From sequence record PZ171035.1: a DNA stretch of 64,000 nucleotides. One strand, 5' to 3'. This stretch comes from a phage. Positions 1 through 64,000 of this stretch are shown piece by piece (positions within the stretch are counted from its first letter, which is position 1; every line of letters starts with the position of its first letter). The position numbers and the translations under genes are program-made. The notes below the pieces were generated by a model, which saw nothing but the letters and a program-made list of their open reading frames with translations, was not told the DNA's origin and did no database searches.

Positions 1-86
1 CCACTACCCTACCCCACCTTACACGTTACACATGCTCCGCATGTTATGGACATGTCGTCCTATCATCAACTATTGGAGCTATCATC

Positions 87-410
87 ATGACTACTCAAGC
101 TACTGTACGTATGACCGCAGGAACTTTACTTGGTACTGTTAACTCAGCTGCTACTACTGTTGCAGATACATTCAGCACAGCAACTAAAGCTGTAGGTATG
201 CTTAATTCATATGTAAGTACTATGGCAGAGAAACAAGCCATCCGTACTAAATTAGAAATGCATACCTTTGTTAATAAACTGGCAGAGGAAACAGCTATGA
301 CTGAGACTCTGCGTAAGAAAAGTATTGAGGAATTCTGCAAAGATTCAGAGAACGCTCGTATCTATAACGCAGAATATTCCAAAGTAATTGACATCCTGAC
401 TAAAGACTAA
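87..410 (+). CDS. hypothetical early protein
   Basis: 107-aa ORF, first gene after a non-coding leader, followed by a hairpin + T-run terminator; no recognisable motif. Confidence 0.45.
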   Translation: MTTQATVRMTAGTLLGTVNSAATTVADTFSTATKAVGMLNSYVSTMAEKQAIRTKLEMHTFVNKLAEETAMTETLRKKSIEEFCKDSENARIYNAEYSKVIDILTKD

Positions 411-418
411 GTCATCAA

Positions 419-445
419 GGAGACTCTTCGGAGTCTCCTGTTTTG
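419..445 (+). terminator. intrinsic terminator
   Basis: GGAGACTC-TTCG-GAGTCTCC hairpin followed by TGTTTTG. Confidence 0.6.
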
Positions 446-498
446 AACATTAGATAGATAGTCAAAAGTAGATAGTTATCTACTTTAGGAGAAGTAAA

Positions 499-684
499 AT
501 GTCCCTGACAGAATGCAAATCAGATAGTCCTCAAGAAGCTCTAGAAAGATTTGAAGCTGCTGTAGATGCTGTAAGCAATTACCAATCAGACATACTTAAC
601 TATGGTGACTCAGACAAATCATTCGATGAAGTTTACTCAGAGTATAAATCTGCTAAGGCAGAATTACTTAAACGTTTGTCTTAA
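499..684 (+). CDS. hypothetical small acidic protein
   Basis: 61-aa ORF with GGAG-type RBS upstream (aggagaagtaaaATG). Confidence 0.4.
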   Translation: MSLTECKSDSPQEALERFEAAVDAVSNYQSDILNYGDSDKSFDEVYSEYKSAKAELLKRLS

Positions 685-839
685 AAACCAAGACCGCAGG
701 CGTTGTCTGCAAGACAGCGACGCTCCGCGTCTTATGGATGATGTAAATGCATCCACTAATCATTGAACTTTTATCCTTTTGTTTGGGTGTTCTCACCGAC
801 GAGTTCACCCGTAAATCACATAAATCTGGAGAGTACAAA

Positions 840-1220
840 ATGTCTATTCAAAAATTCACTTTCGGTCAATCTAACACTGCTGCTTCTACTGCTAAAGCTG
901 ATAAACCAAAAGCTCAGTTCTGGCTGAACATTGGTTATGTGGCTAATGAAGGCTCTGATGATGAGAAATTCATCTCACTGCCTACTGGTATTCCATTGGA
1001 TACTCAGGAACCGCTGCCTACTAACAGCAGCAATGCTGACTTCCGTGCTATGCGTTGTGCACAGAACGATTTGCTGGAACAGTTAATCGAATATGCTCAG
1101 AACCTGGAACCAGGTGAAGAGGGTATCATTAACCTGCAAGTTCAACTTCGTCGTGTGAAAGCAGAGGCTGCTGACATCCCAGCAGACGAGAATAAATATG
1201 CTCGTAAACTGACTTTCTAA
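840..1220 (+). CDS. hypothetical protein
   Basis: ORF track starts at 747, but the internal ATG at 840 is preceded by GGAGAG RBS; followed by a terminator hairpin. Confidence 0.45.
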
Positions 1221-1229
1221 TCAACCAAT

Positions 1230-1258
1230 AGACTCCCTTCAGGGAGTCTTTTATTTTT
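1230..1258 (+). terminator. intrinsic terminator
   Basis: AGACTCCC-TTCA-GGGAGTCT hairpin followed by TTTATTTTT. Confidence 0.6.
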
Positions 1259-1363
1259 AACTAGACGATAAGCTATTTCTACTTTTTGAGTATCTTTAGA
1301 CGAAGGGTACTGAAACAGTAACCAGATAGATATAGATTTATATTAGATGAAGGAGTAACCATT

Positions 1364-1660
1364 ATGCGTACAATTTGTAACCGTTATAACTCACAGAAGT
1401 TGATTGAAATGTTACAACCTTGGGGTAGTAAGATGGCACTGAATGCACGTTGGCAGGTATCTGTAGAAGGTGCAAATGGTCAGTGTTATGACCACTTCTT
1501 TGTAGCTAAGCCTACTCGTAAACAAATCCGTAAACTCCATAAAGTACGTAAGCATTACTTACTAAGCAAATGCTACGAATGCGGAAAAAGGATAGAACTG
1601 GGTAAAGAATTTACCTGGGATGGCTTAAACTATGCACACACTGACTGCCTGAAAGGATAA
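1364..1660 (+). CDS. hypothetical protein with C-terminal CxxC...HxxC cluster
   Basis: 98-aa ORF, RBS aggagt upstream, Cys/His cluster CYECGKR...HTDC. Confidence 0.45.
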   Translation: MRTICNRYNSQKLIEMLQPWGSKMALNARWQVSVEGANGQCYDHFFVAKPTRKQIRKLHKVRKHYLLSKCYECGKRIELGKEFTWDGLNYAHTDCLKG

Positions 1661-1664
1661 GACT

Positions 1665-1883
1665 ATGTTGGACTTCATTGCGTTTGTAATACTCTGTTAT
1701 GTGCTGTATCGCCTGCGTGGTTACATTCTCAATGGAGCCAAGTGGGTAAGAACTAAGCTGGTACTTATCTGTAAGTTACCAGTTGTATTCGTTAAGTGTC
1801 TGTTTGCTTCCATAGTAGCTAAAGAAGTTCGTAAGCAACTCTGGGCTAAAGAAGCAGAAGAGTTTGCAAAGAGGAACCAGTGA
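1665..1883 (+). CDS. hypothetical small membrane protein
   Basis: 72-aa ORF with hydrophobic N-terminus, tightly packed after the upstream gene. Confidence 0.35.
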   Translation: MLDFIAFVILCYVLYRLRGYILNGAKWVRTKLVLICKLPVVFVKCLFASIVAKEVRKQLWAKEAEEFAKRNQ

Positions 1884-2045
1884 TATTCACTAACATTGAG
1901 GATGCCATTGAAGAATGTATCTTCCGTAGATATCACACTGGAGTACAGAAAAGACACTATGGTGTTGTACAGCTCAATGGCTATCAAATGGCTGTAAGAA
2001 TTGTACGTAACAATAAACCTTTTAACTTTATGTGGAGTACTAAAC

Positions 2046-2228
2046 ATGCGTAAGTCATTAATCATGGGAACCAGAGAAGATGTGTCACGTTTACGTAATC
2101 GTAATGCAGCAAGCAAACGGGCACTCAGCATGACCAATGAACAACTGAAAGAATTCATTGATTCAGGACTTAAGCAAAGTAAAGCTCGTATCGTAACCTT
2201 TAATCACCCTGCAATCTTAGGAGAATAA
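2046..2228 (+). CDS. hypothetical protein
   Basis: ORF 2001-2228; internal ATG at 2046 chosen; weak RBS. Confidence 0.3.
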   Translation: MRKSLIMGTREDVSRLRNRNAASKRALSMTNEQLKEFIDSGLKQSKARIVTFNHPAILGE

Positions 2229-2229
2229 A

Positions 2230-2445
2230 ATGTATTTCACTATCTTAATCACCTTAACCTACTTAAGCGTATGGCTTACCTCAGAAGCAGCTAATATCAC
2301 TAAAATGTTTCGTATTAAAGGAGATGTCAGGGGATTTGCTGTATTCGGGTATGTCACTGTACTAAGTAAGGGAGCCAGTGTTGGATATGTAATATGGTAC
2401 ATTTGGTACTGCTTCGGTGATTTACTTACGAATCTGTTCAAATGA
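2230..2445 (+). CDS. hypothetical small membrane protein
   Basis: 71-aa ORF, two hydrophobic segments, RBS aggagaa upstream. Confidence 0.35.
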   Translation: MYFTILITLTYLSVWLTSEAANITKMFRIKGDVRGFAVFGYVTVLSKGASVGYVIWYIWYCFGDLLTNLFK

Positions 2446-2505
2446 ACTGGCCTATCTCAATAATCATGCTTGCACTGTTAACCTATGGTGCATTAGTAGA
2501 ACTGG

Positions 2506-2538
2506 GAGTCCTCCATTAGGGGGACTTCTATTTTTTAT
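2506..2538 (+). terminator. intrinsic terminator (imperfect stem)
   Basis: GAGTCC...GGGACTTC hairpin followed by TATTTTTTATTT. Confidence 0.4.
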
Positions 2539-2565
2539 TTAGATAAATAGACTCAGGAGATAACC

Positions 2566-2784
2566 ATGCAACAAGAACATATCGAATCATTAGAGTATAT
2601 GTGCCGTATGTACGGTGTTTATGAAGTAGCTAAAACAATAAAGAATTATGCTAAGAAAACCAGTAAAGAGTATAAGAAAGCTGGTAATGAAGGTGCAATA
2701 ATCCACCAGGATGCTGAAATCTTAGATACTGCATGCAATGCAATGGCTATTGCCCATCCACTAAGGAGTAAAGATGTTAAATGA
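2566..2784 (+). CDS. hypothetical protein
   Basis: 72-aa ORF with RBS caggaga upstream. Confidence 0.4.
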   Translation: MQQEHIESLEYMCRMYGVYEVAKTIKNYAKKTSKEYKKAGNEGAIIHQDAEILDTACNAMAIAHPLRSKDVK

Positions 2785-3085
2785 AATTGTTTGTATACTT
2801 CCTCATTCAGCTAAGATAGCTGACCGGAATATACGTATACACTTACCATTCCCATTAAGCAATCCATTCACTCGTAATGAAAGAACCACAGTAGAAGATG
2901 TAGAGGTGGCATATGAGGCTTATCTTCGTAATCGTCTTATTAGTGGTGACAAGTTAATTACAGCAGAGATGGAAAGGATTGCATCCTTTGTAACAGATAG
3001 TACAGGTAAGCCTGTTGGCTTAATTGGTACTGAATCTGATGTTAACGTTATTCGTAAAATATTAATGGAGGCTTTAAGCCAATGA
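2774..3085 (+). CDS. hypothetical protein
   Basis: 103-aa ORF overlapping the upstream stop (coupled translation pattern). Confidence 0.4.
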   Translation: MLNEIVCILPHSAKIADRNIRIHLPFPLSNPFTRNERTTVEDVEVAYEAYLRNRLISGDKLITAEMERIASFVTDSTGKPVGLIGTESDVNVIRKILMEALSQ

Positions 3086-3303
3086 TGTACAGCACTAATT
3101 ATGGTATTTGCCCGATTTGCAATAAAGGAAGAGGAGTTGCTAATCATAAGAAGTGTAGTCGTATCCTACAGAAACGACGGAACCAGAAAGAATGGGATAA
3201 GATATTGGAAAATCAACACAAAGATGAGTTCAAGAAAACAGCTGTTAAAGCGTCTACTCAGCTCATTCGTCGTACTAACTTCATAGAAGGTTATCAGAAA
3301 TGA
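3082..3303 (+). CDS. hypothetical zinc-ribbon protein
   Basis: 73-aa ORF with CPIC...C motif, ATGA overlap with upstream gene. Confidence 0.4.
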   Translation: MMYSTNYGICPICNKGRGVANHKKCSRILQKRRNQKEWDKILENQHKDEFKKTAVKASTQLIRRTNFIEGYQK

Positions 3304-3554
3304 TTATTACTTATCCTACAGGCAAGAACGTGGAATATATGGGGCATACCATCCAAGTACCTCATTGGGTTAAGTACATAGCATTACTACCTCGTCAATA
3401 TAAGAGTGCTAATACCTCATTAATAGGATTCTCTAAGAAACCTAAGCTAACAGAAAACAATATCTGGGTATCCTATGGGAGACAAGAAGAGATTGGTTTC
3501 TGTGATTTGAGTATTGTCGATAATAACATCTATGGGACATTGAGAAAGGTATGA
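3300..3554 (+). CDS. hypothetical protein
   Basis: 84-aa ORF, overlapping start/stop with neighbours. Confidence 0.4.
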   Translation: MIITYPTGKNVEYMGHTIQVPHWVKYIALLPRQYKSANTSLIGFSKKPKLTENNIWVSYGRQEEIGFCDLSIVDNNIYGTLRKV

Positions 3555-3865
3555 AAACTATTCTAGTAGTTCATGACGCTACATTTACCGATGTAGATAA
3601 GATGATGCGTAATATTGATTATGTATCTCAGACAAGCCAAGCATTCAATGAAGAGTTTACTCTGTACTGTAATGCTGAATCTCCACTGGTTCCTATTCTT
3701 AAGGAATCAGGACTACCATTCTCTACAGAGAACTTCCCGGAAGAACCAGACTATGTAATTTCATTTATCTATGACTTACATGATGGTTCTGAAACTAGTG
3801 AATTAGCTATGAACCAGTGGCGTAGTAAACGTCCTGTATTCCCATTCCAGGTACTTAAACCATGA
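3551..3865 (+). CDS. hypothetical protein
   Basis: 104-aa ORF, overlapping start/stop with neighbours. Confidence 0.4.
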   Translation: MKTILVVHDATFTDVDKMMRNIDYVSQTSQAFNEEFTLYCNAESPLVPILKESGLPFSTENFPEEPDYVISFIYDLHDGSETSELAMNQWRSKRPVFPFQVLKP

Positions 3866-4242
3866 AGATTATGTCATTAGGTGACGATACCAATGCTTTA
3901 CTTGGTGTATCTGCACGTCCAATTATTATTGTTAATAAACATCGTGGTAAATCCGGTGAGTATATTGGACGTGGTTCACCGTTAGGCAATCCATTTGTCA
4001 TTGGTAAACATGGAACCAGAGAGCAAGTAATTGCTAAGTATAAAGTCTGGTTACAAGAACAGATTGATAAAGGTAATCCAGTTGTATTGGATGAACTTAA
4101 TCGTCTGGGTAATAAAGCCATTGATGAGAAAGGGCTAGCCTTACAATGCTTCTGTTATCCGAAACCGTGTCATGGTGAGGTTATTAAAGAGAAGCTAGTG
4201 AAAGCTATGTATAACTATTTTGTGGAGAATCCTAATGGATAA
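3862..4242 (+). CDS. DUF4326-family protein
   Basis: 126 aa; recalled DUF4326 signature IGRGSPLGNPF ... GTREQVI ... CYPKPCHGEV. Confidence 0.6.
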   Translation: MKIMSLGDDTNALLGVSARPIIIVNKHRGKSGEYIGRGSPLGNPFVIGKHGTREQVIAKYKVWLQEQIDKGNPVVLDELNRLGNKAIDEKGLALQCFCYPKPCHGEVIKEKLVKAMYNYFVENPNG

Positions 4243-4420
4243 GCAATGCAAATGTGGTAAAGGCCATGTATCCCAATGGGATGGTAAATGTGGTCATTGC
4301 CGAACCAAGAAAGAACAGCGTGACCATGAATATGCTCTTACTTACTTAGAAGTAACTCGTAAATACAACAATATGACCACACACGATGCTTATACTTACA
4401 ACAGAGAGGCATGTAAATGA
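4235..4420 (+). CDS. hypothetical Cys-rich small protein
   Basis: ORF 4220-4420; ATG at 4235 preceded by GGAGA; CKCGKGH...CGHC cluster. Confidence 0.35.
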   Translation: MDKQCKCGKGHVSQWDGKCGHCRTKKEQRDHEYALTYLEVTRKYNNMTTHDAYTYNREACK

Positions 4421-4797
4421 AAGAAATCTTAGTATTCGGAAGTAATTTAGCAGGCCGTCATGGTGCTGGTGCAGCAAAAGTTGCATATAAGAAGCATGGT
4501 GCTCGTTGGGGTATGGGCGTAGGCCATTATGGTTGCAGCTATGCAATCCCAACCAAAGACCAGAACATCAAATCTATGAAACTGGATGACATCAAAGTAT
4601 TCGTAGATGCTTTCATCCTATACGCAGCATCACACCCAGAGTGGGACTTTAAAGTAACACGCATTGGTTGTGGTTTAGCTGGATATAAGGATGAAGAAAT
4701 TGCTCCTATGTTTGCCAATGCTACAGGCAATGTCATGTTTGACGAAGCCTGGAAGCCTATTCTGGGAAATGATTATATCTACTGGGGAACCTTCTAA
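4417..4797 (+). CDS. macro-domain-like protein (TARG1/OARD1-type, putative ADP-ribose binding/hydrolase)
   Basis: 126 aa; glycine-rich motif FGSNLAGRHGAGAA and RIGCGLAGY resemble the two diphosphate-binding loops of TARG1-like macrodomains (recalled, not searched). Confidence 0.5.
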   Translation: MKEILVFGSNLAGRHGAGAAKVAYKKHGARWGMGVGHYGCSYAIPTKDQNIKSMKLDDIKVFVDAFILYAASHPEWDFKVTRIGCGLAGYKDEEIAPMFANATGNVMFDEAWKPILGNDYIYWGTF

Positions 4798-5057
4798 TGA
4801 CATATGAAGAACTATGGGCTGCTCAGGTCAGAGCCAGAGCACTCACACGGCATGACATCTATTGTGCATTACAGAACGAATTAAAGGGACGTACTAAGCT
4901 AGGTCACATATCAGGTTTCATTAAAATACCTATGCGTAGTCTAGTATGGCCTTATAAAGAAAAAAGTAATGAATTTAGCGGTAATGGTTTATATGTACGT
5001 ATCAACTACCTTGGTCAAGAGAACAATATTCGTATTGCCTTTTGGACTAAGCGTTAG
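4797..5057 (+). CDS. hypothetical protein
   Basis: 86-aa ORF, ATGA overlap with upstream gene, terminator hairpin downstream. Confidence 0.4.
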   Translation: MTYEELWAAQVRARALTRHDIYCALQNELKGRTKLGHISGFIKIPMRSLVWPYKEKSNEFSGNGLYVRINYLGQENNIRIAFWTKR

Positions 5058-5062
5058 GTAAT

Positions 5063-5084
5063 AGCTGCTCCGCAGCTTTTGGTT
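5063..5084 (+). terminator. intrinsic terminator
   Basis: AGCTGC-TCC-GCAGCT hairpin followed by TTTGGTT. Confidence 0.5.
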
Positions 5085-5110
5085 ATTAATAACATTTAGG
5101 AGAATATGCG

Positions 5111-5929
5111 ATGTACTCATCTATTGAACATCAGAAGCAGCTTGAAGTCCTTTTTAACAAAAACCAATTACTGCCTCGCATGAGGAAGGAATTCGAGGAC
5201 TCCAAAGAAATTGACTTTAAGGCATTCGCTGCCTATTTAGAAATTGATTATAAGCTGCTCATTGATGCAATGGTGCAGATTGCCCTACATAAACGTGCTG
5301 ACATCCAGACTATGATTGGCTCTCTCATGAGTCACTCAGATGATGCTCAGTACATCGCTGACTGTCTGTATAAGATGGCAGAGAATGACTGCTTCAACTA
5401 TGACCCTACCATCGACAAGTTCGGTGTTATCTATGAGATTAGTGAAGATGTTCAGATGGAACTGGAAGCATTCCAGTATCCATTACCAATCGTCAGTAAA
5501 CCTAAGCCTGTCCTGACTAACCGGGACACTGGTTACTATGAGTCTAAAGGCTCAATCATCCTCAAGAAGAACCATCATGAGATGGACGTCTGCCTTGACC
5601 ACATTAACCGCATGAACAACCAACGTCTCTGTATTAACTGGGACGTTGCTAACTATGTAAAAGACTCTCGTCCTAACATGGATAAACCCAAAGAGGGTGA
5701 AACCCGTCAGGATTATGAGAAACGTGTTAAAGCCTTTGAGAAGTACAGTCGTACTGCTAAGGAAGTAATGGAGTTAGTAACCAAAGAGGGCAATAACTTC
5801 TCGCTAGCGCATAAGTATGACAAGAGGGGCAGAACCTATGCCTGTGGATACCACATTAACTATGCGGGGACTTCATATAACAAGGCAGTGATTGAATTTG
5901 CAGATAAAGAACTAGTAAACGAGGATTAG
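5111..5929 (+). CDS. RNA polymerase II small subunit (N4 gp15-like, N-terminal part of a split T7-like RNAP)
   Basis: 272 aa, immediately upstream of the catalytic subunit; size and order match the N4 heterodimeric RNAP II; RBS aggagaa. Confidence 0.6.
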   Translation: MYSSIEHQKQLEVLFNKNQLLPRMRKEFEDSKEIDFKAFAAYLEIDYKLLIDAMVQIALHKRADIQTMIGSLMSHSDDAQYIADCLYKMAENDCFNYDPTIDKFGVIYEISEDVQMELEAFQYPLPIVSKPKPVLTNRDTGYYESKGSIILKKNHHEMDVCLDHINRMNNQRLCINWDVANYVKDSRPNMDKPKEGETRQDYEKRVKAFEKYSRTAKEVMELVTKEGNNFSLAHKYDKRGRTYACGYHINYAGTSYNKAVIEFADKELVNED

Positions 5930-5930
5930 T

Positions 5931-6512
5931 ATGAAGACATGTTCAGTATGTAAGAAGAACTTGCCTCTGGACATGTTCAATAAACAGTCCACTGGCAAAC
6001 AGGGTGTTAGGGCAGACTGTAAAGACTGCCTTAAACGCTTTATCCGTTCAAAACACGGAGTCATTAATCAGATGTACTCCGGTTGTATCAGTAGAACCAA
6101 GAAGAAGGGATTTACTTCCGTATCCTTCACTAGGGAGGAGCTAGAGAAATGGGTATATTCATGCAAAGAATTTCACACATTGTATGACAAGTGGGTATTG
6201 GAAGATTATCCAACTGCCTTGAAACCTAGCTTAGACAGACTGGATGATTACAAAGGTTATTCCCTGGATAACATTCGTATTGTTACAGCCAATACCAACG
6301 TAAAGAGGTACTACTCTGATGCAATCAACGGCATCAATACTAAATCAGCTAAGCCCGTTGAGCAGTACTCGCTAGATGGTGAATACATTAGGACATTCCA
6401 TTCACTTAGTGCTGCTGCACGAAGTGTTAATGGTATACCTTCTAATATTAATCAAGTAATTAATGGTACGTATGCGCAAGCATATGGCTATAAGTGGAAA
6501 CTAGGAGCCTAA
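5931..6512 (+). CDS. homing endonuclease-like protein (degenerate HNH-like core with NUMOD-like C-terminal DNA-binding motif)
   Basis: 193 aa; N-terminal CxxC...CxxC, LDRLDDYKGYSLDNIRIV HNH-like segment (His replaced by Arg), C-terminal ...SAAARSVNGIPSNINQVINGTYAQAYGYKWK typical of free-standing HEG DNA-binding tails. Confidence 0.5.
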   Translation: MKTCSVCKKNLPLDMFNKQSTGKQGVRADCKDCLKRFIRSKHGVINQMYSGCISRTKKKGFTSVSFTREELEKWVYSCKEFHTLYDKWVLEDYPTALKPSLDRLDDYKGYSLDNIRIVTANTNVKRYYSDAINGINTKSAKPVEQYSLDGEYIRTFHSLSAAARSVNGIPSNINQVINGTYAQAYGYKWKLGA

Positions 6513-6513
6513 G

Positions 6514-7731
6514 ATGCAGATTTTCACAGCTAAAGAATATTTAAAAATTGATATTGCCAATTCTTACGGGCTGGATAAGAAGACATGGGATGAACGTATT
6601 AGCTGGTTCGATGAGAACGAAGCTAACCTGCTTAATCTGGTAGATGAAGCAGAAGAATCCGCACTGTTCTATGCAGGTGTAAACGCATGGAAAGATATGA
6701 AAGCCGGTAAGCCTATCGGTTATGCCGTAGCTCTGGATGCTACATCATCAGGCTTACAGTTACTGGCTTGCCTGACTGGTGACCGTTCTGCTGCTGAACT
6801 GTGTAACGTAGTTAACTACATGGGCGAGAATGGTAAGCCATTACGTCGTGATGCTTATACAGTTATCTATCACAAGATGCTGGACATCCTTGGTGAAGCA
6901 TCACGTATTAAACGTAGTGACACTAAGCAAGCAGTTATGACTGCATTCTACGGTTCAGAAGCCAAACCTAAAGAAGTATTCGGTGAGGGTATCCGTCTCA
7001 AGACTTTTGAGAATGTAATGGAAACGGTTGCTAGTGGTCCTTGGGCATTGAACAAGTTCTTACTGCAATGTGGTAACCCGGATGCTAACCGTTACGTATG
7101 GGTACTGCCTGACAACTTCCATGCTGTCATTAAGGTCATGGTTCCAGAGGTACAGACTGTTAACTTCTTAGGAAAACCATTCGACATCACTCGTATGGTT
7201 CAGGGTACTGAAGAGAAGACTCGTATGCTCTCTGCTAATATCACTCACTCTATTGATGGGATGGTGGTACGTGAGATGCTGCGTCGTTGTAACTTCAACA
7301 TGAACCAGGTGAGCTATGTTAAGTCACTTTGTGAAGGAACCTGTGATTACATGGTAGGTACTAGTGAGAATTACGACATGGTTAGCCAACTGTGGCATAG
7401 CTATGAGAAATCAGGTTTCCTGTCTACCCGCATCTTTGATTATCTGGATTCCGACTCAGTTAAACTGGTTGATACAGATGTAGTGCTGGCTATGCTGAAC
7501 ACTCTGCCTAAGAAATCATTCCCTGTAATGACCGTACATGACTGCTTCCGTTGCCATCCTAACTATGGCAATGACCTGCGTCGTCAGTACAATCAGATTC
7601 TGTCTGACATTGCTAAGAGTGACCTACTGGGCTTCATTCTGTCTCAGGTACTGGGGCAAGAGTTCTCTGCTGGTAAGCTGGATGACAGCCTCTGGCAGGA
7701 CATTCTCGAAACAGACTATGCATTAAGTTAA
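6514..7731 (+). CDS. RNA polymerase II large/catalytic subunit (N4 gp16-like, T7-like single-subunit RNAP C-terminal part)
   Basis: 405 aa; T7 RNAP-like motifs ALDATSSGLQLLA (cf. DGSCSGIQH) and VHDCFRCHP (cf. HDSFG motif C). Confidence 0.8.
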   Translation: MQIFTAKEYLKIDIANSYGLDKKTWDERISWFDENEANLLNLVDEAEESALFYAGVNAWKDMKAGKPIGYAVALDATSSGLQLLACLTGDRSAAELCNVVNYMGENGKPLRRDAYTVIYHKMLDILGEASRIKRSDTKQAVMTAFYGSEAKPKEVFGEGIRLKTFENVMETVASGPWALNKFLLQCGNPDANRYVWVLPDNFHAVIKVMVPEVQTVNFLGKPFDITRMVQGTEEKTRMLSANITHSIDGMVVREMLRRCNFNMNQVSYVKSLCEGTCDYMVGTSENYDMVSQLWHSYEKSGFLSTRIFDYLDSDSVKLVDTDVVLAMLNTLPKKSFPVMTVHDCFRCHPNYGNDLRRQYNQILSDIAKSDLLGFILSQVLGQEFSAGKLDDSLWQDILETDYALS

Positions 7732-7761
7732 TAAACTAGCCTCATTCCTTCGGGAGTGAGG
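7729..7761 (+). terminator. intrinsic terminator after RNAP II operon
   Basis: GCCTCATTCC-TTCG-GGAGTGAGGC hairpin followed by CTATTTTTTG. Confidence 0.65.
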
Positions 7762-7971
7762 CCTATTTTTTGCTTGGAGGTAATAACTATGCTAATCCTT
7801 TTTGAAGTAATCTTTCAGCTAATACTGATAGTTTTATCTGTACTAGTTCTGACTACGATAGTCCGTGCCCACAAATCTAAGTTTGCTTATTACTACTACG
7901 GAGCATACTCACTAGGCTGCTTTGTAATAGCAGGATGGATAGCTTTTGCTATCTACTGTGTAAACAACTAA
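7756..7971 (+). CDS. hypothetical membrane protein
   Basis: 71 aa, two predicted TM helices, RBS ggagg upstream. Confidence 0.4.
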   Translation: MRPIFCLEVITMLILFEVIFQLILIVLSVLVLTTIVRAHKSKFAYYYYGAYSLGCFVIAGWIAFAIYCVNN

Positions 7972-7999
7972 CCCTCTTAACGGAGGGTTTATTTTTTTA
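7972..7999 (+). terminator. intrinsic terminator
   Basis: CCCTC-TTAAC-GGAGGG hairpin followed by TTTATTTTTTT. Confidence 0.6.
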
Positions 8000-8045
8000 T
8001 CTGTCATGTATACTAACTCTGCTATTTACTTATGAGGAAATTGAT

Positions 8046-8276
8046 ATGCCAACTTTAAAAGTAGGTTTTAACAAAACCACTAATGTTGCAACTGTACTGG
8101 ATGCCAGTGGCTCTATCCCAGGTGGTTCCGTAGAAGTAGGAACCTTTGTACATCCAGATGCCACTTATCCAGATAGCTTAGTTATTTTTCATGGTGTTCG
8201 TGACCTGCTGTATAAACGTTCTGCTAAAGACCCAAGTAAAGCAGGCTTCTGGCCTAACAACATCGTGGATATGTAG
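8046..8276 (+). CDS. hypothetical protein
   Basis: ORF 7935-8276; ATG at 8046 with aggaaa RBS, downstream of terminator at about 7972-7999. Confidence 0.35.
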   Translation: MPTLKVGFNKTTNVATVLDASGSIPGGSVEVGTFVHPDATYPDSLVIFHGVRDLLYKRSAKDPSKAGFWPNNIVDM

Positions 8277-8291
8277 TCTATCTCTATTGAT

Positions 8292-8879
8292 ATGAAAGCT
8301 ACTCCACGACTGACTATTGCTACCAAACTGTCTCGTGTAGTCTCTGCTATCGAAGGTGAAGACATTAACTGGCATGTTGATGTAGCAGGTGGTAAAGCAC
8401 CATTTACTTATAAATGGCAATTCAAAGCTAATACTGCTGGTGCAGCATTCGCTGATATTAGCTCCAGTACTAACCCATCTGCTGCTACTGCAACATTGAC
8501 CCTTAATAATGTAACAGCTGCTTCTGCTGGCACTTATAAGGTGATTGTTACTGATGCTAATGGAACCACTGTAGAAGATACGTCTTTGCTGGCTGTAGGC
8601 TACTACGAAGCAAGTTCACTGGTAGCTACTCCTGCTTCACTGGCTCTGTCTGTTGCTGCTGATACTACTGATGGCAAGAGCGTAACAATTGCTGCTATGC
8701 CTGTTGGTTCTTCTGCTGGTGCTTTATCTATCAAGACTGCTCCAGATTCTGCTCGTGCTACGGCTACCATTGCTGGTAATGTACTTACAGTTAAGCCAGT
8801 AGCTGCTGGTAATGCTACTTCTGTAGTAGTTACCAACGGTACGGTCGATGTAACCATCGCCATTACTGTTGCAGAATAA
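8292..8879 (+). CDS. Ig-like (Big-type) domain protein
   Basis: 195 aa, Thr/Ala/Val-rich beta-strand pattern ...FTYKWQFK...AGTYKVIVTDANGTTV... typical of bacterial Ig-like domains. Confidence 0.4.
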   Translation: MKATPRLTIATKLSRVVSAIEGEDINWHVDVAGGKAPFTYKWQFKANTAGAAFADISSSTNPSAATATLTLNNVTAASAGTYKVIVTDANGTTVEDTSLLAVGYYEASSLVATPASLALSVAADTTDGKSVTIAAMPVGSSAGALSIKTAPDSARATATIAGNVLTVKPVAAGNATSVVVTNGTVDVTIAITVAE

Positions 8880-8929
8880 GAGTATCCTTTGTTTGGGGTT
8901 ATAAACCCCAATATGAAACTCCCAAGTTT

Positions 8930-8960
8930 GACCTCCCCATCGAAGGGAGGTCTTTTTTTG
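8930..8960 (+). terminator. intrinsic terminator (GACCTCC-type family)
   Basis: GACCTCCC-CATCGAA-GGGAGGTC hairpin followed by TTTTTTTGGTTT. Confidence 0.65.
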
Positions 8961-8984
8961 GTTTAAACATCCTGGAGCCAGAAA

Positions 8985-9173
8985 ATGTATAAAGAGATTG
9001 CATTTTTCTCATTCTTACTGGGTGGTTTAATAGGTGCAGGATTTGTAGCTATTTCCAATACCTACTTTGGTTCTACTCCAAACTCTGTAACACAAACTCT
9101 CAAGCATGAATGTGAATTAAATATCCCTCGTAATCAAAACTGTGTAATGCAGTTCGTACCGGAGAAGAAATGA
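8985..9173 (+). CDS. hypothetical small membrane protein
   Basis: 62 aa, hydrophobic N-terminus. Confidence 0.35.
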   Translation: MYKEIAFFSFLLGGLIGAGFVAISNTYFGSTPNSVTQTLKHECELNIPRNQNCVMQFVPEKK

Positions 9174-9379
9174 AAGTAATAAATCGTTCTGAGAACAATG
9201 AGGTAACTTTCGGTGATGTACAACCTGCTAATGGTTTTATTTATAACCAGACAGTGTGCTTAAAGATTCACTTACCTGATGGTAAACCTGCTGCTGTTGC
9301 TGTAGAGACGGGAAAATCATTCTGTCTATCTGCAAGTACATTCGTAACACCAATAAACCTGGAAGGATATTACCTTTGA
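9170..9379 (+). CDS. hypothetical protein
   Basis: 69-aa ORF, ATGA overlap. Confidence 0.35.
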   Translation: MKVINRSENNEVTFGDVQPANGFIYNQTVCLKIHLPDGKPAAVAVETGKSFCLSASTFVTPINLEGYYL

Positions 9380-9561
9380 AATTAACCCAGTCCCAAGCAA
9401 TCTTCCTTCGTATGGTTCAAGGTGGTTCTGCCACCAGCAACCGTAATAACAAAACCGCACAGTCTCTTAAGAAACTGGGCTTAGTTCAGTTCAATACTGG
9501 TCTTGGGTGGTCATTAACCCCTATCGGTGTACTTCAACTCAATGAAATGAAAGGTAACTAA
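9376..9561 (+). CDS. hypothetical protein
   Basis: 61-aa ORF, overlap coupling. Confidence 0.35.
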   Translation: MKLTQSQAIFLRMVQGGSATSNRNNKTAQSLKKLGLVQFNTGLGWSLTPIGVLQLNEMKGN

Positions 9562-9891
9562 ATGAAAACTTTACTTAAAGGTATTGCAGTAGCTGCACTG
9601 ATAGCTTTGGTTTCAAATGCACAGGCAATTGAACCTGAACCAATTCTGGAAGGTGCTCAGGCTTACCTGGATGACACCCGTGATGCGTTCGGGCAAGGAT
9701 TCTTCATGGGCAGTATGATCTCTTATATCGAGAGTATAAATAATTGCGTTCCCGAAGGTGTTAAGTATTCAGTCATTCTGCCTAAGATTGCCAAAGTAGT
9801 TATTTATGATTCTGCAATCCTCAAGATGAAGAATACATCTCAAATTGTTGTGTACTCAGTACACAAGGCATATCCCTGCACTAAATCTTAA
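9562..9891 (+). CDS. hypothetical secreted/periplasmic protein
   Basis: 109 aa with cleavable signal-peptide-like N-terminus MKTLLKGIAVAALIALVSNAQA. Confidence 0.45.
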   Translation: MKTLLKGIAVAALIALVSNAQAIEPEPILEGAQAYLDDTRDAFGQGFFMGSMISYIESINNCVPEGVKYSVILPKIAKVVIYDSAILKMKNTSQIVVYSVHKAYPCTKS

Positions 9892-9925
9892 TCAGCAATC
9901 CCATTAGCTTTAGGAGAGTAAGTAA

Positions 9926-10240
9926 ATGGCAAGCATCGACTCCTTGACTGTATGTAATTCACGTCAAGCTCGTAACTTTATTATCCGTGCCCTGAAAGCA
10001 GGTAACGTACCGTTCCTGACTTCATCACCTGGCATGGGTAAATCTGCAATCATTCGTTCTATTGCAGAAGAATTTGGTATGAAGTTAATTGACCACCGTC
10101 TATCTACTTCTGCCCCGGAAGACCTGTCTGGCTTACCTTTCCGTAATGGTGACCGTGCAGAGTTTATTCCATTCGCTGACTTATTCCCCATTGAGGGAGA
10201 CGAAGTACCAGAAGGCTATAATGGCTGGCTCTTATTCCTT
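9926..10240 (+). CDS. MoxR-like AAA+ ATPase, 5' exon (Walker A through start of Walker B)
   Basis: Walker A SSPGMGKS; ORF runs into a stop right after ...GWLLFL(N); the rest of the ATPase resumes about 880 bp downstream. Confidence 0.6.
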
Positions 10241-11121
10241 AACTAACGGGGCTTCATGAGAGCAATCTCATGTCGAAAGTTACCTAAACAGGGAACCTCT
10301 TCTAAACTGGTTGGCTCAAGTGTATACTTGAGTTTTAATCAATTGGAGACAATCCTGTGCTAAATAATGAAATTTGGAAAGATGTGCCCGGCTTACCGTA
10401 TGAAGTTTCCAACTTTGGCGTAGTACGCCGAAAGGAAGGAAAGTATAAATACAAAAACAGGACACATATAAAACCGTATCTTAATAACAAAGGATACTAC
10501 TGCGTGAACCTGTACATGAATAGTAAAGTGTACAAATACCAAGTTCACCGTCTGGTAGGATTAGCCTTTGTACCAAACCCTAATAACTATCCTGTTATTA
10601 ATCATATAGATGGAAACCCTCTTAATAACCACGAGAGTAACCTGGAATGGTGTACCCAGTCTCATAACATGAAACATGCTTGGGATACTGGACTGCAAAC
10701 AAACAGGCACGCTAATGCTAGTAATAAAAATCGTGGAGGCTCCTCCAAATATGTAGGCGTATCCTGGAGTGAGCAAAGACAAAGATGGTGTGCCCATATA
10801 AGGGTTAACAAGAAATCTATTGGTTTGGGACGTTACAAAACAGAGGAAGAAGCTGCTAAAGCTTACGACTCCTACGTAACTAATAACAATCTTACACAGA
10901 TTGGGTACAGTACCAATTTCATTTAAACGCCAAACGACTATCGAAAACACACAGAAATGTGGAAGTGAGTAGAGTAGGGTGCAAGCCAATGGCACTCGAA
11001 ACGGTAACAGCCCTAGCAATAGGGCTTTGATATAGTCTCCTCTGCATGGTGACATGCAGCAGTCAGTATTCACTGAGTGTACTGACGGCATTAGTAGTTG
11101 CGAACTAATGTGAAGATAATG
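10241..11121 (+). mobile_element. candidate self-splicing (group I-type) intron carrying an HNH-AP2 homing endonuclease; boundaries approximate
   Basis: Insertion separates two halves of one ATPase; 5' exon ends in T, insertion ends in G; joining 10239|11122 gives ...LLFL-DEFNSAKKEVV... restoring Walker B; no RBS before the downstream half. Confidence 0.5.
10357..10926 (+). CDS. HNH homing endonuclease with NUMOD4-like N-terminus and AP2 DNA-binding domain
   Basis: GTG start with GGAGA RBS; EIWKDVPGLPYEVSNFGVVR (NUMOD4-like), HRLVGLAFVPNP...NHIDGNPLNNHESNLEW...HN (HNH), KYVGVSWSEQRQRWCAHIRV...GRYKTEEEAAKAYD (AP2). Confidence 0.8.
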   Translation: MLNNEIWKDVPGLPYEVSNFGVVRRKEGKYKYKNRTHIKPYLNNKGYYCVNLYMNSKVYKYQVHRLVGLAFVPNPNNYPVINHIDGNPLNNHESNLEWCTQSHNMKHAWDTGLQTNRHANASNKNRGGSSKYVGVSWSEQRQRWCAHIRVNKKSIGLGRYKTEEEAAKAYDSYVTNNNLTQIGYSTNFI

Positions 11122-11860
11122 CGATGAGTTTAACTCAGCTAAGAAAGAAGTAGTAGCTGCTGCATACAAACTAATTCTCGACCGTATGACTGGTCAGAAA
11201 AAACTCCATCCTAATGTGATGATTGTCTGTGCTGGTAACAAAGCTACCGACCGTGCCATTGTTAACCCACTGGGTACTGCAATGCAGTCTCGTGTGATTC
11301 ACTTCGAGATGGAACTCAACTTCGACATCTTTGTTGAAGACGTAATGATTCCTCAGCAATGGGATGAACGTCTGGTTGCATTCTTACATGCTAACCCAGG
11401 TTATCTGCATGACTTCGACCCAGCCCATAAGAACAAAACATTCTGTTGTCCACGTACTTGGGACTTTGTTAACAAAGACCTCAAGAATCAGCCGGAAGGT
11501 GCTCTGCCTGATGAAGATTCTATCTACTATGCAGGTCACGTTACTGCCGGTAAAGCTACAGAATTTGTTCAGTTTACTCAGGTATATAATCGTATCATTA
11601 CGATTGAGAAGGTAGTCAAAGACCCACTGGGCTGTGCATTACCGGAAGATAACAACCTGTGCTGGGCTACCGTTAACCATCTGGCTAACAAAACTACTGA
11701 AGAGAATTTCGCTGAAGTTCTTCAGTACATTGAACGCTTTAAAACGTTCACCCATAAGATTCTGTACTTCCGCACAGTAGGCAAAGCATTACCAGAAATT
11801 CAGGCTACACCTGAATGGCGTAAGGCTGCTGCTAATGTCTCTCGTTACATTCACGGGTAA
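11122..11860 (+). CDS. MoxR-like AAA+ ATPase, 3' exon
   Basis: In-frame sequence DEFNSAKKEVVAAAYKLILDRM...NVMIVCAGN (Walker B DE, sensor region) precedes the first ATG at 11186; fits the continuation of the 9926-10240 ATPase. Confidence 0.5.
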
Positions 11861-13043
11861 TCACAAAATGAACCAATTTCCTCAGCACACACTTAGTGAT
11901 GAACAACTCATGCGTGAGTATGACCGTATTCAGGCCCAAGCCTTCCTGGGCAAGTCTGCTGCGTTCTTTGGTTCATTACTGTGTAGCCTTAAATTCTCAT
12001 GGAAACGTGAGGATTGTCCCACTGCATGTACCGATGGGATAGAACTCCATTTCAACCCAGATTTCTTTATCTGGATGTGTCCAGATGCAAGAGAAACAGT
12101 GTTAATGCACGAATTATGGCATGTGGCATATCTACATGACATCCGTCGTGGAAGCCGTGACCCAGAAGTCTGGAACCAGGCATGTGACCACTTCATTAAC
12201 CTTCAGTTAGAAGAGGATGGTTATAAGTTCACTGGTATTGATGAAGGCATTTGCAAAGACCCCCAATATAAAGGATGGGTCGAAGAAGACATCTACGATG
12301 ACCTGATGAAGAACCCTCAGAAAAGGCAGAAGCCGTCAGGGGGTGCTGGAGCAGGTCTTGCTGGCGACATGAAATCCCCCACTTCGGGGCAGTCCCAGGG
12401 TGCTGTTGTCAACAACGTAGTACGTGCAATGCAGAGCCAGAAGATGGCAGGTGGAACAATGCCCGGTAAAGGTGCTGGTCGTATGGAAGAGGTTATTACC
12501 CAATTCCTTAAACCAGTGGTTCCATGGCAGGAAGTCCTTATGAACTTCTTTACCGACATTGATGACACTCATTATACGTGGGCCAGACCTAACCGTCGTT
12601 ACACTGACATCTATCTACCTTCTTTAGAAGATGATGAAGGGCGTTTACGACACTTAGCCTACTTTGAGGATGTATCTGGTTCCATCAGTAGTGCTGACTC
12701 TCTGCGTTTTAACTCAGAGGTTGCCTACGTTAAGAGCCAGTTTAATCCTAAGAAGATGTCATTAATTACCTTCGACGATATTATCCAAGAAGAGATAGAC
12801 ATCACTGAAGAAGATACTTTTGAGGAGATTAAGATTACTGGTCGTGGTGGTACAAACCTGGAACCAGTGCGTGATTGGATTATTAAGAATAAGCCAACCG
12901 CTGCAATCATATTCTCCGATATGTATGTTCGTCCAATGGAAGAATTGCCATTTGATATTCCTATCATCTGGTGTGTTCTGAATAATCCCAATGCTACCGT
13001 ACCTTTTGGGGAGGTAGTTCATATCCCTAAAGGAATGAAATAA
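11835..13043 (+). CDS. putative metallopeptidase-like/VWA-type protein (partner of MoxR ATPase)
   Basis: 402 aa with HELWH (HExxH) motif; MoxR ATPases are typically paired with such proteins; start could instead be 11868. Confidence 0.4.
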   Translation: MSLVTFTGNHKMNQFPQHTLSDEQLMREYDRIQAQAFLGKSAAFFGSLLCSLKFSWKREDCPTACTDGIELHFNPDFFIWMCPDARETVLMHELWHVAYLHDIRRGSRDPEVWNQACDHFINLQLEEDGYKFTGIDEGICKDPQYKGWVEEDIYDDLMKNPQKRQKPSGGAGAGLAGDMKSPTSGQSQGAVVNNVVRAMQSQKMAGGTMPGKGAGRMEEVITQFLKPVVPWQEVLMNFFTDIDDTHYTWARPNRRYTDIYLPSLEDDEGRLRHLAYFEDVSGSISSADSLRFNSEVAYVKSQFNPKKMSLITFDDIIQEEIDITEEDTFEEIKITGRGGTNLEPVRDWIIKNKPTAAIIFSDMYVRPMEELPFDIPIIWCVLNNPNATVPFGEVVHIPKGMK

Positions 13044-13549
13044 TGGTTGTTAATGGTAATTCTCTATATCGCTCATCTCAGTTGCTGGATGTACCAGACC
13101 GTAAGGTATCCAAGCATGGTGTAAGCTATGGGTTGGGTGAAGCTGGTTATGATATTCGTATCAAACAGGATATTACCTTCTATCGCTTATTTGGGTTGAT
13201 TCCAATGGTGAAGGTCGTTGATGGAAATCAAGTATCACGCCATCTCGGTAAGTTCACATTGGCTTCGGCAATCGAGAAGTTCAACATGTCTCCTTCCTGT
13301 GTAGCAATCGTTCACGATAAATCTACATGGGCAAGACGTGCATTATCAGTGTTCAATACCGTAATAGAACCAGGATGGAAAGGGTATCTCACCCTTGAAC
13401 TGGTCTACCATGGTCGTAAGAAATTGCATATCCCGGCTGGTTCTGGGATAGCTCAAGTATTATTTCATCTGGTTCAAGAACCTGCTAATTACAATGGCAA
13501 GTATCAGAACCAGGAAAACCAACCAGTAGCTGCTAGACCTTCAAAATAA
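13043..13549 (+). CDS. dcd: dCTP deaminase-like (dUTPase-fold) protein
   Basis: 168 aa; dUTPase/dCTP-deaminase-fold pattern ...GYDIRI...EPGWKGYLTLEL...IPAGSGIAQVLF. Confidence 0.55.
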   Translation: MVVNGNSLYRSSQLLDVPDRKVSKHGVSYGLGEAGYDIRIKQDITFYRLFGLIPMVKVVDGNQVSRHLGKFTLASAIEKFNMSPSCVAIVHDKSTWARRALSVFNTVIEPGWKGYLTLELVYHGRKKLHIPAGSGIAQVLFHLVQEPANYNGKYQNQENQPVAARPSK

Positions 13550-13579
13550 AAGGCTATCCGGCTTAATTAAGGAAACAAC

Positions 13580-13789
13580 ATGTCAGTATTTCAAGTAACT
13601 CATGCAACCTCAGATGTACGCTTAACCATTAATGCTGTAAATGTAATTGCAGTAGAACAGATTCCACAGTCTGACCATGCACGCGTAATATTTGTAGATA
13701 AGAACTATATAGAAACCAAAGAAACCTATCGTTCTGTACGTAATTACCTGAAAAAAGCTCTTGCTCCTGCAAATAAAGATGCTGAGTAA
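13580..13789 (+). CDS. hypothetical protein
   Basis: 69-aa ORF with RBS aaggaaa. Confidence 0.4.
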   Translation: MSVFQVTHATSDVRLTINAVNVIAVEQIPQSDHARVIFVDKNYIETKETYRSVRNYLKKALAPANKDAE

Positions 13790-13862
13790 GTAGCTGCCTA
13801 AATAGCCCAACATAGTTGGGCTATTTGTGAAGAAACTAACTCAACCTCACATAGGAACCATC

Positions 13863-14105
13863 ATGGAATCTTTAGCAGCAATCCTTGTTATGTTGTTTGT
13901 ATTAGCGGTATACCTTATCCCTACTATCATTGCTTTTTCACGAGGCCATGCCTCTAAGTGGGGCATTGGTGTGCTCAATATCGTATTAGGCTGGTCACTA
14001 GTATTTTGGGTAGTAGCACTGATTTGGTCACTGTCCAACAAAGGTCAGAACCAGGTTACGAATGTAACTGTTGTTCAAACCAATGGTGGCAGTAAAGCAG
14101 AGTAA
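13863..14105 (+). CDS. small membrane protein, superinfection-immunity-like
   Basis: ATG at 13863 with AGGAA RBS; YLIPTIIAFSRGHASKWGIGVLNIVLGWSLVFWVVALIWSL resembles the Imm superinfection-exclusion family (recalled). Confidence 0.4.
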   Translation: MESLAAILVMLFVLAVYLIPTIIAFSRGHASKWGIGVLNIVLGWSLVFWVVALIWSLSNKGQNQVTNVTVVQTNGGSKAE

Positions 14106-14180
14106 CTAATCTAAGCATCATTACATAGTGGTGCTTGTGGAAGTTGCTTCCAGCTCATTGCTTATCCATCTCCTAACCCA

Positions 14181-14207
14181 AGCCCACCTAACCCGTGGGC
14201 TTTTTTA
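14181..14207 (+). terminator. intrinsic terminator
   Basis: AGCCCAC-CTAACCC-GTGGGCT hairpin followed by TTTTTTAAT. Confidence 0.6.
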
Positions 14208-14222
14208 ATTATAGGTACTCTT

Positions 14223-14603
14223 ATGACAAACAGACAAAATGGTAAGTCTATCCTACAAGGACTGGACTTCGGTAAGCTGGAACAAACTGCAATGCTTGCT
14301 TTGGGTAAAGCTATACATGACCAAGTGGATAATGAAATTGAAGCAGATCTTTATGCAACAATGCAGGCTCTTATTCAGAAAAAATGGACTACTACCAGAG
14401 CTTTTCCTTCATACATTCCTTCAGAACCCCATCTGAAATCTAAGGTAGACAGAATCATAGATAAGTTCTGGCTTAGCCCCCATTATGACGAAATGCATCT
14501 TTACTTGGCTCAAATACAAAAGAATCCTTATACCAAGGATGTGTTCAAAGGAAAGAGCACTACCCACCACTACCCCTGGTATAGAAGAGGTAGTAAATAC
14601 TAA
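14223..14603 (+). CDS. hypothetical protein
   Basis: 126-aa ORF downstream of terminator at about 14181-14207. Confidence 0.4.
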   Translation: MTNRQNGKSILQGLDFGKLEQTAMLALGKAIHDQVDNEIEADLYATMQALIQKKWTTTRAFPSYIPSEPHLKSKVDRIIDKFWLSPHYDEMHLYLAQIQKNPYTKDVFKGKSTTHHYPWYRRGSKY

Positions 14604-15046
14604 TGCGTATCCCATTCCTAAGAAAAAGAGAGCAAAGGCGTGTTCTTTATAAGAAGGACATAGAGGATGAGTATGAACTCAACCGTAAAGCCCGTTCCTA
14701 CACAGCAAAATTATTCATGGGGACTAGCAACCCTGATAGATTACTGGACTTTGTTTTCGAACAAGTCTTTATAATATACAGCTTAGCTATGTCTGCTGGT
14801 TCACAAGAAGTAAGTGATAAGGCAAGAGATGCTCTCTGTATGCTCCGTAAAGAGTATGAAGCCCTCATGTATGAAGACTTGTACTCCTTTAAAAAAGAAA
14901 CCGCTGTAGCGTGTTCTGTGGCTCTTACTGAAGGTATAGCAGTATTACAGGAACTACCCCGTAGTGAGTTTAAGCTGGTATATGTTCAGGCCAAGAAGAT
15001 TACAGAAAGCCGTAGTGGTATCACCAACTATCTAAGGTCATTCTAA
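14603..15046 (+). CDS. hypothetical protein
   Basis: 147-aa ORF, overlap coupling with neighbours. Confidence 0.4.
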   Translation: MRIPFLRKREQRRVLYKKDIEDEYELNRKARSYTAKLFMGTSNPDRLLDFVFEQVFIIYSLAMSAGSQEVSDKARDALCMLRKEYEALMYEDLYSFKKETAVACSVALTEGIAVLQELPRSEFKLVYVQAKKITESRSGITNYLRSF

Positions 15047-15990
15047 TGATTAAGGCAACTGTCATTGCAGATTCCGTGCATCATGCAACAGGTACTCGTA
15101 TTACTACCTTTGAATTGGTTTACCCCCGATTCATTCACAGTGAATTTATGACCCACCGTGTATTCAACCGTAATGCTTCAAGTAGCCGTGCTATTCCCAC
15201 TGCTAAGTTCATCGAACAGGTTCGTAATGAACCAGTGATGCCAAGTCACTGGGGCAAGAACCAGAAAGGTATGCAAGCAGAGGAAGAACTCACTCCTATG
15301 GAGATTGAGGATGCTAAGTTTATCTGGGATAACGCTGCTTCTGCTGCTGCTGTGTATGCTGAACAACTACGTCGTGGGCAAGTACATAAGCAGATTGTTA
15401 ACCGTATCTTGGAACCATTCACACATATTCGTGTAGTGGTAACTTCAACTAGCTGGGCTAACTTCTATGGACTGCGTGACCACAAAGATGCACAACCAGA
15501 GATTCGTGAACTGGCTCAAGCAATGCGTAAGGCACAGGAAGAAAGTACACCAAGAGCATTACCATATGGGCAATGGCATATGCCGTACATTACTCATATT
15601 GACCGTGTTGGGGCTTACAATTTCTGCAAACGCAATCGAATTACACGCGATGAACCAAGTGATGCAGAAGTGCATGGATTACTTCTCAAGATAAGTGCTG
15701 CACGCTGTGCTCGTGCTTCCTATAACAACTTTGAAGGACGTCCATCTACTATCGAAGAAGACCTTGGCTTATTCGCTAAGTTAGTGGAAAACCAACCTAT
15801 ACATGCTTCGCCAACGGAACATCAGGCTACACCTATGAACCTTGGTGAGAAGTATGTAAATAACATGAACCCAGTTACTTGGGAACAAGGTGTTACATCC
15901 ATGGATAAAGAAGGGAATCTGTACTCAGGCAACCTACTTCACTTTATCCAATTACGTAAATTAATCCCTGGTGAGACTATTACTGAATGA
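15046..15990 (+). CDS. thyX: FAD-dependent thymidylate synthase ThyX
   Basis: 314 aa with the ThyX signature RHR...S (FMTHRVFNRNASSSRA). Confidence 0.8.
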   Translation: MIKATVIADSVHHATGTRITTFELVYPRFIHSEFMTHRVFNRNASSSRAIPTAKFIEQVRNEPVMPSHWGKNQKGMQAEEELTPMEIEDAKFIWDNAASAAAVYAEQLRRGQVHKQIVNRILEPFTHIRVVVTSTSWANFYGLRDHKDAQPEIRELAQAMRKAQEESTPRALPYGQWHMPYITHIDRVGAYNFCKRNRITRDEPSDAEVHGLLLKISAARCARASYNNFEGRPSTIEEDLGLFAKLVENQPIHASPTEHQATPMNLGEKYVNNMNPVTWEQGVTSMDKEGNLYSGNLLHFIQLRKLIPGETITE

Positions 15991-16226
15991 AAAAACTAGC
16001 TCTATATGCAATGCTAACTAGTGGCTTACTCACATTAATCTTCGCATACAAAGTCGCCTTTGTATTAGAAACAGATATGCAGTTCATTCGAGCCAGTATT
16101 CTGTTCTTCGTAAGTGAGATTGGTTTGTGGTGTCTTTATTATATTGCTCGCGACTATGAAGCAATTCGAGAACACGATGAAGCAAAGGAACGTATGAGAC
16201 GCTTCATTGAAGAAAATAGTAAGTAA
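15987..16226 (+). CDS. hypothetical membrane protein
   Basis: 79 aa, two hydrophobic helices, followed by terminator. Confidence 0.4.
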   Translation: MKKLALYAMLTSGLLTLIFAYKVAFVLETDMQFIRASILFFVSEIGLWCLYYIARDYEAIREHDEAKERMRRFIEENSK

Positions 16227-16232
16227 ACCTAA

Positions 16233-16258
16233 GACCTCCTCCGGGAGGTCTTTTTTTG
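16233..16258 (+). terminator. intrinsic terminator (GACCTCC-type family)
   Basis: GACCTCC-TCCG-GGAGGTC hairpin followed by TTTTTTTGGTTT; near-identical to the element at 8930. Confidence 0.65.
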
Positions 16259-16286
16259 GTTTCAACTAACTCTTTTAGGAGGGTTT

Positions 16287-16499
16287 ATGCCTGCTAAATA
16301 CCGTATCAAAGACACCCCAGTAATGTGTGAGGGTGAGAAGGGTGACATTGTATATGCCTGTGTTCAGGATGATTTCAATGCTGCCCAAATGCTAACCCAA
16401 ATGACAAATACACTGCATGTATCAGTAACACTGGACCCTACCGGTGACTATCCATGCTTCCCTATTCCTGCCCATAACCTGGAGCAAATTCATGATTAA
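16287..16499 (+). CDS. hypothetical protein
   Basis: 70-aa ORF with aggagg RBS. Confidence 0.4.
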   Translation: MPAKYRIKDTPVMCEGEKGDIVYACVQDDFNAAQMLTQMTNTLHVSVTLDPTGDYPCFPIPAHNLEQIHD

Positions 16500-16806
16500 C
16501 CCTGAAGTAATACATAGTAAAACCGGTAAGGCTGTCCCACTTAGTGAGATTGCAGTTACAGGTGATATTGCTACTTGTCCAGCAAACATTGCCTCCCTGT
16601 GTATGTGCATTGCTGCACTAGCAGAAGAACGTAAGTTATGGTTGGAGCCAAGTAAAGAAATGGTACTGGCTGGTATGGCTGAACTGAATGCACTATTGAA
16701 AGAAATGTATGACGAAAATGGTCAATTAGTTGAACCAACTGATGAACAAATTTCAGACGCTGTAGTATTTGTACTACAAGCAATGGCGGAGAAACGAAAT
16801 GGCTAA
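16492..16806 (+). CDS. hypothetical protein
   Basis: ORF 16444-16806; ATG 16492 with GGAG RBS, overlapping upstream stop. Confidence 0.4.
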   Translation: MINPEVIHSKTGKAVPLSEIAVTGDIATCPANIASLCMCIAALAEERKLWLEPSKEMVLAGMAELNALLKEMYDENGQLVEPTDEQISDAVVFVLQAMAEKRNG

Positions 16807-16993
16807 TGCTACAGTAAAAAGCAAAAACCAATACTCCATCTCTATTGATGGCCTATCTAAAGAAGATTTACTAATTCTAGCTAGTTTTATGCAAAACAGT
16901 CCTTTTGGTTACAGTCCCCATGAGGAACCAGAAAAAGAACGAGAATTGCGTAAAGAAATCTTTGAAGCCTGTAAATCAGCATTAGATTCTTAA
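16799..16993 (+). CDS. hypothetical protein
   Basis: ORF 16769-16993 begins with a non-ATG codon; internal ATG (MANATVKS...) chosen. Confidence 0.3.
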   Translation: MANATVKSKNQYSISIDGLSKEDLLILASFMQNSPFGYSPHEEPEKERELRKEIFEACKSALDS

Positions 16994-17036
16994 TAGTCAT
17001 AACCAAGAAGCAACATTTAATCTGGAGAGTAAATAA

Positions 17037-19604
17037 ATGTTAGTTGCAGATACCAATGAAGTAGCTACCTCAGCGACACTGGGTGGCAAAGAAACAATTG
17101 CCTTTGGCATCTCTGATGACCCGGCATTCTTCCATGTATTAAGTACTTCCCTGTATAACAATCCTACTCTGGCAGTAGTCCGTGAGACTATCTGTAATAG
17201 TTGGGATGCTCACATTGAAGCAGGTAAGACTGATACTTCTATTCGTATCACTATTGATACAGACAACTTTATTACCTTCCGTGACTACGGTAATGGAATC
17301 CCGGATGAACTCATTGGTTCCATTTATGGTGTCTATGGTGCATCTACTAAAAAGTCTAACAGTAGTGTTACCGGTGGCTTTGGTCTGGGATGTAAATCCC
17401 CATTCGCTTATACAGATAGCTTCCAGGTTACTTCGTGGAACCAGGGAAAGATGTCAGTGTATAACGTAGCCAAAGCTGCGATTGAGAATGACGGTAAGCC
17501 GGGCATTGTTCCTATTGTTACTGGTATTCCTACTGAGGAATCTGGTCTGGAAGTTAAATTCCAGTTAGGCAAACATGATTTAAATACCTTTATTCATTAC
17601 ATCACATCAATCGTATTTAACGGTGAGATTAAAGCCGAGCTTAGTATCCCTAAACTCGTTAAAACGGAAGAAGGTAATAGTATTCAACAAGGTGACTACA
17701 CCCTACTGAGTACACTAGGTATGTCATTTGAACCTGGTTCATATGATATGTCTGATAGCTGGTATAAAGGCTATATGGGCAACAGTAACATATTCGTTCG
17801 TTACGGTAACGTAATGTACCCAATTGTAACCAGCCCAGCTAGTGAAGAGGCTGTAGGTCTTATCCTCAATTTTATGAATATCATTGATGCTGACAATTTA
17901 GTAGTTCAGGCTGCACCGGATACTCTAGCTATTGCTCCTAGTCGTGAAACGCTGTCTAACCAGAAGTTAACAGACGACGGTATTACTACTCTATGCGTAG
18001 ATTTAGTAGACCGTATGGAGAAAGAGATTAAGGCTAAGATTCCTGAAGCTATTAAGCAGGTTGAAGAATACGCCTCTAAATCCTCTACTTGCTTTTGGAC
18101 CTATCCGTCTTTCTTGCTTGCTGTTACAGACCCAATTGTTCAACGCTATATGTCCTCTAGTTTGTGGGCTAAGCAGCGTAAGCATCACATCAAGCATTGG
18201 CGTAATCTATCCAATAAAGCATTGTTAGCTCGTCCTGAATATGCAGGTCTTAAAAAACTGTATGGTAAGGCTATGCGTGCTCTTAAGGATACTCGTGAAG
18301 AAAGTACATACTCCCCATTCCATGAATTAGTATATCGCCATCTGCACTTGCCTCAGCTTGCTGCTTTAAAAGCCTCTGGTGTTAAGTGGTCTGGTTACAT
18401 AATGAACCAAGGTAATTCTGTAGACTTGGTGAAAGGTAAACTTACAGACTACTTTAAGATGTACCATACCTCACATCAGGGTATCGGCATATTCACTACC
18501 AAGAACGTTGTAGTTACTCGACGTTTATCTGATTGTGCAGACTCTTTCTCATACTTCCCTGAATACAACCGAGGTGACCTGGAGCGTACAGCTTTTGTTC
18601 ACGTCGTTGGACCTAAAAAGGGGGCAGCAGAGGAAGCTGTAGCTAAGTTCACTGCCATGGGCTATCGGGTAATTGACCTTACTCAATATAATGAGTGGGA
18701 CAAACCAACCAACTACCGTAGAGAACAAACTAAGATAGCTGCCGAGAAACGTGCTAAGACAATAGCTGCCAATAAAACCAAAGCAGGAGGTAAAACTAAT
18801 GCACTGGTTTCATTGAATGCAGTTATTGATACTACCCGGGTACGGTATAAAAATGGTGATTGGGAACTCAAGCCATATATCCAGAAGGAATTTGCTGACC
18901 CAAGTCGCCATGAGAAGTACGGTTTCGTCGAAGTGGAGCAACCTAAGTACTACGTACTGGCTAATCAGATTAGTTCTGGTAGTCCTGTGACTGCTCGAAT
19001 TGGAACCATGTGGAAATGGTATGAGTTATCTGATGAGATGAAAGCAGAGACTGTTGTCTGCCGTAATCAAATAGAAGCTAACAAGGCCAAACGACGTGGT
19101 GCTATCCACATTGATGATGTTCGCTTTATGGAACTGATGTCTGTTATTACCAGCAAAGGATTCAAGAAATATGTTACTGAACATCGCATCGGTATTCTGG
19201 AATATATAGAACTGGATGACAGAGAATACTGGGAAATTCTAGACATACTGGGTCTAACATTCAAACCATTACAGAATCTGATTTTTAAACCAGAGTATGA
19301 ATGGGCATATGACTTTTTACGAAATCGACCACATGACAACAAAGAAAAACTTGTTGAAATGGGTTGTATTAAGTCAGTGGATGACTTAGAGCCATATACA
19401 ATGATGGTTAATCCCCGTAACCATAAGTACTTTAAAATACTTAATGATTACAAAGGATTATTCAGTTATAGCTGGGATAAGAATGACATTCTACAGACGC
19501 TGGACTTAGGTAGTTTGGTCAAACACCTTAAGAAGAATCCAGAGGATATTCCTGGGTTTAAGTCCCTCTACCGTAATCGTCTAAATAAACTGAAAGGTAA
19601 CTAA
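17037..19604 (+). CDS. rIIA: rIIA-like protein (N-terminal GHKL/HATPase_c-type ATPase fold)
   Basis: 855 aa; N-terminal GHKL motifs ETICNSWDA, RDYGNGI, GGFGLG; size and position as in N4-like phages; GGAGAG RBS. Confidence 0.55.
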   Translation: MLVADTNEVATSATLGGKETIAFGISDDPAFFHVLSTSLYNNPTLAVVRETICNSWDAHIEAGKTDTSIRITIDTDNFITFRDYGNGIPDELIGSIYGVYGASTKKSNSSVTGGFGLGCKSPFAYTDSFQVTSWNQGKMSVYNVAKAAIENDGKPGIVPIVTGIPTEESGLEVKFQLGKHDLNTFIHYITSIVFNGEIKAELSIPKLVKTEEGNSIQQGDYTLLSTLGMSFEPGSYDMSDSWYKGYMGNSNIFVRYGNVMYPIVTSPASEEAVGLILNFMNIIDADNLVVQAAPDTLAIAPSRETLSNQKLTDDGITTLCVDLVDRMEKEIKAKIPEAIKQVEEYASKSSTCFWTYPSFLLAVTDPIVQRYMSSSLWAKQRKHHIKHWRNLSNKALLARPEYAGLKKLYGKAMRALKDTREESTYSPFHELVYRHLHLPQLAALKASGVKWSGYIMNQGNSVDLVKGKLTDYFKMYHTSHQGIGIFTTKNVVVTRRLSDCADSFSYFPEYNRGDLERTAFVHVVGPKKGAAEEAVAKFTAMGYRVIDLTQYNEWDKPTNYRREQTKIAAEKRAKTIAANKTKAGGKTNALVSLNAVIDTTRVRYKNGDWELKPYIQKEFADPSRHEKYGFVEVEQPKYYVLANQISSGSPVTARIGTMWKWYELSDEMKAETVVCRNQIEANKAKRRGAIHIDDVRFMELMSVITSKGFKKYVTEHRIGILEYIELDDREYWEILDILGLTFKPLQNLIFKPEYEWAYDFLRNRPHDNKEKLVEMGCIKSVDDLEPYTMMVNPRNHKYFKILNDYKGLFSYSWDKNDILQTLDLGSLVKHLKKNPEDIPGFKSLYRNRLNKLKGN

Positions 19605-19608
19605 TCTG

Positions 19609-21660
19609 ATGAAAATCGAACTGATTTCTATCATCGCACTGGCAGTTGACAGTCGTAACCTTACACTGTGGAAGCCTGATGGCTCCACAATTGTATATCC
19701 ACAGAGCGACCCACGGGTTGCTCGTATTGTATCTGAAGCACAAACCAAAGGTCTGGGAACTACCAAAGATCAAATAGAAGTAAACATTGCACCAGAAGTA
19801 AACCTGCGTACTGAATATCTGGAAGCAGAGAAGAACACTAACGGATTCGTCCGTTTCTTCAAGGTAGCTAAAGCTAAACTTAAAGAGTTCTTCCAGGATG
19901 GCACGGGTACTCAACCTAACCGTATTATTTCTGATATTAAGCTAGGCAACCCTACTAAAACATTAGTATCTAAAGCTATGGATACCTTCCTGGCTGTACA
20001 GGCTAATGAACCAGAAGTAACTGTAACAGATGGTTGTTATGACAGACGTGACAACCTGATGTGGGTTACTGGCTGGGACAAAGACCATAACCATCCTGCA
20101 CTGGTTCGTTTTATCAATGACGTATTGCGTTGTGGTTATGACCATACCAACCGTACTCTTGCACAAGAATGGCCTATTGCAATTCGTGCGGTATCCGATG
20201 ATGAAATGGGTGAGTTTGTTAAACAAGCTCAGCACATCAAAGGGGTACACGTTGTATTTACCAGTCGTGATGTAACGCCATTTCCTTACATAGAAGTGGC
20301 TAAAACTACGAACCAGGATAAGCTGGCTGCTGCTTCTGAGAAGTTAGCTGCATTGGGTGCTATTAGTACTGATGATGCTAACTTCCACACTGAAGTGAAA
20401 GAAGATGAAGTGGTTGTTGCCGTTACCAACAATGGGGTTATCCCTGGAGTTGAGAACCTGCAGCGTCACCTGCGTCAGTCTGCCAAGCTGAAAGACTACA
20501 AGGGCTTTACCAAGTTCCTTGAGCGTCTGGCTCCAGTTATTAAAGACCGTCTGCACTCAGTGGAAGACCTGATGAAGTTCATGGAAACTGCTGAACTGCC
20601 TATCGCTGATGATGGCTCTATTCTATTCCTGAAACGCCTTAAGTTCCATGGCACAGAAGATGGAAAACGTGTATTCGTTGACTGTCACTCAGGTAACATC
20701 CGTCAGTGGGTAGGCTGTAAAGTACAGGTACGAGAAGACCTGGTAGACCCTGACCGTCGTCAGGACTGCTCTAATGGTCTACACGTAGCATCCATGAGTT
20801 ACATTCGTCACTTCGGTGGTAACGTAACTATCCTTGGTAAAGTAGCACCAGAAGATGTATTTGCTGTTCCTGAGTACAACACTAATAAGATGCGTGTAGC
20901 TGCGTATCACATTATTGCTGAACTACCAGAAGAGGAACGTTGCAACGTTAACAGTGGTATCTACCTGTCTAAGACAGAAGTAGGTAAAAAGTTACTTAAT
21001 GATGCCATCGTTGGGAACCATAGTTCACCTACCACACTTGTTATGGTTGGCGGTCACTATGGTACTAACCTCAAATACACTAATCTCTCATCTGGTTCTG
21101 TAGAACAATTCCGTACAGTTGCTAATAAAGAAGCACTGAACATGGAAGAGTCACTGAATGAAGCTGTAGCTGCTGAACCAGTAAAAGCTACTGACCTTAA
21201 ACCTGTTATTAAGAAGGCTCCTACTGTGAAAGAACAAATCCAGGAACTGGTTAAAGAGTTCCTCAATGCAACAACACCAGAAGATAAGTTAGCTGCTGCT
21301 GATTTACTTGTGGAAATGCGAGGTAAGGCTCGTAAGCCATGGGCTGCTTTAGGTGTTGGATCCGATGTGGTGGCTAAGATTGCTGATGTACGTACAACTT
21401 ACACAGCTAAACCTATCGGCAAACCAAAATCAGTGAAGCAGACTAAGGTTCACCGTTCGGCTACTGCCACTAAGGTAGCACCGTCTGGTAAACACGCTGA
21501 TAATCTGCGTAGCATCCTGAATGATACGACGTACTCCGACTATCAGAAAGGCCATGCTCTGCAAGACTATAAGCGTTATGCTAAGAAGTCATTCACTGCA
21601 ATGGGTCTGACTGAGGAAGAAGCTAAGTTAGCTACCAAGCTGGTCAAGGCTGCTAAGTAA
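19609..21660 (+). CDS. rIIB: rIIB-like protein (assigned mainly by position after rIIA)
   Basis: 683-aa ORF immediately downstream of the rIIA-like gene; no diagnostic motif recognised. Confidence 0.35.
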   Translation: MKIELISIIALAVDSRNLTLWKPDGSTIVYPQSDPRVARIVSEAQTKGLGTTKDQIEVNIAPEVNLRTEYLEAEKNTNGFVRFFKVAKAKLKEFFQDGTGTQPNRIISDIKLGNPTKTLVSKAMDTFLAVQANEPEVTVTDGCYDRRDNLMWVTGWDKDHNHPALVRFINDVLRCGYDHTNRTLAQEWPIAIRAVSDDEMGEFVKQAQHIKGVHVVFTSRDVTPFPYIEVAKTTNQDKLAAASEKLAALGAISTDDANFHTEVKEDEVVVAVTNNGVIPGVENLQRHLRQSAKLKDYKGFTKFLERLAPVIKDRLHSVEDLMKFMETAELPIADDGSILFLKRLKFHGTEDGKRVFVDCHSGNIRQWVGCKVQVREDLVDPDRRQDCSNGLHVASMSYIRHFGGNVTILGKVAPEDVFAVPEYNTNKMRVAAYHIIAELPEEERCNVNSGIYLSKTEVGKKLLNDAIVGNHSSPTTLVMVGGHYGTNLKYTNLSSGSVEQFRTVANKEALNMEESLNEAVAAEPVKATDLKPVIKKAPTVKEQIQELVKEFLNATTPEDKLAAADLLVEMRGKARKPWAALGVGSDVVAKIADVRTTYTAKPIGKPKSVKQTKVHRSATATKVAPSGKHADNLRSILNDTTYSDYQKGHALQDYKRYAKKSFTAMGLTEEEAKLATKLVKAAK

Positions 21661-21675
21661 TAGCCTGTTCAAATG

Positions 21676-21707
21676 CCCTCACTTGTAATAAAGTGAGGGT
21701 AAATTTG
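21676..21707 (+). terminator. terminator-like hairpin after rIIB-like gene
   Basis: CCCTCACTT-GTAATA-AAGTGAGGG hairpin, weak T-run (TAAATTTG). Confidence 0.35.
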
Positions 21708-22118
21708 AAGAGGAAATGTACTATGAGTAAAGTTTACAGAGTTAATCGCAAAGCAACTGATGAAGACATCATTCGTATGAATGCTGTTGGTTTGTCCCTC
21801 GCAACTATCGCTAAGACGCTGGGGGTTCACCCCACTACGGTTACTTTGCGATTGCGTTCTTTAAACATTGAACCAGCCGACACACGTCGGACGTTCATGG
21901 AGAGTGTACTCCGTCCATTACCAACCCATGTGGCAGATTGGCTATCAGAGCAAGTTGGTCCTGCTTATGAGATTCGTTCATATGTAAGGGACTTGATTCT
22001 GGAGGCATATAATAATCGCCACCTTAACCAAGAGAGTGAACATGACAAGTTCATCCGTTTGTACGCTGGCAAATACGGAAGCCTGGTTCCGGAAAGCAGT
22101 ACCAAATCCAACGAGTAA
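21693..22118 (+). CDS. putative helix-turn-helix DNA-binding protein
   Basis: HTH-like segment GLSLATIAKTLGVHPTTV; start may be the internal ATG (MSKVYRV). Confidence 0.35.
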   Translation: MRVNLKRKCTMSKVYRVNRKATDEDIIRMNAVGLSLATIAKTLGVHPTTVTLRLRSLNIEPADTRRTFMESVLRPLPTHVADWLSEQVGPAYEIRSYVRDLILEAYNNRHLNQESEHDKFIRLYAGKYGSLVPESSTKSNE

Positions 22119-22134
22119 GAACATTAGTACCCAG

Positions 22135-22497
22135 ATGGGTTGCCATCTGGAAGAAGTAGAAGAAATGCTTCAAACCATTTACCCAAATGGTAACTACGAT
22201 GCAGAATTGCTACAACGTGCACAAGATGCTCTTACAAATCTGGCTAACCATATGAAACGTAATGACGATGCCTATCGCATTGACGTTAGTACCAACTTGT
22301 TGGATTCACTGGCAGACCAGATTGTTACAGCAACTGGCGTCGGTACTTTCCTTGGGATGAATGTCCCTGGAGCATTGGCTGAAGTCAATCGCTCAAACTA
22401 TTCTAAGTTTGAAGATGGTGAACCCGTCTTCAATGAGAATATGAAAGTTATGAAAGGGAAAGACTATACTCCCCCAGATTTAACCCCATACATCTAA
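22135..22497 (+). CDS. MazG-like nucleotide pyrophosphohydrolase (tentative)
   Basis: ORF 22036-22497 overlaps upstream gene; from ATG 22135 the protein shows all-alpha NTP-PPase-like pattern LEEVEEM...LLDSLADQIV...EVNRSNYSKF. Confidence 0.35.
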   Translation: MGCHLEEVEEMLQTIYPNGNYDAELLQRAQDALTNLANHMKRNDDAYRIDVSTNLLDSLADQIVTATGVGTFLGMNVPGALAEVNRSNYSKFEDGEPVFNENMKVMKGKDYTPPDLTPYI

Positions 22498-22519
22498 CCC
22501 TCTACGGAGGGGTTTTTTA
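22498..22519 (+). terminator. intrinsic terminator
   Basis: CCCTC-TACG-GAGGGG hairpin followed by TTTTTTAC. Confidence 0.6.
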
Positions 22520-22531
22520 CTGGAGATTTTA

Positions 22532-23842
22532 ATGTTTTCCAAACCTACCAAAGCCCCACTGAACAAGGGGCAAGAAGCGGTTGCGAAGGAGTTCTTCGAC
22601 TTCCTGCTCAACCCTAATGCTACCGAATTCAATATTAGTGGCCCAGGGGGAACTGGCAAGACATTCCTGATGTCGCACCTCATTGATGACACAATGCCTG
22701 CATATATGGAAACTTGCTCCCTTATGGGAACCAAGCCCCTGTATAACGAAGTTGTTATGACTGCGACCACGAACAAAGCTGCTGAAGTTCTGGCTCAAGC
22801 CACAGGTCGTCCAACATCTACCTATCATTCCTTCCAGGGATTGATTGTTAAGAATGACTTTAAGACAGGTGAGGCTAACGTCGTACCATCTAAATCATTC
22901 AATATTAAGAAGAATAAAATCATCTTCGTAGATGAAGCATCCATGATTGACCGTCAGTTACTTAAGTATGCTCGTGAAGGTACTCACCAGTGCAAACTGG
23001 TATTCGTAGGGGATGCTTCTCAGCTTCTGCCTGTTAAAGAGAATAAATCTCCGGTATATGCAGGTAATATCCCAACACACTATCTGACTGAACAGATGCG
23101 TACCGATGCACCGGAACTCAAAGCATTGCACCAGCAATTGCGTGATACGGTAGAAGGTAAGACGGGCTTCCTGCCTATTAAGTGTATTCCAGGCATCATT
23201 GACTGGGTACAAGAGGAGGAGATGGAGAAACTGGTTCTCAGTCACTTCACTCAACCTACCAACAGCCGTATTGTTGCTTACACAAATGACCGGGTTATTA
23301 ATTACAATAACTACATTCGTGAAGCTAATGGCTATGTAGGTGAATACTCTATTGGTGAACAGCTAGTCTCTAACTCTGCCGTTCGCTTGGGTGTGGATAA
23401 TCGTCTGTCTATCGAGCAGGACGTAAAGCTCATCGACCAGGATAACAGTACTCGCATGATTAAGGTTACAGGTGACCTGGAACTGGAAGTTCGTGATAGT
23501 ACTCTGGACCTTGGTTATGGTGGTATTGTAAGTGAAGTTCCAGTACCTACTGACCCAGACTACTTCAACCGTTTGGTTAAGTGGCTTGGTAAAGAAAAGA
23601 ACTGGGAACCTTACTTCCGTCTTAAAGAAACCATTCCAGACCTGCGTGCTACTCATGCATGTACTGTCCATAAATCACAAGGCTCTACTTACGACACAAT
23701 CTTCATTGATGCAAATGACCTCTCAAGCTGTCGCCAACCTGATATGGTTGCCCGTCTGCTTTACGTCGCTGTGTCTCGTGCCCGTAAGCGAGTAGTGTTC
23801 TATGGCAATCTTGCCAGTAAGTATGGTGGTCTAACTTTCTAA
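22532..23842 (+). CDS. SF1B DNA helicase (Dda/RecD-like)
   Basis: 436 aa; Walker A GPGGTGKT, Walker B IIFVDEASM, C-terminal ATHACTVHKSQGSTYD and YVAVSRAR motifs. Confidence 0.75.
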   Translation: MFSKPTKAPLNKGQEAVAKEFFDFLLNPNATEFNISGPGGTGKTFLMSHLIDDTMPAYMETCSLMGTKPLYNEVVMTATTNKAAEVLAQATGRPTSTYHSFQGLIVKNDFKTGEANVVPSKSFNIKKNKIIFVDEASMIDRQLLKYAREGTHQCKLVFVGDASQLLPVKENKSPVYAGNIPTHYLTEQMRTDAPELKALHQQLRDTVEGKTGFLPIKCIPGIIDWVQEEEMEKLVLSHFTQPTNSRIVAYTNDRVINYNNYIREANGYVGEYSIGEQLVSNSAVRLGVDNRLSIEQDVKLIDQDNSTRMIKVTGDLELEVRDSTLDLGYGGIVSEVPVPTDPDYFNRLVKWLGKEKNWEPYFRLKETIPDLRATHACTVHKSQGSTYDTIFIDANDLSSCRQPDMVARLLYVAVSRARKRVVFYGNLASKYGGLTF

Positions 23843-23852
23843 GGGAGGATAT

Positions 23853-24383
23853 ATGCCTCAGATTGGTTCAGCGACTATTGGTCAAGTTGCCAATAGCAGT
23901 GAGATAGTCAAGCATCTGTTCTTAGCAGAACTGGTTCGTCTTGATAGTGTGTTAAACGGTATCATTGATAAGAACGACCGTATCAATGGTATTGATGTAT
24001 CGGCTGGATTCCTTTATCAGGGTGAGTTCTATCAGCGTTCTAATGCTGCCAGACCTCCAACCTACGGTGAACGATTAACACTTAATCCAGAACTTTGGCC
24101 TGCAATGGACAAGTATCTGAAAGCCTCCAGTCGTTTGATTATGGAAGTACACCTAGTGAACCAGACTGTATATCGCCTGGTTCGTGGTTGTATGTCCTAT
24201 CAGGATGTACGTGATGCTTTGCCTGAGTGCCTGGTAGCCCAAGACCAGACTGGTAAGTATAAGGAACTGCCACGTACTCGTGAAGCAGCCTGGACACTTG
24301 CTGGTGATCCCATGGCAATAAAACAGTATGAGAAGATTCTTCCCTCTATTGAGTATTATGCAGCTTCCCATCTGATTTTCTAA
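23853..24383 (+). CDS. hypothetical protein
   Basis: 176-aa ORF with gggagga RBS. Confidence 0.4.
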   Translation: MPQIGSATIGQVANSSEIVKHLFLAELVRLDSVLNGIIDKNDRINGIDVSAGFLYQGEFYQRSNAARPPTYGERLTLNPELWPAMDKYLKASSRLIMEVHLVNQTVYRLVRGCMSYQDVRDALPECLVAQDQTGKYKELPRTREAAWTLAGDPMAIKQYEKILPSIEYYAASHLIF

Positions 24384-24392
24384 GGTAAAGCT

Positions 24393-26972
24393 ATGCGTTA
24401 CATCACCTCTCAAAATACGGGTAAGTATCCTATTGCTATCCTCGGTCATCAAATCCGAAGGGAGGAGATGATTAAAACCTACCTGCTGCCTAATGACCTA
24501 AGCATGGAAGATTTTATCTTCATTGAACTTCATTCTGCCCCGGGCAAGAAGAAGACTCCTGCAAGGGAGATTAAAGAGTTCATACAGCAGGAACTGCAAC
24601 AGGTACTGGATGATGCAGAGACTCAGTACATCATTTGTACCGATTCTGACTACTTCAAGATACTGACTAAAGAAGCTAAAGCAGAGGCTAACCTCGGCTA
24701 TGTTTGCGACTCAGTATGGGGTAAGCAGAAGGTTATCTATGCACCTAGCTACAGACAGGTCTTTTATGACCCACCTGTAGTGAAATCCAAGATTGCTCAG
24801 GGTATGGATGCATTACTTAACCACATACGTGGGCAGTATGCTGAACCAGGTCATGGAATCATTGAGTTTGAAGCCTACCCAGATACTCCAGAAAAGATTA
24901 AAGCCTGGCTAGACCAGTTGCTTGAGATGAATAAGCCCCTGGCTATAGACATTGAAGCATTCGGTTTAAAGCACTATAACGCCGGTATAGGGACAATTAC
25001 ATTCTGTTGGAGTAAGACACAGGGCATAGCCTTTAATGTGGACTACGAGCCGATTCCTGGAGCTACTGAAGCACCTTACGGGCGTATCAACAGAAATGAT
25101 ATTGTTCGAAATCTTCTGCGTGAGTTCTTCATTAAGTACACTCAACGGCAGATGTATCACAACATTAGCTATGACGTGTATGTGCTTATCTATCAGTTAT
25201 TCATGGATAACCTGATTGATACAAAAGGCTTACTGCACGGCATGGAAATCATGCTGCGTAATTGGGATTGCACTAAGTTAATCACCTACTTAGCTACTAA
25301 CAGTTGTGCTGGCAATCACCTTAGTCTGAAAGACCAGGCCCAGGAGTATGCTGGTAACTATGCCCAGGATGATATTAAAGACATTCGTCTTATTCCTAAT
25401 GAGCAACTGTTACGCTACAACCTCATTGATGGTTTGTGTACGTGGTACACCTACGAGAAGCACTGGGATACTCTCATTGCTGACGACCAACTGGATGTTT
25501 ACAACAATATCTTTAAACCAGCTTGTGAAGATATTATCCAGATGCAGTTAACCGGTATGCCCATGAATATGGATACCGTTAACCAAGTAGCTAAGGAGAT
25601 GGAAACTGACAGGAACCAGGCTCTGAAAACTATTCGTGAGTCTAAGCTCATGAAGAACTTCACCCTGATGCTTCGTCAGGAATGGGTAGATGATAAGAAT
25701 GCTAAGCTCAAGAAGAAGCAAGTAACACTTGCTGATTGTGACATAGAGTTTAATCCTAACTCTGGTCCACAACTACAGAAGCTGTTATTTGACTATATTG
25801 GCTTACCGGTTCTTGGTCTTACTAAGAGCAAGCAACCTGCTACTGACGGTGACACTATTAAAGCACTGCGTACACATACGCAGAGTGAAGATGTTAAGGA
25901 ACTGCTCAATGCACTTATCGACTATAAGCTCGTGGATAAGATTATCACTAGCTTTATACCAGCTTTCAGGAATGCCCAACCGGGACCGGATGGCTGGCAC
26001 TACCTGTTCGGCAACCTCAATCTGGGAGGCACAGTCTCCGGTAGGCTATCGGCTTCAGAGCCAAATCTACAAACAATTCCATCCGGCTCTAAATATGCCA
26101 AGAAGATTAAGAAGTGCTTCGAAGCCCCTCCAGGCTGGGTATTTTGCGGCTTGGATTTCGCCTCGCTGGAAGACAGAATATCTGCACTGACTACTAAAGA
26201 CCCTCAGAAGCTTAAGGTATATACCGATGGTTATGATGGTCACAGTCTCCGTGCATATGCTTATTTTGGTGAGCAGATGCCAGACATAGAAGACACAGTA
26301 GAATCCATTAACTCCATTCAGCATAAGTACAAATCATTGCGTAGTGACTCAAAGGCTCCAACCTTCTTGCTTACCTATGGTGGTACGTATATGGGCTTAA
26401 TGAAAAACTGTGGCTTCTCTGAAGAGAAGGCTAAAACTACAGAGAAACGTTATCACGACCTCTACGTAGTTAGTGACAGATGGGTTCAGGCTAAGCTGGA
26501 CGAAGCTGCCAAAACTGGCTATGTTACTGCCGCATTCGGATTGAGAGTGCGTACTCCTTTACTGGCTCAGGTATTACGTGGGACATGTAAGACTCCGTAT
26601 GAAGCAGAAGCAGAAGGCAGAACTGCTGGTAATGCTTTAGGGCAAAGCTGGTGTCTACTGAATAACCGTGCTGGTTCAGAGTTTATGCGTAAAGTCAGAG
26701 CCAGTGAGTTCAGGTTAGATATTCGTCCTAGTATTCACATTCATGATGCTCAGTACTTCATGATTCGTGACAACATGGATACCTTACAGTTTACGAACAA
26801 GCACTTGGTTGAAGCCGTTAACTGGCAAGATCATCCTGATATTGCCCATCCAGAAGTTGGTTTGGGTGGGGAACTATCCTTGTTCTACCCAACGTGGGCT
26901 AACGAGATTGAAATTCCAAATCACGCTACCCCAGAAGAAGTTCATCAAATAATTCAAAAGGCATTCGCATGA
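24393..26972 (+). CDS. DNA polymerase I-family (family A) with 3'-5' exonuclease domain
   Basis: 859 aa; exo motifs AIDIEAFG and YHNISYDVYVL; pol motifs RLSASEPNLQTIP, DFASLEDR (motif A), K...YG (motif B), HIHDAQ (motif C). Confidence 0.85.
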   Translation: MRYITSQNTGKYPIAILGHQIRREEMIKTYLLPNDLSMEDFIFIELHSAPGKKKTPAREIKEFIQQELQQVLDDAETQYIICTDSDYFKILTKEAKAEANLGYVCDSVWGKQKVIYAPSYRQVFYDPPVVKSKIAQGMDALLNHIRGQYAEPGHGIIEFEAYPDTPEKIKAWLDQLLEMNKPLAIDIEAFGLKHYNAGIGTITFCWSKTQGIAFNVDYEPIPGATEAPYGRINRNDIVRNLLREFFIKYTQRQMYHNISYDVYVLIYQLFMDNLIDTKGLLHGMEIMLRNWDCTKLITYLATNSCAGNHLSLKDQAQEYAGNYAQDDIKDIRLIPNEQLLRYNLIDGLCTWYTYEKHWDTLIADDQLDVYNNIFKPACEDIIQMQLTGMPMNMDTVNQVAKEMETDRNQALKTIRESKLMKNFTLMLRQEWVDDKNAKLKKKQVTLADCDIEFNPNSGPQLQKLLFDYIGLPVLGLTKSKQPATDGDTIKALRTHTQSEDVKELLNALIDYKLVDKIITSFIPAFRNAQPGPDGWHYLFGNLNLGGTVSGRLSASEPNLQTIPSGSKYAKKIKKCFEAPPGWVFCGLDFASLEDRISALTTKDPQKLKVYTDGYDGHSLRAYAYFGEQMPDIEDTVESINSIQHKYKSLRSDSKAPTFLLTYGGTYMGLMKNCGFSEEKAKTTEKRYHDLYVVSDRWVQAKLDEAAKTGYVTAAFGLRVRTPLLAQVLRGTCKTPYEAEAEGRTAGNALGQSWCLLNNRAGSEFMRKVRASEFRLDIRPSIHIHDAQYFMIRDNMDTLQFTNKHLVEAVNWQDHPDIAHPEVGLGGELSLFYPTWANEIEIPNHATPEEVHQIIQKAFA

Positions 26973-27274
26973 CCAAAAGTACTAAAGAAACTGTAGTCAG
27001 AAAATATCATTGGATGGTAGCAGCACAGGTAGTATTCCAACTTCCTAAAGTGGATGATGGTTCCCTGCTTACCATGAACACAATGCTGCTCACTGATGAA
27101 CCTTATGTGACCTATAAAGATTTGGCTCGTGCCAATCACTCCCTGAAGATTAGTCTGGACCAACGTTTCGATACCTCGGTTGACCTGAAAGACATTGTTT
27201 ACCTATCTATTAACAACCTGGGTCTAATGTCTGAACCAGAGTTCCAGGCAAACATGATTCCCAAGGGGGAATAA
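26969..27274 (+). CDS. hypothetical protein
   Basis: 101-aa ORF, ATGA overlap with polymerase stop. Confidence 0.4.
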   Translation: MTKSTKETVVRKYHWMVAAQVVFQLPKVDDGSLLTMNTMLLTDEPYVTYKDLARANHSLKISLDQRFDTSVDLKDIVYLSINNLGLMSEPEFQANMIPKGE

Positions 27275-27558
27275 TGACTAAGCTCTCCGGTGGCCTTAAT
27301 AACTACTATGTAGTTTCAATTAAGAATCCCCAACGGAAAGAGCAAGAGCCATATCAAGCAGAGTGTGAGGATATTATCCAAGCACTGGGCATGACCTTCG
27401 ATGAAGGTTGTGCCTTTAAAGCCCTATGGCGAAATGCTGCTGCCCGTATGGGTAATGGTAAACCTGGAAACTCTTCAGTGTACGATGCAGAGAAGATTGT
27501 GCACTACGCCAATCGCATATTGAAAAAGGCTTATAATGAAGATAACCAACAATCATGA
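27274..27558 (+). CDS. hypothetical protein
   Basis: 94-aa ORF, overlap coupling. Confidence 0.4.
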   Translation: MTKLSGGLNNYYVVSIKNPQRKEQEPYQAECEDIIQALGMTFDEGCAFKALWRNAAARMGNGKPGNSSVYDAEKIVHYANRILKKAYNEDNQQS

Positions 27559-28516
27559 TGTCTCACTGGCTCTGGCTGTATGGCTACTACATGACGAGTA
27601 TGATTACGTAGACAATTCTAAGTACCTGTCTGTTACTACATTGCTTAAGCCAATTAAGCAAATCGTCATGAAACATCGTGTAGATCTTAGTGACCAGTCA
27701 ATTGATGTTATGGATTTTGTCTCCACATCAATGGGCACTGGTTTACATGATTCTATCGAGAAAGCCTGGAAGCTAGGTCATAAGACTGCATTGAAGAAGC
27801 TAGGTTATCCTCAGCGTGTAATTGATGCAGTAGTCATTAACCCAACCAAAGCAGACTTTGATGCTAACCCTGACCTTATCCCAATCTACATTGAACAGCG
27901 TGGAACCAGGGTAGTTAAGGGTTGGACTATCGGTGGTAAGTTCGACATCGTAATAGAAGGTCTGTTACAAGACTTCAAGTCTACCTCAACCTATTCTTGG
28001 GTTGCTGGTTCCCGTGATGATGAACACAAGATGCAAGGTAGCTTGTACCGTTGGATTCACAACGACATCATTACCGAGGATGTAATCCGTATTAACTACA
28101 TCTTCACTGACTTCATGAAGCACATGGCTAATAGCAATCCCAACTATCCTTCTAATCGTATTATGCATAAGGATATTCCACTGCTATCCGTCGAGAAGAC
28201 TGAGCGTTGGGTAGAAGAGAAGATTCACCACATTGAGAAGTACTGGAATGCACCAGAAGAGGAAATTCCTGAATGTACTGACGAGGAGTTGTGGCGAACA
28301 GAACCACAGTTCAAATACTTCTCTGATGCTTCTAAGGTAGATGTACCTGGAGCCAGAAGTACTAAAAACTTTGACGATATGGCATCTGCTCGTATCTTCA
28401 TGGCTGAAAAAGGTGGCAAGGGTGCTATCAAGGTCGTGGAGGGGCAGGTTAAGCGTTGTCTGTACTGCCCTGTCGCATCCATTTGCAAACAAAGAGAGAG
28501 ATATTTTCCATCATGA
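27536..28516 (+). CDS. PD-(D/E)XK-family nuclease (RecB/Cas4-like) with C-terminal Cys cluster
   Basis: 326 aa; D...E-x-K-like core (GGKFDIVIEGLLQDFKST) and C-terminal C...CLYCPVASIC. Confidence 0.45.
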   Translation: MKITNNHDVSLALAVWLLHDEYDYVDNSKYLSVTTLLKPIKQIVMKHRVDLSDQSIDVMDFVSTSMGTGLHDSIEKAWKLGHKTALKKLGYPQRVIDAVVINPTKADFDANPDLIPIYIEQRGTRVVKGWTIGGKFDIVIEGLLQDFKSTSTYSWVAGSRDDEHKMQGSLYRWIHNDIITEDVIRINYIFTDFMKHMANSNPNYPSNRIMHKDIPLLSVEKTERWVEEKIHHIEKYWNAPEEEIPECTDEELWRTEPQFKYFSDASKVDVPGARSTKNFDDMASARIFMAEKGGKGAIKVVEGQVKRCLYCPVASICKQRERYFPS

Positions 28517-30666
28517 GTATTGACCTGACCGGAGTCACTCACCACCCTGCAATTGAAGAAATTGTAGACGTGCTGTGTAACAAGACACAAAACAACGACA
28601 GAGGATTCTTCCGTGTCGAAGTAGCCTACTTCCTGGCTAAAATGGCATCCTGCATGGGTGCAACCATTGTCACTAAAGACCGTGGTGACTTACCAGTCAA
28701 CATTTACGCTATGGCATTAGCAACGTCTGGCTTCGGTAAAGGTCACTCGGTAAATATTATTGAAGATGGGTTCATGACTGGCTTCCGTAAACGTTTTATG
28801 GAAGACACCATGCCCGTCATTGCAAATGACCGTTTATGGAAGATTGCTAACGAACGTGCTGCTCGTCAGGGTACAGACCAGAATGATGAGTTTGATAAAG
28901 TCGAAGCAGAGTATAAACGTGCCGGGGCATATCCGTTTACGTTTGACTCTGGTACTCCACCAGCAGTTAAACAGCTACGTCATAAGCTGTTAATGGCTGG
29001 GTGTGGTTCAATCAACCTTCAGATTGATGAGATTGGTTCAAACCTGTTGGCTAACACAGATGTATTAACTCTGTTCCTGGAGCTGTATGACCAGGGTAAG
29101 GTTAAGCAGAAGCTAACCAAGAACACTGCTGAAAGTGTTCGTGGTGAAGAACTGGATGGTAAGACTCCAGCTAACCTGTTGCTGTTTGGTACACCAAGTA
29201 AGCTACTGGATGGTGGTCAGACCGAAGACCAGTTCTATGACTTCCTCGATACAGGGTATGCACGTCGCTGTCTGTTTGCCATTGGTCACTTGGACAAACG
29301 AGCACATGCAACAATGTCTCCGGAAGAAATCTACCGTAACCTGATTAAGCAGGATAACGTACAGTCTCTGGGTAAGTGGGCTAATCATTTCCATAGTCTG
29401 GCTGACCCAAACCTGTTTGGCTTTAAGATGGTTGTGGAAGATGCAGTGGGTATTGCTTTGATTACTTACAAGATTGATTGTGAGAAACAAGCAGAAGCTA
29501 TGGCTGACCACGAAGAGATTCGTAAGGCTGAAATTTCCCACCGTTATTTCAAAGCACTTAAACTGGCTGGAGCACTGGCATTTGTTGACCAGAGTTCATT
29601 CATTGAGATGTCTCACCTCAAACAAGCAATCCTGCTTGTAGAGGAATCTGGGGCAGCATTCCAGGGTATTCTCAATCGTGAGAAAGCCTATGTGAAGCTG
29701 GCTAAGTATATCGCTTCTGTAGGTAAAGAAGTGACTCATGCTGACTTATTGGAATCATTGCCGTTCTATAAGAGTGGTAATGCAGCTCGTAATGAGATGA
29801 TGACCCTGGCTACAGCATGGGGCTACAAACAGCACATCATCATTAAGAAAACCTTCAACGAAGGCATTGAGTTCTTCCGTGGGGAAACTCTGAAAGAAAC
29901 TGACATCAATGAGATGATAGTGGCATATAGTGATAGCTTTGCTTATGACTACATTGGTGAACGTGTACCGTTCGACCAGTTGCATGTATTAACCCAAGCT
30001 CCCGGTATGCACTGGGTAAACCATCACATGAAGAATGGACATCGTTCTGAAGAGAACGTTATTCCAGGATTTAACATGATTGTTATCGACTGTGATGGTG
30101 GAGTACCACTGCATACGTGCCATGAACTGATGAAGGAATATAAGTTCATGACTTATACCACTAAGCGTCATTCTGATGAACAGAATCGCTTCCGTCTGAT
30201 TATTCCAATGAACTATGAGTTACACCTCGATACTGAGGAATACAAAGAGTTCATGAATAACGTTATGTCCTGGCTACCATTCGAAACGGATGAATCTGCT
30301 AACCAACGAGCCAAGAAGTGGATGTCCTGCGAGACTGGTTCCTATCATTACAATCTTGAAGCAAATCTGTTGGACGTGCGTGACTTTATTCCTCGTACTA
30401 GTAAGAACGAGCAGTTCCAGAACCAGATGAAGGAAGTACAGTCGTTGGATAATCTGGAGCGTTGGTTCGCTAGTCGTATTGCTACCGGTAATCGTAATAA
30501 TCAAATGATTAAGTACGCACTGGCATTGGTTGATAGTGGTTGGGATTTTGCCCAAATACAGCAAGCCGTCCACTCATTCAATAAGAAACTGGCTAACCCA
30601 TTGCCAGATGATGAGTTGAATGCAACCGTAATGGTCACCGTGGCTAAACGCTTCGCTGGCAAGTAA
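28514..30666 (+). CDS. putative DNA primase / replication initiation protein
   Basis: ORF 28456-30666, ATG 28514 overlaps upstream stop; large replication-module protein with acidic metal-binding-like motifs (VIDCDGG); assignment partly positional. Confidence 0.4.
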
Positions 30667-30722
30667 GCAAACAGGAGTCTTTCTTTGGTTTGAAGGACTC
30701 CTAAATTAAATGAGGAAAAATA

Positions 30723-31475
30723 ATGTCCGAAGTAATTCCCAATGATATGAACACTCAGCTGATCCTGATTGCAGGATTCTCAGCGAGTGGTAAATCAGCA
30801 TCACTGCGTAACATCCGGAACCAGGAACGCTGGCTCTATCTGAATACTGAAGCAGGTAAACGTCTGCCTTTCCGTAACAAGTTCAATACCTACAACATTG
30901 AAGACCCATACCAGATTTGGGAAGCATTTGATGTTGCATCTCCTGGTGGAGAAATGGCAGATGATGTTGATGGTATCATCATTGACTCAGCAACCTTTAT
31001 GATGGATATGCTGGAATCCCAGTACGTATTGCCTTCTGCAAATACGCAAAAGGCATGGGGTGACTTTGCACAGTTCTTTAAGATACTGCTGCAACAAAAA
31101 GTCGTTAAGTTTGGTAAGCCAGTAATCATTACTGCACATGCTAAAGACGAACTTGATGAAGCTGCTGGTGTGATGAAAACATTCATCCCAGTGAAAGGCT
31201 CTCTTAAGAATAACGGGCTTGAAGCCTACTTCTCTACAGTTGTTTACGCAGAACGTGTAGACATTAAAGAACTGGAGAAGTATGGGAACAAGATGTTAGA
31301 AATTACGGAGGAAGAACGTGATTTAGGCTATAAACACGTATTCCAGACCCGTCCAACCAAGAAGTCAGTTGGTAAACGACTTCGTTCCCCAATGGGTATG
31401 TTCGATAAGTCCGAGACTTACATTGATAACGATGCCCAGAAACTCTTAGACCATCTGGCTGAATACTACGCTTAA
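30723..31475 (+). CDS. P-loop NTPase (RecA/Sak4-like ATPase)
   Basis: 250 aa; Walker A GFSASGKS and Walker B-like IIIDSATF. Confidence 0.45.
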   Translation: MSEVIPNDMNTQLILIAGFSASGKSASLRNIRNQERWLYLNTEAGKRLPFRNKFNTYNIEDPYQIWEAFDVASPGGEMADDVDGIIIDSATFMMDMLESQYVLPSANTQKAWGDFAQFFKILLQQKVVKFGKPVIITAHAKDELDEAAGVMKTFIPVKGSLKNNGLEAYFSTVVYAERVDIKELEKYGNKMLEITEEERDLGYKHVFQTRPTKKSVGKRLRSPMGMFDKSETYIDNDAQKLLDHLAEYYA

Positions 31476-31514
31476 GCGTTTGCCTGGTTGTTAATCACTT
31501 GTTAGGAAAATCAT

Positions 31515-32318
31515 ATGTCATTGTTCAGTAATCTGAAAGAAAAAACCAAAAACGTTGAAGCTGTTAAAGACTCCCTTGGTGGCGGTGGCTTCGGTGCAAA
31601 AGAGTCCGATATCTACACTGGTACTGTAAAAGTAGCCTATGTAGGTAAAGCTGACTCTGGTGCAGACTGGATGCAGTTAATCATTGAAGACCTGAAGAAT
31701 TCTGATGGAGTACCTGCTGGTGAGTTCCGTGCTCAGGTGTACTTCACTTCTGGTAATGCTAAAGGCAATAAGCCGACTTACGAGAAGAACGGTAAAGAAT
31801 ACTTCCTGCCTGGCTACACTGTCATTAATGACATGATGCTGATGGCTACCGGTACGGAACTGCCTGAAGCTGACTTCGAAGAGAAGATCGTTAAAGTCTA
31901 TGACTTCGATACTAAAGCAGAAGTTAATAAATCTGTCATGGTTCCAGTTGACCTGGTAGGCCAGACTGTTACCTTCGCTCTGGAAAAAGTTCTGGAAAAC
32001 AAGCAGGTTAAAGGTGACAACGGTTACGTTGACTCCGGCGAAACTCGTGAAGTAAACGAGATTCAGAAAGTGTTTCATCCGGAACTGCTGGTCACAGTTG
32101 TCGAGGCTCAGGAAGCAGAGAAGGCTGAGAAAGAACTGACTCCGGAACTAGCTGTATTCTATGCAGCATGGTTGGAAAAGAACAAAGGTAAAACCCGTGA
32201 TAAGACCAAGGGTTCTGCTGGTGGTAATGGTAAAGGTGGCTTGCCTCCTAAACCAGGTGCAGGTGCTGGCACAGGTACTACTCCAGCCGGTGGTAAATCT
32301 CTGTTCGGTAAACGTTAA
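31515..32318 (+). CDS. single-stranded DNA-binding protein (N4 gp45-like; positional/size call)
   Basis: 267 aa (N4 SSB is about 265 aa), glycine-rich flexible acidic/basic C-terminal tail, position after the replication ATPase. Confidence 0.45.
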   Translation: MSLFSNLKEKTKNVEAVKDSLGGGGFGAKESDIYTGTVKVAYVGKADSGADWMQLIIEDLKNSDGVPAGEFRAQVYFTSGNAKGNKPTYEKNGKEYFLPGYTVINDMMLMATGTELPEADFEEKIVKVYDFDTKAEVNKSVMVPVDLVGQTVTFALEKVLENKQVKGDNGYVDSGETREVNEIQKVFHPELLVTVVEAQEAEKAEKELTPELAVFYAAWLEKNKGKTRDKTKGSAGGNGKGGLPPKPGAGAGTGTTPAGGKSLFGKR

Positions 32319-32872
32319 TGAAAATCCCAATTGTTGGTGCAGACATTAGCCTCCGCAATTGGGGATTAGCTCGTGGGATGCTGGACATTGAGTCCGGCGT
32401 CTTCGAGCAGGTCGAACTTAAACTGGTTCAAACTGAAGTTGACCACAACAAACAAGTTCGAACCAACTCCAAAGATATACAAGCTGCCCATGATTTGTTT
32501 CTTGGTTGTGAGGAATGGTTACGGCCTGCTAAAGCAGTATTCGTAGAAGTACCAGTAGGCTCTCAGTCTGCTAATGGTATGAAATCCTATGGAGTATGCG
32601 TAGGATTAATAGGTGCATTTCGTGCATTGGGTTGTCCAATCTTTGAAGTATCCCCAATTGAAAACAAACTTGCACTGGTCGGTGATAAAACTGCATCTAA
32701 AGACACGATGATTCGTGCTGCTCATGCCATCTATCCCGAAGCCAACTGGCTCACGGATAAGAAAGGCAAACTTCTGAATAAGAATGAGCACTTAGCAGAT
32801 GCAATCGGTGCAATCCATGCTGGTGTAAATCTCCCAGCTTTCCAGAACCTCATTAAGTTATTAAAGGCGTAA
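32318..32872 (+). CDS. RuvC-like Holliday junction resolvase
   Basis: 184 aa; N-terminal IVGADIS (catalytic Asp) and C-terminal HLADAIGAIHAG resemble RuvC catalytic motifs. Confidence 0.45.
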   Translation: MKIPIVGADISLRNWGLARGMLDIESGVFEQVELKLVQTEVDHNKQVRTNSKDIQAAHDLFLGCEEWLRPAKAVFVEVPVGSQSANGMKSYGVCVGLIGAFRALGCPIFEVSPIENKLALVGDKTASKDTMIRAAHAIYPEANWLTDKKGKLLNKNEHLADAIGAIHAGVNLPAFQNLIKLLKA

Positions 32873-32873
32873 T

Positions 32874-33326
32874 ATGCAAATCATTTTGAACCAGTCCGAA
32901 GTAGAAGCTGCTGTACAGGCTTATGTTGATGATCAAATCAATCTTGCTGGTGACATTAATATTGTCATCAATGCAGATGGTACTGCCTCCGTTGGTATCA
33001 ACGAAGAGGTGAGTCATGAAGATGACACTCCACCCTTGGTAGAGAAGAAAACTCGTCGTTCCCGTAAAAACCCTCAAGAAGCTAAGCATCGTCCGGTAGA
33101 ACCGGAGCCAGAAGAAGTAGTTGAAGAGGCAAAGGTAGAAGAAACCCAGACCTCTACTGGTGGTCCGAACGGGAATTCTACGCCGGAACCTGAAGAAGCA
33201 GTAGCTGAACCAGAAGCACAAGAAGAAGTTGTGCAGGAAGAGGATATGAAAGAAGACCGTGAGCTTCCTCCGGAAGAACGACCGGTAACGAAGCCTTCAC
33301 TGTTCGCTGGCCTTAAACGTAGTTAA
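32874..33326 (+). CDS. hypothetical highly acidic protein
   Basis: 150 aa, Glu/Pro-rich low-complexity C-terminus (PEPEEVVEE...). Confidence 0.4.
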   Translation: MQIILNQSEVEAAVQAYVDDQINLAGDINIVINADGTASVGINEEVSHEDDTPPLVEKKTRRSRKNPQEAKHRPVEPEPEEVVEEAKVEETQTSTGGPNGNSTPEPEEAVAEPEAQEEVVQEEDMKEDRELPPEERPVTKPSLFAGLKRS

Positions 33327-34095
33327 TCTGGTAGGTGGCTCAGAAGCTGCTGCTATTTGTGGTAGTGTTCGTAATTCTGATGCTATTGCTTATCAGGATT
33401 CTGGACGTGTCGGCTCCATACATAGCATTTATCATCACTGTGCTTATACTTTGGAAACTCAGTGATAAAAACGGTGGTGACAAGCCGCCAGAGTAACAAC
33501 AACAACCGAACCAGTGGACTTTATTACTCCCCGAAGTCCACTGGTTCAATCTAAACTAAGCGGAAAAGTTAGCTTTTTCTTGGGTGTAGAACCTGTTGAA
33601 GGAAACAAAGAATTTCACATTGAATAGTTAATATCGTGAAGGGTTCTGTTAGAATCCTTTGAGATAGGAACTCCTATCATAACTATTCTTAACTTAATCA
33701 TTGCCGTATGGCACTGACGCTAGGGGTGGCCCCCCCATCCGTCAGGTAGACTATTTTAAGAATGGATTATCACAGCAAATGTAAAGCAACATTCGGGTTA
33801 ATCAATGGCCTCTCCCTATAGGGGCCATTTCTGAATCTTAGGCTATATCCCAAAGGTTAGTATCTTTGGGATAAGGCTTCAGATCCCTTATCAACTAACG
33901 CTCGTGTTGAGCATTTTAATCACATAAGCCCCTATATGGGCTGGGTTAAATGTCGGATAGCAAAGCTACCTACAGCATCGAATTGTTAGGTCTTACATGT
34001 AATATAGGGTATAAAGGGAGGACTCGTCCCCTCCCTCCTATTATGACATCCTATCAATGAGTACATTAAGCTAACGTGCGGAGGTTTACACTGTA

Positions 34096-34657
34096 GCCGG
34101 TGTAGGTGGAGAAGACGGCAGGGTAGCTACCTGTGCTTAGTGTACTCTTTGATAGTTTTCGTAAGCGATTATGCGGTTTTTTAGAAACGAACCAATAACA
34201 TAAATGCAAACGATGATGTTGTTCTGATGGCGGCGTAATAGCCTGTAAGTCAGCAAGGTCTTCCGACTCCTTGTAAGCAAATTCGGCGCAGTGGCCCGCT
34301 GTGATTAATAATGGGCACACAACAGGTAAGAGCATTTAGGCTACTGAGAAATCATCCGAGGCAATCAGACCTATCTTCTGTTAAGTGCTCTTTCCGTTGT
34401 GGTGAATGCGCAGGCTGATGCGCAGTGGGACGTGGCTGACTCACGAGGATGGCTCAAGCGAATAAGCAAGCTCGACGCCGCCGAATAAGCGCCTTATGCC
34501 GGAGATCAGCACCGGCCACCACAACAAGTCCAGACGATATCTGAGTGACTATAAAAACAGATGGAGCCAGGTGGAATCCCTGGCAACTAATTCCGGTGTA
34601 GGTACTAGTGTCGTGCACGGCATGAGCATTCTGGTTCGAGTCCAGACGCCGGAACCA
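34096..34657 (+). ncRNA. candidate tmRNA-like RNA (tag-like reading frame at 34206-34241; limits very tentative)
   Basis: GCA AAC GAT GAT GTT GTT CTG ATG GCG GCG TAA TAG = ANDDVVLMAA + two stops, AU-rich upstream, resembles tmRNA resume/tag regions; 3' T-arm-acceptor-ACCA at 34630-34657; no G3-U70 pair found. Confidence 0.3.
34592..34657 (+). tRNA. tRNA-like minihelix element A (acceptor stem + T-arm + A + CCA, truncated body)
   Basis: 5' TCCGGTG pairs with 3' CGCCGGA; T-arm TCTGG-TTCGAGT-CCAGA; encoded ACCA; only 66 nt, no canonical D/anticodon arms. Confidence 0.35.
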
Positions 34658-34659
34658 AT

Positions 34660-34783
34660 TACCAGTTGCACGAGATGGCTTGACATGTTCAAGTTTGGAC
34701 TAAGTGTGACACCGCTAGATTGGAGGGCTGCTGCGGTAAGCTATAGACTCCAACCGGAGGTTCGAATCCTTCACTGGTAACCA
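34660..34783 (+). ncRNA. tRNA-like element B (T-arm + acceptor + ACCA, 124-nt body)
   Basis: 5' TACCAGT pairs with 3' ACTGGTA; T-arm GGAGG-TTCGAAT-CCTTC; encoded ACCA; too long for a canonical tRNA. Confidence 0.3.
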
Positions 34784-35366
34784 ATTCAAAGTAGCACTCG
34801 TTTATACTTCCCGGTATTCAAAGACACATTCTTGTGTGAGTGTTACTCTGAATTGTAAGAATTATGGGGGTAAGTCGTAAATACGACAGCGTAAGTACCA
34901 GATGAAACCTCTGGACGCCCCTACCATATTTGAGATGTAACAGTTAAATCCGTACCCGGAAGTGCTATTCTAGATACGCTGCCAATGTGGAGACGGTAAG
35001 GCTGTACAGGACTCGGACTCCCACCTCAAACCAAAGTCGCCAGATACTTATGGCAAACGGGTAGTAACGAACTAGTCATTCGTCAAACGCCCACCCTATT
35101 ATGAGTCAGCAAGAACGCCTTCACTTAAACTTAAACAAAAAAGCTTAACGCAATAATTATGTAGGGGTATGTAAGGATTGCGAAGAAGGAGCCAGTTAAA
35201 GTCTGGCATGACTCACCTAATTGAGGCTGTACTTATGTTCTACAGTAGGTGCACAACACTGGGCTGCTACACCCAGAGGTACAGCCTCACCCTATTATGG
35301 GTAGCCTATACTAGTTATAGGGCAGATAATCTGTGGCAGTGTAAGGCTGCACTACCCTTTCATTAA

Positions 35367-35442
35367 TACCCGGTAGGCTTAGTGGTAAAGCCCCACTAGT
35401 AAACCAACTAGGACGCAGGTTCGAATCCTGTCCGGGTAGCCA
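35367..35442 (+). tRNA. tRNA-like gene C (76 nt; canonical acceptor, D and T arms; non-canonical anticodon loop)
   Basis: Acceptor TACCCGG/CCGGGTA, D-arm GGCT-TAGTGGTAA-AGCC, T-arm GCAGG-TTCGAAT-CCTGT, G + CCA; anticodon arm folds only as CTAGT/ACTAG with 6-nt loop or CTAG/CTAG with 8-nt loop. Confidence 0.5.
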
Positions 35443-35447
35443 TTTAT

Positions 35448-35532
35448 GCCCACTTAGCTCAGTGGTAGAGCGCAGGAAAGCTTCGAGAGAACAAGGTGTC
35501 TGTGGTCACTGGTTCAAATCCAGTAGTGGGTA
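35448..35532 (+). tRNA. tRNA-like gene D (85 nt; canonical acceptor, D and T arms; anticodon region not foldable by eye)
   Basis: Acceptor GCCCACT/AGTGGGT, D-arm GCTC-AGTGGTA-GAGC, T-arm ACTGG-TTCAAAT-CCAGT; 35-nt segment between D and T arms. Confidence 0.45.
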
Positions 35533-35848
35533 CTTATTTGCTGCAATATTCCCATAGGGAATGGTGTCGTATACGCCACCTAGTTTCTGGTGAAACTCCA
35601 GATGCAGCAATCCATTCAGCAGTAACATAGTCCTGATTGCATTGCACTCTAAAGACAACACTGGTAAGACAGTCCAGTGGCTGCTATTGTATTGATATTC
35701 CCCTCGACGGGAATTTCGCTAGTGAAGGTAACACTTAAAAATCCAAACCCACGTCTTACTGCTATCGGGCTATCAACCCACAGTCGCTTAACACACTAGT
35801 GGTAGTAGTTTGACGACCTAGCCTCGTTAGCTGCGTTAAAGCTACTAA

Positions 35849-35886
35849 GTCCCCTAGAGCCGCCCCTCTAGGGGACTTTTTTATTT
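35849..35886 (+). terminator. strong intrinsic terminator closing the RNA-gene region
   Basis: GTCCCCTAGAG-CCGCCC-CTCTAGGGGAC hairpin followed by TTTTTTATTT. Confidence 0.7.
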
Positions 35887-36053
35887 GAGTATTAATAACC
35901 GGATAATCAATATGATTGACCTAATCTCAACCCCGTATGCCTATGAGGTAACGGACAACCGAGGGCATAAGTACTTGGTATTTGTAGGTAGCGTAGCCTA
36001 TAACAACGCAGTCATGTTTAAGTACAAACTCAAACCACTCTATGAGGCTAATA

Positions 36054-36434
36054 ATGGCAACAGTAAGTAAAGAAGCAATCGAAGCTAAGATTAAGAGCGT
36101 CTACTATTTCAATGGATCGGATGCAGTGAAGTCTGCATTCGTTGACCCATCTGCACTTCCAGCAGATGATTTGGCTAACCTGGGTCTGACAACCCATTGT
36201 GTAATCATTCTGGAAAACAACTTTAAAGTTGAAGGTGTATCTGCTTGCGTAGACCCAACTATCTATGATGAACAGAAGGGTCGTCAATATGCATATGAAA
36301 ATGCATTCAATAAGATTTGGGAATTAGAGGGTTACCTACTACGTCAGGCACTGCACGAGAAAGAAGAGACCGCTAAAGCTCTGGCTTCCTTTGCAGAAAA
36401 CAATACCTGTGATGGTGGTGGTTGTACAATCTGA
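36054..36434 (+). CDS. hypothetical protein
   Basis: ORF 36042-36434; ATG 36054 with GAGG RBS; terminator hairpin downstream. Confidence 0.4.
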   Translation: MATVSKEAIEAKIKSVYYFNGSDAVKSAFVDPSALPADDLANLGLTTHCVIILENNFKVEGVSACVDPTIYDEQKGRQYAYENAFNKIWELEGYLLRQALHEKEETAKALASFAENNTCDGGGCTI

Positions 36435-36516
36435 TCCAAAGGTGTAAGGTAGTTTTTACCGAAAGGTACTGAACTACCCGACAAAGTAGTAAGGCTCTAG
36501 AAGCCGAAACAAAACA

Positions 36517-36545
36517 AGCCCTCCTAGCGAGGGCTTTATCATTTG
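36517..36545 (+). terminator. intrinsic terminator
   Basis: AGCCCTC-CTAGC-GAGGGCT hairpin followed by TTATCATTT. Confidence 0.5.
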
Positions 36546-36553
36546 AGGTAGTT

Positions 36554-37042
36554 ATGTCAGAAGAAATTAAAGTCCATTTCACCAACTACATTGGAACCAA
36601 GTGTGTAAATGGTTTCCGAATGAACAAAGAAACATACTGCAAACTTCGTGGCTGGGATGTACCAGCAAATGAAGACCCGCTAGAAGTAGGTTACTTAGTC
36701 GAGTACCCAGACTCTAAGTCCAACCAACCTCAATTCCGTGGCTATATTAGCTGGTCACCTAAAGCTGCATTTGAAGCTGCATATCGTGACGTAGAAAAGG
36801 GTTGTACCTTTGGTCATGCAGTAGAACTTATGAAAACAGGCTTCAGAATGACCCGTAAAGGTTGGAACGGAAAAGGAATGTATATCACCTTAGTATCCGG
36901 TGAAAATTGGGCCATGGATAAACATGAAAATACCGTTTGTGAGAAACGGGATTGGCTAGGCATTAAAACCGTTGATAACCAGTTTATGCCTTGGGTTCCA
37001 TCCCAATCGGATGTATTAGCCGAAGACTGGGTAATTCTATAG
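36554..37042 (+). CDS. DUF2829-domain protein (Tad2-like) with about 80-aa N-terminal extension
   Basis: C-terminal half FGHAVELMKTGFRMTRKGWNGKGMYI...DWLGIKTVDNQFMPWVPSQSDVLAEDW matches the recalled DUF2829 pattern (KGWNGKG ... PW.ASQ.DLLAEDW). Confidence 0.55.
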   Translation: MSEEIKVHFTNYIGTKCVNGFRMNKETYCKLRGWDVPANEDPLEVGYLVEYPDSKSNQPQFRGYISWSPKAAFEAAYRDVEKGCTFGHAVELMKTGFRMTRKGWNGKGMYITLVSGENWAMDKHENTVCEKRDWLGIKTVDNQFMPWVPSQSDVLAEDWVIL

Positions 37043-37050
37043 GAAACTAT

Positions 37051-37344
37051 ATGGAACTCTTTAAGAAGGGTCAGCTTATATCAAAGCGTATTGGTGGTTT
37101 ATATGTTCATCGTAAAGCCAGACACCGTTTAACCTTTGGTTGTGATGTACAAATTGATGGTAACAATTGGATTGCTGTGCCAGATACTGGAAATTCAATG
37201 GTTCATTGTAAGAAGTTAGGTATTCGCAGAAACAACGGTACTTACCAAAAGGTACATGCTGATTTTGTAGATATTTACTTTAATGCCAACAAGATTGATT
37301 ATGTAATCAAAACTGACCGAAAAGCTCTTGTAGTTAAGAAATAA
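37051..37344 (+). CDS. hypothetical protein
   Basis: ORF 36991-37344; internal ATG 37051 chosen; ends at the bidirectional terminator. Confidence 0.35.
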   Translation: MELFKKGQLISKRIGGLYVHRKARHRLTFGCDVQIDGNNWIAVPDTGNSMVHCKKLGIRRNNGTYQKVHADFVDIYFNANKIDYVIKTDRKALVVKK

Positions 37345-37350
37345 AATAGA

Positions 37351-37376
37351 AGCCCCTCATTAGAGGGGCTTTTTCA
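37351..37376. terminator. bidirectional terminator between convergent plus-strand module and vRNAP gene
   Basis: AGCCCCTC-ATTA-GAGGGGCT hairpin with T-runs on both sides (TTTTTCATTT on plus, TTCTATTTTATTT on minus). Confidence 0.65.
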
Positions 37377-37377
37377 T

Positions 37378-40300
37378 TTAGTTAGTAAGATTGAGCCACG
37401 GGTTCAGGGTATGAGCACGTAAGCCTTGACCGAAACCGAAGGAGTAACCAAGATTGCCCTGTGCAGCAATACTAAAGATGTTGTCCTGAATAGGCAGGCC
37501 AACGTTACCAAACATGGTAGGGGTTGGGGCCAACATAGCCATAGCAGCATGAACTGGGTTATTACGAATCATGGACACTGCAACTTTTGCAGAACGAATC
37601 TTAAAGTTGTAGAACCACATCAGACCAACGCTTTCCATATACCCACGGAAACGACCAGGCAGACGGTCATAGTTAATGAACTCTTCCGTTACACGTCCCA
37701 GTGCTTCTTCGCGAGTCTTACCTTTACGCTGAGTTAGTTCATCATAGATGATTGCTTTAGCAATAAAGTCAGAGTACTCAACCGTCTTCTGGATACTCTG
37801 GAACAAAGCAGTATCCTTAGTGATAAGTGCATAACGACCTGCGTTACGTACAGACTTAGGCAGCTTATCGGCTAGCTTATCCATATATTCGTGAAGTTTA
37901 CCTTCAGTAATCAGAATGTCATCACGCCCAATACCAGCATCTGCAATTGAAGAGAACTCACCAGCTTCCAATAGAGGCCAGATACTCAAACGCTTATGGC
38001 TATCCGTAATGGACTGAATCTCAGCCTTAAGTTTACGAATCTGGTTCGGGTTAGTAGCTGCACGTAATTCTGCTTCTGCATCTACCTGACGCAGGCGAGA
38101 TTTCAGGTACTGGTTAATCTCAGCAGTCTTCTGTGGAATGCTCTTAGCAATGTTCTTAACCGGTACACCACGAGCAACCATCTGGTAAAGGTTAGCCAGG
38201 AAGTTAACAGCAGGTACAACTACTGACTTAACCACAATCAGAGTCTTAGCTTCTTTAACTAAGTTTTGAACCAGGTTCTCTCCACCCATTACATATTTAT
38301 AAGCACGGTTACCGAAGACACCCAACATAGCTTTCTTGAAGGTATCCAGTGTTTCTGGGGACCAACGAGAATTACCAGACCAGGCATCACCAACGGAAGC
38401 TGCACGATAACCTAAGGCATCATTAAGCATGTCACGACGTACCCACAACTCACCTGGACCAAACAGACTTTCTGCTTTCTGACGAGTTTCACTATTCATC
38501 AGCTTAAGTGCATCGGCAGTTACTGGGTCCAGTTTAGAACCAAGAAGGTTAACGTACTGGGACTTATTAGAAGCAGACATCTTAATGTCGTTCTCATACA
38601 TGCTATGCAGGTTCTCAATTAGCATATCGTTGAAACGCTGAGCCTTAGCCTCTTCTACCTGACGACCACGCCATACACCGATTGCACGAGCAAGATGGTT
38701 CTCACCTTCAATGTGCTTCAGCATGTTAGGGTCAATAGATTGCTCGTAAGCAACTACATTACCATTAGCATCATATACAGGCAGCAGAGGTTCATTACCA
38801 CGTTCACCACGAGCAAGTGCTTTAGTGATACGGTCTACAGAAGGCTTGTCAGTGATACGACCCGCTACCATGGTTCCCATCGTAAAGCCTGTACCAAGGT
38901 CTACACCACCAGCAGTATTTCGAACGTTCTGTAAGATACCCTGTGAGAATGGGGCCTGTGCCTGTACTGGTGCGAAGTAGTAGCTACGTGCTGGACCACG
39001 GTTAGCAGAGCTACCTTGATAAGTACCCAGACGTACATAGGACTTCTCAATCAAATCACCAAACTGGCTATCTTCAGCAACAATCAGATTAACACCCTGT
39101 TTAGTCTCACTAGGGATATGCCCTTTGTACTGGTTCAGGGTTGCACGCATATCAGATTTGGCTTTAGCCATTTCATCTTTACGCTGACCAACCAGGTAAG
39201 AGGTGGCAAAGTCCATCCCATCAACTTCTGTCTGAGCCAGTGAAGATAACATCTCACGGTCGGACTTGTTCATTGCTTCCAGTGCATACAGGGTAATCAG
39301 TTTATCCAGTTGAGCTACATCTACAGTAGAGCGTGCAGCCTGACGTTCACCCAGCATACGGGAGATTGCAGTAGCATTACGCAGCAGGTTTTTACCGACA
39401 GTACCATTAATCATGTACTGAGCCAGTTGCTTAGATTTACGGTTAATCAGAGGCCAGTTACGACCAGCTTGTTTCTGCAAATCTGCTTCCAGCTTATTCA
39501 CTTCACGGTCAACAATCTTCTGGTCAGTCAGTAAGTCACGGATTTCAGCCAGTGACATAGTGTCACGCAGGACAGCTAAATCTGTTTTACCCATACCAGT
39601 ATGCATTACTTTCCACTCATCATTAGTCAGCTTACGGCTGAACTTAGATGCGATAGTAGTAGGCAGATGTTCACGGAACTGCTGACGGTCTGCCTGCACC
39701 TGTGCACGTACTGCTTTAATCAAATCGTATACAGAAGCATTGCTCTTAGTACGACCGGTTAAGTCATTAACCAGGTCATGGAAAGGTTGCCATACCTTAC
39801 CCTGGTTCATTGCAGCCATAACACCTTCAGCTACGATTGCACCATTCTTCTCTGTAGCAATAGCAGCTACCAGTTGTGCAGCATGAGCAGCACCTTTAAC
39901 CAATGGATTATTGGTATTGGCTGCAACTTCACGAGCACCTTCCAAAGCACGGGTAGATAGTACATCAATAGAATCCACCAGATACTGGTTAGCACGGTCA
40001 ATAGCATTACCAGTAGGAGTAGCAACGGAATCATAGAAGGATTCTGCATTAAGACTGGTCTGCATAATCGTCTGAGCCAGTGCATCCATACCTTCCTGTA
40101 CGTTAGTAGCTTTAGTATCACCTGCTACACGAGCATTCAGACTAGCCATTGCAGCAGTACCAATGTTAGTCAGCATTGCATCAACGGTATTACCTGATTT
40201 CTTATCTGCTTTCATGACAGGAATGTCAGCCAGTACTTTACGTACTTCTTCACTTACCATTGCCAGACCAACAAAGGTAGGCAGTAAAGAAGATCGACCT

Positions 40301-43300
40301 TGTGCATCAAACTCAATGTTGTTAGCACCCATGATGGTATCGAACTTCTGCTGTGCATAATAACGATCAGCAGGGTTAGTACTATCTGGGTCAGCCATAA
40401 ATGCTTCGACGGTCAGATTCTTAGTAACATGCGTGTAGTATTCCTGTGCACGAGCCATAGCAGCAGGGTTAACAGCAGCCTCGGTAGCCAGTGCAGCAAC
40501 AATATTGGTAAAGAGACGCTGTTCCTGCATATTCATGGTGAAGCCATGAGCCTGAACATCACGAGTTACTTTAGTTGCATTTACTACTGCATCAGAGAAC
40601 TTACCTTTGCGAATTACTTGCTGTACTGGTTCTGAACCAATGTAGTTAGTAATTAGCTTATCAAAGGTTTTCCCTAGCTCTTCCAGACGAGTATTTTCAC
40701 CATACGCTTTGTTATGGAACAGAGTAGTATCTTTGGCTACAGCAGCAGTAGGAGCTTGCCCACGCATTACTACAGCAGAGTTAAACAGTAAGCCAGAGAA
40801 CATATCTTCTGCATTAGCAGGAGCTTTCTTACGTCCAAATACCAGACGTTTGATTGCTTCATATACAGCCTGAACCATAGTTTTAAGTGCAGTGGTTTTC
40901 TTCTGCTTACTAATCAGTTCTCGGTTGGTTAAACCCCAAGCCATGTACTCGTTCAGTGCAGCAGCTTTAGCCATTGCTGGTTCAATAAAGCCATTGGATA
41001 GGTGACCATTAATGGTATTCAGTGCATCAGCATATGCTTCTCGTACTGCCGGAGATTCATCCCTAACATCCAGAGCACGGAACTGATTCATCAGGTCTTC
41101 GATGTTCTGGACTGCTTCATTAGGAGTGCCTTCATAGTGAGCCAGTACAGATTCAAAAGTAGAAGCATGTACCAATTCATGAACCAGAGTCTCTAAGGAA
41201 GGGGTAACTAAGTAGATGGTTTTATCTTCAAAGTTAGTCCAGCCGTATGCATTACCAGCTTCAGCAGCTTCAATATCTTCCGGTGCTGGGCGAGTAATGT
41301 TCTTCTCAATAGCATAGGCATCCAATTGAGCAGGTGTACCGTAAACAACTTTATAGTCTTTAGCAGCAAGGGATTTCTGTATTTCTTTCAATACTTCTTG
41401 CTGTTCAGGAGACATCTCTTTAGCCAGTTTAGTAATGGCAGTGTTAGACAGCAGACGTACACCAGACTTCAGTACACGACCAACCTGTTCCATCGCCGGT
41501 ACTTCTTCCACTGGTTCTGCTTTAGTAGCACGTACTGCTTCACGACGCTTATTTAATTCAGCATCAAACAGTTCGTTCAGCTTAGCTACTTGCTGGTCTA
41601 CAGTAAGACCTTCCAGAGAGATTTTACCGTTGTTCACATAAGGAGCACCTACGGCAGCCATCTGGTCAACAGTGACTTGTACCTGGTCCATTACCTTGTG
41701 ACGAATATCTACACCCAGAGCAATGTTACGCAGGTTACGTTCAATCTGCTCAGCACCGACACGTAACAGGTCATCAGTAGCACCCTCACGTTGGTCATAC
41801 TCCAGAGCAGACTTAGCGATAGCCTGTTTGGTTTCATCAGACAGTTTACTGAAGTCTACGTTCTTCATGAACTTAGCGTAGGAGTCATAAACATTCTTGA
41901 TAGGGTTACCCTGCCAGGAAGTATATACAGCCTCATTAGCTTTGCGACTTGCATCAGTGATGTCATTGATACCAATGTTCATACCATCAAAGATTTTCAG
42001 GGTATTCTTCGGAGCACCTTTCATAGTAGAAAGTGTCTGCATCATCATGCCATCACCAGTACCGATGGTCATAAATGGAATACCTGCAACACCTGCCTGT
42101 GAAGGAGCATAAATGCTCATTGGCACACGCATACGGTCATCTAAGTTAGTAGCCAGTACTTGGTTAGCAACATCAGTATTCTCACTACCAGCAATGTAGA
42201 AAGTCTGTGAACCAGTCTCAATCATTGGAGCCAGTGAAGATAATGATTCCTGGATTTCATTCAGTTCTTTCTGCGTTAAGAAATCACCTTTCTTCCAGGT
42301 TGGGTCTTTTTCTTTTTCTGCCAGCTTAGCCTGTACTGCTTGCTGGAACATATCCTGCAATACCAGAGATTGAATCTGGGTAGCCTTCTGCAAGTTCTCG
42401 GTAGAGTGCATCAGACCTTCACCAACAGTATTACGGATACCAGTACGCATTGGTTCAACGAACAGGTGGAGCATGTTCTCTTGTAAGTTCTTCAGGGCAT
42501 TACCGGATACGGTAAATTTCTGGGGGTCTAACTTACCAGTCAGAGCACCATCTACTTGCTGAATAGACAACTCACCTTTACGCATAACTGGAACATTACC
42601 AGTCAGTGCTTCCATAGAAGTAAGGAAAGTATCCAACATAGCCTGAGCATCAGCTTCAGACGCAGCCTCCTTACCAAACATTGCCATAGCTGGGGAAATG
42701 CTAGGGTCAGCAGCTCGTGCTTGCAGAACGTCACTGAAGCGTTCGTAGATGGTATCAGTAATTGCACTGACCATCTTGCCAGCAATACCACGAGCACCAG
42801 AACCATAGATGGTAATGGTCAGTGGGTTTTTAGCAATACCACGTTTCAGGTCCAGAGTACCGTCTTCATTCAGGTTAAAGTCTTTAATGAACAAGTCCAT
42901 TAACTTCTGGAGATGATTCATCTGGCTCATAACTGGAACGTTGTTACGGTAAGTAGTACGTAACTCATTCAGTGCTTGTTGAAGACCATTGGTAGATGCT
43001 TCATACAAGTCAACATTATCGTCGATAGAACAATGTTCGTTCATCGTTTTACCAGCACGACCAAAGAACAAACCACCTTTGGCAGTGTTCTTAATCCAGT
43101 CTGGAGTGAACTTACCACCAGTCATTAATACCATTGCGTTGATTGGGCCGTTGGTTACACCATCAGCTTCAACGTACAGTGGAGTAGTAAAATTAGCACG
43201 GTCATCACTGTTCAGGTAACGGGCATATTCCATCAGAGCCATGAGAGCTACGAAGGATTTATCACTACCCAGAGAGGTCTTCAGGATGTCTACTGCATCT

Positions 43301-46300
43301 GTCGGTAAGTGACCAGACTTATCAAACTCAACCATCATATCAACAGCAGGTTTCAGTTTACCTTCCAGAGCTTTAGTTAACTCTTCAGACATAACTTCAC
43401 GGGACATTTTATGTACCTTGATGCCTAATGCCTGAGCCAGACCTAACTGGAAGTCAGAGAACGCTTGGCTGTTTTCATTACTCAAGTCGATAGTAGAGAA
43501 GGTTGGTAGGATTGCTTCACGAACCAGCTTACTGGATTGTGGGTTGTTCTTACCAAGCATCTGCATACGACCTACACGGGTCATGTTATAACCGTAGTGG
43601 ATAGGTGTATCCAGACCATTCTCTTGTTCTCGTATCTGATTAATTACACCGAACAGAGAATCATATGCCATAGACACGGACAGGTTTTTACCTTCCAAAG
43701 ATTTAGCAGTGTTCGCGTTCAGTAATTCTGGATTAAGAGTACCAGCACCCATCAGTTCCAGAATGTTGTCACGCCCCAATGCTTCATAGAAGTTAACCAT
43801 TGGCATATGTACACGGAACTCGGTAGCCTGTTCAGCTTTCAGTGCAGCTTTCTGTTCAGGGGTATTCTTAACAGCAGGGTTACGCAACTGAGTCTGAGCC
43901 ACAGAAGGAATGTCATCACCAAAGTACATTTTCTCTTCTGGTTCTAAGAGGACAGCTTCCTCAATAGCAGTAGGGAATTTATTAATGGCATCATTGTCAT
44001 CCAACTTCTCAATGGTATACAGACCAACAGTCTTATTGGAGTCTGGGTCAATCTCAGACACATCCAACATAGACTCTTTAACTTCACCCATCTCAATGAG
44101 AGAAGACAGAATCTCTGTAGCCATTGCCATTGGGATACCTTTGGTATAACCCAGCGGTGCATTAGGATTACGATTCAAACCCCAGTAGGATTCAATCTTC
44201 TGAGCCAGTGAGTTAGTAGCTTCAACCAGGGTCTGGGCATTCTCGAACTCAGCCAGAATACCTTCTGGTAACAGAGATGCTTCTACGCCTGTAATAGCAG
44301 CTACGTCTTTCATATCTTTAATGGCAGCATTCTGTGTAGTAGTCAGTCGCCATTGCAAACCAGCAAGCACAGCAGTCTCTAACAACTGGTCGTTGAACTT
44401 AAAGGTATCCCCATCTTGTTCAACTATATTCAGCAGTTTGCCACCTACCCAACGGTTAGCTTCAGTACCTTCTGCAAAACGTTTACCAACGTTCTTATTA
44501 GCAAGGAACTTAGCCAGACGTTCAGACAAAGTAGTCTTCAGAGTTTCACCAAAGTCCATTAAGTCCTGATAACGCTTAATCACATCACTAGTGAGAGCGT
44601 TATTTTCTTTTTGAGTGAATGCCTCAAAGCGAGCAGCAGAAGACAGTGCTTGCTTAATATCAGTCAAAGGAGATTCTGAACCAATGGTACGGGACTTAGG
44701 TTCTTCCGGTAAGGTAAATGCTTTCAGGAACTGGTTCGGTGTCTTTTCATTGTTATAGACAGGGAACACTGTTTCCATTTCTGTTTTGGTTTCAGCTACT
44801 TCCTGGATGGTATCCTCATTCTTGAGAATAGCATCTACTGTTTCAGGCTTAGTAGTAGAGACTTCTTCTGTTTTTGGACTAGTCTCCTTAGTAGGAGCAG
44901 TCTTATTTTCTACCACAGGTTTAGCTTTAGGCTGTACAGTAGTAGTGTCCTCTTGCACTGGTGCAGGAGATTCATCAACCTGATTCACTGGTTCATTAGT
45001 CTGTTGAGACTGAGTGGCATCAAGACCACCTTGACGGAACTCTTTAACTACCTGGGCAGCAGGCTTGTTCAGACGTGAATCCAACGAGGTAACTTTCACA
45101 TGAGAAACATTAAGCTCCGGGTAAGCCGTAGCAAGTGCATTAGCAATATCAGCTACGGTTTTGGCTTCCAGTCCTACTTGCTGGGCAAACTTAACAGACT
45201 TGGTATCGTAAGGATTGACACCGAGGCCAGTACGACTACGTACCCATTCACGGGAAGGCGAGAGAGCCTGATAATGAACAGACTTATTCTTATCCGCATT
45301 CCCCGAAATCAGATGCTCATTCAACGCTCCGACCTTATTCTGCATGTGCTGGGCGAACTTCATAAAGTCGCTCAGATAAGCGGAGGCCAAATCGAAGTTA
45401 CCAGAGTTATACGCAGAACGAATGCGTTTCGCATGTTGCAACGCAGAGTACTGTCCTTCATTAGAACGAGACTCGTCGGTTTTAATCTGTTTACTAACAA
45501 TGTCTTGAGGACGTAAGCCTAGTTCTTCTGCTTTAGCGTCGAACTCACGTGCACCCTGTAACAAGGCAGCAGCAGATTGCAGGGCAGCACGTTGACGATT
45601 ACCCAATGTAATCTTACCTTCACTTGCATGTTTCAGAACCATGTTCACTGAATCCGCATCCAGTACTTCTGGAGATACATCAGCAGCCATAGCAATATTG
45701 TTTGCTTGGGCTTGGTTAGCTTCTTCAGTAGCTTTCAGCTTACCTGCTTCAGCCTGTTCCTGAATCATGGAATGGATAGCACGGAATGCACGAAGTACTT
45801 TCGGGGTATTCTGTACGTTAGCCATCAGGCCGGAGAATTGGTCTACGATTGCAGCAGCAGGAGAACCCTGTTCAAGATTAGCCAGAGCACCTGGGTCACG
45901 GTTAATGAAGCTATCCATAGACATGATGTTGTCATACATCTGGATTGCAGCTTCCATTTGAACGTTAGGGTCTTCGGCAGTATTAACCAGGTCAGCCATC
46001 TTCTGAATAGCTTCAACACGGTTAGTGGAACCAGAAACAGCTTCACGGATTGCCGGGTTAGCTTGTTCCAATTCTACCGGGTCAAACTTCATTGCCTGAG
46101 TTAAGTCAGCAGCATACTGGGTAGCAGCAGCTTTCTCTTCTGGAGTGATGTCCATTGCATCCACTGCTTCTTGTACAGTTGCCTGTGCTTGTTCTGCCTG
46201 AGCAGCAGCTTCCTGTGCAGCAGCATTAACCGTAGCATCAGCTACAGGGGATGCTTGTTCATTACGCTTAGCAACTTCTTCACCACGTTGAATCAGGATG

Positions 46301-47730
46301 TTAGTAAGAGGGGATGCAGCTTTTGCTAATGTTTTGCCAACCAGAGAAGCACCAGCCATGGTAGTACGAAGAGCAGGGCCAGCAGAAGCACCAACTGCTT
46401 TAACAGTTGTACCAGGAGCTTGAGCAACCCCAGCACTACCGAATCCATAAAGTGCACCCAGACCTGCTTGCTCACCAACCCCTTTGAGGGTGTCACGGGA
46501 TGCATCAACGTTTTCTTTGATTGCAGTATTCTGTGCGAACTGACCAAAGCCGGATTGAATACCTTCTTCGACTGTTTCACGTAGCATATTAGAACCAGCA
46601 CCTGCCAGTGAACCTACCTTAAGTGGGTTAAGTTCAAAGCGAGATACCAGTGGACCGGTAGCAGCAGCAACTGGAGCAGTTAAGCCAGCAGCAATGATAC
46701 CTGTTTCAGATGCAGTCTGACGACGTGCTTCATCAGGAGATAAACCATCAGCAATATGTTGTTGGTAAACAGGAGACTTACTTGCCAATTCTTGATGGGA
46801 CATCTTCATGATTTCAGAAGCAGTCTGTTGGTATGCACCACCAGCTTCCATACCACCGATTGCAATAGCAGGTGCAGCAACACGACCGGCAGACAATGCA
46901 ACCTGTGCAGGACGTGAACCTAACCCAGCAGCTAAGGTAATACCCTTAACAGCTTTATCACCACCTACCATTACTTTACCAAGTGCAGATACACCACGAA
47001 TAAGAGGACCACCAGTAAAGAGAGAACCAACACCTTCACTCAGTCCGTCAGAGGCAGCCATACCATTATCAAGTGTGTTAGCAACAGAATCGAAAGCGTC
47101 ACGACCAATACGAGACAGGGAGGCAACCAAATCGCTGTCCCCATTTTTGATATCTTGTTCATAAAGTTTCTGGTTCTTTTGAGCAGAAATCTGGTTCTGA
47201 TTCTGAACAACTTTACGGGTAGCATTCAGTGCATCAGACTGTAGATTGTGTACACCTTCATTCAACCAATCCATCCCGGAAGCAATGGATGCCCCGGCAT
47301 TATCATTGACCAGACCTGTGCCAAGAGCAGCAATGCCCCCAAGGGTATTAGCAACACCAAGACCAACACCAGAAAGAGTATCGCCAAATGCTTCTGCGTT
47401 AGTACGCTGTTTAGATAAGTCCTGACGTACAACATCAGCAGCATTAGCTCGGCTATTAATAATCTGTAGACCTTGTTCATTACCGTACTTATTAATGATT
47501 TCTAAAGGGGAGGCTTGAGTGAAATCTGCCTGAAGTGAACCTGGTTCGAATGCACCGATTCCAAGATTACCTACTCGTCCGGTCTGGAGATTGTAAGCAT
47601 TCTCTGGGGTTAATTGGAAAGGGCTTTGCCCTTGTGCAGCTTGCTTCTGAGAGGTTGCAGTAGAGACATCGACTTGCTTAGCATTAGTGATGCTGTCTGC
47701 GAAACCTGCCAGACGGTCAAATGTTGACAT
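37378..47730 (-). CDS. virion-encapsidated giant RNA polymerase (vRNAP, N4 gp50-like)
   Basis: Single uninterrupted 3450-aa ORF; only N4-like phages are known to encode a virion RNAP of this size; ORF track start at 47748 is TTG, first ATG at 47730 has AGGAAA RBS. Confidence 0.85.
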   Translation of the reverse strand: MSTFDRLAGFADSITNAKQVDVSTATSQKQAAQGQSPFQLTPENAYNLQTGRVGNLGIGAFEPGSLQADFTQASPLEIINKYGNEQGLQIINSRANAADVVRQDLSKQRTNAEAFGDTLSGVGLGVANTLGGIAALGTGLVNDNAGASIASGMDWLNEGVHNLQSDALNATRKVVQNQNQISAQKNQKLYEQDIKNGDSDLVASLSRIGRDAFDSVANTLDNGMAASDGLSEGVGSLFTGGPLIRGVSALGKVMVGGDKAVKGITLAAGLGSRPAQVALSAGRVAAPAIAIGGMEAGGAYQQTASEIMKMSHQELASKSPVYQQHIADGLSPDEARRQTASETGIIAAGLTAPVAAATGPLVSRFELNPLKVGSLAGAGSNMLRETVEEGIQSGFGQFAQNTAIKENVDASRDTLKGVGEQAGLGALYGFGSAGVAQAPGTTVKAVGASAGPALRTTMAGASLVGKTLAKAASPLTNILIQRGEEVAKRNEQASPVADATVNAAAQEAAAQAEQAQATVQEAVDAMDITPEEKAAATQYAADLTQAMKFDPVELEQANPAIREAVSGSTNRVEAIQKMADLVNTAEDPNVQMEAAIQMYDNIMSMDSFINRDPGALANLEQGSPAAAIVDQFSGLMANVQNTPKVLRAFRAIHSMIQEQAEAGKLKATEEANQAQANNIAMAADVSPEVLDADSVNMVLKHASEGKITLGNRQRAALQSAAALLQGAREFDAKAEELGLRPQDIVSKQIKTDESRSNEGQYSALQHAKRIRSAYNSGNFDLASAYLSDFMKFAQHMQNKVGALNEHLISGNADKNKSVHYQALSPSREWVRSRTGLGVNPYDTKSVKFAQQVGLEAKTVADIANALATAYPELNVSHVKVTSLDSRLNKPAAQVVKEFRQGGLDATQSQQTNEPVNQVDESPAPVQEDTTTVQPKAKPVVENKTAPTKETSPKTEEVSTTKPETVDAILKNEDTIQEVAETKTEMETVFPVYNNEKTPNQFLKAFTLPEEPKSRTIGSESPLTDIKQALSSAARFEAFTQKENNALTSDVIKRYQDLMDFGETLKTTLSERLAKFLANKNVGKRFAEGTEANRWVGGKLLNIVEQDGDTFKFNDQLLETAVLAGLQWRLTTTQNAAIKDMKDVAAITGVEASLLPEGILAEFENAQTLVEATNSLAQKIESYWGLNRNPNAPLGYTKGIPMAMATEILSSLIEMGEVKESMLDVSEIDPDSNKTVGLYTIEKLDDNDAINKFPTAIEEAVLLEPEEKMYFGDDIPSVAQTQLRNPAVKNTPEQKAALKAEQATEFRVHMPMVNFYEALGRDNILELMGAGTLNPELLNANTAKSLEGKNLSVSMAYDSLFGVINQIREQENGLDTPIHYGYNMTRVGRMQMLGKNNPQSSKLVREAILPTFSTIDLSNENSQAFSDFQLGLAQALGIKVHKMSREVMSEELTKALEGKLKPAVDMMVEFDKSGHLPTDAVDILKTSLGSDKSFVALMALMEYARYLNSDDRANFTTPLYVEADGVTNGPINAMVLMTGGKFTPDWIKNTAKGGLFFGRAGKTMNEHCSIDDNVDLYEASTNGLQQALNELRTTYRNNVPVMSQMNHLQKLMDLFIKDFNLNEDGTLDLKRGIAKNPLTITIYGSGARGIAGKMVSAITDTIYERFSDVLQARAADPSISPAMAMFGKEAASEADAQAMLDTFLTSMEALTGNVPVMRKGELSIQQVDGALTGKLDPQKFTVSGNALKNLQENMLHLFVEPMRTGIRNTVGEGLMHSTENLQKATQIQSLVLQDMFQQAVQAKLAEKEKDPTWKKGDFLTQKELNEIQESLSSLAPMIETGSQTFYIAGSENTDVANQVLATNLDDRMRVPMSIYAPSQAGVAGIPFMTIGTGDGMMMQTLSTMKGAPKNTLKIFDGMNIGINDITDASRKANEAVYTSWQGNPIKNVYDSYAKFMKNVDFSKLSDETKQAIAKSALEYDQREGATDDLLRVGAEQIERNLRNIALGVDIRHKVMDQVQVTVDQMAAVGAPYVNNGKISLEGLTVDQQVAKLNELFDAELNKRREAVRATKAEPVEEVPAMEQVGRVLKSGVRLLSNTAITKLAKEMSPEQQEVLKEIQKSLAAKDYKVVYGTPAQLDAYAIEKNITRPAPEDIEAAEAGNAYGWTNFEDKTIYLVTPSLETLVHELVHASTFESVLAHYEGTPNEAVQNIEDLMNQFRALDVRDESPAVREAYADALNTINGHLSNGFIEPAMAKAAALNEYMAWGLTNRELISKQKKTTALKTMVQAVYEAIKRLVFGRKKAPANAEDMFSGLLFNSAVVMRGQAPTAAVAKDTTLFHNKAYGENTRLEELGKTFDKLITNYIGSEPVQQVIRKGKFSDAVVNATKVTRDVQAHGFTMNMQEQRLFTNIVAALATEAAVNPAAMARAQEYYTHVTKNLTVEAFMADPDSTNPADRYYAQQKFDTIMGANNIEFDAQGRSSLLPTFVGLAMVSEEVRKVLADIPVMKADKKSGNTVDAMLTNIGTAAMASLNARVAGDTKATNVQEGMDALAQTIMQTSLNAESFYDSVATPTGNAIDRANQYLVDSIDVLSTRALEGAREVAANTNNPLVKGAAHAAQLVAAIATEKNGAIVAEGVMAAMNQGKVWQPFHDLVNDLTGRTKSNASVYDLIKAVRAQVQADRQQFREHLPTTIASKFSRKLTNDEWKVMHTGMGKTDLAVLRDTMSLAEIRDLLTDQKIVDREVNKLEADLQKQAGRNWPLINRKSKQLAQYMINGTVGKNLLRNATAISRMLGERQAARSTVDVAQLDKLITLYALEAMNKSDREMLSSLAQTEVDGMDFATSYLVGQRKDEMAKAKSDMRATLNQYKGHIPSETKQGVNLIVAEDSQFGDLIEKSYVRLGTYQGSSANRGPARSYYFAPVQAQAPFSQGILQNVRNTAGGVDLGTGFTMGTMVAGRITDKPSVDRITKALARGERGNEPLLPVYDANGNVVAYEQSIDPNMLKHIEGENHLARAIGVWRGRQVEEAKAQRFNDMLIENLHSMYENDIKMSASNKSQYVNLLGSKLDPVTADALKLMNSETRQKAESLFGPGELWVRRDMLNDALGYRAASVGDAWSGNSRWSPETLDTFKKAMLGVFGNRAYKYVMGGENLVQNLVKEAKTLIVVKSVVVPAVNFLANLYQMVARGVPVKNIAKSIPQKTAEINQYLKSRLRQVDAEAELRAATNPNQIRKLKAEIQSITDSHKRLSIWPLLEAGEFSSIADAGIGRDDILITEGKLHEYMDKLADKLPKSVRNAGRYALITKDTALFQSIQKTVEYSDFIAKAIIYDELTQRKGKTREEALGRVTEEFINYDRLPGRFRGYMESVGLMWFYNFKIRSAKVAVSMIRNNPVHAAMAMLAPTPTMFGNVGLPIQDNIFSIAAQGNLGYSFGFGQGLRAHTLNPWLNLTN

Positions 47731-47795
47731 AGCATGTTTCCTGTTCAAACTTATATCGTATATAGGTAACTTACTCTACAGTAAGCCAGTTAAAG

Positions 47796-47820
47796 AAAAA
47801 AGCCCCGTAGGGCTTTTATT
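47796..47820 (-). terminator. terminator/attenuator hairpin between virion gene and vRNAP gene
   Basis: Minus-strand reading AAGCCC-TACG-GGGCTT followed by TTTTTCTTT. Confidence 0.5.
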
Positions 47821-47824
47821 AGTA

Positions 47825-49789
47825 TTACCGATTTTGTCTTGGTTGCATATACTCAGGCAGTCCTTGTGCCTGACGTAAGTACCGTGCAGCACGTTCTTCA
47901 TCTTCCTTGGCTCGTGCCCTGTCCACACTAGCCTGTGACTGAAAACCTCTTGGAGCCAGGTTAGCTGGGTCAGCTTGTACTTGTGCCTGTGCAGCTTGGA
48001 GCATTGCAGCAGCTTTAGTAACAGCCTCCTGTCGTGCAGGTAACAGTGCAGTAAGACCACTTTGTCCGGTGTTAATCTTATTCTGGGTATTTGCCAGTGC
48101 AGCTACAGCAGCATCATATGCAGTCTGTGCTGCCTGAATGTTCTGCATAGCCTGAGCACGACCTAGGTTACGAACACTACCTTCTAATGGTTCACCTCGT
48201 TTTACACCCTCAATTAACTGTTCTACCTGACGGTCATTAAGACGCATACCATTACCGGCTTCATTGGTAATGAATGGGTTAACTGCATCAATAGCACGAC
48301 TAATATAACCTTCCGGTACACCAGTCTGTGCACGTTGCATAACAGCAGCAGCCATAGCTGGTGACATATTCCCACGTTGGGAAATATCATTCAGTCGGTT
48401 CAGTACCCAGTTACGGTCAGCACCTTTAAAGTCACCCTCCAACAGACGGTTAGCAATCTCACCTACTGGGGTATTATCGGTGACAGTACCAAGGAAGTCA
48501 GTGTTAAGACTACCGGTGTTATCCTGCATAGAGCGAGTACCAATCATACCTTGAGCCAGAGTAGATACTGCCTGATTGCCCTGATTATTCTGAACCATAG
48601 CGAGAGGGTCAGCCCCCACTTCTGCTTGAGCAATAACAGGTTTAATCTGTTCCCAAGTCATATCCTTATAAGCACCTGGAGCAGAGTTAGGGAGTGCAGC
48701 CCAAGTATCTTTAAGGTTACCGTTCTTACGGGCCTCGAAGATAGCCTTACCAATCTTATCCTGGTTCTCAGGAGAAAGAGGCTGGCTTTGCCAATCTGAA
48801 CCAAGAACTTTAGGAGCGAAGTCTTTCAGAGTAGCTTGGTTAATCTGGAATGCACCAACAGGTGAAGCACCTTGGTTCTTCTTCATACCATCCTGGTGTT
48901 TAATTACATCACCAATACTCATTTGAGTAATAGGAGTAGATGTACTGGCAAACTGGTAAGTAACATCATAAGGAGAACCCTGACGAGTACCAGCAGTACC
49001 TGGAGCAGATGTAGCACCAACATTATTACCGTAAACACCCGGGTATGCTCGTGCAAGCATTTCCTGCAAACGTGCCTGTGCAACCGGGGACAGGTTCTTA
49101 CTATATGCTTCTGCCAACAGACGGGCATCATTAGGGTTCTCAGCACCACGAGTAATCTGTGACATTACACCCATAGCTGCCTGACTATCAGCATCATTAC
49201 GTTGGGCAACACCTAAATCAAAACGGTTCTGTGCCTGATTAATAGCCTGACCACCCTGACCTTGAAGACGACCCAACATGTCCAATTGTTGGTCAGCAGG
49301 GAGTGCAGACAGTGCATCACGGGTCTGACTTAATGCAGCATTAATACGGTTCTGGTCGCCGGACTGATAAGCCTCAGACAGCAAACGAATAGCTGGGGAA
49401 GCATTATCTAATGCAGTGTTAGTATCCTGTAAACGACCAAAGCGATATGCATTGTAGTCATTGGTTCCCTGCTGACCTTGTTGGGTCAGTAATGTACCTG
49501 CTCGCTCATCCAGATTCTGGAGAGTACGTTGGTTTACCAATGAGGGGTCAACCCCCTGAAACAGTGCACCGGATGCTAAAGCATTACGGTACTCATTCGG
49601 GTCTTGATACTGCATAGCATTCATCATGACGGCATTGCCAGCCTCCTGCTTGGCAGCGTTCTGGAAATTACCCAGTGCATCACTTAAGCCGGAGGTGGCG
49701 TTACCAATCATGCTGCCAAATGTGCGAATGCTGTCACCAACTCCAGAGAAGTTAGGTGCATCAACATTTCTCCACGTTATCTGAGCCAT
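47825..49789 (-). CDS. virion structural protein (N4 gp51/52-like), possible lysozyme-like segment
   Basis: 654-aa Gln/Ala-rich ORF immediately upstream of vRNAP in the late operon; segment GAFQINQATLKDF weakly reminiscent of lytic transglycosylase motifs. Confidence 0.45.
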   Translation of the reverse strand: MAQITWRNVDAPNFSGVGDSIRTFGSMIGNATSGLSDALGNFQNAAKQEAGNAVMMNAMQYQDPNEYRNALASGALFQGVDPSLVNQRTLQNLDERAGTLLTQQGQQGTNDYNAYRFGRLQDTNTALDNASPAIRLLSEAYQSGDQNRINAALSQTRDALSALPADQQLDMLGRLQGQGGQAINQAQNRFDLGVAQRNDADSQAAMGVMSQITRGAENPNDARLLAEAYSKNLSPVAQARLQEMLARAYPGVYGNNVGATSAPGTAGTRQGSPYDVTYQFASTSTPITQMSIGDVIKHQDGMKKNQGASPVGAFQINQATLKDFAPKVLGSDWQSQPLSPENQDKIGKAIFEARKNGNLKDTWAALPNSAPGAYKDMTWEQIKPVIAQAEVGADPLAMVQNNQGNQAVSTLAQGMIGTRSMQDNTGSLNTDFLGTVTDNTPVGEIANRLLEGDFKGADRNWVLNRLNDISQRGNMSPAMAAAVMQRAQTGVPEGYISRAIDAVNPFITNEAGNGMRLNDRQVEQLIEGVKRGEPLEGSVRNLGRAQAMQNIQAAQTAYDAAVAALANTQNKINTGQSGLTALLPARQEAVTKAAAMLQAAQAQVQADPANLAPRGFQSQASVDRARAKEDEERAARYLRQAQGLPEYMQPRQNR

Positions 49790-49801
49790 GATGGTTTCCT
49801 A

Positions 49802-50266
49802 TTAACGAGTTAGTTTATTAGCAGCAATGTAAGCATCAGCCGAAGACTGGTCACGGTTCTCTGCTGTAGCACGGCTACGAGCACGGTCTTCCAGTGCAGT
49901 GTTATAAGACTTAATCTGGTTATTCAGGTTAGTGTTAGTAACACTCTTAGTAAAGTTCAACTGGTCTTTGGCTAACTTGTTAGCCTGGAAACCACTATAG
50001 ATACCAGCTAAGGAACCAAGTGCACCAAGTCCTAGTTGAAAGGTGGGTACGTTCATACCCAACTGATTAGCTGAACCAGATAAGAAGGAAGTTGGGGAAG
50101 CCACTCCTGTACCTGCATTCATACCAATAGCTGCACCAGGGGTATAGTTCATAGCTGGGGTATTAAAGTTCTGATTGTTATTAGACATCCAAGACATAGC
50201 AGCTGGCTGTGGGGTTTGGTTGCCTGTTAAGAATGACAAATCCATGAGGATTCTCCTGTTAAACAA
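49802..50266 (-). CDS. virion protein (hypothetical)
   Basis: 154-aa ORF in late operon, overlapping stop/start with upstream gene. Confidence 0.4.
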   Translation of the reverse strand: MFNRRILMDLSFLTGNQTPQPAAMSWMSNNNQNFNTPAMNYTPGAAIGMNAGTGVASPTSFLSGSANQLGMNVPTFQLGLGALGSLAGIYSGFQANKLAKDQLNFTKSVTNTNLNNQIKSYNTALEDRARSRATAENRDQSSADAYIAANKLTR

Positions 50267-52913
50267 GGTCTGTATTAAGAGTCATATCAGAGTAGCTTCC
50301 AATCATGTTTAAAGACATGTCAGCTATATCTGAACCAGTCATGAGAGTACGTGAGAGGAAAGAATCCATCGACTCCATTGACACAAATTGCATAGGGTCA
50401 ATTACACCCTGCCCAGCAGTACCAAACATTTCTTCATACTGCTTATTGATTGCCATCATATCAGTATTGTACTGCTGCATTACATTCTCTGCTTTCTGAA
50501 TAGTAGCAGCCGTAGATGCATTAATATACTGACTAATACCATTACCCACTGAACTGGTAAGTTGCATTATGTTCTGAGCATTCATCATTTCACTGGCTAA
50601 GGTAGATAAAGATGTACCAGTAGATAAAGCAGTACCAACATTCATAGCTACCATTGAAGCAACAGCAGCAATGATAAAACCTAGCTTATCACCAAACAGT
50701 GAAGTAGATACTTTAGTGACAATAGATATCATAATCATTGCAGCAATGGCGTTTGCTACAGCACCCACTATTACAGCAGCTAATCCAACAAAACCAAGTG
50801 ATGCGCCAACTGCACTGTAAGCCCCAAGAATACCTGCACCACCAGCACCCATAGTGAATACAGATACAACGACAGCAACTACAACGACCACTATCTTAAA
50901 GACAGAAGTTTGATACCACTTCTTCTTAACCTTCTTATACGAGTTCATTACTAAGTAGGAACAGGCAGTAGACAGTTGAGTACTACGAGTCAGTGACATT
51001 GAACGGTAGATGTTAGTGTGTAGTGGAATAATGAATCCACTCTCTTCTGCATCACCCATTGCTTCAGCAACATCAATGTTCACTGATTTATTTTTATATA
51101 CTCTATTGTTGTGGTTTAGGCCCAATACCCTAAGTTTACGATAAGTGTTATTACCATCCTGCCAAAGCAACTCATACTCCTGCATGGAATAAAACGTAGT
51201 GGTAACTTCCAGTTTCTTAGTAGAACCAGAGTTACTGGCAGTACGTATGTTCTTACGGGTAAGAGTTATATCCCCTGCATATCTGGCTCGAAGTTGTCCT
51301 TGTTTAGCACCAGTCCATGCTTCACCTGAATGGGTAGTTTCAGACACATAGTTCCAACCAATAGTCATGTCATACTTATATTGCTTATTACTATGTACCC
51401 TAAACTCTCGCTTAGGTATGACAGGGTATTCTGGCAAGGGTGGAGGTGTTCCAACAGTTTGTCCTTCATACCTGTTCCACCATTCCACATATGCATCAAC
51501 TGCATCATTTGCTGCCTGATAACCTGCAATCACTGCTTCCAGTGTAGGGTAGGTTGGATCAGGTGGGAATGCTTCAGTAGCCATCTGAAAGAAACGGTAG
51601 ATGTATTCCTTAGCAGTATCTTCTGGAGTATTAAGAGATACACCGAATGTGCCATAGATGTATTGAATATCACCTATGTCGTCATTCTTCTTAAGCTCAG
51701 TCACTACTTTATCAAGCTTACCACCAGTAGCTTTATAGAGTGCCTTCTTACAGTGAGGGTAGATTGGGTCATTCTCTACCCATTGTTTATCATTCCTGAT
51801 TGGAATGAATGGATAGAATCGGTTATCGGTAGCTTCAGTCTCAAACAGTGAATCAAGTACAACGTTACCTGAGTTATGCTTATAGATAAGCATCTTAGGT
51901 GTACCAACAGCAGTCATCTCAGTATCAGTGCGAGTAGTCTGGGATGAGTACTTACGAACCAGTGTCTCTGTAGTTGTAGTGATTGTATCTGTGCGAGTAA
52001 CACCACCACCTAAATCAACAACATTGGTAGTTACAGTAGTACTGGATTGAACCTCACCAAACTTTGTATGAGTCATTACCCTATCAGATACAACCACAGT
52101 TACATCATCAGGTTTCTCAGTAAATCCTCTACGGTAAACCTTAACGTAAGAGTTCCAGTTATCCACACTTGGTTCAGTAACAGTACTGTCTTCATCCGGC
52201 CTACCATCAGAGTAAACAGAATGAGTCTGTATAGTCTTAGTAAGATTGGTTGTATTAGCTGTCGTATCACTTGAGATGGTAGTCCATAGCAGGGTAGATG
52301 GTAAGTCATCCTCGTCATCGTAGACAGTAGTCGGCCCTACTACAGGTGGATTAGTAGTAGGGGACTTATAGAATGTGTAATCAGCATAGAGATACAAAGC
52401 ACCTGGTTCAAAGTTAGTAGGTGTGAATGTAATAGTAGAACCTCCATCCAGGGAGGTCATAGTAATTTCATTGGTATCTTCATCAATGTCTACGTCGAAT
52501 CGTTCCATGATTCGACTTGGGGCATTCTCATAAAGATACTGGTCACACCATTGCTCAAAATCAGCAAAGCCAATCTCTGCTGCCTGAACATAGACTGATT
52601 CTCCAGCAGGTGGGATAATTTGACCCTCTATAACAGTAGGGTCAATCTTAGCCAGTACACCTAATGAAGAACCTGCCATACCAACTTCTGAATCATAGTG
52701 ATTCTTACTCCAGCTAGAGAACAGTCGCATACGAATACCCGGTCCGTTCAGATAACTATCAGAGATAGTGTCTGCCATAGTGAAGCCTGTATCAGCAACA
52801 ATCTTACCGATGACTACAGTCTTCATATAGTTTGGACGTTTGTGTATATCCCCTGCCATGTTATAGACAGAAGATGCTACGTATACTTTGGTCTTCCCAC
52901 TGAATAAGCCCAT
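50259..52913 (-). CDS. large virion protein with hydrophobic C-terminal segments (ejection/internal protein candidate)
   Basis: 884 aa; long hydrophobic stretches VVVVVAVVVSVFTMGAGGAGILGAY...; late-operon position. Confidence 0.45.
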   Translation of the reverse strand: MGLFSGKTKVYVASSVYNMAGDIHKRPNYMKTVVIGKIVADTGFTMADTISDSYLNGPGIRMRLFSSWSKNHYDSEVGMAGSSLGVLAKIDPTVIEGQIIPPAGESVYVQAAEIGFADFEQWCDQYLYENAPSRIMERFDVDIDEDTNEITMTSLDGGSTITFTPTNFEPGALYLYADYTFYKSPTTNPPVVGPTTVYDDEDDLPSTLLWTTISSDTTANTTNLTKTIQTHSVYSDGRPDEDSTVTEPSVDNWNSYVKVYRRGFTEKPDDVTVVVSDRVMTHTKFGEVQSSTTVTTNVVDLGGGVTRTDTITTTTETLVRKYSSQTTRTDTEMTAVGTPKMLIYKHNSGNVVLDSLFETEATDNRFYPFIPIRNDKQWVENDPIYPHCKKALYKATGGKLDKVVTELKKNDDIGDIQYIYGTFGVSLNTPEDTAKEYIYRFFQMATEAFPPDPTYPTLEAVIAGYQAANDAVDAYVEWWNRYEGQTVGTPPPLPEYPVIPKREFRVHSNKQYKYDMTIGWNYVSETTHSGEAWTGAKQGQLRARYAGDITLTRKNIRTASNSGSTKKLEVTTTFYSMQEYELLWQDGNNTYRKLRVLGLNHNNRVYKNKSVNIDVAEAMGDAEESGFIIPLHTNIYRSMSLTRSTQLSTACSYLVMNSYKKVKKKWYQTSVFKIVVVVVAVVVSVFTMGAGGAGILGAYSAVGASLGFVGLAAVIVGAVANAIAAMIMISIVTKVSTSLFGDKLGFIIAAVASMVAMNVGTALSTGTSLSTLASEMMNAQNIMQLTSSVGNGISQYINASTAATIQKAENVMQQYNTDMMAINKQYEEMFGTAGQGVIDPMQFVSMESMDSFLSRTLMTGSDIADMSLNMIGSYSDMTLNTDLV

Positions 52914-52914
52914 A

Positions 52915-53757
52915 TTAGTTCAGCCCGTTGTTAGTCTTCAGCTTGGTCAGAATGGTATCAATACTTGCATTAGTAAAACCATTAGGTGGGTTCAAGCCTT
53001 CATCAATAGTTTTCTGTGTAATCCATGCATCAGTGAACAGCTTAGCTGCTTTAACCTCTGCATCACGCTGGTAAGAAGTAATCTGTTGGGAATACAATTC
53101 TTTCTGCTTACCAATAGATCCAAGAATAGGTAATGCATCAGAACGGGTTTCTTGGGTCTGTGCACGTTGTACTTCATATTGTTCCTGTATCAAACGTTCT
53201 TGTGCAGGAAGAATTTTTTCTGAAGTATATAGTGCAGCACAGTATGTTTCAGACTCAGTAGCAATCTTCATCTTAGTGAGAGCATATTCACTCTTAGCAG
53301 CCAGTGCCTGAATCTTAGCCAGTACAAACTGTGCCTTAGAGGTTGCCAGTTGAACACGTGCAGTAACTGCCTGAATCTGTGCCATAGCAGCAGCCCAGTA
53401 TGCTTGGTCACGACCAAGTAAGAACTGAACAGCATTACTCATGCACGATTCCATCATAGCAATGTATGCTTTGGTGTATTCACCACCGGTAATACGGTTA
53501 GCTTTAAACTCAGCTTTAAGGTGATTGTGTGCAGATTCCATTAATGCATCAAACGTACCACTACCACCTACTTCACGCGTAGTAAGTGATTCATTTGTTA
53601 CTTTAGTAATAGCATCAAAGATTAGGGAATTATCACCACCAGGGATATCCCATTCAGGGCCAGACATATCAATGTCAGGAAGGGTAAAGTCATCACCCTT
53701 AGTTAACTCTTCTAGGAGTCGGTTAGCTTCTACCTCAGCAGAACAAGACATAATCAT
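52915..53757 (-). CDS. virion protein (hypothetical)
   Basis: 280-aa ORF in late operon. Confidence 0.4.
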
Positions 53758-53827
53758 TCCTCTTGGTTCAAAAAGAAACGGCCCACGGAGTTACCCCAGT
53801 GAGCCGTGTTGAACTGTAGCTTATACG

Positions 53828-54466
53828 TTAATCGTTAAGGCTACCAGCAGCAATCTGTGCTTGAGCCAGTTGAGCCAATTCAGCTTCCGTCAACGGAGGC
53901 AGTACTTCAATGGAGAACTCACGTGCTTCTGTTGCACGGATGTCTGGTAAGCCATTCTTACCTTTACGAGTCGTAATGTTGATGAACTTACGCTCTTTAA
54001 GAAACTCATAGATACAATACGGAATATGATAACCATTGTCGGTTACTTCACCGAACGGAACAAACTTACGTACAGTACCCATATATTCGTTAGCTACGGT
54101 GATAATCTCACCCGGCAGGTCTTTCTTCTTAGGGTCAAGGTTCTGGATACGTACACGAATCAGTCGAGTCTGTTCTGCACGAATCTTCTGACCCAGGGTC
54201 ATCTTCTTAACACCAGCTTCTTGTTTTTCACCAAGCGGGTTAACAGTAGCTTCTACTACTGGTTCATCTTTTACTTGTGCAGCTTCAATCTTCTCACGAA
54301 GCTTCTCAACGGAAATGTTGTTAGAGAACTTGATATTCATCAACGTTGCACGTTGCTTAAGAACTTCAAGTTCGCTAGGCATTGCAATATCGTTAACGGT
54401 ATCTTCGTTGCCCTGTACGTTCACTTCTACGTCAGTGGTCGGTTTATCGTTAATGCTCATGTTCAT
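53828..54466 (-). CDS. hypothetical structural protein downstream of the capsid gene
   Basis: 212-aa ORF downstream (in transcription direction) of the major capsid gene. Confidence 0.4.
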   Translation of the reverse strand: MNMSINDKPTTDVEVNVQGNEDTVNDIAMPSELEVLKQRATLMNIKFSNNISVEKLREKIEAAQVKDEPVVEATVNPLGEKQEAGVKKMTLGQKIRAEQTRLIRVRIQNLDPKKKDLPGEIITVANEYMGTVRKFVPFGEVTDNGYHIPYCIYEFLKERKFINITTRKGKNGLPDIRATEAREFSIEVLPPLTEAELAQLAQAQIAAGSLND

Positions 54467-54495
54467 ATTTCCTGTGGTTCATTTAGTTTTATTAA

Positions 54496-54522
54496 GAGGG
54501 GGACATAAGTCCCCCTTGTTTT
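54496..54522 (-). promoter_or_regulatory. stable GC hairpin directly downstream of the major capsid gene (transcript-stabilising/attenuator candidate)
   Basis: GAGGGGGAC-ATAA-GTCCCCCT; T-run is on the plus-strand side only, so not a classical minus-strand intrinsic terminator. Confidence 0.35.
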
Positions 54523-54533
54523 ATTTCGGACTA

Positions 54534-55736
54534 TTACAGAGGAGCAACAGTCTTAATCAGAGCCAGACGTTCTGGGCGTTTAACCAGGATACCATAGTAC
54601 CACTTGATAGAACTGAATCCAGTTTCACCATACGGGTCATTACGGTCAGCAGTTTCTTTACCAGGCATCTTAGTCATGATGGTGAACTTAACAGACTTAC
54701 CATCAGTCTGGAAGCCAATGGTAGAGAAGGAATCATCACCAACTACCAGCATCGGGAATACGTCGTAGTGCTCCTGACCAGATACCATAGAGGTACGATA
54801 ACCTGGGTTAGTACCAACCTGAGCACCAGCACCTGCCCAATGCAGCATCTCAGGAACCTGGATAATACGGAACTTATCAATACAACCGATTTCACCATTC
54901 ATCAGTGTACCAGCATCAGCATAGTGCTGAACTTCGATGAATGCTTTGTTACCAAACAGGTCCTTCATCGCTTTCAGTTCTGGAACCAGTTCAGAACCAA
55001 CGTACATTACACGAGTACCACCGAGCACTTTGGTATCAGTAAGTTTAGAACCAGTGATGATAGTAGTCTGAGTCGGAGTACGGTTCTCAGTAAGAATCTG
55101 GTCAAGACGCATCAGGTTCTTATAAGAAACTACAGACGGGGTAGCACCTTCACCAGTGATGGTAGCATCGGAGGTAGCAGCACCTGCATACAGTACAGTA
55201 CCAGCAGCAGCCAACAGGTCTTTCTGGAGAACAGCTTCAGTCAACTGTACAGCACCGTTCATCAGTTCACGAGACAGGTGTTCTTTCAGTTGATCATCAG
55301 AATCAAAGTCCAGAGACTCTTGAGTAAATTCATAGAAGAAACCGAACTTATGGATGGAACCTTCACGAGACAGACGGGTAAAGCCTACACGGTTAACACG
55401 ACCACCGTTCTCTGTCAGCAGAGGCAGTTTAGAGGTGATATTACCAACGTCTCTGGAAGAACCATACAGGTTACCGTTAACGATGGTAGCACCATTAGCA
55501 TCAATACCCTGGTCGTTGATGTTCTTATAGTCAAGCAGCGGAACGTACTCATACACCTTAACAGTCTTACCGTAGTTCTTCGGCATGTTAATGGTGTTGG
55601 CCAGTGGCATGAAGTACTGGTCTTTACGGGACTGAATAATAGCTTTCTTCAGCCAGTAATAGGTATTCATCTGGTCGGAACCAGCACCATCAATGCTAGA
55701 TTTCTGGCCGTCAATTGGGGCGTTATAGTTTAACAT
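54534..55736 (-). CDS. major capsid protein (N4 gp56-like; size/position call)
   Basis: 400 aa (N4 MCP about 401 aa), HK97-fold-like composition, followed by strong hairpin, located between portal and vRNAP-proximal virion genes. Confidence 0.7.
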
Positions 55737-55752
55737 ATCATCTTATTCCTGT

Positions 55753-56973
55753 TTAAAGACTACCCGGTACTGGGAGTTTAGCGAAATCTTCATCACTCAT
55801 AGCGAGTGGGTTTACAATAGGCGTTGCTTTACGTGTAGCAGCCCGATTAAGGGAAGCTGCTTTAGCTTGCTCACTATTAGCCAGAGTCTGCTTAGGTTGT
55901 GCTACACGCACTACCGGCTGAACTACTGGTTTAACTGCTTGTACCGGTTCTGGCTTAGCCACTCGGTTAAATGCCCCTTGTTGTGCAAGGAGGTTACCGA
56001 CGTGGTTATATGCCTGAATGAACGGAGTACCTACCGGAATCTGGCCTAACATCTGAAGACGGTTCACTTCGTTTGCAATGGTGTCATAAATACCATTCTC
56101 ACGTTGTTCGTGAATAGTCTGGAGTAGGCCACGATTCTGGTAAAGAGCATCTTTACTGGCAGCATCCCATGTCGAGCCGATAACACCTAATGTAGCTTGT
56201 CCTTCTTGAGTAGACTTTAAGTCGTCAATTTCGGTTGCAAAATCTGCTTCGGTGTCGGTAACACGGTGATTGCCACCCTGGTAGTTAATTTCCTCATCTG
56301 GGTTAAAGTCCAGAGGATCTGTACCAGAGTCTTTGAGCAACTTCTTAATGGCTTCAGGATTCTTTTTATCCAGGTCAATCAGGAAAGAAAGTTTGTCCTC
56401 ATCCATTAAACCGTTGTTCTGTAACATCAGCATTACCTTACGGTAAGGCTTTAGTTCTTGCATCTTACGAGTATAGTTAGCACCCATCTGCATCAGGCTA
56501 ATGGCCTCCTCCGGTGAACGGGGAGTAATCACTTTGCCGTTAGCTTTAAAAGGAGCCATCAACTTTTCGTAACTTTCCTTATAGTTGAAGTCAGCAGGCA
56601 GACCTTCAGACTGTTTGCCTTCTTCTTCCTGTTCCTGGCCTGGTTCAGTAGTAGAAGGTTCAGCTTTAGTAATCGGCTCGCCGTTACTATCAACTTCTGT
56701 GTCAACAACTTTATCATCAACTTTATCAGAAGTTAAAGGATTTGCTGAATCTTCTTCGTCAGGTTCGGCTTCTGGGGAGGTTTCTTCGGTTGGTAGGTCT
56801 TCAACAGCAGGGGTGTTAACTTCTTCATCAGGAGTCTGTACGCCGTTGGTTTCTGGGTTGTTCTGAGTGGAAGTATCTTCCTCAGCAATAATAGCTGGGG
56901 CTTCCATATTCAGAATCTCATCATCCGACATTGCGAGAATGTCGGAAGCTGTGGTTGCAGCTTCCGTAGTCAT
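55753..56973 (-). CDS. head assembly/scaffold-like acidic protein (tentative)
   Basis: 406 aa with very acidic Glu/Asp/Thr-rich N-terminal third; sits between portal and capsid genes. Confidence 0.4.
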   Translation of the reverse strand: MTTEAATTASDILAMSDDEILNMEAPAIIAEEDTSTQNNPETNGVQTPDEEVNTPAVEDLPTEETSPEAEPDEEDSANPLTSDKVDDKVVDTEVDSNGEPITKAEPSTTEPGQEQEEEGKQSEGLPADFNYKESYEKLMAPFKANGKVITPRSPEEAISLMQMGANYTRKMQELKPYRKVMLMLQNNGLMDEDKLSFLIDLDKKNPEAIKKLLKDSGTDPLDFNPDEEINYQGGNHRVTDTEADFATEIDDLKSTQEGQATLGVIGSTWDAASKDALYQNRGLLQTIHEQRENGIYDTIANEVNRLQMLGQIPVGTPFIQAYNHVGNLLAQQGAFNRVAKPEPVQAVKPVVQPVVRVAQPKQTLANSEQAKAASLNRAATRKATPIVNPLAMSDEDFAKLPVPGSL

Positions 56974-56992
56974 AGGAAATATCTCCGGTTAA

Positions 56993-57337
56993 TTATTCGT
57001 CTTCAGGTTCAGCACGAACTGCGTCGAGTTCTTCTTCCACCTGTAGAATAACGTCAGCTTCGTTTTCGCCCATACGAATAGCGAGATCGAGCCAACGACG
57101 TAAGTGACCAGCAGCTTGAGCCATGTTCAATGCATCTGCACGGTTATTGGCTTCAAGCAGTGGGTCACCAGACTCCTGCACGTAACGTGCACAATCTTCC
57201 GTACAGAACTGGCGAAGGATTACTTTACGGAACAGTGGATTCTCCAGAAGTTTACGTACATCTTCTGCGTGTGCAACTGCACCTTTAGCAGCTTCCAGTC
57301 GATGTTCCAGTCCAGCGATTGTTGATTCTTTACTCAT
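56993..57337 (-). CDS. hypothetical protein
   Basis: 114-aa ORF between portal and scaffold-like genes. Confidence 0.4.
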   Translation of the reverse strand: MSKESTIAGLEHRLEAAKGAVAHAEDVRKLLENPLFRKVILRQFCTEDCARYVQESGDPLLEANNRADALNMAQAAGHLRRWLDLAIRMGENEADVILQVEEELDAVRAEPEDE

Positions 57338-57350
57338 GTGAAGGTCTGCC

Positions 57351-59621
57351 TTACAGGTTCATGCCAAGAGCCGATGCTGGGTCTTGGCTAGGGTCATAGT
57401 ATTGAGAACTGAGTGAATAAGCCGGGTCTTGCTGAGCAGCTAAATCACGTTCTGGTATAGAGTTCCCGTTAGTCAAAGTATTATATCCAACAGCTGCAGA
57501 TATGTTGGGGGTAGTTTCCCCTTCTTTAATAGGTGTTGTCAATGCCTTAGTTATCTGAAGGTTCTGGTTTCCTTGAGATTGTGCTTTTTGTTTTTCCATA
57601 TCACGAGCATGTTTAGTACCAGATTCCTGTTCCAGATAATCCAGGTCTTTAAGGTCACCAGCAGAAGCAGCCTCTTTAGCCTTAGCCATATTGAGTGTAA
57701 TCTTGCTTTGTAACTCTTCATTCTCAAGCTGTGCTTTCTGAATCGCCAATTGTTTAAGCTGTTCTTCCATAGGGTCCGGTTGTGGTTGCCAAGTACGTAA
57801 CTCATGAGCCAGGTCAGGCATACGTTTAAGTTCTGCAATTTTAGCTACGAGAGATAACGTAATAGTCTGGTCAACCGTATTACCAAGTGTTTGAACCATG
57901 AAGCTCAAGTCCTGAGACTTCTGGTTATCAATTTCAGCAGTGTTAATATCAACCTCAATATCGAAGTTACCTTTAAGGTCTTCTCGGTTAATTTCTACAT
58001 ACTGCTCGTTAGTAATACGTACTACTTCCTTCTCAGATAAGAACACAGCATTCATTGCACAAATCTTAGTACCAATGTCTGCCATGCCTTTAGCTAATCG
58101 ACGAAGGATTGCCATCTCACGTTTGGATGCTGCATCAAGTGCACCACGAATACCAGCAGCCACATCTCCATAAGCTGAACCAGTTACACCACCTGAGAAT
58201 GCTTTAACACCAGTTAGTGATTCTGCTTCCTGGTTTTGCATCTGGGTCATTACTATTGCCGACTGAGGTAATTCAGGGAACTTATGTTCCATAATGGCCT
58301 GACTAGGATTGCCCTGCATTGGGTTGTATTCATAGTCCTGCCCATCATCGTATCGACGACGGTTCAGTGTATCCAGCATTCCTTTAGGATAACCACGTTG
58401 ACCATTTGCACTTCGACCCAACAGGTCAATCATCCCACGCATAGTTGCACCAAGAATTGCTTGGTTATCCCCTAACAGTTCAGCATCAGCTTCACCAAAG
58501 AGTTCACGTTTACGTGGCATGTAAGGAACAACTACCAAAGGCAACTTACCATCCGGGAATGGGTTCTTCTCCATACGAATAAGGGTAGAACCAATCCAGG
58601 TAGCAACAATTGGTTCCAGAGAACCATCATCATTGATGTCGTAAAATCCCCAGTATTCATAGGCAACAACTTTCTTACGAAGTGCATCCTTAAACTGGAA
58701 GTCACTTGGAGTTTTACTTTCATGGTCTGGGTCAGTCATAGGACTGGAACTTTCCCAGTCAATCTTATCTAAATTGTGATAACGGTCCTTGTTCTTCATG
58801 AGGTCTGCTTTACATGTCTCAAAGGAGATAACTGCATACAGAGCCTTATCCAAATCACCATTACAACTTGGGTCAATGACTACGTTATTAGGGTTAAGCA
58901 TTTCAACAGTAGGTCTGTTAACCAGTGCTTTCTCTACTTCTACTTCTGTAACTCCAGTCTGGATTGCATAGGTAGCTTCTCCAGTTTCATTGAAGTAGTT
59001 AACAGCTTCCTTAATATCTTCCGGCATTGTTTCATCGTACTCACGAGGATTCTCTGCCTGAAGCTGTAAAGCTTGTTGGAGAACATCTGCCTGTTCCTGG
59101 TTCTCAATTGGATACAACTGGAAGACTGGTGTTTCTGTTTTAATCTTAACAGTCTTACGTTCCCAACCAATACGAGCGATACCAGTACCGTCATCTACGA
59201 CACTGTGTACGTAATCATCTATCAGTTTCACTTTATTAAGCTGGGTACGGAATTGGTAGTTAAGAACTAATTCATTCTGACGTGCAGCTAACTCATCTTC
59301 ATAAGTAACAGGAGTTACTTTAAAGAGCTTATTAGACGATAGGAATGGTTCAGACAATGGAGCATATCGCCACTCTGCCTGACGGCGAACCAGTCTGGGT
59401 TGGACTTGTGAACGTCCCTTAACCTTTGGGGGTTTAGCCTTACCTTTGACTTCCATCAGGTCATTCCACTCACGAATCTGAGCCATGATTGCATCATGAG
59501 CAGGTTTAGCTGATTCCAAATCACCTTTCAGTAATTGGATACTTGGTTCCTTCTTCCAGTCCGTTAATTTCTCTGATTGAGCCGGGTCTGGTAAAGGCTT
59601 AAAAGTGTCTTGGTGTTCCAT
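57351..59621 (-). CDS. portal protein (N4 gp59-like; size/position call)
   Basis: 756 aa (N4 portal about 760 aa), upstream of scaffold-like and capsid genes. Confidence 0.6.
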
Positions 59622-59623
59622 AG

Positions 59624-60130
59624 TTATTCCTGTTCAAAAAGTTTACGGTCAGCCTGAATCTGTTTACCCAACTCAATTAGTTGGCTGTCACGGAGTCTAA
59701 CAGTTGCCCGGAGTTCTTCAACCAAACGTCTGCCTTCTTCAAGACTGTTGTCGAGTCTGGCTGCATGGCTTGCAAGACTTCTGCACTCAAAGGTTCCGGC
59801 TTCGGCTTGACGTTTATATACCGATGCTCGTCTTTCAGACTGTTGCATCCGGCTGTCGTAATCACTGCTAACGCGAGCAAGCTCGCTTGCGTAATTACTC
59901 TCAGCCGTCTGCAACCGGGAAGTGAGTAACCCGACTTCATAACTATGGTTTCTTTGGAGAGCATTGTATTTGTCCTGTAATTTTTGTGTTGCCTTTTGGT
60001 CTTCAATCTTTTGGTCATCCCATTTCTTTTGAACAGTAGACTGTCCATTGGAGTTACCCCAAAAGTAAATGGTGGCCCCGAGGACCACCACCAGAAGATA
60101 AGGCCAACCCTTAGAGATTAGCATCTTCAT
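59624..60130 (-). CDS. i-spanin (Rz-like): N-terminal TM anchor + coiled coil
   Basis: ORF 59624-60151; from [24 protein letters not shown] (TM) followed by charged coiled-coil region; immediately downstream of endolysin. Confidence 0.5.
59677..59940 (-). CDS. o-spanin (Rz1-like) lipoprotein embedded in the Rz frame
   Basis: Alternative-frame ORF wholly inside the Rz gene; [32 protein letters not shown] has signal peptide + lipobox-like TAGC; Pro-rich mature part. Confidence 0.4.
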   Translation of the reverse strand: MKSGYSLPGCRRLRVITQASLLALAVITTAGCNSLKDEHRYINVKPKPEPLSAEVLQAMQPDSTTVLKKADVWLKNSGQLLDSVTAN

Positions 60131-60731
60131 TACATGCCTCCAGTGGCACATTGCCTATTCGGTTAGCTACCCAACCATACGTAAAGTCTGGCATGTTTAA
60201 TGAGGTGTAGTGGTTCAGTTGTTTGGCATCAAGTAGCTTAATCATTACCTGACATGCTGCAACTTTGCCTCGTTTTTTCTGTAATGCTTTATATGCATTA
60301 ACAGTACTTACACCGACTTTACCATCAACCTGTATTTTAGGGTAGTCTTTGCCATTGCGAGACATCTGCAACCACTTAGCCGGGCGAGTTACACCAGTGT
60401 TAACACCAGCGTCAACCAGCTTATGTGTTACAGCAGGAGATATATCAGCGAAGGCTACGAAGTTAGGCTTAAGAACGTAGTCATCAATGTATATCTCAGC
60501 AGCCATCTCTTTGGATAAACCTTTCATAGAACCATCCCAACCATACTCAGTAGCCAAAACTTCTTTATGAGATTTAGCTACCGATTGGGTAATACCATGA
60601 TTGGTTTCGCCACCTGGGTCACGGGGATTGTTTACATAACCCCCTTCCATATAGAACACTGCCCCCAGGATAGCAGCGATAACCCCTCCCACTGCACCAC
60701 CTTTCGCAGCAAGTTTCTGTTTAGCTTTCAT
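60111..60731 (-). CDS. SAR endolysin, GH108 N-acetylmuramidase-like (N4 gp61-like)
   Basis: 206 aa; N-terminal Gly/Ala-rich signal-anchor-release-type helix KGGAVGGVIAAILGAVF; GH108 motif EGGYVNNPRDPGGETNHGIT. Confidence 0.75.
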   Translation of the reverse strand: MKAKQKLAAKGGAVGGVIAAILGAVFYMEGGYVNNPRDPGGETNHGITQSVAKSHKEVLATEYGWDGSMKGLSKEMAAEIYIDDYVLKPNFVAFADISPAVTHKLVDAGVNTGVTRPAKWLQMSRNGKDYPKIQVDGKVGVSTVNAYKALQKKRGKVAACQVMIKLLDAKQLNHYTSLNMPDFTYGWVANRIGNVPLEACNEDANL

Positions 60732-60981
60732 GTGAATCTTCCTTTGGTCGGAATCGTACCAATCTGCCTACGATGTTTAAGGCAAACAGTGCAATTGCAA
60801 TATTGGAACCATGGGGAATATCTTCCAGGATGTGACGGGGTAATCCTGTCAGCATTGGTTGGATAATATCTATAGCAGAAAACAAAATTAAACCTAATGT
60901 ACTAATCTGAACGGATGCCCACTTCCAGCATCTTTTCCAGTTAGGTACTAACTCTACTTTTCTTTTTAGCCTGCGAACCAT
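60721..60981 (-). CDS. putative holin (two TM helices)
   Basis: ORF 60721-61047; internal ATG 60981; two hydrophobic helices (ISTLGLILFSAIDII, IAIALFALNIVGRLV); adjacent to endolysin. Confidence 0.45.
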   Translation of the reverse strand: MVRRLKRKVELVPNWKRCWKWASVQISTLGLILFSAIDIIQPMLTGLPRHILEDIPHGSNIAIALFALNIVGRLVRFRPKEDSHES

Positions 60982-61295
60982 GCGAATATCTCCCGTCTTG
61001 CAGCAGCTAATACACCAATAATTGCACCTGTCCCAGCCCACACCCACTTACCGAAAATTCCAGCACCAACAACTTTATGCTTAATGGTGATGAACTCTTC
61101 AATAGTAGGTTCATTCTTAGCTAAGCTATCCTCCACATTTTTTAGTCTATTACCTATGTCATTGATTGAATCCCGTAGTTCTGACAGAGTCTCCTCCAGT
61201 TTCTCACGGTCTTGTCTGTCTCTTGTCTGGTTCTCAAACAGAGTCTTCAATCGTTCCTCCAGTCTGACTAGGAGCAGTTCACCCGATTCATTCAT
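60966..61295 (-). CDS. lysis-associated membrane protein (coiled coil + C-terminal TM; holin/antiholin candidate)
   Basis: 109 aa; charged coiled-coil N-terminus, C-terminal hydrophobic GAGIFGKWVWAGTGAIIGVLAAA. Confidence 0.4.
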   Translation of the reverse strand: MNESGELLLVRLEERLKTLFENQTRDRQDREKLEETLSELRDSINDIGNRLKNVEDSLAKNEPTIEEFITIKHKVVGAGIFGKWVWAGTGAIIGVLAAARREIFAWFAG

Positions 61296-61513
61296 AATAT
61301 TACCGTAGTTGTGTAGTTAGAATCCCCAATAGGGTCATATCATAAGATGACTCTTAGATAATACTTAGTAAGATGAGGTACATCCAGACATAGTGTCTGA
61401 TATCAGCTCATGGTGGGTGGTATTCAGTTGGGTATGTTTAATATATCCGAGTAAGTAATTACCCTAACAGCAGTATCAATTAGGGTAATGCAAACAGTAA
61501 ACTCTATATAAGA

Positions 61514-61536
61514 AAAGGCCCGTTCGGGCCTTTGTT
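61514..61536 (-). terminator. intrinsic terminator after tailspike gene
   Basis: Minus-strand reading AAAGGCCC-GAAC-GGGCCTTT followed by TCTTATAT. Confidence 0.6.
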
Positions 61537-63447
61537 TTAGTTAGAAATCTGATACGGAATGGTAACCCGCACACCAAACGTTGCTGCCTGGCTCCATGTG
61601 TTCGTCAAATGGACTCGCAGTTTATTGCTTGATATTTGTTCTAATTGTATCTGGCATTGAGCTGTAGCAGCACTTCTTGTTGTAACAAAGGCCAGTGCTT
61701 CTGATATTTTTACAGGGTCAGTATACGTTATATCTTGGTAGGTATTCACACCAGCTACTACCGATGAAAACGTCAATGTATCGTTTTTAACGTTATTAAA
61801 CGCCACAGACCGCTTACCCGGAACCACCATAAACCCGGATGCCACGGTAGACGTTATTTCAGTGTTATTTGGAGTCAGAAAAGGGCAGCTCAATACACCG
61901 GAACCAGCAGTAGTATTATAATGAGTATCTATGATCGAAATCGTAGTTATACGAAGAACAGATAATGGAACTTGATGTGATAACCAGTCAGACTCCATCA
62001 GCTTCGCTTTGAACTCAAGGTGATTAACAGCCCACGCATCAATGGCGATGACGACGTTTTCTAAACCTTTCAGGTATATAGTACATGACGAATCGAAAAG
62101 TAAAGACCAGGCTGTTCCGGATACGATACGAGCGTAAGCGTACTTATTGTAATACGGATCACTTGGGGTTGCAGCATTTCCGCGTGGAGTTAAACCGTCG
62201 TATATTGACTGCGTATCAAAGTTCTCAAAGTAACACCCGTGGAACCCAAAGTTCTGATACCGCATATATGCAGCAGTATCTGAACCTACAATATAGTTCG
62301 TGAAGTTCTCGAAAGCGCAACCAAAGAAATTAATTGGCCCATTACCAGCAGAGCCAGTCATCGGGAAAAATCTATTAAACGCTGCGGCACGACAACCAAA
62401 GAAGGAGGCGTTATAAGCTTGGTCAATTCCAACACAATCTTTACATGCCAGCCATTCCGTCTGATGGAATTTACTATAAAAACCTCCTGCGACAGAAAAT
62501 GGTAGGGCCAACCCCATAAATGTTACAAACGACGTCTGGATTGAACCGCCTGCACTGTATAACCCTTTTTGGGTTCCTATAACCCCCATAGAATAGGCTG
62601 GGATGCCTTTTACCAGTACATCCTTAAGGACAATATCCGCCTGTGTGCAAGAGATAGCATAATCATCGGCAACGTTACAGTATAATTGACTATGCGTGCT
62701 GGTGGGCACTTTGTTTGTCATGATTCCGGAATAACCACGTATCTCTAACCGACGCCCTGTGAATGTGACTTGATTGTCAAGGCGCACAATACTTCCTGGT
62801 GGTATGGTTATGATAACGTGGGTAGCATCCGAGTTTAGTATTTGCTGGATGGCGGCGGAATCGTCTGCCACCCCGTCGCAAACTGCCCCGTACATTTGCG
62901 GGGTAACGGTAAAAATTCCATCCTGAACCGTTCCGCCCTGCGAAATACTAACCATAGACGCACCGGTGGAGGAAGCCAATTCATCTCTCAAATTGGGGTC
63001 GGTCTGTGGCTTCCAGTCCACATTACCAACAGGGTTGATTCCTGAGGTAATTGTTACAGGTAAAGAACCTAAGTAGGTGTAACCTATGCCATTATGGAAC
63101 AATAACTCATTTCGTGTATTCACTACCAAACCAGTAGCAAACGAGTCGGATAGGCTCACGAACTCTCTACGTGTAGCAGCCAGTTCACCCAAATCAATTG
63201 TGCCTGCTGAATGATCCAGGACTGCATGTTCATTGAGGCTTACAGCAGTAGTTCCTGCCGGAAGTACAGGTAATGAGTAAGCACGCTGGGTAGATTTATC
63301 ATAGATTACTTTGTAACCACCTAAGTCTACACCTACAGAAAAGTAGACCACCTCATTCTGCTTAACACCAAACTTACGGGCAATTGCTTGCTTGTTGGTA
63401 AGAATACCAGTAGAGCCTTTACCACCTTGTGAGAATAACTCGTTCAT
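61537..63447 (-). CDS. tailspike / receptor-binding protein with pectate-lyase-like beta-helix (candidate depolymerase)
   Basis: 636 aa; MYGAVCDGVADDSAAIQQIL resembles the N-terminal cap motif of pectate_lyase_3 beta-helix domains; terminators on both sides. Confidence 0.55.
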   Translation of the reverse strand: MNELFSQGGKGSTGILTNKQAIARKFGVKQNEVVYFSVGVDLGGYKVIYDKSTQRAYSLPVLPAGTTAVSLNEHAVLDHSAGTIDLGELAATRREFVSLSDSFATGLVVNTRNELLFHNGIGYTYLGSLPVTITSGINPVGNVDWKPQTDPNLRDELASSTGASMVSISQGGTVQDGIFTVTPQMYGAVCDGVADDSAAIQQILNSDATHVIITIPPGSIVRLDNQVTFTGRRLEIRGYSGIMTNKVPTSTHSQLYCNVADDYAISCTQADIVLKDVLVKGIPAYSMGVIGTQKGLYSAGGSIQTSFVTFMGLALPFSVAGGFYSKFHQTEWLACKDCVGIDQAYNASFFGCRAAAFNRFFPMTGSAGNGPINFFGCAFENFTNYIVGSDTAAYMRYQNFGFHGCYFENFDTQSIYDGLTPRGNAATPSDPYYNKYAYARIVSGTAWSLLFDSSCTIYLKGLENVVIAIDAWAVNHLEFKAKLMESDWLSHQVPLSVLRITTISIIDTHYNTTAGSGVLSCPFLTPNNTEITSTVASGFMVVPGKRSVAFNNVKNDTLTFSSVVAGVNTYQDITYTDPVKISEALAFVTTRSAATAQCQIQLEQISSNKLRVHLTNTWSQAATFGVRVTIPYQISN

Positions 63448-63470
63448 AAATACCTCTTTGTTTTTCTAGT

Positions 63471-63492
63471 AAAAACCCCTCCGGAGAGGGGA
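63471..63492 (-). terminator. intrinsic terminator between tail genes
   Basis: Minus-strand reading CCCCTC-TCCG-GAGGGG followed by TTTTTACT. Confidence 0.55.
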
Positions 63493-63500
63493 ATATTTAA

Positions 63501-63989
63501 TTAGCTTGCAATATACACGCCTGCATTAGTATATCCACTCAGTACTCTTGTTTTGAAAGTTGTATCAACAGTACTCGATGCAGGAGTAGTTCCAAGAACA
63601 CAGGATTGAATTCGACCGACAACCTGAACACCGGAACCAAAGTCAGTACCCATAGTAGTATCAGGGGAAGCGATAGGTTTATCAGAATGCGAGTCCCAAC
63701 GAAAAACACATCCAACAAAGTCAAACAAACCAGATCGGTATGTAGCCCCTGATCCTCCCACACCAAATAACTCACAAGATGTGAATGTTATTTTATTGTA
63801 CGAGGTGTTACCTGTACGTGTAACAGCATTATCAAAAAAACCCTTGTTCATACGTTGGTTACTAACAGCAATAGTCATATCAGTCCAAGCAGAAGTACAT
63901 GGAATTACATGAGCACTGCGTTCAATATGAATTTCCTGTTTAGTACCATACGAAGTAAACTTGAATCCATCCACACGAGCAGCATTCAA
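63501..63989 (-). CDS. tail fibre/structural protein, C-terminal part (gene probably continues beyond the window)
   Basis: ORF reaches almost to the window edge; Thr/Ser/Gly-rich beta-type composition; terminator directly downstream. Confidence 0.35.
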   Translation of the reverse strand: MNAARVDGFKFTSYGTKQEIHIERSAHVIPCTSAWTDMTIAVSNQRMNKGFFDNAVTRTGNTSYNKITFTSCELFGVGGSGATYRSGLFDFVGCVFRWDSHSDKPIASPDTTMGTDFGSGVQVVGRIQSCVLGTTPASSTVDTTFKTRVLSGYTNAGVYIAS

Positions 63990-64000
63990 CGAATCCTGGT

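Follow-up and report, generated by a model that had tools for sequence, protein, structure and literature searches.

The window, by which we mean the entire 64,000-nucleotide stretch of phage DNA analyzed here (PZ171035.1), carries at positions 4417 to 4797 a gene for a minimal macrodomain, identified by profile and model comparisons, of the DarG/TARG1/Poa1p-like clade with a predicted active site of the DarG2/AdfM type. This gene is the ortholog of gp14 of phage N4 and lies beside the orthologs of N4 gp12 and gp13. We tentatively favor, with rather less than even confidence, a reading in which gp14 is an orphan DarG-like ADP-ribosyl hydrolase, antitoxin-like in character and produced at the start of infection.

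An N4-like early locus

The window represents a Gamaleyavirus-like (N4-like) coliphage, and the locus is the gp12-gp13-gp14 segment of the early operon. A first-pass annotation had pointed to three overlapping open reading frames (ORFs) here, the middle one Cys rich, and our reading of the ORFs bore this out. All on the plus strand, a DUF4326 gene (gp12 ortholog; 3862 to 4242; 126 amino acids [aa]; Pfam PF14216) is followed by a gene for a four-cysteine protein (gp13 ortholog; 4235 to 4420; 61 aa; phrog_13804) and by that for the compact macrodomain (126 aa; NCBIfam “A1S_2505” family). A degenerate DUF4326 paralog, the ortholog of N4 gp9, lies upstream on the same strand (2774 to 3085; 103 aa; phrog_464). 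Given more than 8,000 database matches to the gp14-like ORF, together with the phage-record counts reported below for the DUF4326 and gp14 families, the three ORFs are real genes and not chance ORFs.

All four genes fall within a block of nine overlapping ORFs (2566 to 5057). The start of the gp13-like gene overlaps the gp12-like stop (ATGGATAA), an ATGA overlap joins the gp13-like stop to the gp14-like start, and the ORF on the 3′ side of gp14, a phrog_14487 member that flanks it opposite gp13, begins at 4797 through a TAATG overlap. Two plus-strand hairpins from a terminator-like scan mark the edges of the block. The upstream one has a 12-bp stem followed by a T-run (2503 to 2530) and is a consensus match only; the downstream one, with a 6-bp stem and a 3-nt loop followed by Ts (5063 to 5077), lies just 5′ of the RNAP1-subunit gene and is a candidate terminator or a candidate vRNAP hairpin promoter.

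The block is set on one strand between N4 gp2-like and gp15/gp16-like (RNAPII) genes. Genes of the gp2 and gp15/gp16 types are described as early and transcribed by vRNAP (PMC13434306), and it is synteny with N4 gp1/gp2 and gp15/gp16 that sustains the label “early,” which the first-pass annotation had already applied. In N4 itself, these genes follow one another in the same order, on the same strand, and immediately upstream of RNAPII genes gp15 and gp16, and the gp12-to-gp14 order is repeated upstream of the RNAPII genes in the relatives Mimir124 and 24-32N. The window's gp12 and gp14 are 95% and 72% identical to their N4 counterparts, respectively; unlike N4, the window has a NUMOD1 homing-endonuclease-like ORF between its gp15- and gp16-like genes. 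N4 gp14 is given as “Unknown” in PMC2784036, and we found no function or experiment for N4 gp12 to gp14 in the literature and annotations searched, nor fitness or essentiality data in that literature. Orthology with N4 therefore provides names, not mechanism.

The window contains no SLOG or NADAR genes that we could find, and positions 1 to 9000 yielded no tRNAs. We considered whether a gp11-like ORF (3551 to 3865) might be a decayed SLOG domain and rejected it, as the match was not significant (hhalign E = 0.05; probability, 1%).

Fold and predicted active site of gp14

The first-pass annotation had called the 4417-to-4797 product, which contains GSNLAGRHGAGAA and RIGCGLAGY, a TARG1/OARD1-like macrodomain on the basis of its motifs, and structural comparison agreed. 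The AF2 model (pLDDT, 92.8) predicts a three-layer α/β/α fold with a central mixed β-sheet. When this model was searched against the PDB with Foldseek, the first 37 matches were macrodomains or designs on a macrodomain-like scaffold (our reading of the OSH55 entries), with BT1257, TARG1, and DarG heading the list. At the sequence level, homology to Macro domains was detectable solely by profile-to-profile comparison and required a joint DarG/AdfM/TARG1 profile. Against that profile, the gp14 profile aligned over 100 columns (hhalign E = 4.3e-6; probability, 87%), pairing N10 and K47 with the Asn and Lys of DarG, respectively, and GCGLAG with GAGNGG; against phiKZ gp104 (AdfM) alone, the probability was 2.7% and the alignment was out of register. 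A Pfam search of gp14 returned no Macro family (PF01661 or relatives) at E ≤ 0.1, a single-sequence search of the PDB returned nothing meaningful, and the sole curated-model match was NCBIfam “A1S_2505_Nterm.” PADLOC, whose models include DarG, matched none of the gp9-, gp12-, gp13-, and gp14-like proteins. A subthreshold match of gp14 to 5-FTHF cyclo-ligase (E = 0.02) was dismissed as noise.

Two glycine-rich loops of gp14, N10-LAGRH-G16-A-G18 (N10-x5-G16-x-G18) and G84-C-G86-L-A-G89, align with the ADP-ribose/diphosphate-binding loops of DarG, AdfM, and TARG1, and a catalytic-type lysine, Lys47, sits in a PTK motif. MAFFT placed K47 in one column with K78 of phiKZ AdfM and K84 of TARG1 (OARD1, C6orf130), and hhalign also paired it with the TARG1 residue. 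Across 30 diverse gp14 homologs, N10, the loop glycines, and GCG.AG were invariant or nearly so, and K47 was present in at least 90%. The active site of DarG2 comprises Asn22 and Lys80 (T. aquaticus numbering), and that of AdfM, a phage macrodomain that removes DarT2 ADP-ribose from DNA, comprises N23 and K78 (PMC13309987). In the hhalign comparison it is N10 and K47 of gp14 that pair with Asn22 and Lys80 of DarG2.

The resemblance to TARG1 is less complete. Among the Poa1p-like macrodomains with which gp14 was compared (yeast Poa1p, BT1257, and TARG1), BT1257 (RIGCGLAGG) shares with gp14 an alanine at the position of TARG1 Asp125. This residue, Ala88 in gp14, is invariant across the gp14 family, and for that reason we do not file gp14 as a TARG1 ortholog. 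In addition, the Asn common to gp14 and DarG corresponds to a Ser in TARG1, according to a manual motif alignment of a region that MAFFT misaligned. (The TARG1 sequence used matches PDB 2lgr, and the DarG sequences came from PDB alignments.)

There are also differences from the DNA-acting enzymes. gp14 shares ∼19% identity with AdfM and with the DarG2 proteins of T. aquaticus and M. tuberculosis and is 25 to 35 residues shorter. After loop 1 and ahead of the PTK motif, DarG and AdfM carry ∼20 to 25 residues, read from the sequence as a β-hairpin, that gp14 does not have, and this segment could matter for DNA binding. DarG2 ends in a DarT-binding domain and is encoded next to a DarT toxin gene, whereas gp14 is a single 126-aa domain with neither, and AdfM enters the phage nucleus, whereas gp14 is a predicted early cytoplasmic product.

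Under the hydrolase reading that we favor, the injected virion RNA polymerase would drive production of gp14 within minutes of infection, the two loops would bind the ADP-ribose moiety, and Lys47 would be used to cleave ADP-ribose off macromolecular adducts. The most likely substrate would be the thymidine-ADP-ribose that DarT2-like toxins set on phage DNA in single-stranded form, and its removal would keep transcription and replication running. Support for this reading comes from the fold, the DarG-type Asn and Lys, the early synteny, and the precedents of AdfM and AdfN. The latter, a phage NADAR that removes DarT1 ADP-ribose from DNA (PMC11825919), resembles gp14 as read here in being a phage-borne, orphan, antitoxin-type ADP-ribosylglycohydrolase but has another fold and guanine-ADPr specificity. 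Unlike the window, some N4-like contigs do carry NADAR genes in the equivalent early neighborhood. Of 50,697 phage records, 459 contained gp14, and in our view this breadth among N4-like phages counts against the hydrolase reading, being untypical of accessory anti-defense genes.

That breadth could instead suggest a conserved core role in which gp14 reverses the ADP-ribosylation of protein or RNA, a modification that might be imposed by the host (e.g., CmdT-like mRNA ADP-ribosylation) or belong to a phage takeover program. The structural matches include protein de-ADP-ribosylases, namely, TARG1 and the viral macrodomains, gp14 is widespread immediately upstream of RNAPII genes in N4-like phages of many hosts, and an “N4-like” ART family has been reported in phages (Iyer et al., “N4-ART”), although a search for its genomic location did not find it. 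We nonetheless regard such a role as improbable: the catalytic Asp125 of TARG1 is replaced by an invariant Ala, no ART gene was found in window positions 1 to 9000 or among the early-region annotations of relatives, and isolates with degenerate gp14 alleles are viable, a point that speaks against gp14 being essential to a core process. One candidate partner, a Rhodobacter phage “ADP-ribosyltransferase,” was rejected as a mislabeled gp14 homolog.

DUF4326 proteins and their linkage to gp14

The DUF4326 call made for gp12 in the first-pass annotation was upheld by Pfam (E = 5.1e-22; 78.8 bits against a cutoff of 25), and gp12 also matched phrog_464 (E = 1.4e-39). The columns invariant among 60 diverse DUF4326 representatives (R37, R53, C96, C98, P100, and C103), as well as the near-invariant H104, are all present. 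The structure model of gp12 was poor (pLDDT, 63), its input homologs being all at least 76% identical among the best 120 matches listed, and a profile of the 60 representatives found no relative in the PDB. The literature assigns DUF4326 to the rhodanese-phosphatase superfamily, with a Rossmannoid fold in which a strand and a helix flank the active-site Cys loop, and predicts that it removes the terminal phosphate from the ribose of ADP-ribose derivatives (PMC9503650).

That DUF4326 associates with Macro, NADAR, and SLOG domains was reported by Iyer, Burroughs, and Aravind in 2021 and 2022 (PMC7824862, PMC9503650). The first-pass description of the pair as uncharacterized thus holds for experiments, but both the association and a predicted counter-defense role were already in print. 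We recovered the published fusions independently: 26 multidomain DUF4326 representatives included seven with YAcAr SLOG, three with NADAR, two with DprA-like, one with Macro, and one with YpsA domains. A NADAR-DUF4326 fusion also lies ∼1 kb upstream of gp14 in one N4-like contig (L023), and two further loci (L012 and L022) contain fusions of DUF4326 with a DprA-like SLOG domain. Fusions to NADAR, SLOG, and Macro support a place for DUF4326 in the ADP-ribose network, as the first-pass annotation had supposed. gp12 is a clear member of the family; unlike the fused DUF4326s, it stands alone, with a separate gene for a zinc-ribbon-like protein next to it.

These partners bear on the substrate of gp14. 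Iyer et al. argue that the Macro domains of phages act chiefly on soluble derivatives of ADP-ribose, a view that the recurring SLOG neighbors fit and that runs against DNA adducts. It is possible, if on balance unlikely, that gp14, either by itself or together with gp12 and with the SLOG and NADAR proteins of relatives, acts on low-molecular-weight compounds such as Thoeris-type signals (gcADPR and His-ADPR), ADP-ribose-1″-phosphate, ADPr>P, or O-acyl-ADP-ribose, with gp14 cleaving at the distal ribose and DUF4326 taking off the terminal phosphate. This would agree with the published prediction for both domains (PMC9503650) and with the fusion of DUF4326 to nucleotide-binding SLOG domains. N4-like phages are moreover rich in anti-signaling genes, though their hotspot (Bes1/Bes2 and Acb4-Sequestin), between the primase-polymerase and vRNAP genes, is a different locus, and we rejected it as an explanation for gp12 to gp14. 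Several points count against this soluble-substrate reading. The Asn and Lys of gp14, with no Asp, bring it closer to DarG and AdfM than to TARG1; the anti-Thoeris proteins described in the literature examined are sponges unrelated to macrodomains; and the phosphatase chemistry of DUF4326 is a prediction for a protein with a poor model and no fold match.

The middle ORF was listed from a TTG at 4220, but the ATG at 4235 gives a 61-aa product that matches phrog_13804 at 61 of 61 positions (E = 1.6e-32). The protein has a zinc-ribbon-like CxC...CxxC motif, and its gene overlaps both neighbors. Within 80 loci, gp13 was confined to nine close (Enquatrovirinae-like) relatives (L003 to L011) and to a single fusion (L046), in which its Cys motif is joined N-terminally to DUF4326 (E = 7e-11). 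It is this fusion that connects gp13 to gp12, with which it probably works.

The gp9-like protein matched phrog_464 (E = 1.5e-16) and a local jackhmmer profile (E = 2e-31) but fell under the Pfam DUF4326 threshold (16.7 bits; E = 0.012). Alignment and a motif census showed that it lacks GRGS, the C-x-C-x-P-x-x-C-H motif, and counterparts of gp12 R37 and R53, and it is probably noncatalytic. The first-pass annotation had seen in it a hint of duplication. The degenerate paralog is real, but since it is N4 gp9, which is common to the whole subfamily, the duplication is old rather than recent.

The suggestion that DUF4326 and the macrodomain form a pair fared less well. DUF4326 occurs in 1,377 phage records, three times the count for gp14, and the two have largely different phage distributions. 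About 20 of 80 gp14 loci from IMG/VR carry DUF4326 within 4 kb. When these 80 were scanned along with two GenBank relatives and the window, 55 of the 83 loci had an intact macrodomain with no DUF4326 within 4 kb, and four had an intact DUF4326 adjoining a macrodomain stripped of its motifs. Sister phages have intact gp14 ORFs with K47L/G16[IV] or with both ADP-ribose loops destroyed, and many of them retain gp12 beside gp14 alleles that have lost catalytic or binding residues. Because intact ORFs persist with degraded active sites, gp14 catalysis is dispensable in some lineages. We conclude that gp12 and gp14 are a loose pair, not obligate partners, whose linkage, found mostly in Schitoviridae early regions, may reflect shared ancestry.

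Their juxtaposition could even be purely historical, with gp12 having a part in nucleotide or DNA metabolism that does not involve ADP-ribose and with gp14, perhaps a noncatalytic ADP-ribose binder, being an unrelated neighbor in a tightly packed early operon. Besides the unequal counts, the unpaired macrodomains, and the intact gp12 genes where gp14 has decayed, DUF4326 is often found beside nrdB or thymidylate synthase genes (and often labeled “NrdA-like”), and overlap is common to all nine ORFs of the block whatever their family. We consider this account quite doubtful, given that DUF4326 has entered separate fusions with NADAR, with SLOG, and with canonical Macro domains, that 11 of 71 distant gp14 loci have a DUF4326 nearby compared to a roughly estimated background of ∼0.2% per 8 kb, and that the strong conservation of catalytic-type residues in gp14 points to an enzyme.

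Possible cooperation and its implications

In the hydrolase reading that we prefer, gp12 would be a separate member of an NAD+/ADP-ribose counter-defense network, an enzyme built on its Cys/His motif and not an obligate partner of gp14, and gp13 would probably cooperate with gp12. A bolder proposal, which we regard as very improbable, is that the three proteins constitute an early “DNA de-ADP-ribosylation and clean-up” module tuned to N4-like biology. N4-like early transcription relies on extruded single-stranded hairpin promoters, which are single-stranded DNA of the kind that DarT toxins modify. In such a module, gp14 would take off thymidine-ADP-ribose, and gp12 in complex with gp13 would perform a novel Cys-dependent reaction on phospho-ribosyl products, either released or still linked to nucleic acid. 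That gp14 catalytic residues have decayed repeatedly among coliphages (K47L; loop deletions) might then mirror a continuing arms race or a change of gp14 from an enzyme into a decoy or sponge.

Even for so classic a model as N4, we found no function assigned to early genes gp12 to gp14 in the literature searched. The DarG/AdfM-type Asn and Lys of gp14 offer a cheap, direct hypothesis for a gene that hundreds of Schitoviridae carry, among them phages of E. coli, Klebsiella, Pseudomonas, and Achromobacter that are candidates for therapy. The natural gp14 alleles (intact, K47L, and loop deleted) are ready-made controls, and the stand-alone gp12, with gp13 as a possible partner, is a tractable entry to the chemistry of DUF4326, a widespread domain. 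Should these proteins merely hydrolyze soluble ADP-ribose derivatives, existing computational predictions would be confirmed and nothing more. If the hydrolase reading is true, the recently described AdfM class would reach beyond the nucleus-forming jumbo phages.

The early gene block of an N4-like left end

A megablast search with positions 2500-6000 of the window matched 79 phage records at identities of up to ~91%. These relatives are ~72-kb phages of Escherichia, Shigella, and Klebsiella, and among them are records assigned to Gamaleyavirus by name or classification (Schitoviridae, N4-like). The start of the window is close to the left end of the genome, where small plus-strand ORFs followed by two early-encoded RNA polymerase II (RNAPII) subunits form a layout common to phages 24-32N, Mimir124, and N4. 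N4 gp1 and gp2 have their positional counterparts in the ORFs at 87-410 and 747-1220, and a conserved early plus-strand ORF of 98 aa (1364-1660) matches Pfam DUF7279 (E=3.5e-9). The RNAPII subunits are encoded by an RNAP1-subunit gene (5111-5929) and an RNA polymerase gene (PF00940; 6514-7731). Exactly between them lies a plus-strand NUMOD1 ORF of 193 aa (5931-6512; Pfam E=8e-8); N4 has no gene at that spot, Mimir124 has an HNH endonuclease there, and the gap looks like an insertion hotspot for homing endonucleases.

The three ORFs that the first-pass annotation had assigned to a DUF4326 protein, a small Cys-rich protein, and a macrodomain are all present as described. By position and identity, they are the plus-strand orthologs of N4 gp12 (3862-4242), gp13 (4235-4420), and gp14 (4417-4797), and the ORF at 2774-3085 corresponds in the same way to N4 gp9. 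The end of gp12 reads ATGGATAA. From its ATG at 4235, the 61-aa gp13 ORF matches phrog_13804 over its full length; translation probably does not begin at the TTG (4220) that the ORF finder had listed. The end of gp13 overlaps the start of gp14 via ATGA, and the end of gp14 overlaps the next ORF (4797-5057) via TAATG. Together, nine abutting or overlapping ORFs (2566-5057) are flanked by two plus-strand hairpin/T-run elements detected in a scan for terminator-like sites, a strong one at 2503-2530 and a smaller one at 5063-5077. With its 6-bp stem and 3-nt loop, the smaller element has a shape that we take to resemble the vRNAP hairpin promoters of N4. Across positions 1-8000, terminator-like hairpins are enriched (16 versus 4.5 expected) and sigma-70-like sites are depleted (8 versus 21 expected), a depletion that would fit transcription by phage polymerases. 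In N4, gp1, gp2, gp15, and gp16 are early genes transcribed by vRNAP (PMC13434306). Because gp12 to gp14 lie between these genes on the same strand, we infer that the "early" label originally given to them is appropriate.

A compact macrodomain with a DarG-type active site

No Macro family in Pfam matches gp14; its NCBIfam match is "A1S_2505 family phage non-structural protein" (E=4.4e-47). Its matches in the database number more than 8000 proteins, and some of these entries already bear macrodomain-type names ("Macro domain_Poa1p family," "ADP-ribosylglycohydrolase," "O-acetyl-ADP-ribose deacetylase 1") or the name "N4 gp14-like protein." An AlphaFold model with 30 diverse homologs as input reached a pLDDT of 92.8 and a pTM of 0.87. 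Its top Foldseek matches in the PDB were BT1257 (2fg1), TARG1, and DarG (E ~4e-4; TM 0.60-0.67), and the first 37 matches were macrodomains or proteins designed on such a scaffold. Judged by this model and by sequence comparison, gp14 is a macrodomain. The fold matches support the earlier call of a TARG1/OARD1-like macrodomain. Lacking the catalytic Asp of TARG1, gp14 is not a TARG1 ortholog. A gp14 homolog in Rhodobacter phage RcBigEagle (Casjensviridae; gene 55, L083 3001-3369) is annotated as "ADP-ribosyltransferase," which looks like a mislabeled macrodomain; a DprA-like (SLOG) gene lies ~3 kb upstream of it.

The active site was compared with those of DarG, the antitoxin macrodomain that partners DarT toxins, and AdfM, a phiKZ macrodomain directed against DarT2. 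The DarG sequences came from PDB alignments and AdfM from the phiKZ genome record, and the TARG1 sequence was verified. When the gp14 profile was aligned with TARG1, the C-terminal 60 residues matched, with K84 opposite K47 and G-C-G-L-D125 opposite G-C-G-L-A88. Over 100 columns, a joint DarG/AdfM/TARG1 profile could be aligned with that of gp14 (E=4.3e-6, probability 87%), placing the DarG Asn opposite N10, G-x-G opposite G16/G18, the DarG Lys opposite K47, and GAGNGG opposite GCGLAG. The active-site residues are N22/K80 in DarG2 and N23/K78 in AdfM (PMC13309987), so the alignment of N10 and K47 with this pair gives gp14 a DarG-type configuration, Asn plus Lys without the TARG1 Asp. Among 30 gp14 homologs from phages of many hosts, N10, G13, G18, P45, T46, and G84-C-G86 are invariant, and K47 and G16 are kept in at least 90%. 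Compared with DarG and AdfM, gp14 is 25 to 35 residues shorter, chiefly through loss of the beta-hairpin ahead of the PTK motif; with no DarT-binding domain, no toxin, and no PADLOC match, it is not a DarG. Within the DarG/TARG1/Poa1p-like macrodomain clade, gp14 is a new member of unusually compact build.

As our favored reading, we predict that gp14 is an orphan DarG-like ADP-ribosyl hydrolase, a proposal that we hold with somewhat less than even confidence. Synthesized as infection begins, gp14 would strip ADP-ribose off single-stranded phage DNA that DarT2-type toxins had modified. N4 depends on extruded single-stranded DNA hairpin promoters (PMC13434306), which would make early damage to single-stranded DNA a plausible vulnerability. 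Alternatively, gp14 might reverse ADP-ribosylation of protein or RNA, which we consider improbable.

Three states of gp14 were seen within the coliphage relatives. The intact allele is found in the window, PhAPEC5, Uz-1, and N4, and 19 records share 80% identity or more with the window protein. A second state combines K47L with G16I or G16V (homologs P0017 and P0024 and loci L007, L009, and L011, the latter three at ~4001-4385). The third, a 116-aa allele with 51% identity, occurs in ~35 Gamaleyavirus-type records, including Mimir124 (L002 3511-3861), IME11, St11Ph5, and 24-32N (L001 4191-4541). In this allele G8, S9, G16, A17, and G18 are substituted and R-I-G-C-G-L-A-G-Y is deleted, so that both ADP-ribose loops are absent; the ORF itself nevertheless shows 90-100% conservation from record to record. 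The decayed alleles imply that gp14 catalysis is dispensable in some lineages, and gp12, which stays intact in these phages, is not dependent on it. Decay of this kind is more in keeping with an accessory, conflict-driven role than with an essential role and argues against a strict two-enzyme pathway; it could stem from relaxed selection, from an arms race, or from a change to a noncatalytic role.

DUF4326 and its linkage to gp14

The DUF4326 assignment of gp12 was borne out by Pfam (E=5.1e-22), and at the sequence level its membership is unambiguous. A whole-library search returned 5565 representative DUF4326 clusters at E<=0.001; R37, R53, L94, C96, C98, P100, and C103 are invariant in 60 diverse members, H104 is nearly so, and gp12 is an ordinary member. 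The strand-loop-helix predicted around its Cys motif and weak Pfam cross-matches to DUF488-N3a are compatible with the fold assigned to DUF4326 in the literature, without being evidence for it. The suspected DUF4326-like paralog at 2774-3085 (gp9) proved real, falling in the same PHROG as gp12 (E=1.5e-16) and matching a local DUF4326 profile (E=2e-31). Its presence in every Enquatrovirinae-like locus examined indicates an old duplication. The GRGS and C-x-C-x-P-x-x-C-H motifs are gone from this paralog, which is probably noncatalytic. In large phages (e.g., phiM7, PsgM04F, SD2, phiKp_18, and Kosakonia phage 305), DUF4326 proteins are often labeled "NrdA-like ribonucleotide reductase" and adjoin nrdB or thymidylate synthase, hinting at a nucleotide-metabolism context unlike the N4-like early region.

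To assess linkage, we searched the ORFs of 80 IMG/VR loci encoding gp14 relatives. DUF4326 lay within 4 kb of gp14 in 20 of them (nine close relatives and 11 of the 71 more distant), always upstream and on the same strand. Most of these 20 loci came from contigs of ~70-78 kb, an N4-like size, and no jumbo-phage locus in the IMG/VR set had DUF4326 near its gp14 homolog. RNAPII genes lay just downstream of gp14 in about half of the loci. The phage collection contains 459 records with gp14 relatives and 1377 with DUF4326, many of the latter large phages; against the ~0.2% per 8 kb estimated from these record counts, the linkage is far above background. The proposed pairing is non-obligate and phylogenetically clustered.

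That gp12 and gp14 are neighbors for purely historical reasons seems unlikely. Among 26 multidomain DUF4326 representatives, seven carry YAcAr SLOG, three NADAR, two DprA-like, one YpsA, and one canonical Macro domains. A NADAR+DUF4326 protein (L023 2062-2934) lies ~1 kb upstream of gp14, DUF4326 is fused to DprA-like SLOG in two loci (L012 1739-2695 and L022 8-871), and other N4-like early regions have stand-alone YAcAr SLOG genes a few kilobases upstream of gp14 (e.g., L011 2496-2852). As judged from domain architecture, the fusions lend independent support to a functional connection of DUF4326 with the ADP-ribose network, and they reproduce earlier findings of Iyer, Burroughs and Aravind (2021 and 2022). 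Such a network could mean that gp14 acts with DUF4326 and SLOG proteins on soluble ADP-ribose derivatives, as Iyer et al. argued for phage Macro domains generally (PMC9503650); for gp14, we regard this as the main alternative, possible but doubtful. SLOG and NADAR genes were searched for in the window, and neither was found. The gp11-like ORF (3551-3865, plus strand; phrog_7827) can be aligned over its full length with YAcAr SLOG proteins from related phages and has a comparable pattern of hydrophobic residues (MKxIxxxxDxxFTDVD...). It is a possible decayed SLOG, although its profile comparison by hhalign was not significant (E=0.05, probability of 1%).

The small protein gp13 carries a CxC-x10-CxxC motif and, among the 80 loci, was detected in none but the nine close relatives (L003-L011, N4 included). 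On a more distant, 75-kb N4-like contig (L046 1978-2433), a 151-aa DUF4326 protein has a gp13-type motif as its N terminus (pairwise E=7e-11). As a Rosetta-stone fusion, it suggests that gp13 works with gp12, and it is the sole direct clue to such a partnership.

Standing of the N4 orthologs

The literature searched gave no assigned function for the long-known N4 ORFs orthologous to gp12 to gp14. The first-pass description of a plausible but uncharacterized anti-defense pair is accurate in that respect, but the contextual association of DUF4326 and the predicted counter-defense meaning of the DUF4326/Macro context were already published by Iyer, Burroughs and Aravind in 2021 and 2022 (PMC7824862, PMC9503650). 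In the same literature, we did not find N4 gp14 explicitly matched to the catalytic pair of DarG and AdfM, nor any account of the three allele states or of the gp13-DUF4326 fusion. With gp14 as a predicted DarG-like hydrolase, a conserved gene of a model phage that had no assigned function becomes a directly testable anti-DarT candidate.

Follow-up and report, generated by a model that had tools for sequence, protein, structure and literature searches.

The open reading frame (ORF) that separates the two genes for the RNA polymerase (RNAP) II subunits in this phage is likely an active, free-standing homing endonuclease gene, associated with neither an intron nor an intein. By analogy with the restriction enzyme PacI, its active site is probably a conserved, PacI-like and tyrosine-dependent one. 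We analyzed a window of 64,000 nt, one strand of phage record PZ171035.1, in which the ORF occupies 5931..6512. The region is 90-95% identical to Gamaleyavirus genomes (G7C-like N4-like coliphages, Schitoviridae), and the endonuclease gene is ∼97% identical to gene 15.1 of Escherichia phage vB_EcoP_G7C (AEL79623.1), which is annotated as a 'putative HNH homing endonuclease'. Amgarten et al. 2017 described this HNH endonuclease of G7C between RNAP1 and RNAP2 (PMC5418858). Given that annotation and that description, both the object and its general interpretation were already known, and for the locus itself the result matters little, the gene having been annotated in G7C for years. What we add is modestly new: a PacI-type active site common to a very large family that has no curated domain model, and, again modestly, a slot with multiple occupants and a linked haplotype of eight sites.

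Direct reading of the sequence gave an ORF of 193 aa on the + strand, starting with ATG (Table 1). As the preliminary description had stated, it is preceded by a ribosome-binding site (RBS; GAGGA, 5921-5925) and sits between the two RNAP II subunit genes. It also adjoins both flanking genes, but the 2-bp spacing reported there is a coordinate difference: the gp15-like gene ends with TAG at 5929, the gp16-like gene starts at 6514, and the spacers on either side of the ORF are the single bases 5930 and 6513. The upstream gp15-like gene has ∼92% nucleotide identity to G7C gp15. No terminator-like sites were found between gp15, the endonuclease gene and gp16, and a strong one follows gp16. A scan for sigma-70-like promoters returned fewer sites than in shuffled sequence and is thus uninformative. 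The endonuclease gene would be co-transcribed and translationally coupled with gp15 and gp16 while using an RBS of its own. We also considered an intron- or intein-encoded endonuclease and rejected it, since the genes on both sides of the ORF are complete, with start and stop codons of their own; an Rfam scan of positions 5000-8000 gave no family at its gathering score. No further copies of the endonuclease family were found elsewhere in the window. Two adjacent tRNA genes on the + strand at 35367-35532 (Rfam tRNA, 39 and 54 bits) are ordinary for N4-like phages.

Table 1. Features at the junction of the RNAP II subunit genes (positions in the window)
Feature	Coordinates	Strand	Evidence or remark
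RNAP II small subunit gene (N4 gp15-like), upstream flank	5111..5929	+	phrog_2166 'N4-like RNA polymerase', E 8e-116
Shine-Dalgarno GAGGA of the endonuclease ORF	5921..5925	+	5 nt before ATG, within the last gp15 codons
Likely free-standing homing endonuclease gene, G7C gene 15.1 ortholog	5931..6512	+	phrog_1035, E 7e-29, full length
N-terminal zinc ribbon, C4/C7/C30/C33	5931..6038	+	Cys conservation; aligns to PacI residues 1-46
Predicted beta-beta-alpha-metal (His-Me finger) core, probably PacI type	6225..6326	+	AlphaFold2 model, residue conservation, PacI and I-HmuI alignments
C-terminal DNA-binding domain (NUMOD1 / I-HmuI-like helix-turn-helix)	6345..6509	+	Pfam NUMOD1
Shine-Dalgarno AGGAG for gp16	6503..6507	+	Lies within the final codons of the endonuclease gene
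RNAP II large subunit gene (N4 gp16-like), downstream flank	6514..7731	+	phrog_2051, E 2e-176; Pfam RNA_pol, E 1e-14
Carrier-linked haplotype block, gp16 5′ end	6519..6567	+	8 fixed differences, gp16 nt 6-54
Terminator-like hairpin and T-run closing the gp15-endonuclease-gp16 unit	7739..7762	+	Strong site, after gp16

The three protein segments named in the preliminary description were all recovered. Its N-terminal CxxC...CxxC segment corresponds to C4/C7/C30/C33, and the C-terminal tail, which had been called NUMOD-like, matched Pfam NUMOD1 above the gathering score at residues 141-174 (E 8e-8; 32.8 bits versus a cut-off of 22.8). Between them, an atypical HNH-like core with Arg at the usual His position had been noted; this is LDRLDDYKGYSLDNIRIV (residues 101-118), and the residue in question is Arg103. 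Residues 1-135 are covered by no Pfam or NCBIfam model: the canonical HNH Pfam models did not match the ORF at E up to 1, and no NCBIfam model exceeded its cut-off. An AlphaFold2 model (pLDDT 92.5) contains strands at residues 99-103 and 115-119 and a helix at 120-132; strand 1 closes with Asp102-Arg103, the loop holds Tyr110, and strand 2 and the helix contain Asn114 and Asn123, respectively. In this predicted structure, the beta-hairpin and alpha-helix that form the core fold of the His-Me finger / HNH superfamily are thus present. The catalytic His of the superfamily, located at the end of strand 1, is absent, and its position, opposite the His of I-HmuI, is taken by Arg103. The metal ligand in the helix (N123) and the structural Asn of strand 2 (N114) are both present, and both align with Asn residues of I-HmuI and PacI.

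When compared with the PDB, a family profile (112 sequences) matched I-HmuI (E 1.6e-4) and, in two co-linear segments, PacI (E 3.6e-3). The PacI segments were the zinc ribbon (PacI 1-46, MTQCPRCQ...CKGC) and VDRSDSFEGYSPQNARLACFICNRIK (PacI 91-117); this match is weak (E ∼4e-3), with no single matched stretch significant alone. Foldseek with the predicted structure likewise gave I-HmuI (E 2.6e-4) and PacI (E 2.9e-3 over 136 columns). A single-sequence search of the PDB sequences returned chance-level matches only, and the links to PacI and I-HmuI needed family profiles. The core (PSvDR...N...N) was aligned both to VDRSDSFEGYSPQN..CN of PacI and to the VDH..N..N motif of I-HmuI. In the PacI alignment, the sole Tyr of the PacI loop SDSFEGYSPQN falls on Tyr110, the Asp-Arg pair on Asp102-Arg103 and the Asn on Asn123. 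PacI is an active His-Me nuclease that lacks the His; its loop Tyr acts as the base or nucleophile, and its one metal is held by Asp and Asn (PMC5714182, PMC4081073, PMC3384342). The assignment of the catalytic Tyr rests on two reviews and on there being a single Tyr in the PacI loop. The evidence for membership in a PacI-like clade, taken from sequence comparison, is consistent but individually weak, and the view that the protein works like PacI, drawn by analogy, is better supported. By this analogy, Asp102 and Asn123 would hold a single divalent metal and Tyr110 would replace His as the base or nucleophile, with the invariant Arg103 occupying the usual place of the histidine.

The Arg at the His position had previously been taken as a degenerate motif and as a possible sign that the gene is decaying or re-purposed, a view that our conservation data contradict. 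We searched with a profile of the nuclease domain (residues 1-138); of the 16,703 clusters (50% identity) that it matched at E ≤ 1e-3, 825 reached E ≤ 1e-30. In the best 149 representatives, Arg103 and Tyr110 were each present in 149/149 and Asp102 in 148/149; Asn123 was found in 147/149 (His in the other two) and Asn114 in 142/149, while each of the zinc-ribbon cysteines (C4, C7, C30, C33) occurred in at least 147/149. Among homologs down to 38% identity, P99, S100, D102, R103, D106, Y107, Y110, L112, N114 and N123 were invariant. The invariance of the Arg at the 'His position' marks it as a family signature under selection, not as a lesion, and the motif it belongs to matches that of PacI. 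Furthermore, all six phage copies are intact 193-codon ORFs without a frameshift or stop, with a mean dN/dS of 0.08, as compared with 0.05 for gp15 and 0.14 for gp16. On these sequence data the gene is intact and selectively maintained, and we see no decay; selection this strongly purifying would be just as compatible with a gene domesticated for a beneficial function.

These data bear directly on the idea of a catalytically dead, decaying or re-purposed endonuclease that only binds DNA, for example as a regulator of RNAP II expression. The replacement of the general-base His by Arg and the missing HNH Pfam match agree with such a protein, as does the tight embedding of the gene in the RNAP II operon, where it supplies the RBS of gp16; pure DNA-binding His-Me domains also exist, as exemplified by SMAD MH1 (PMC5714182). 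Yet in inactive His-Me groups the His and the Tyr are both missing (PMC5714182), whereas here the Arg and the PacI-type Asp, Tyr and Asn are invariant or nearly so in the best 149 representatives, and the six copies are uninterrupted and under purifying selection. Most close relatives also lack the gene, which is hence not needed for RNAP II expression. We therefore consider a dead DNA binder improbable and favor an active nuclease.

As to the wider family, we see an even chance that the ORF represents a very large group of free-standing phage homing endonucleases, uncurated as a family, which all use a PacI-type Asp-Arg...Tyr...Asn site and not the canonical His. If this is true, the 'orphan' PacI would have branched off from a lineage of homing endonucleases, and His-Me catalysis that depends on Tyr would be no curiosity but common among phages. 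Some of the metagenome representatives of the family (P0037, P0042, P0040 and P0046) contain 2-4 tandem nuclease domains in 300-570 aa, with four matched stretches in the 532 aa of P0037; these could be real nucleases or fused calls of adjacent endonuclease genes.

Among related phages, the endonuclease gene was present in 7 of 68 records, corresponding to five distinct phages plus RefSeq duplicates. We compared the junction in 15 Gamaleyaviruses, six carriers and nine non-carriers. In line with what the preliminary description had proposed to look for in related N4-like phages, most have the subunit genes without the ORF; in phiG17 and EC1-UPM, for instance, the junction is an empty spacer of 55-56 bp with a conserved hairpin and the gp16 RBS. 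The preliminary description had also named a pattern that would speak against a homing endonuclease, namely the ORF in all relatives and no endonuclease-family match; we found the ORF in a minority of relatives and matches to endonuclease families. In other phages the slot is filled differently: it is taken up by small ORFs in PhAPEC5/7 and 24-32N, by a gene for a 204-aa protein of the same endonuclease family (∼30% identity) in HK2 and pSb-1, and by one of two distinct HNH_3+AP2 endonuclease genes in UE-S5a and PW8. Across the relatives, the slot thus holds at least four different endonuclease genes. All of the alternative occupants retain the 55-bp spacer beside gp16, and the G7C-type gene alone replaces this spacer, with its hairpin and RBS, and abuts gp16. 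Since the Gamaleyavirus flanks are ∼90% identical, whereas what they enclose is either unrelated or 30% identical, exchange of the occupants has been recent. Judged from these genome comparisons, sporadic presence together with a precise empty site is the classic pattern of free-standing homing endonuclease genes. We also asked whether the small slot ORFs of PhAPEC7 and 24-32N are endonuclease remnants and rejected this, as they showed no blastn or tblastx similarity and no Pfam match.

The spacer hairpin of non-carriers (L006 1364-1418, L016 1431-1486) occurs in two sequence versions at the same place, GGCTCTCC-ATAG-TGGGGAGCC and GAGCC-AAT-AGGCTC, with the gp16 RBS after it in each case. Lacking a T-run, the hairpin is not a terminator. 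In the endonuclease ORF, the final codons (CTAGGAGCCTAAG) are similar to the 3′ arm of the GGCTCTCC-ATAG-TGGGGAGCC version.

Family members are also found in the same slot of more distant genomes, namely Vibrio phage pVco-7 (39% identity) and a 70-kb N4-like metagenome contig (49% identity), as well as in unrelated contexts, including rV5-like, Vibrio and other phages. In Schitoviridae generally, the genes for the two RNAP II subunits lie from ∼40 bp (N4-type phages) to >1 kb apart. The occurrence in the same slot of distant Schitoviridae could be taken to mean that the gene is an ancestral resident of the junction and a relic of the RNAP split, inherited vertically, lost many times and no longer mobile. 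Indeed, a split of the ancestral RNAP by an endonuclease insertion has been published: Amgarten et al. 2017 proposed that a homing-endonuclease insertion gave rise to the two N4-type subunits by splitting a T7-like ancestral RNAP (PMC5418858). Our finding that gp15 and gp16 match contiguous parts of the T7-like RNAP profile phrog_414 (positions 227-425 and 428-595) fits such an event. However, slot endonucleases that are 30% identical or unrelated between flanks of ∼90% nucleotide identity require recent replacement, and N4-type phages have adjacent subunit genes without an insert. We thus regard an immobile relic as very improbable, and a recently mobile endonuclease gene remains the reading we prefer. 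In pVco-7 (L007 3632-5728), the RNAP II large subunit seems to be further fragmented: downstream of the family member that fills the gp15/gp16 slot a 149-aa 'RNA polymerase' ORF precedes a 182-aa ORF that weakly matches the zinc-ribbon part of the endonuclease profile (E 3e-7).

A sliding-window comparison of the six carriers with the nine other phages revealed a difference directly beside the insertion. Within the first 60 nt of gp16, identity between carriers and non-carriers was 0.65, as compared with 0.90 and 0.88 within the two groups, and in the rest of gp15 and gp16 the between-group identity equalled that within groups. All eight sites at which the groups share no allele lie at gp16 nt 6-54, with none elsewhere in 2,037 aligned nt; the block reads ATGCAGATTTTCACAGCTAAAGAATATTTAAAAATTGAT in carriers and ATGCAACTGTTAACCGCTCGTGAATACCTGAAAGTAGAT in non-carriers. 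We tentatively propose this block as a candidate that contains the target of the enzyme, or is tightly linked to it, although we put the chance somewhat below even. Carriers would then hold a resistant version of the target, passed on along with the gene as a co-conversion tract. Alternatively, the haplotype could be the end-point of one past recombination and not a target or immunity site. In carriers, gp16 nt 22-60 are 79-82% identical to L021, a metagenome contig that represents the other carrier lineage, versus 62-69% for non-carriers, and nt 1-21 show the opposite trend. This signal is small and no more than suggestive that an L021-like donor supplied the 5′ end of gp16 together with the gene.

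From the architecture and the comparisons above, we infer catalysis, the position of the target and homing of the phage endonuclease as follows. The C-terminal NUMOD1/helix-turn-helix domain would anchor the enzyme on a long, asymmetric DNA site, and the N-terminal module, consisting of the Cys4 zinc ribbon, a helical linker and a core of beta-beta-alpha-metal type, would cut or nick nearby. During mixed infection, the enzyme would act on the gp15/gp16 junction of a non-carrier, most likely within the first ∼55 nt of gp16, and recombinational repair from the carrier genome would copy in the gene together with the adjacent resistant haplotype at the gp16 5′ end.

An active PacI-like nuclease might instead serve competition or host takeover, cutting host or rival phage DNA, and not home to this locus. 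The nearest solved catalytic domain is that of a restriction enzyme, purifying selection fits a benefit to the phage, and viral PacI homologs have been proposed to be viral restriction enzymes (PMC5714182). Against this stand the I-HmuI/NUMOD1 DNA-binding module, which is typical of homing endonucleases, the several unrelated endonuclease genes at one junction, which point to locus-specific mobility, and the carrier-specific haplotype directly next to the insertion. We judge a role in competition without homing to be about as improbable as a dead DNA binder; the two activities are not mutually exclusive, because homing itself causes marker exclusion. Under the homing interpretation, the polymorphic slot (empty, with small ORFs or with four endonuclease types) and the eight-site haplotype make a convenient natural system for studying homing and target immunity.

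Further variable tracts occur in both subunit genes. At 7294-7533 (nt 781-1020), gp16 contains a hypervariable tract with 63-81% identity, versus ∼94% elsewhere. This tract lies just upstream of nt 1032, where an HNH_3(+AP2) gene splits gp16 in Shigella phage Moonfish and in metagenome contig L021 (L008 4616-5523; L021 4629-5559), and either scars of co-conversion or a variable target site, belonging to a second endonuclease or intron, may account for it. A similar hypervariability marks the final ∼150 nt of gp15.

A second, probably mobile, element is present in the window. The AAA ATPase gene (N4 gp24-like, 9926-11860) is split at Walker B (LLFL|DE) by a precise 882-bp insertion, at ∼10241-11122, relative to ECBP1. 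The HNH-AP2 gene that the preliminary description had placed at 10357 lies on this insertion as an ORF at 10357..10926 with NUMOD4, HNH_3 and AP2 domains. A weak match to the Rfam group I intron at 10872-11059 scored 22 bits, below the gathering score of 50. If the boundaries are moved by 1 nt, U becomes the last base of the 5′ exon and G that of the insert, and splicing would still give a Leu codon; for these reasons the insertion is probably a mobile group I intron. It was present in only 3 of 59 related records. Together with the sporadic endonuclease gene and the polymorphic slot, this insertion bears out the homing-endonuclease traffic that had been surmised for this genome. In G7C-like phages, g16 is known to contain an intron that is spliced, and their DNA polymerase is split by an endonuclease insertion that is not (bioRxiv 10.1101/542787).

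Several known systems resemble parts of the phage protein. T4 endonuclease VII, whose name is attached to phrog_1035 and to many GenBank records, is likewise a zinc-containing His-Me finger nuclease, but it has a different architecture and its His-containing motif is absent from the phage protein. We rejected membership in this family (Pfam PF02945), as E values up to 1 included no match to Endonuclease_7. The label 'endonuclease VII' seems to be a misnomer carried over from the rV5 annotation. Considering the conserved PacI-like site under purifying selection, annotators should drop both this label and that of a degenerate HNH.

PacI (PDB 3ldy/3m7k; His-Me finger group 20, Jablonska et al. 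2017; PMC5714182) is a homodimeric type II restriction enzyme of 142 aa that recognizes an 8-bp site. It has two Cys4 zinc sites per subunit and no NUMOD/HTH tail, whereas the phage protein has the N-terminal Cys4 site only, a helix reading TANTN where PacI has CFICN, and an extra C-terminal DNA-binding domain; the sequence similarity between the two is marginal (17-20% identity). I-HmuI, the HNH nicking homing endonuclease of Bacillus phage SPO1 (PDB 1u3e), has a C-terminal DNA-binding domain that aligns with the NUMOD1 tail of the phage protein, but it has the canonical Asp-His as its general base, is encoded within an intron and has no zinc ribbon at its N terminus.

In its genomic setting, the gene resembles those of T4 MobE and other free-standing phage endonucleases (Mob, Seg), which also lie sporadically between conserved genes. 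The C-terminus of a T4-type MobE is 42.6% identical to the C-terminal 68 residues of the phage protein, and T4 MobB was among its structural matches; for the Mob and Seg endonucleases, only the DNA-binding module is common at the sequence level. The closest known counterpart is G7C gene 15.1, which has the same position, the same length (193 aa / 582 bp) and the same 1-nt spacers. The two genes differ at the sequence level only, with a dN of 0.029 between the copies. The phage studied here is nevertheless a different mosaic from G7C, as it also has the U1G-type insertion in its ATPase gene.

Follow-up and report, generated by a model that had tools for sequence, protein, structure and literature searches.

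In a phage sequence of 64,000 nucleotides (record PZ171035.1, the whole of which is called the window here), the reading frame of an AAA+ ATPase breaks off within its Walker B motif and resumes downstream, behind a gene for an HNH-AP2 endonuclease. This raises the question whether the ATPase gene is interrupted by a splicing intron or was split by a free-standing endonuclease gene. A preliminary description of this DNA preferred a group I intron carrying the endonuclease and kept gene fission as its alternative. Our analysis points, with a probability of roughly 0.9, to a mobile self-splicing intron of subgroup IA2 at 10240-11121, a relative of the phage T4 td intron, inserted into an N4 gp24-like ATPase gene at its Walker B codons. 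Splicing is suggested by an intact, selected ribozyme and by purifying selection on those exon-2 codons that precede any start codon of the exon.

The host gene is the N4 gp24-like AAA+ ATPase of a Gamaleyavirus-type, N4-like coliphage. As described before, its first ORF (9926-10246) is interrupted early, ending in ...NGWLLFLN*, and the continuation is found in frame downstream, reading DEFNSAKKEVVAAAYKLILDRM from 11123. The preliminary description had suggested that intron-less orthologues would define the insertion site. Indeed, the collinear ATPase gene of ECBP1 aligns to the window up to 10240 and again from 11123, with zero extra bases between, and fixes the insert at exactly 882 bp (10240-11121). 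The locus is made up as follows:

9926..10239, + strand: ATPase exon 1 (ORF list; collinear with intron-less ECBP1; spliced product length)
10240..11121, + strand: predicted group I intron, 882 nt, subgroup IA2, T4 td-like (boundaries, td homology, weak RF00028 match, covariation)
10357..10926, + strand: putative homing endonuclease gene, 189 aa, NUMOD4 + HNH_3 + AP2 (Pfam, PHROG, I-HmuI match)
11122..11860, + strand: ATPase exon 2 (ECBP1 alignment; codon substitution ratios)
11868..13043, + strand: DUF2201 metallopeptidase and VWA-like partner gene, N4 gp25-like (Pfam; Pollock annotation 'N4 gp25-like')

Exon 1 runs from Met1, through Walker A (GMGKS), and ends two bases into the codon for Leu105; exon 2 opens with C|GAU GAG, coding for the Walker B Asp-Glu that is missing from both unspliced ORFs. 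Joining 10239 to 11122, as had been proposed, restores Walker B (LLFLDE) in a protein of 350 aa, the length of the ECBP1 ATPase; every spliced product is exactly 350 aa. The splice-site bases are those claimed earlier, T at 10239 (U10239 in the RNA, the last base of exon 1 and predicted 5' splice site) and G at 11121, and this is the only phase with U preceding the intron and G as its last base. In this phase the CTT (Leu) of the intron-less junction TTCCTT|GATGAG becomes CTC (Leu), a synonymous change. The phase 10240|11123, which follows the raw BLAST boundaries, was discarded: the intron would end in C. The ligated exons are predicted to read ...GGCTCTTATTCCT|CGATGAGTTTAAC... (as RNA ...UUCCU|CGAUGAG...), with GWLLFLDEFNSAK as junction peptide, and the ECBP1-type intron-less target sequence is CTCCTGTTCCTTGATGAGTTCAAC.

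The downstream half lacks a ribosome binding site, in agreement with the earlier description: the sole in-frame start in exon 2 is ATG 11186, which lacks a Shine-Dalgarno sequence. The 22 codons from the junction to Met127 show synonymous:nonsynonymous ratios of 6:1 and 5:0 among intron-bearing phages, the substitutions including GAT GAG to GAC GAA. Judged from these ratios, codons that are translatable only after splicing are under purifying selection. As to the protein family, the earlier label 'MoxR-like' is weakly supported: the ATPase matches Pfam AAA at 27 bits and, as best PDB match, the midasin AAA domain (E=3e-4), its AAA_5 score (17.5 bits) stays below the cutoff of 22, and a VWA-like/DUF2201 partner gene follows downstream. 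NCBIfam gave zero matches for either protein searched, the ATPase included.

The approximately 310 nt of non-coding sequence flanking the endonuclease ORF form a complete td-type core, composed of the following elements:

10236..10251, + strand: P1 (read from the sequence; geometry as in td)
10255..10272, + strand: P2, hairpin CAUGAGA-GCAA-UCUCAUG with GNRA loop (MFE fold; 7/7 pairs covary)
10279..10284, + strand: P3 5' strand GUUACC, partner 11003-11008 (covariation)
10289..10357, + strand: P4-P5-P5a domain (MFE fold; P4 covariation)
10374..10377, + strand: proposed P6 5' strand UUGG, partner CCAA at 10930-10933 (analogy with td UAGG/CCUA)
10930..11059, + strand: 3' half of the catalytic core, P6' to P9 (MFE fold, covariation, td identity)
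11062..11121, + strand: peripheral P9.1 and P9.2 with the 3' tail (MFE fold; tail homologous to td)

The intron begins with UAACUAAC (UAAC...), which is also the 8-nt loop of P1 and holds the in-frame stop UAA at 10244-10246. P1 pairs the exon sequence UCCU (10236-10239) with the internal guide GGGG (10248-10251), including the wobble U10239-G10248; it is short, with 4 pairs of which 2 are G-U. For P10, exon 2 (CGAUGAG) was checked against the P1 loop and gave no convincing pairing. P4 consists of CAGGG (10289-93) and UCCUG (10353-57), P5 of CUCU (10297-300) and GGAG (10345-48), and P5a of 10313-21 and 10326-34. The assignment of P6, a helix of 4-5 bp with its 5' strand within the endonuclease ORF, is tentative and made by analogy, with matching counterparts in each relative (phi1 UAGGC/GCCUA, JA-1 UGGAG/CUCCA). 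Downstream of the ORF follow P6' (10930-33), P7 GACUA (10936-40), P7.1 (10950-61), P7.2 (10977-97), P3' GGUAAC (11003-08), P8 (11009-26), J8/7 with P7' UAGUC (11033-37) and P9 (11042-59). Peripheral to this core are P9.1 (11062-68/11080-86) and P9.2 (11089-95/11104-10). The 3' tail UGAAGAUAAUG, homologous to the td tail CUGAACAUAAUG, finishes with AUAAUG at the terminal G11121. P7.1 and P7.2 between P7 and P3', which show compensatory changes, together with peripheral P9.1/P9.2 place the intron in subgroup IA2. MFE folding independently finds P2, P4, P5a, P7, P7.1, P7.2, P8, P9, P9.1 and P9.2. A scan of the intron's sense strand for an internal sigma-70 promoter or a terminator came out negative.

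Nine related introns, compared as ORF-less sequences, showed 94.4% paired cells, against 28-40% in slid controls, and changes on both sides in 26 of 47 pairs, a number matched by none of 500 shuffles. P3 was 100% paired, with double changes in 3/6 pairs, and P7 (GACUA/UAGUC) was invariant. This formal count leaves aside P1, P5, P5a, P9.1 and P9.2, for which the MAFFT alignment is unreliable across distant introns; these helices rest on per-sequence inspection and MFE folding. Among close relatives, the window differs from U1G and NAN33P5 at 9 positions of the ribozyme, and every one of these substitutions is located in a loop or leaves pairing intact. They include a compensatory change in P7.1 (CACA/UGUG to CGCA/UGCG in the comparison of the window with U1G/NAN33P5), three GNRA-to-GNRA loop changes, and A10319G of P5a in U1G and NAN33P5, which retains a G-U pair.

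Searches with Rfam models had been advised in the preliminary description. A local search with RF00028 gave a match of 22.2 bits (E=0.007), in which the 5' half of the model is forced onto the endonuclease ORF, under the gathering threshold of 50. Over the whole window, no group I match appeared at E<=1, and two tRNAs only at gathering threshold. The low score is no evidence against an intron, because T4 td, an intron proven by experiment, likewise stays under the threshold (36.9 bits); the model is weak on phage introns that carry an ORF, and where the ORF occupies the P6 loop its threshold does not discriminate.

The td intron of phage T4, a group I intron likewise assigned to subgroup IA2, encodes I-TevI. 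It starts with UAAUUGAGGCCU and ends with GAACAUAAUG|C, while the window intron starts with UAACUAACGGGG and ends with GAAGAUAAUG|C; the tail AUAAUG|C is identical. Both have P1-P9.2 with P7.1/P7.2, an ORF in the P6 loop, and a UAA... 5' end that puts a stop codon at the very start of the intron. The geometry of P1 is also the same, with an 8-nt loop and the guide 3 nt upstream of P2. Identity reaches 97% over 32 nt of the J8/7-P7-P9 region (11029-11060), but is only about 54-62% over the ribozyme as a whole. The introns differ in host gene (AAA+ ATPase Walker B versus thymidylate synthase for td), in endonuclease (NUMOD4-HNH-AP2 versus GIY-YIG) and in ORF start (inside P4 versus well inside the P6 loop), and the P5a hairpin is extra in the window intron. 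The td homology of its two ends and of its core, and an IA2 structure with covariation, support the earlier proposal of a group I intron with an HNH-AP2 endonuclease.

The endonuclease ORF fills the P6 loop. Its GTG start and ribosome binding site were recognized correctly in the preliminary description: GGAG lies 8 nt upstream, and Pfam finds NUMOD4 (41 bits), HNH_3 (34.5 bits) and AP2 (40 bits), each above its gathering score. PHROG searches gave matches to HNH families. The N-terminal half (NUMOD4 and HNH) is homologous to I-HmuI of Bacillus phage SPO1 (PDB 1U3E, E=6e-12), and the HNH motif is whole (..VHRLV..NHIDGN..NLEW..SHN) when aligned to catalytic I-HmuI. The SPO1 intron in DNA polymerase is likewise a phage group I intron in a conserved enzyme motif. 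However, the C-terminal DNA-binding module of the predicted endonuclease is AP2, unlike that of I-HmuI, and host gene and host phylum also differ. Synonymous:nonsynonymous ratios of 17:5 and 24:6 in comparison with U1G and NAN33P5, holding over the full ORF, indicate purifying selection on the endonuclease. The Shine-Dalgarno sequence GGAG (10345-48) doubles as the P5 3' strand, and the first base of the GTG (10357) is also the last base of P4. No other td-like cores or paralogous HNH-AP2 genes were found elsewhere in the window.

Related Gamaleyavirus records, about 50 in number, lack the insert; only U1G and NAN33P5 have the same intron, and its presence is patchy among phages that are 93% identical. 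This presence/absence polymorphism in close relatives, together with the selection on splice-dependent codons, further backs the intron proposal. An exact-pattern scan of IMG/VR gave 0 matches for the P2-P4 segment and 1 match for the P7.2 segment. Related introns occur at five sites of the same ATPase gene across N4-like phages, here Klebsiella phage Pylas, Escherichia phages Pollock and PW8, Vibrio phages JA-1 and phi 1, Shigella phage pSb-1 and Gamaleyavirus NAN33P5, all Schitoviridae:

Walker A: JA-1
EDL|SG: pSb-1, PW8, phi 1
AAA|YK: JA-1, Pylas, Pollock
CPR|TW: NAN33P5
Walker B: window phage, U1G, NAN33P5

These introns share the host gene, a td-like ribozyme and the NUMOD4-HNH(-AP2) endonuclease family, with 35-45% identity. 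An intron in JA-1 had been suggested before (Fouts et al. 2013), and the Pylas ATPase is already annotated as 'ATPase split by intron'.

Other readings of the locus have to be weighed against a mobile, splicing intron. A structured insert is not proof of splicing, because the intron-like insertion in g39 (DNA polymerase) of the G7C-like phage 10Gb was shown to be non-splicing; the g16 (RNA polymerase II) intron of G7C-like phages does splice, as determined by RT-PCR (bioRxiv 10.1101/542787). In the available part of that preprint, these inserts come from the same genus, are about 800 bp long, carry endonucleases and interrupt essential genes in some isolates only, but lie in genes other than the ATPase; an ATPase insert is absent among the 22 variable loci described there. 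The 10Gb precedent, the short P1, the P10 that was not found and the Rfam score under threshold would all suit a splicing-dead relic, with the ATPase either inactive or produced in two pieces (aa 1-106, and a fragment from Met 11186). Such a relic is nevertheless improbable: neither fragment would hold the Walker B Asp-Glu, ATG 11186 is without Shine-Dalgarno sequence, and the codons from the junction to this Met, untranslatable when unspliced, are still under purifying selection. Moreover, the core elements are all intact and td-like, and the ribozyme substitutions among the three copies, a compensatory pair included, are all structure-preserving.

Somewhat more probable than a relic, though still unlikely, is an intron that splices but has lost its mobility, the endonuclease ORF being inactive or re-used as a maturase-like helper or an AP2 DNA-binding regulator. 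There are three carrier genomes only, an exact copy was not found in IMG/VR, and the ORF overlaps P4-P6, so that its conservation could partly reflect RNA constraint. On the other hand, the HNH motif is intact, the codon ratios extend along the entire ORF, and patchy presence in nearly identical phages is what active homing predicts. Plain gene fission by a free-standing homing-endonuclease gene without ribozyme, the alternative in the preliminary description, has a negligible probability. These phages often carry such HNH genes, for example U1G gp29 and pSb-1 gp66, directly downstream of the ATPase, but a free-standing gene would not bring flanks with a td-type core, covariation and homology to T4 td.

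For the mobile, splicing intron the following course of events is envisaged. The ATPase gene would be transcribed as a single RNA, and ribosomes on exon 1 would halt at the UAA in the P1 loop. On folding of the intron, P1 would bring its wobble pair U10239-G10248 into the active site formed by P3-P8 and the G-binding pocket of P7. An external guanosine would then attack after U10239, and the freed 3'-OH of exon 1 would attack after G11121, yielding a ligated mRNA for the full ATPase with LLFL-DE restored. The I-HmuI-like HNH endonuclease with AP2 module would nick or cut intron-less alleles near TTCCTT|GATGAG in mixed infections, and recombinational repair would copy the intron into the nicked or cut allele (homing). 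From the Shine-Dalgarno sequence and GTG being P5 and P4 strands, it is deduced that endonuclease translation and ribozyme folding would be mutually exclusive per RNA molecule.

This kind of element is already known; new are this member and its insertion site, which adds the codons for Walker B in an AAA+ ATPase to the host sites of td-type introns. With close relatives at five positions of a single gene, these introns form a natural series that could serve the study of retargeting and of the coupling of endonuclease translation to ribozyme folding. Over the five sites the guide varies with the insertion site and matches its own 5' exon, with exon/guide pairs UCCU/GGGG (window), UCGU/GCGA, UGCU/GGCA and, for td, UUGGGU/GCCUGA. 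Furthermore, the endonuclease start, GUG or AUG, covaries with its P4 partner in several related introns. The N4 gp24-like ATPase may be a hotspot for one radiating td-like intron lineage, with at least five sites in three Schitoviridae lineages, each site within a conserved motif, Walker A and Walker B among them. This lineage may retarget by a change of 3-6 nt in the guide together with a change in HNH-AP2 specificity, and where P4 and P5 incorporate the start codon and Shine-Dalgarno sequence of the endonuclease, as in several members (at sites 1 and 2), translation and ribozyme folding may form an exclusive switch. Taken jointly, hotspot, retargeting and switch are a tentative proposal, which we hold to be somewhat doubtful.

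For annotation, the two exons should be combined into a single spliced ATPase of 350 aa, join(9926..10239,11122..11860), and the minus-strand ORF across the ribozyme should be removed. In the U1G record the ATPase is listed as two 'ATPase' fragments.

The segment 10240-11121 is, with a probability of about 90 %, a mobile self-splicing group I intron of subgroup IA2 inserted in the Walker B codons of an AAA+ ATPase gene. As claimed in the preliminary description, the ATPase reading frame starting at 9926 ends at a stop codon at 10246, following ...NGWLLFLN, and resumes at 11123, reading DEFNSAKKEVVAAAYKLILDRM.... The downstream half lacks a ribosome binding site: its sole in-frame start is ATG 11186, with no Shine-Dalgarno sequence before it. 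The region is ~93 % identical to Gamaleyavirus phages; this genus is G7C-like, N4-related and belongs to the family Schitoviridae. Comparison with intron-less relatives, which had been proposed, delimited an 882-bp insertion. Exactly 882 bp are missing from ~50 of the 59 matching records, and the collinear ATPase gene of ECBP1, which has no intron, matches the window up to 10240 and from 11123 on, with zero bases in between (junction TTCCTT/GATGAG; slashes mark insertion sites). A single phase gives U at the exon end and G at the intron end, and splicing in this phase changes CTT into CTC, which is synonymous. Phages U1G and NAN33P5 carry the same insert at 96-97 % identity. The host gene encodes an N4 gp24-like ATPase, and a gp25-like DUF2201/VWA gene is next downstream.

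Features of the split gene, on the strand presented
9926-10239: exon 1
10240-11121: intron
10357-10926: endonuclease ORF
11122-11860: exon 2

The proposal of a group I intron is supported by td homology, a full helix set and covariation. In BLAST searches the 3' core of the intron matched hundreds of phage group I introns, among which that of the T4 thymidylate synthase gene (td; 97 % over 32 nt). Read side by side, the 5' ends are GGGU/UAAUUGAGGCCU... in td and UCCU/UAACUAACGGGG... in the window, and the 3' ends ...CUGAACAUAAUG/C and ...GUGAAGAUAAUG/C, respectively. Most helices were recovered independently by MFE folding of each half (z-scores -2.0 and -3.0).

Predicted elements of the window intron
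P1: 10236-39 with 10248-51
P2: 10255-72, GCAA loop
P3: 10279-84 with 11003-08
P4: 10289-93 with 10353-57
P5: 10297-300 with 10345-48
P5a: 10313-34
P6 (tentative): 10374-77 with 10930-33
P7: 10936-40 with 11033-37, GACUA with UAGUC
P7.1: 10950-61
P7.2: 10977-97
P8: 11009-26
P9: 11042-59
P9.1: 11062-86
P9.2: 11089-110
Terminal G: 11121

The intron belongs to subgroup IA because P7.1 and P7.2 are present, and its close similarity to td places it in IA2. In the suggested Rfam check, RF00028 gave only a weak local match to the intron (22.2 bits, E=0.007), below the 50-bit threshold, and a whole-window scan gave no match. The experimentally proven td intron, run as a control, also stayed under the threshold (36.9 bits). 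In both, the P6 loop contains a long ORF that presumably splits the ribozyme for the Rfam model and lowers the scores.

Covariation was analyzed in nine aligned related introns from which the ORFs had been removed, counting pairs in P2, P3, P4, P7, P7.1, P7.2, P8 and P9 only. Paired cells amounted to 94.4 %, versus 28-40 % with slid partners. Both-sided changes occurred in 26 of 47 pairs, and none of 500 shuffles reached the observed covariation; P7 was without variation. The near-identical copies of the window, U1G and NAN33P5 differ at 9 non-ORF positions, all 9 in loops or preserving pairing. The P2 and P8 loops change from GCAA to GUAA and that of P7.1 from GAAA to GCAA; in P5a an A-U pair becomes G-U, and in P7.1 a compensatory change turns A-U into G-C. 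The RNA structure of the intron is thus under current selection.

The insert might instead derive from a group I intron that no longer splices. This is kept as a very slight chance because, in the same genus, a g39 insertion does not splice and leaves a split DNA polymerase, while a g16 intron does splice (bioRxiv 10.1101/542787). The short P1 of the window intron is one weak point of the splicing case; another is that a convincing P10 pairing was sought for this intron and not found. There is indirect evidence against loss of splicing: neither unspliced ORF holds the Walker B Asp-Glu, and the 22 codons from the junction to Met 11186, untranslatable on their own, are still conserved among intron-bearing phages (synonymous:nonsynonymous 6:1 and 5:0); the exon 2 codons GAC GAA TTC of NAN33P5 correspond to GAT GAG TTT in the window. 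A splicing intron is further favoured by the conceptual spliced products, all exactly 350 aa as in ECBP1, and by the internal guide. The latter has a fixed location, 2-3 nt upstream of P2, and varies with the insertion site, each guide pairing its own intron's 5' exon.

5' exon and guide
Window: UCCU, GGGG
NAN33P5 second intron: UCGU, GCGA
JA-1, Pylas and Pollock: UGCU, GGCA
T4 td: UUGGGU, GCCUGA

The N4 gp24-like ATPase gene carries td-like introns at five sites, two each in NAN33P5 and Vibrio phage JA-1; such a multi-site series in one gene is useful. Between sites, endonucleases share 35-45 % and ribozymes 57-72 % identity.

Insertion sites (window equivalent) and phages
Walker A (10036/37): JA-1
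EDL/SG (10125/26): pSb-1, PW8, Vibrio phage phi 1
Walker B (10239/40): window phage, U1G, NAN33P5
AAA/YK (11164/65): JA-1, Pylas, Pollock
CPR/TW (11455/56): NAN33P5

The second NAN33P5 intron (L005, 1886-2750; 865 nt; CPR/TWDF at exon 2) has its own NUMOD4-HNH-AP2 ORF. The EDL/SGLP intron lies at 627-1494 in pSb-1 (L002) and PW8 (L003), with a diverged copy at 1656-2538 in phi 1 (L008). As these hosts are two Gamaleyaviruses and a Vibrio Pacinivirus, one homing site is used across genera. The JA-1 introns (L007, about 560-1520 and 1861-2582) split GSPGV/GKS and AAA/YK; of all introns in the set, only the former scores above the Rfam threshold (52.2 bits). JA1_0033, though annotated as a gene, is an internal exon of the ATPase. 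A 79-nt stretch comprising P6'-P7-P7.1-P7.2 is 90 % identical between the window (10923-11001) and pSb-1 (1291-1369), versus ~70 % for the rest of the two ribozymes, which suggests recombination (mosaicism) between the Walker B and EDL/SG introns.

The endonuclease gene starts with GTG, preceded by GGAG at a distance of 8 nt, in line with the RBS-equipped HNH-AP2 gene first described. Its 189-aa product is a NUMOD4-HNH-AP2 protein (NUMOD4, HNH_3 and AP2 all above curated Pfam thresholds). It was assigned to PHROG HNH families, and over its N-terminal 108 residues it aligns with I-HmuI (1U3E, E=6e-12), the nicking HNH enzyme from the intron in the DNA-polymerase gene of SPO1. Synonymous:nonsynonymous ratios of 17:5 and 24:6 versus U1G and NAN33P5 indicate purifying selection. 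No further gene of this family was found in the window, and no sense-strand sigma-70 promoter or terminator within the intron. P4 ends on the initial G of the GTG (10357), which pairs with C10289, and the GGAG (10345-48) forms the 3' strand of P5. At the equivalent place, the start is AUG in the pSb-1 intron (P4 pair U-A) and GUG in that of phi 1. The conserved core GUGCUAAAU, found in td too, doubles as endonuclease Met-Leu-Asn. Ribosome loading on this ORF and ribozyme folding would thus be mutually exclusive, and the start codon inside P4 is a useful feature of the case.

That conserved phage genes can harbour group I introns with homing endonucleases is textbook knowledge. The intron in the same gene of Klebsiella phage Pylas is already annotated 'ATPase split by intron', and the U1G record has two ATPase fragments, its HNH gene bearing no more than an automatic 'Phage intron' note. 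An ATPase intron was suggested for JA-1 (PMC3670811), and a td intron was described in the N4-like phage pVa5 (PMC5746245). A literature search found no paper on the Walker-B intron of Gamaleyavirus. The element is of a known kind and occupies a new insertion site; the case, clean and well supported, would not surprise a specialist.

Intron-bearing alleles share exon markers adjacent to the junction (window 10230-10240 and 11122): Leu at -9..-7 is TTA/TTG and exon 2 position +1 is C, versus CTG and T in the three alleles checked without the Walker B intron (ECBP1, pSb-1, PW8). Such markers may represent co-conversion tracts, or they may protect against the endonuclease. The window VWA gene begins 8 nt past the ATPase stop (11860-11868) with no HNH gene in between; a free-standing HNH gene lies between the ATPase and VWA/metallopeptidase genes in U1G (gp29; L001, 2301-2733+) and pSb-1 (gp66; L002, 2397-2787+). 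A 202-aa minus-strand ORF (10561-11169) overlaps the endonuclease gene and ribozyme core, and pSb-1 gp64, an annotated minus-strand 'hypothetical protein' (L002, 1480-1656), covers the ribozyme core of that phage's intron; neither ORF is likely to be genuine. Elsewhere in the window, Rfam detected two tRNA genes (35367-35439 and 35448-35532), of which ARAGORN calls just the first, with no anticodon assigned; upstream (34135-34287) lie sub-threshold tmRNA-like matches of 31 and 18.5 bits.

Follow-up and report, generated by a model that had tools for sequence, protein, structure and literature searches.

A recurrent C-rich TATTATG motif in the RNA island of an N4-like phage: a probable joint between tandem tRNA-like RNA genes

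The C-rich TATTATG motif that recurs in the non-coding RNA island of this Gamaleyavirus (an N4/G7C-like phage) most likely consists of the CCA-like tail of one RNA, a short A/U spacer and the first G of the next RNA; it is therefore probably an RNA-cutting site and a cassette boundary, not a promoter. The explanation that we favour, and consider fairly likely, is that the motif is the inter-gene joint where tRNAs and tRNA-like RNAs are arrayed head to tail, is cut by RNases and also forms the boundary of cassettes. The initial annotation had offered two possibilities, RNA processing or recognition sites and promoters for phage RNA polymerases. The anatomy of the joints, at which cleavage would take place, agrees with the former; the latter finds no support, given the confinement of the motif to the island, the lack of a hairpin and the G at the putative start.

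Occurrence of the motif and setting of the island

The window, that is, the whole 64 kb stretch of DNA analysed, contains the three reported copies of the motif, CCTCCTATTATGA (34034–34046), CCACCCTATTATGA (35091–35104) and CTCACCCTATTATGG (35286–35300), all on the plus strand and referred to here as sites 1, 2 and 3. The repeated motif is thereby confirmed. Sites 2 and 3 have 15 nt in common with one mismatch (CACCCTATTATGRGT). When both strands of the window are searched, the common core, CCTATTATG, is found three times, each time on the plus strand and inside a 1.3 kb stretch of the RNA island. Shuffled sequence gave a mean of 0.64 matches to CCTATTATG; three matches anywhere were reached in 2 of 100 shuffles, and three within 1.3 kb on one strand in none of 300. 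The complete genome of a relative, KKP 3715 (71,272 bp), has the 9-mer twice, both copies being in the island and on the island strand. The motif search proposed in the initial annotation places exact copies in the island only, both in the 64 kb window, where they exceed chance, and in the KKP 3715 genome. A relaxed search, allowing one or two mismatches, revealed no enrichment beyond the island (16 extra matches in the window outside it, against 30 expected by chance). Klebsiella KP8-type phages and 13 related Gamaleyavirus loci carry the motif at corresponding positions.

The RNA array occupies the gp47–gp48 gap of N4-family phages, and over 30 related islands (Gamaleyavirus, N4 and Klebsiella KP8-like) were included in the comparison. 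In GenBank records the 2.4 kb island is empty or carries 'hypothetical protein' micro-ORFs or one or two unusual tRNAs. When the island and 13 related loci were searched with Rfam, only tRNAs and sub-threshold tmRNA matches were returned, none of them over the motif or over the units designated b, c and d below, and no description of the island was found in the literature on tRNA or ncRNA of Gamaleyavirus or G7C, or on phage tmRNA. Genes annotated as encoding a Sak4-like annealing protein and a RuvC-like resolvase are situated just upstream. Two features may delimit a transcription unit.

33628–33655, plus strand: sigma-70-like promoter with an extended -10 (TTAATA-16-TGTTAGAAT), from a consensus scan
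35847–35885, plus strand: sole strong intrinsic terminator of the island, a 13 bp GC-rich stem followed by TTTTTTATTT, from a terminator scan

The promoter-like sequence lies at the start of the conserved island block, in which TAGTTAATATCGTGAAGGGTTCTGT(T/C)AGAAT is kept in 15 of 15 aligned loci regardless of the sequence upstream, and is a candidate for the start of a polycistronic island transcript. The N4 and KP8 islands have a terminator at the same position and none internally, giving one terminator per island in three genera. Each of the three motif sites is flanked by RNA units of the same strand, and no terminator intervenes. Within the island as a whole, a sigma-70 scan produced five promoter-like matches compared with 4.6 in shuffles, which is chance level.

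Anatomy of the joints and the RNAs between them

The joints have a common layout, in which the 3' strand of a closing helix is followed by N, CC, one of A, C or U, an A/U spacer that is often UAUUAU, and a G, which is the first paired base of the next RNA. The spacer comprises 2–8 nt, A and U only, with (C)UAUUAU as the commonest form, and the first base downstream is usually G. The C-rich half of the motif is the end of the upstream RNA, made up of the 3' strand of its closing helix, the discriminator base and CC. Covariation across genera sets the start of the helix at the motif G and its end just before 'ACC'; in the folds of sites 2 and 3, likewise, the G is base 1 of the closing helix and the helix ends right before ACC. 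The bases preceding the three spacers are UCC, ACC and ACC, i.e. a discriminator and CC(A), and by our own count N-CC ends are present in 10 of the 13 unit types in the window.

An acceptor-type helix with a T-arm-like hairpin and a 3' NCC(A) is found downstream of site 2 (unit b) and site 3 (unit d), and in the tRNAs of two related loci (L012 and L013), where CTATTAT^G adjoins base 1 of the tRNA (the caret marks the border between spacer and downstream RNA or, in promoters, the start). The true tRNAs of these islands follow this arrangement too (…CCA-AAUU^G and …CCA-UAUUAU^G). In three loci (L005, L007 and L002), UAUUAU lies in the 6–7 nt gap between two tRNAs, right after the encoded CCA, and the tRNA joints of N4 and KP8 read GCCA-AAUUU^G, ACCA-AAUU^G, ACCA-CUAU^C and GCCA-UAU^A. 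Among 52 distinct junction contexts, A or T is present at -1 in 52 (T in 38, A in 14) and at -2 in 51. Most spacers are predicted to be unpaired, with probabilities of 0.55–0.94 compared with a regional mean of 0.40 (site 2, 0.73; site 3, 0.81); site 1 has 0.31, its CCUAU being predicted to pair with AUAGG at 34004–34008. The exact 8-mer is not constant at orthologous joints, where CAATTAT, ACAAT, TAATT, TATTT and TATTAAT occur. The core (Y)UAUUAU^G nevertheless stands in front of five or more unrelated types of RNA, whose left neighbours differ. It is more uniform than a generic spacer requires, which hints that the joints either have a sequence-specific reader or share a common origin. The expected units were also picked up by a scan for closed helices with NCC behind them; their number did not stand out clearly from the minus-strand and shuffle backgrounds, and the scan was therefore not used as statistics. 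Homology between phages breaks at the joints, namely at 34044–46, 35031–34, 35097–101, 35216–25, 35291, 35355–62, 35444, 35529–38 and 35608–24.

At site 1, the motif separates a hairpin from an RNA with a putative tag-encoding frame.

34004–34041, plus strand: GC-rich hairpin AUAGG / GGGAGGA...UCCCCUCCC / CCUAU, ending in site 1 (fold)
34034–34046, plus strand: motif site 1, CCUCC-UAUUAU^G-A (string match and relatives)
34045–34241, plus strand: 5' part of the putative tag RNA, with a 21 bp hairpin (34051–34155) and a tag frame at 34206–34238 (ANDDVVLMAA, then TAA TAG)

The C-rich half of site 1 is the 3' strand of the hairpin, whose stem is kept in relatives despite variation (GGGAGG/CCTCCC, GGAGGG/CCCTCC and GGGAGA/TCCTCCC). 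G34045 is the border at which the conserved upstream block ends and the variable tag RNA starts; homology breaks at 34044/34046 in three loci (L001, L006 and L010), and in two of these (L006 and L010) the insertion of a tRNA-Ala falls precisely between CCTATTAT and the G. In both, CCTATTAT remains with the upstream hairpin and the displaced tag RNA is preceded by CCTACT. No recognisable acceptor-type stem is present in the RNA downstream of site 1. Site 1 fits a processing joint less well than the other sites in this respect, because the 5' end of the tag RNA is variable (first 2–6 nt) in relatives and looks unpaired in the fold.

The 5' part of the tag RNA has a fold z of -4.0. Its frame lacks a start codon and has a stop 8 codons upstream. 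In 16 loci the 10 codons and the stop are kept, with synonymous or conservative changes; the last Ala codons vary synonymously (GCG/GCA/GCC/GCT), and a variant tag, ANEEAYLMVA, exists. As in tmRNA, there is a start-less internal frame for a short peptide with hydrophobic residues and an AA end, closed by one or more stops. Rfam gave sub-threshold matches to tmRNA_permuted and beta_tmRNA, in which the tag part alone aligns (31 bits, below the gathering score of 47), and ARAGORN reported no tmRNA. A tRNA-like domain with G3:U70 was not found in the 5' hairpin, the RNA ends or the neighbouring tRNA-like units, these units having C3–G70. A bacterial source of the tag context was sought in 185,579 genomes of bacteria and archaea, without a match. 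In KP8, the tag RNA begins right after a tRNA-like …GCCA and has no CTATTATG before it, so the 5' end of the tag RNA can arise by processing alone. The unannotated RNA at site 1 thus appears, from its sequence, to be a tmRNA-like tag RNA, and would be of more interest than the motif.

Sites 2 and 3 lie in a series of compact units.

34999–35007, plus strand: first copy of AGGCTGTAC, inside a separate RNA; same string in the homologous N4 element
35091–35104, plus strand: motif site 2, ...CGCCC-ACC-CUAUUAU^G-A, in which G35103 is base 1 of unit b
35103–35217, plus strand: unit b, tRNA-like ncRNA of ~115 nt (fold z = -3.5, and covariation)
35215–35223, plus strand: degenerate fourth junction, ACC-UAAUU^G (relatives)
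35223–35291, plus strand: unit c, hairpin RNA with a 12 bp closing stem, GAGGCUGUACUU / AGGUACAGCCUC (fold)
35286–35300, plus strand: motif site 3, ...GCCUC-ACC-CUAUUAU^G-G, in which G35299 is base 1 of unit d
35299–35357, plus strand: unit d, small cloverleaf-like RNA, GGGUAG...CUACCC (fold and relatives)

Homology to IME11, phi G17 and AN24P2 begins at 35097–35101, in site 2. In unit b, a 6 bp acceptor-type stem (GAGUCA/UGACUC) is combined with a long internal arm and a T-like arm (GCCAG-UUAAAGU-CUGGC), and the 3' end is ACC. Within Gamaleyavirus, three compensatory pairs are present, in the internal arm; across the family of Gamaleyavirus, N4 and KP8-type phages, compensatory pairs occur at two of six acceptor positions and three of five in the T-arm (5 bp, 7 nt loop). 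The fourth junction coincides with a homology breakpoint (35216–35225) in at least 12 loci, and in L013 the same position reads ACC-UAUUAU^G, with a tRNA directly after it. Unit c, which contains an inner T-like hairpin and ends in ACC, is found only in the window, KKP 3715 and E20. The KP8 match starts at 35291, in site 3, and in KP8-type phages unit d is also preceded by ACC-UAUUAU, despite a different left neighbour. Arm 1 of unit d shows compensatory change between the window (CCUAUA/UAUAGG), L002 (CUCGUA/UACGAG) and KP8 (CCCGUA/UAUGGG).

A second short repeat, AGGCTGTAC, had also been noted in the initial annotation. Its two plus-strand copies exist, but at 34999–35007 and 35224–35232, 7–9 nt away from the positions first given. 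The reverse complement occurs at 35279–35287, and there is one further match at 44929. In the 12 bp stem of unit c, one arm is the copy at 35224 and the other is the reverse complement at 35279. The copy at 34999 is probably unrelated to the others, and by our own estimate the 9-mer shared with the RNA around it is not clearly above chance.

The remainder of the array is composed of further tRNA-like RNAs and tRNA genes.

34592–34659, plus strand: tRNA-like RNA with an 8 bp closing stem, T arm UCUGG-UUCGAGU-CCAGA and encoded ACCA, followed by an AU spacer; kept in N4 and KP8
34660–34785, plus strand: long tRNA-like RNA, UACCAGU...ACUGGUA-ACCA, starting 2 nt after the preceding ACCA (KP8 homologue)
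35367–35442, plus strand: tRNA-like gene with an abnormal anticodon loop and encoded GCCA, preceded by the spacer UUUCAUUAA (ARAGORN, tRNA-???; Rfam tRNA, 39.3 bits)
35443–35448, plus strand: junction CCA-UUUAU^G between adjacent tRNA genes; CCA-UAUUAU^G or CCA-UAAUAA^G in relatives
35448–35532, plus strand: tRNA gene whose anticodon region is enlarged and whose CCA is not encoded (Rfam tRNA, 53.9 bits); UCUAUUAU^G directly in front of the L012 homologue
35538–35614, plus strand: tRNA-shaped RNA UUGCUGCA...UGCAGCAA-UCCA with a cloverleaf fold (z = -4.3), preceded by the spacer CUUAU

In the pathway that we infer, the island would be transcribed as a single long RNA, ending at the terminator at 35847–35885. 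E. coli RNase P, which pairs with the 3' RCC of a substrate, prefers a U at -1 and A/U leaders without structure. Host RNase P could cut between spacer and G wherever the downstream unit is an acceptor stem on a T-arm-like hairpin with a 3' NCC, a step that would act at the true tRNAs as well as at sites 2 and 3. In polycistronic tRNA precursors, RNase E cleaves A/U-rich spacers immediately after CCA, and RNase T stalls at 3' CC. Trimming of the A/U trailer back to CC may be carried out by RNase E and/or 3' exonucleases, and the CCA-adding enzyme could then turn ACC into ACCA. Since each cassette bears the same short joint, the joints would also be the places at which RNA cassettes are inserted, lost and swapped between phages. 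More doubtfully, (N)CC-UAUUAU^G may be a portable cassette boundary, acting both as a maturation signal for any RNA behind it and as the microhomology for exchange between N4-family phages in a modular, integron- or PeSL-like ncRNA system, and possibly read by a phage-specific factor in addition to host RNase P and RNase E. If so, a conserved acceptor/T-arm mimic and a tmRNA-like tag RNA that lacks a tRNA-like domain would be among its cassettes.

Promoters, reading frames and relics as alternatives

A short phage RNA polymerase promoter at each motif (N4-type RNAPII or, at site 1, a LUZ7-style hairpin-dependent RNAPII), with transcription starting at the G to give leaderless RNAs, is improbable. 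Consistent with such promoters, the core is kept before five different RNA types, the three vRNAP early promoters in the window likewise start TTAT^GG or TTTT^GG, and CTCACCCTATTAT^GGG loosely resembles the T3/T7 promoter from -10 to +3. The minimal N4 RNAPII promoter has been reported as an AT-rich element from -7 to +2 (PMC4496689), a size matched by CTATTAT-G-R, and LUZ7 middle promoters have GC-rich hairpins ~15 bp upstream of a G start (PMC9163698), to be compared with the GC-rich hairpin that ends ~10 nt before the G of site 1. However, the motif is absent from all early, middle and late gene regions of two genomes (the window and KKP 3715), and it is therefore not a general promoter of any of the three polymerases; nor is it placed as an RNAPII middle promoter would be, with no copies in positions 1–33,000 of the window or elsewhere in KKP 3715. 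The vRNAP hairpin (a 5–7 bp stem with a 3 nt loop, 4 nt upstream of the start) is carried by the early promoters of the window (CATGC-TCC-GCATG-TTAT^GG and similar) but is missing at all three sites. The putative +1 at the motif is a G, whereas N4 RNAPII is reported to prefer a T start (PMC9163698); the comparison is with the published description (-7 to +2, AT-rich, T start). The divergence of orthologous sites listed above also speaks against promoters, as do the same spacer in 5–9 nt gaps after the CCA of a tRNA with no terminator between, the lack of such an element in front of the KP8 tag RNA, and the retention of CCTATTAT by the upstream hairpin, not the tag RNA, in L006 and L010. A promoter of a T7-like single-subunit RNA polymerase (~17–23 bp, -17 to +6) was considered and rejected: conservation at the sites reaches only to about -12, as part of the upstream RNA. 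Variants of the motif occur at -5, -8 and -9. Host sigma-70 promoters for individual RNAs, of the N4 late type activated by SSB and with TATTAT as the -10 hexamer, are very improbable. TATTAT agrees with TATAAT at five of six positions, A2 and T6 being kept, and site 2 has a weak -35 (TAGTCA, 18 bp spacer, 9/12 matches), but sites 1 and 3 have neither a -35 nor a TG extension, the number of promoter-like matches in the island is that expected from shuffles, and a start ~7 nt downstream would remove the 5' strand of the closing helix of units b and d and of the L012/L013 tRNAs.

Hardly any weight can be given to a coding role, in which very small ORFs begin at the motif ATG or a small gene (33950–34060, 36 aa) encloses the motif. 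Each site does contain an ATG, several GenBank records annotate ORFs of 30–45 aa here and the 36 aa ORF spans site 1; against this, the upstream sequence is C-rich without a Shine–Dalgarno sequence, the ORFs from the motif ATGs have 5, 15 and 5 codons, and the ATG is missing in L006, L008 and L010 (TATTATA) and in variant junctions. The small ORF through site 1 was rejected because the motif is traversed in different frames in different phage variants (PIM vs YYD). We also regard it as unlikely that the motif has no function in RNA or transcription and is a relic or microhomology copied with the flanks of exchanged cassettes, A/U-richness alone being needed. This would accord with the homology breakpoints at the three sites and the degenerate fourth, the tRNA-Ala inserted exactly at site 1 in two phages, the drift of the spacer at orthologous sites, and the Sak4-like annealing protein and RuvC-like resolvase encoded just upstream. 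Nevertheless, the presence of A/T at -1/-2 in nearly all 52 contexts and the retention of AUUAU^G across genera with unrelated left neighbours argue for selection on the joint. A relic is, moreover, compatible with the processing joint and is not a true alternative to it.

Known systems and significance

RNase P, RNase E, RNase BN/exonucleases and the CCA-adding enzyme mature the transcripts of the polycistronic tRNA operons of E. coli and of the tRNA cluster of phage T4, which also encodes the stable RNAs called 'species 1 and 2'. The island resembles them in its tandem, same-strand stable-RNA genes with few, A/U-rich bases between them and a single downstream terminator, in its CCA-encoding or CCA-less 3' ends, and in having tRNA-like non-tRNAs among real tRNAs. 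It differs in that most of its units are non-decodable (top-half mimics, mini-cloverleaves and the tag RNA), in that the joint, (C)UAUUAU^G after ACC, is unusually uniform, and in that its processing is a prediction. Non-tRNA substrates of RNase P include the precursor of the C4 antisense RNA of phages P1 and P7, 4.5S RNA and tmRNA precursors. Like C4 RNA, the island units are phage non-tRNAs with an acceptor/T-arm mimic, a 3' CCA-like tail and a 5' end that would be made by RNase P; unlike it, many such units occur in series, with cleavage predicted. PeSL (promoter-early stem-loop) cassettes of T4-type hyperplastic regions carry promoter and terminator-like stem–loops that flank protein genes and mediate modular shuffling. 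Here too, a short repeated non-coding signal at the edges of small cassettes coincides with recombination breakpoints, but the island joint flanks RNA genes and is not promoter-like. The N4 vRNAP early and RNAPII middle promoters share with the motif the phage family, the TTAT^G initiation-like string and a size of about -7 to +2 (PMC4496689; PMC9163698); in contrast to them, the motif has no hairpin at the required distance, does not precede early or middle genes and has G, not T, at the start.

Taken alone, the motif is an ordinary type of signal, a joint of the tRNA-operon type. Used as a ruler, however, the joints delimit at least a dozen small RNAs in the 2.4 kb island and give exact predicted 5' and 3' ends, which makes these RNAs directly testable. 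Those delimited include an acceptor/T-arm mimic present in N4, KP8-type and G7C-type phages and what appears to be a phage-specific tmRNA-like tag RNA. The joints would also account for the cassette-like mosaicism of the island among therapeutic N4-like coliphages.

Setting of the island and distribution of the motif

Judged from its sequence, the window covers the greater part of a Gamaleyavirus genome (G7C/N4-like, Schitoviridae), with Escherichia phages KKP 3715, nithesis, Bp4, EC1-UPM and similar phages as top DNA matches. The island, ~2.4 kb in length (about 33500–35900) and without a credible ORF, lies between homologues of N4 gp47 and gp48. At the equivalent position in N4, four tRNA genes occupy a gap of 1.5 kb, and Klebsiella phage KP8 has a comparable gap with six annotated tRNAs. 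Comparisons covered 13 Gamaleyavirus islands, N4, two KP8-type Klebsiella phages, U1G and 18 IMG/VR contigs.

All three C-rich TATTATG strings reported in the initial annotation are present at exactly the positions given there (sites 1–3: 34034–34046, 35091–35104 and 35286–35300). Their shared 9-mer, CCTATTATG, is not at chance level across the window: a search of both strands of the 64 kb found three copies (0.64 expected from shuffles), all on the plus strand and within the island, and 0 of 300 shuffles placed three copies within 1.3 kb. The two copies in the complete KKP 3715 genome are likewise confined to the island. Relaxed matching revealed no excess over chance in the rest of the window. 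A second repeat, AGGCTGTAC, does occur twice, both times on the plus strand, although at 34999 and 35224 rather than about 34992 and 35233. The copy at 35224 and a reverse complement at 35279 form opposite arms of a 12-bp stem closing a 66-nt hairpin RNA. The copy at 34999 lies within a different element, also present in N4, and needs no special explanation.

Anatomy and conservation of the joints

Structured RNAs are arrayed along the plus strand of the island. A pattern search for the T-arm plus acceptor 3' strand identified five copies, Rfam recognizes two tRNAs (35367–35439 and 35448–35532), and folding of island segments predicts closed tRNA-like or cloverleaf-like units.

Features of the island, its relatives and the adjacent region
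34045–34300, plus: unannotated tmRNA-like tag RNA (tag frame 34206–34238, stops to 34241); also in KP8 (L015:1481–1745) and 15 other loci
34592–34659, plus: closed unit with encoded ACCA (folding)
34660–34785, plus: closed unit with encoded ACCA (folding)
35103–35217, plus: unit b (folding, z = -3.5); family members at 33336–33433 in N4 (L014) and 2373–2502 in KP8 (L015)
35215–35223, plus: degenerate fourth joint, ...UGACUC-ACC-UAAUU|GAGGCU... (sequence)
35223–35291, plus: unit c (folding)
35299–35357, plus: unit d (folding)
35538–35614, plus: closed unit with UCCA (folding, z = -4.3)
37378–47748, minus: virion RNA polymerase (vRNAP), 3456 aa (ORF)

At each site the C-rich half of the motif combines the closing-helix 3' strand of the preceding unit with ACC (at site 1, UCC), and in the predicted fold the final G of the motif at sites 2 and 3 is base 1 of the next unit's closing helix. 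With a bar before that base, the layout is ...CGCCC-ACC-CUAUUAU|GAGUCA... at site 2 and ...GCCUC-ACC-CUAUUAU|GGGUAG... at site 3.

Unit b belongs to a conserved ncRNA family of ~100–130 nt, common to N4, KP8-type and G7C-type phages and lacking both an Rfam family and annotation. Members share a 6-bp acceptor-type stem and a T-arm-like hairpin; most have ACC at the 3' end, and the long arm, which varies, bears a UAGGGGUAUGU motif. The acceptor-type stem is GAGUCA/UGACUC in Gamaleyavirus and GAACCA/UGGUUC in N4 and KP8-type phages. Compensatory pairs (two of six in this stem, three of five in the adjacent 7-nt-loop arm) support both helices by covariation, and an internal arm has three more. 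Arm 1 of unit d also covaries (CCUAUA/UAUAGG, CUCGUA/UACGAG and CCCGUA/UAUGGG).

The motif is kept at equivalent joints in relatives. CTATTAT|G immediately adjoins tRNA base 1 in two loci (L012, L013), UAUUAU directly follows encoded CCA and fills the 6–7 nt inter-tRNA gap in three (L002, L005, L007), and the tRNA spacers of N4 and KP8 read CCA-AAUU(U), CCA-CUAU and CCA-UAU. The spacer 5' of unit b is CTATTAT in seven loci, CAATTAT in six and (A)ACAAT beside two other left neighbours; the family's leaders follow NCC-(C/U/A)(U/C)AUUAU|G across six different left contexts. On its 3' side the spacer varies with the right neighbour (TAATT, TATTAT, TATTAAT, TATTT, CATTAT, CAATAT). Among 52 distinct junction contexts, position -1 is T in 38 and A in 14, and position -2 is A in 35, T in 16 and C in one. 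The 8-mer varies; the joint design stays constant.

Homology breakpoints between phages coincide with joints (34044–46, 35031–34, 35097–101, 35216–25, 35291, 35355–62, 35444, 35529–38 and 35608–24). In PD205 (L006:2150–2221) and St11Ph5 (L010:2041–2112), a 72-nt tRNA-Ala(CGC)-like cassette sits exactly between CCTATTAT and the site 1 G, a clean case in which one RNA cassette was acquired at a joint. Viewed as cassette boundaries, the joints are comparable to PeSL elements in T4-type phages.

Two tRNA genes of the island are abnormal. The one at 35367–35442 has an anticodon loop of 6–8 nt (ARAGORN output 'tRNA-???, anticodon (ac)'). The gene at 35448–35532, missed by ARAGORN, encodes no CCA and is enlarged by ~13 nt in the anticodon region; relatives have a tRNA-Ile(AAU) of normal length there. 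A hairpin-rich leader of ~340 nt (33662–34003), kept in all Gamaleyavirus islands, contains the palindromes CCCTATAGGG and CCCTATATGGG, and micro-ORFs are annotated there in several records. The structured RNA at 34310–34590, without a match in Rfam, has long-range helices GUUGUGGUG/CACCACAAC and AAGAGCAU/GUGCUCUU, followed by a conserved 60-mer (AGTCCAGACGATATCTGAG...GGAATCCCTGGCA) also found in unrelated 40–60 kb Klebsiella and Salmonella phages. In Klebsiella phage e270.1 (L038:1500–1735) the two blocks adjoin a tRNA-Ser in reversed order, which suggests a circularly permuted ncRNA.

Processing signal or promoter

The initial annotation proposed promoters or RNA processing/recognition sites. 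A promoter role is unsupported, as none of the early, middle or late gene regions contains the motif, and no vRNAP-type hairpin occurs at early-promoter distance from the island sites. N4 RNAPII promoters are described as AT-rich from -7 to +2 (PMC4496689). That the joints are specialized RNAPII promoters is nevertheless unlikely: transcripts would start with G, against a reported preference for T (PMC9163698), and the joint motif is used nowhere else. A sigma-70 promoter is very unlikely, since transcription beginning 7 nt past TATTAT would leave the closing helices incomplete.

Processing is supported by joint anatomy and by the comparison of relatives, from which we infer cleavage. In all three genera a single strong intrinsic terminator stands at the far end of the island; in Gamaleyavirus a conserved extended -10 promoter-like block (33628–33655) also marks its start, upstream of the leader and site 1. 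The simplest model, and the most likely, is a single long transcript, which would be cut at the joints. RNase P needs a T-arm-like hairpin with an acceptor-type helix stacked on it, NCC at the 3' end, and an A/U leader that is unstructured and has U as its last base. At sites 2 and 3 and at the tRNAs the downstream unit offers these features; predicted unpaired probabilities of the spacers are 0.73 (site 2) and 0.81 (site 3), against a regional mean of 0.40. In E. coli tRNA maturation, A/U trailers are the kind of sequence cut by RNase E and removed by exonucleases. The trailer of the upstream unit could be processed likewise, with trimming expected to halt at CC and the CCA-adding enzyme then able to restore A. 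We infer these enzyme assignments from general knowledge of that pathway.

As a signal, the motif belongs to a type already known, of which it is a new instance. Functionally, the joints are like spacers in polycistronic tRNA operons and in the T4 tRNA cluster, which includes tRNA-like stable RNAs; presumptive cleavage here also recalls RNase P substrates other than tRNA, among them the P1/P7 C4 RNA precursor. A search of a library of papers found no description of the island RNAs or joints.

Elsewhere in the window there are three vRNAP early promoters of N4 type (about 28–50, 722–745 and 5062–5082), with a 5–6 bp stem, TCC loop and TTAT|GG or TTTT|GG: CATGC-TCC-GCATG-TTAT|GG near 30, GACGC-TCC-GCGTC-TTAT|GG near 730 and AGCTGC-TCC-GCAGC-TTTT|GG near 5065. 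The third lies directly 5' of the RNAPII subunit genes (5111–5929, 6514–7731). In the middle-gene region, TTTGGTTT(A/C/G)A(A/C) is repeated directly behind terminator hairpins (8945–8970, 16240–16265, 30675–30700); this candidate terminator–promoter module is perhaps the true RNAPII promoter class.

Site 1 and the tag RNA

Site 1 is the weak point of the processing model. The RNA behind it lacks an acceptor-type helix, and the CCUAU of the site is predicted to pair with an upstream AUAGG. In KP8 the tag RNA directly follows a tRNA-like ...GCCA without the motif; its 5' end can therefore come from maturation of its neighbour.

The tag RNA has a 21-bp hairpin, then a frame without a start codon (ANDDVVLMAA), preceded by AUAAAU in a resume-codon-like context, with TAA TAG after it. 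Gamaleyavirus and KP8-type phages retain the frame, with changes that are synonymous or conservative (ANDDVILMAA, ANEEAYLMVA, ANDDVVLMVA), and the RNA is absent from N4. A scan of 185 579 genomes of bacteria and archaea found its 22-nt tag context in none; 18 viral contigs, each about 70 kb, contain it. A search for a G3:U70 tRNA-like domain found none, and the RNA falls below ARAGORN and Rfam thresholds. In a census from 2014, the only phages listed with ssrA are mycobacteriophages and Bacillus phage G (PMC4131195). The RNAs that the motif delimits merit more attention than the motif itself, foremost the tag RNA that site 1 borders.
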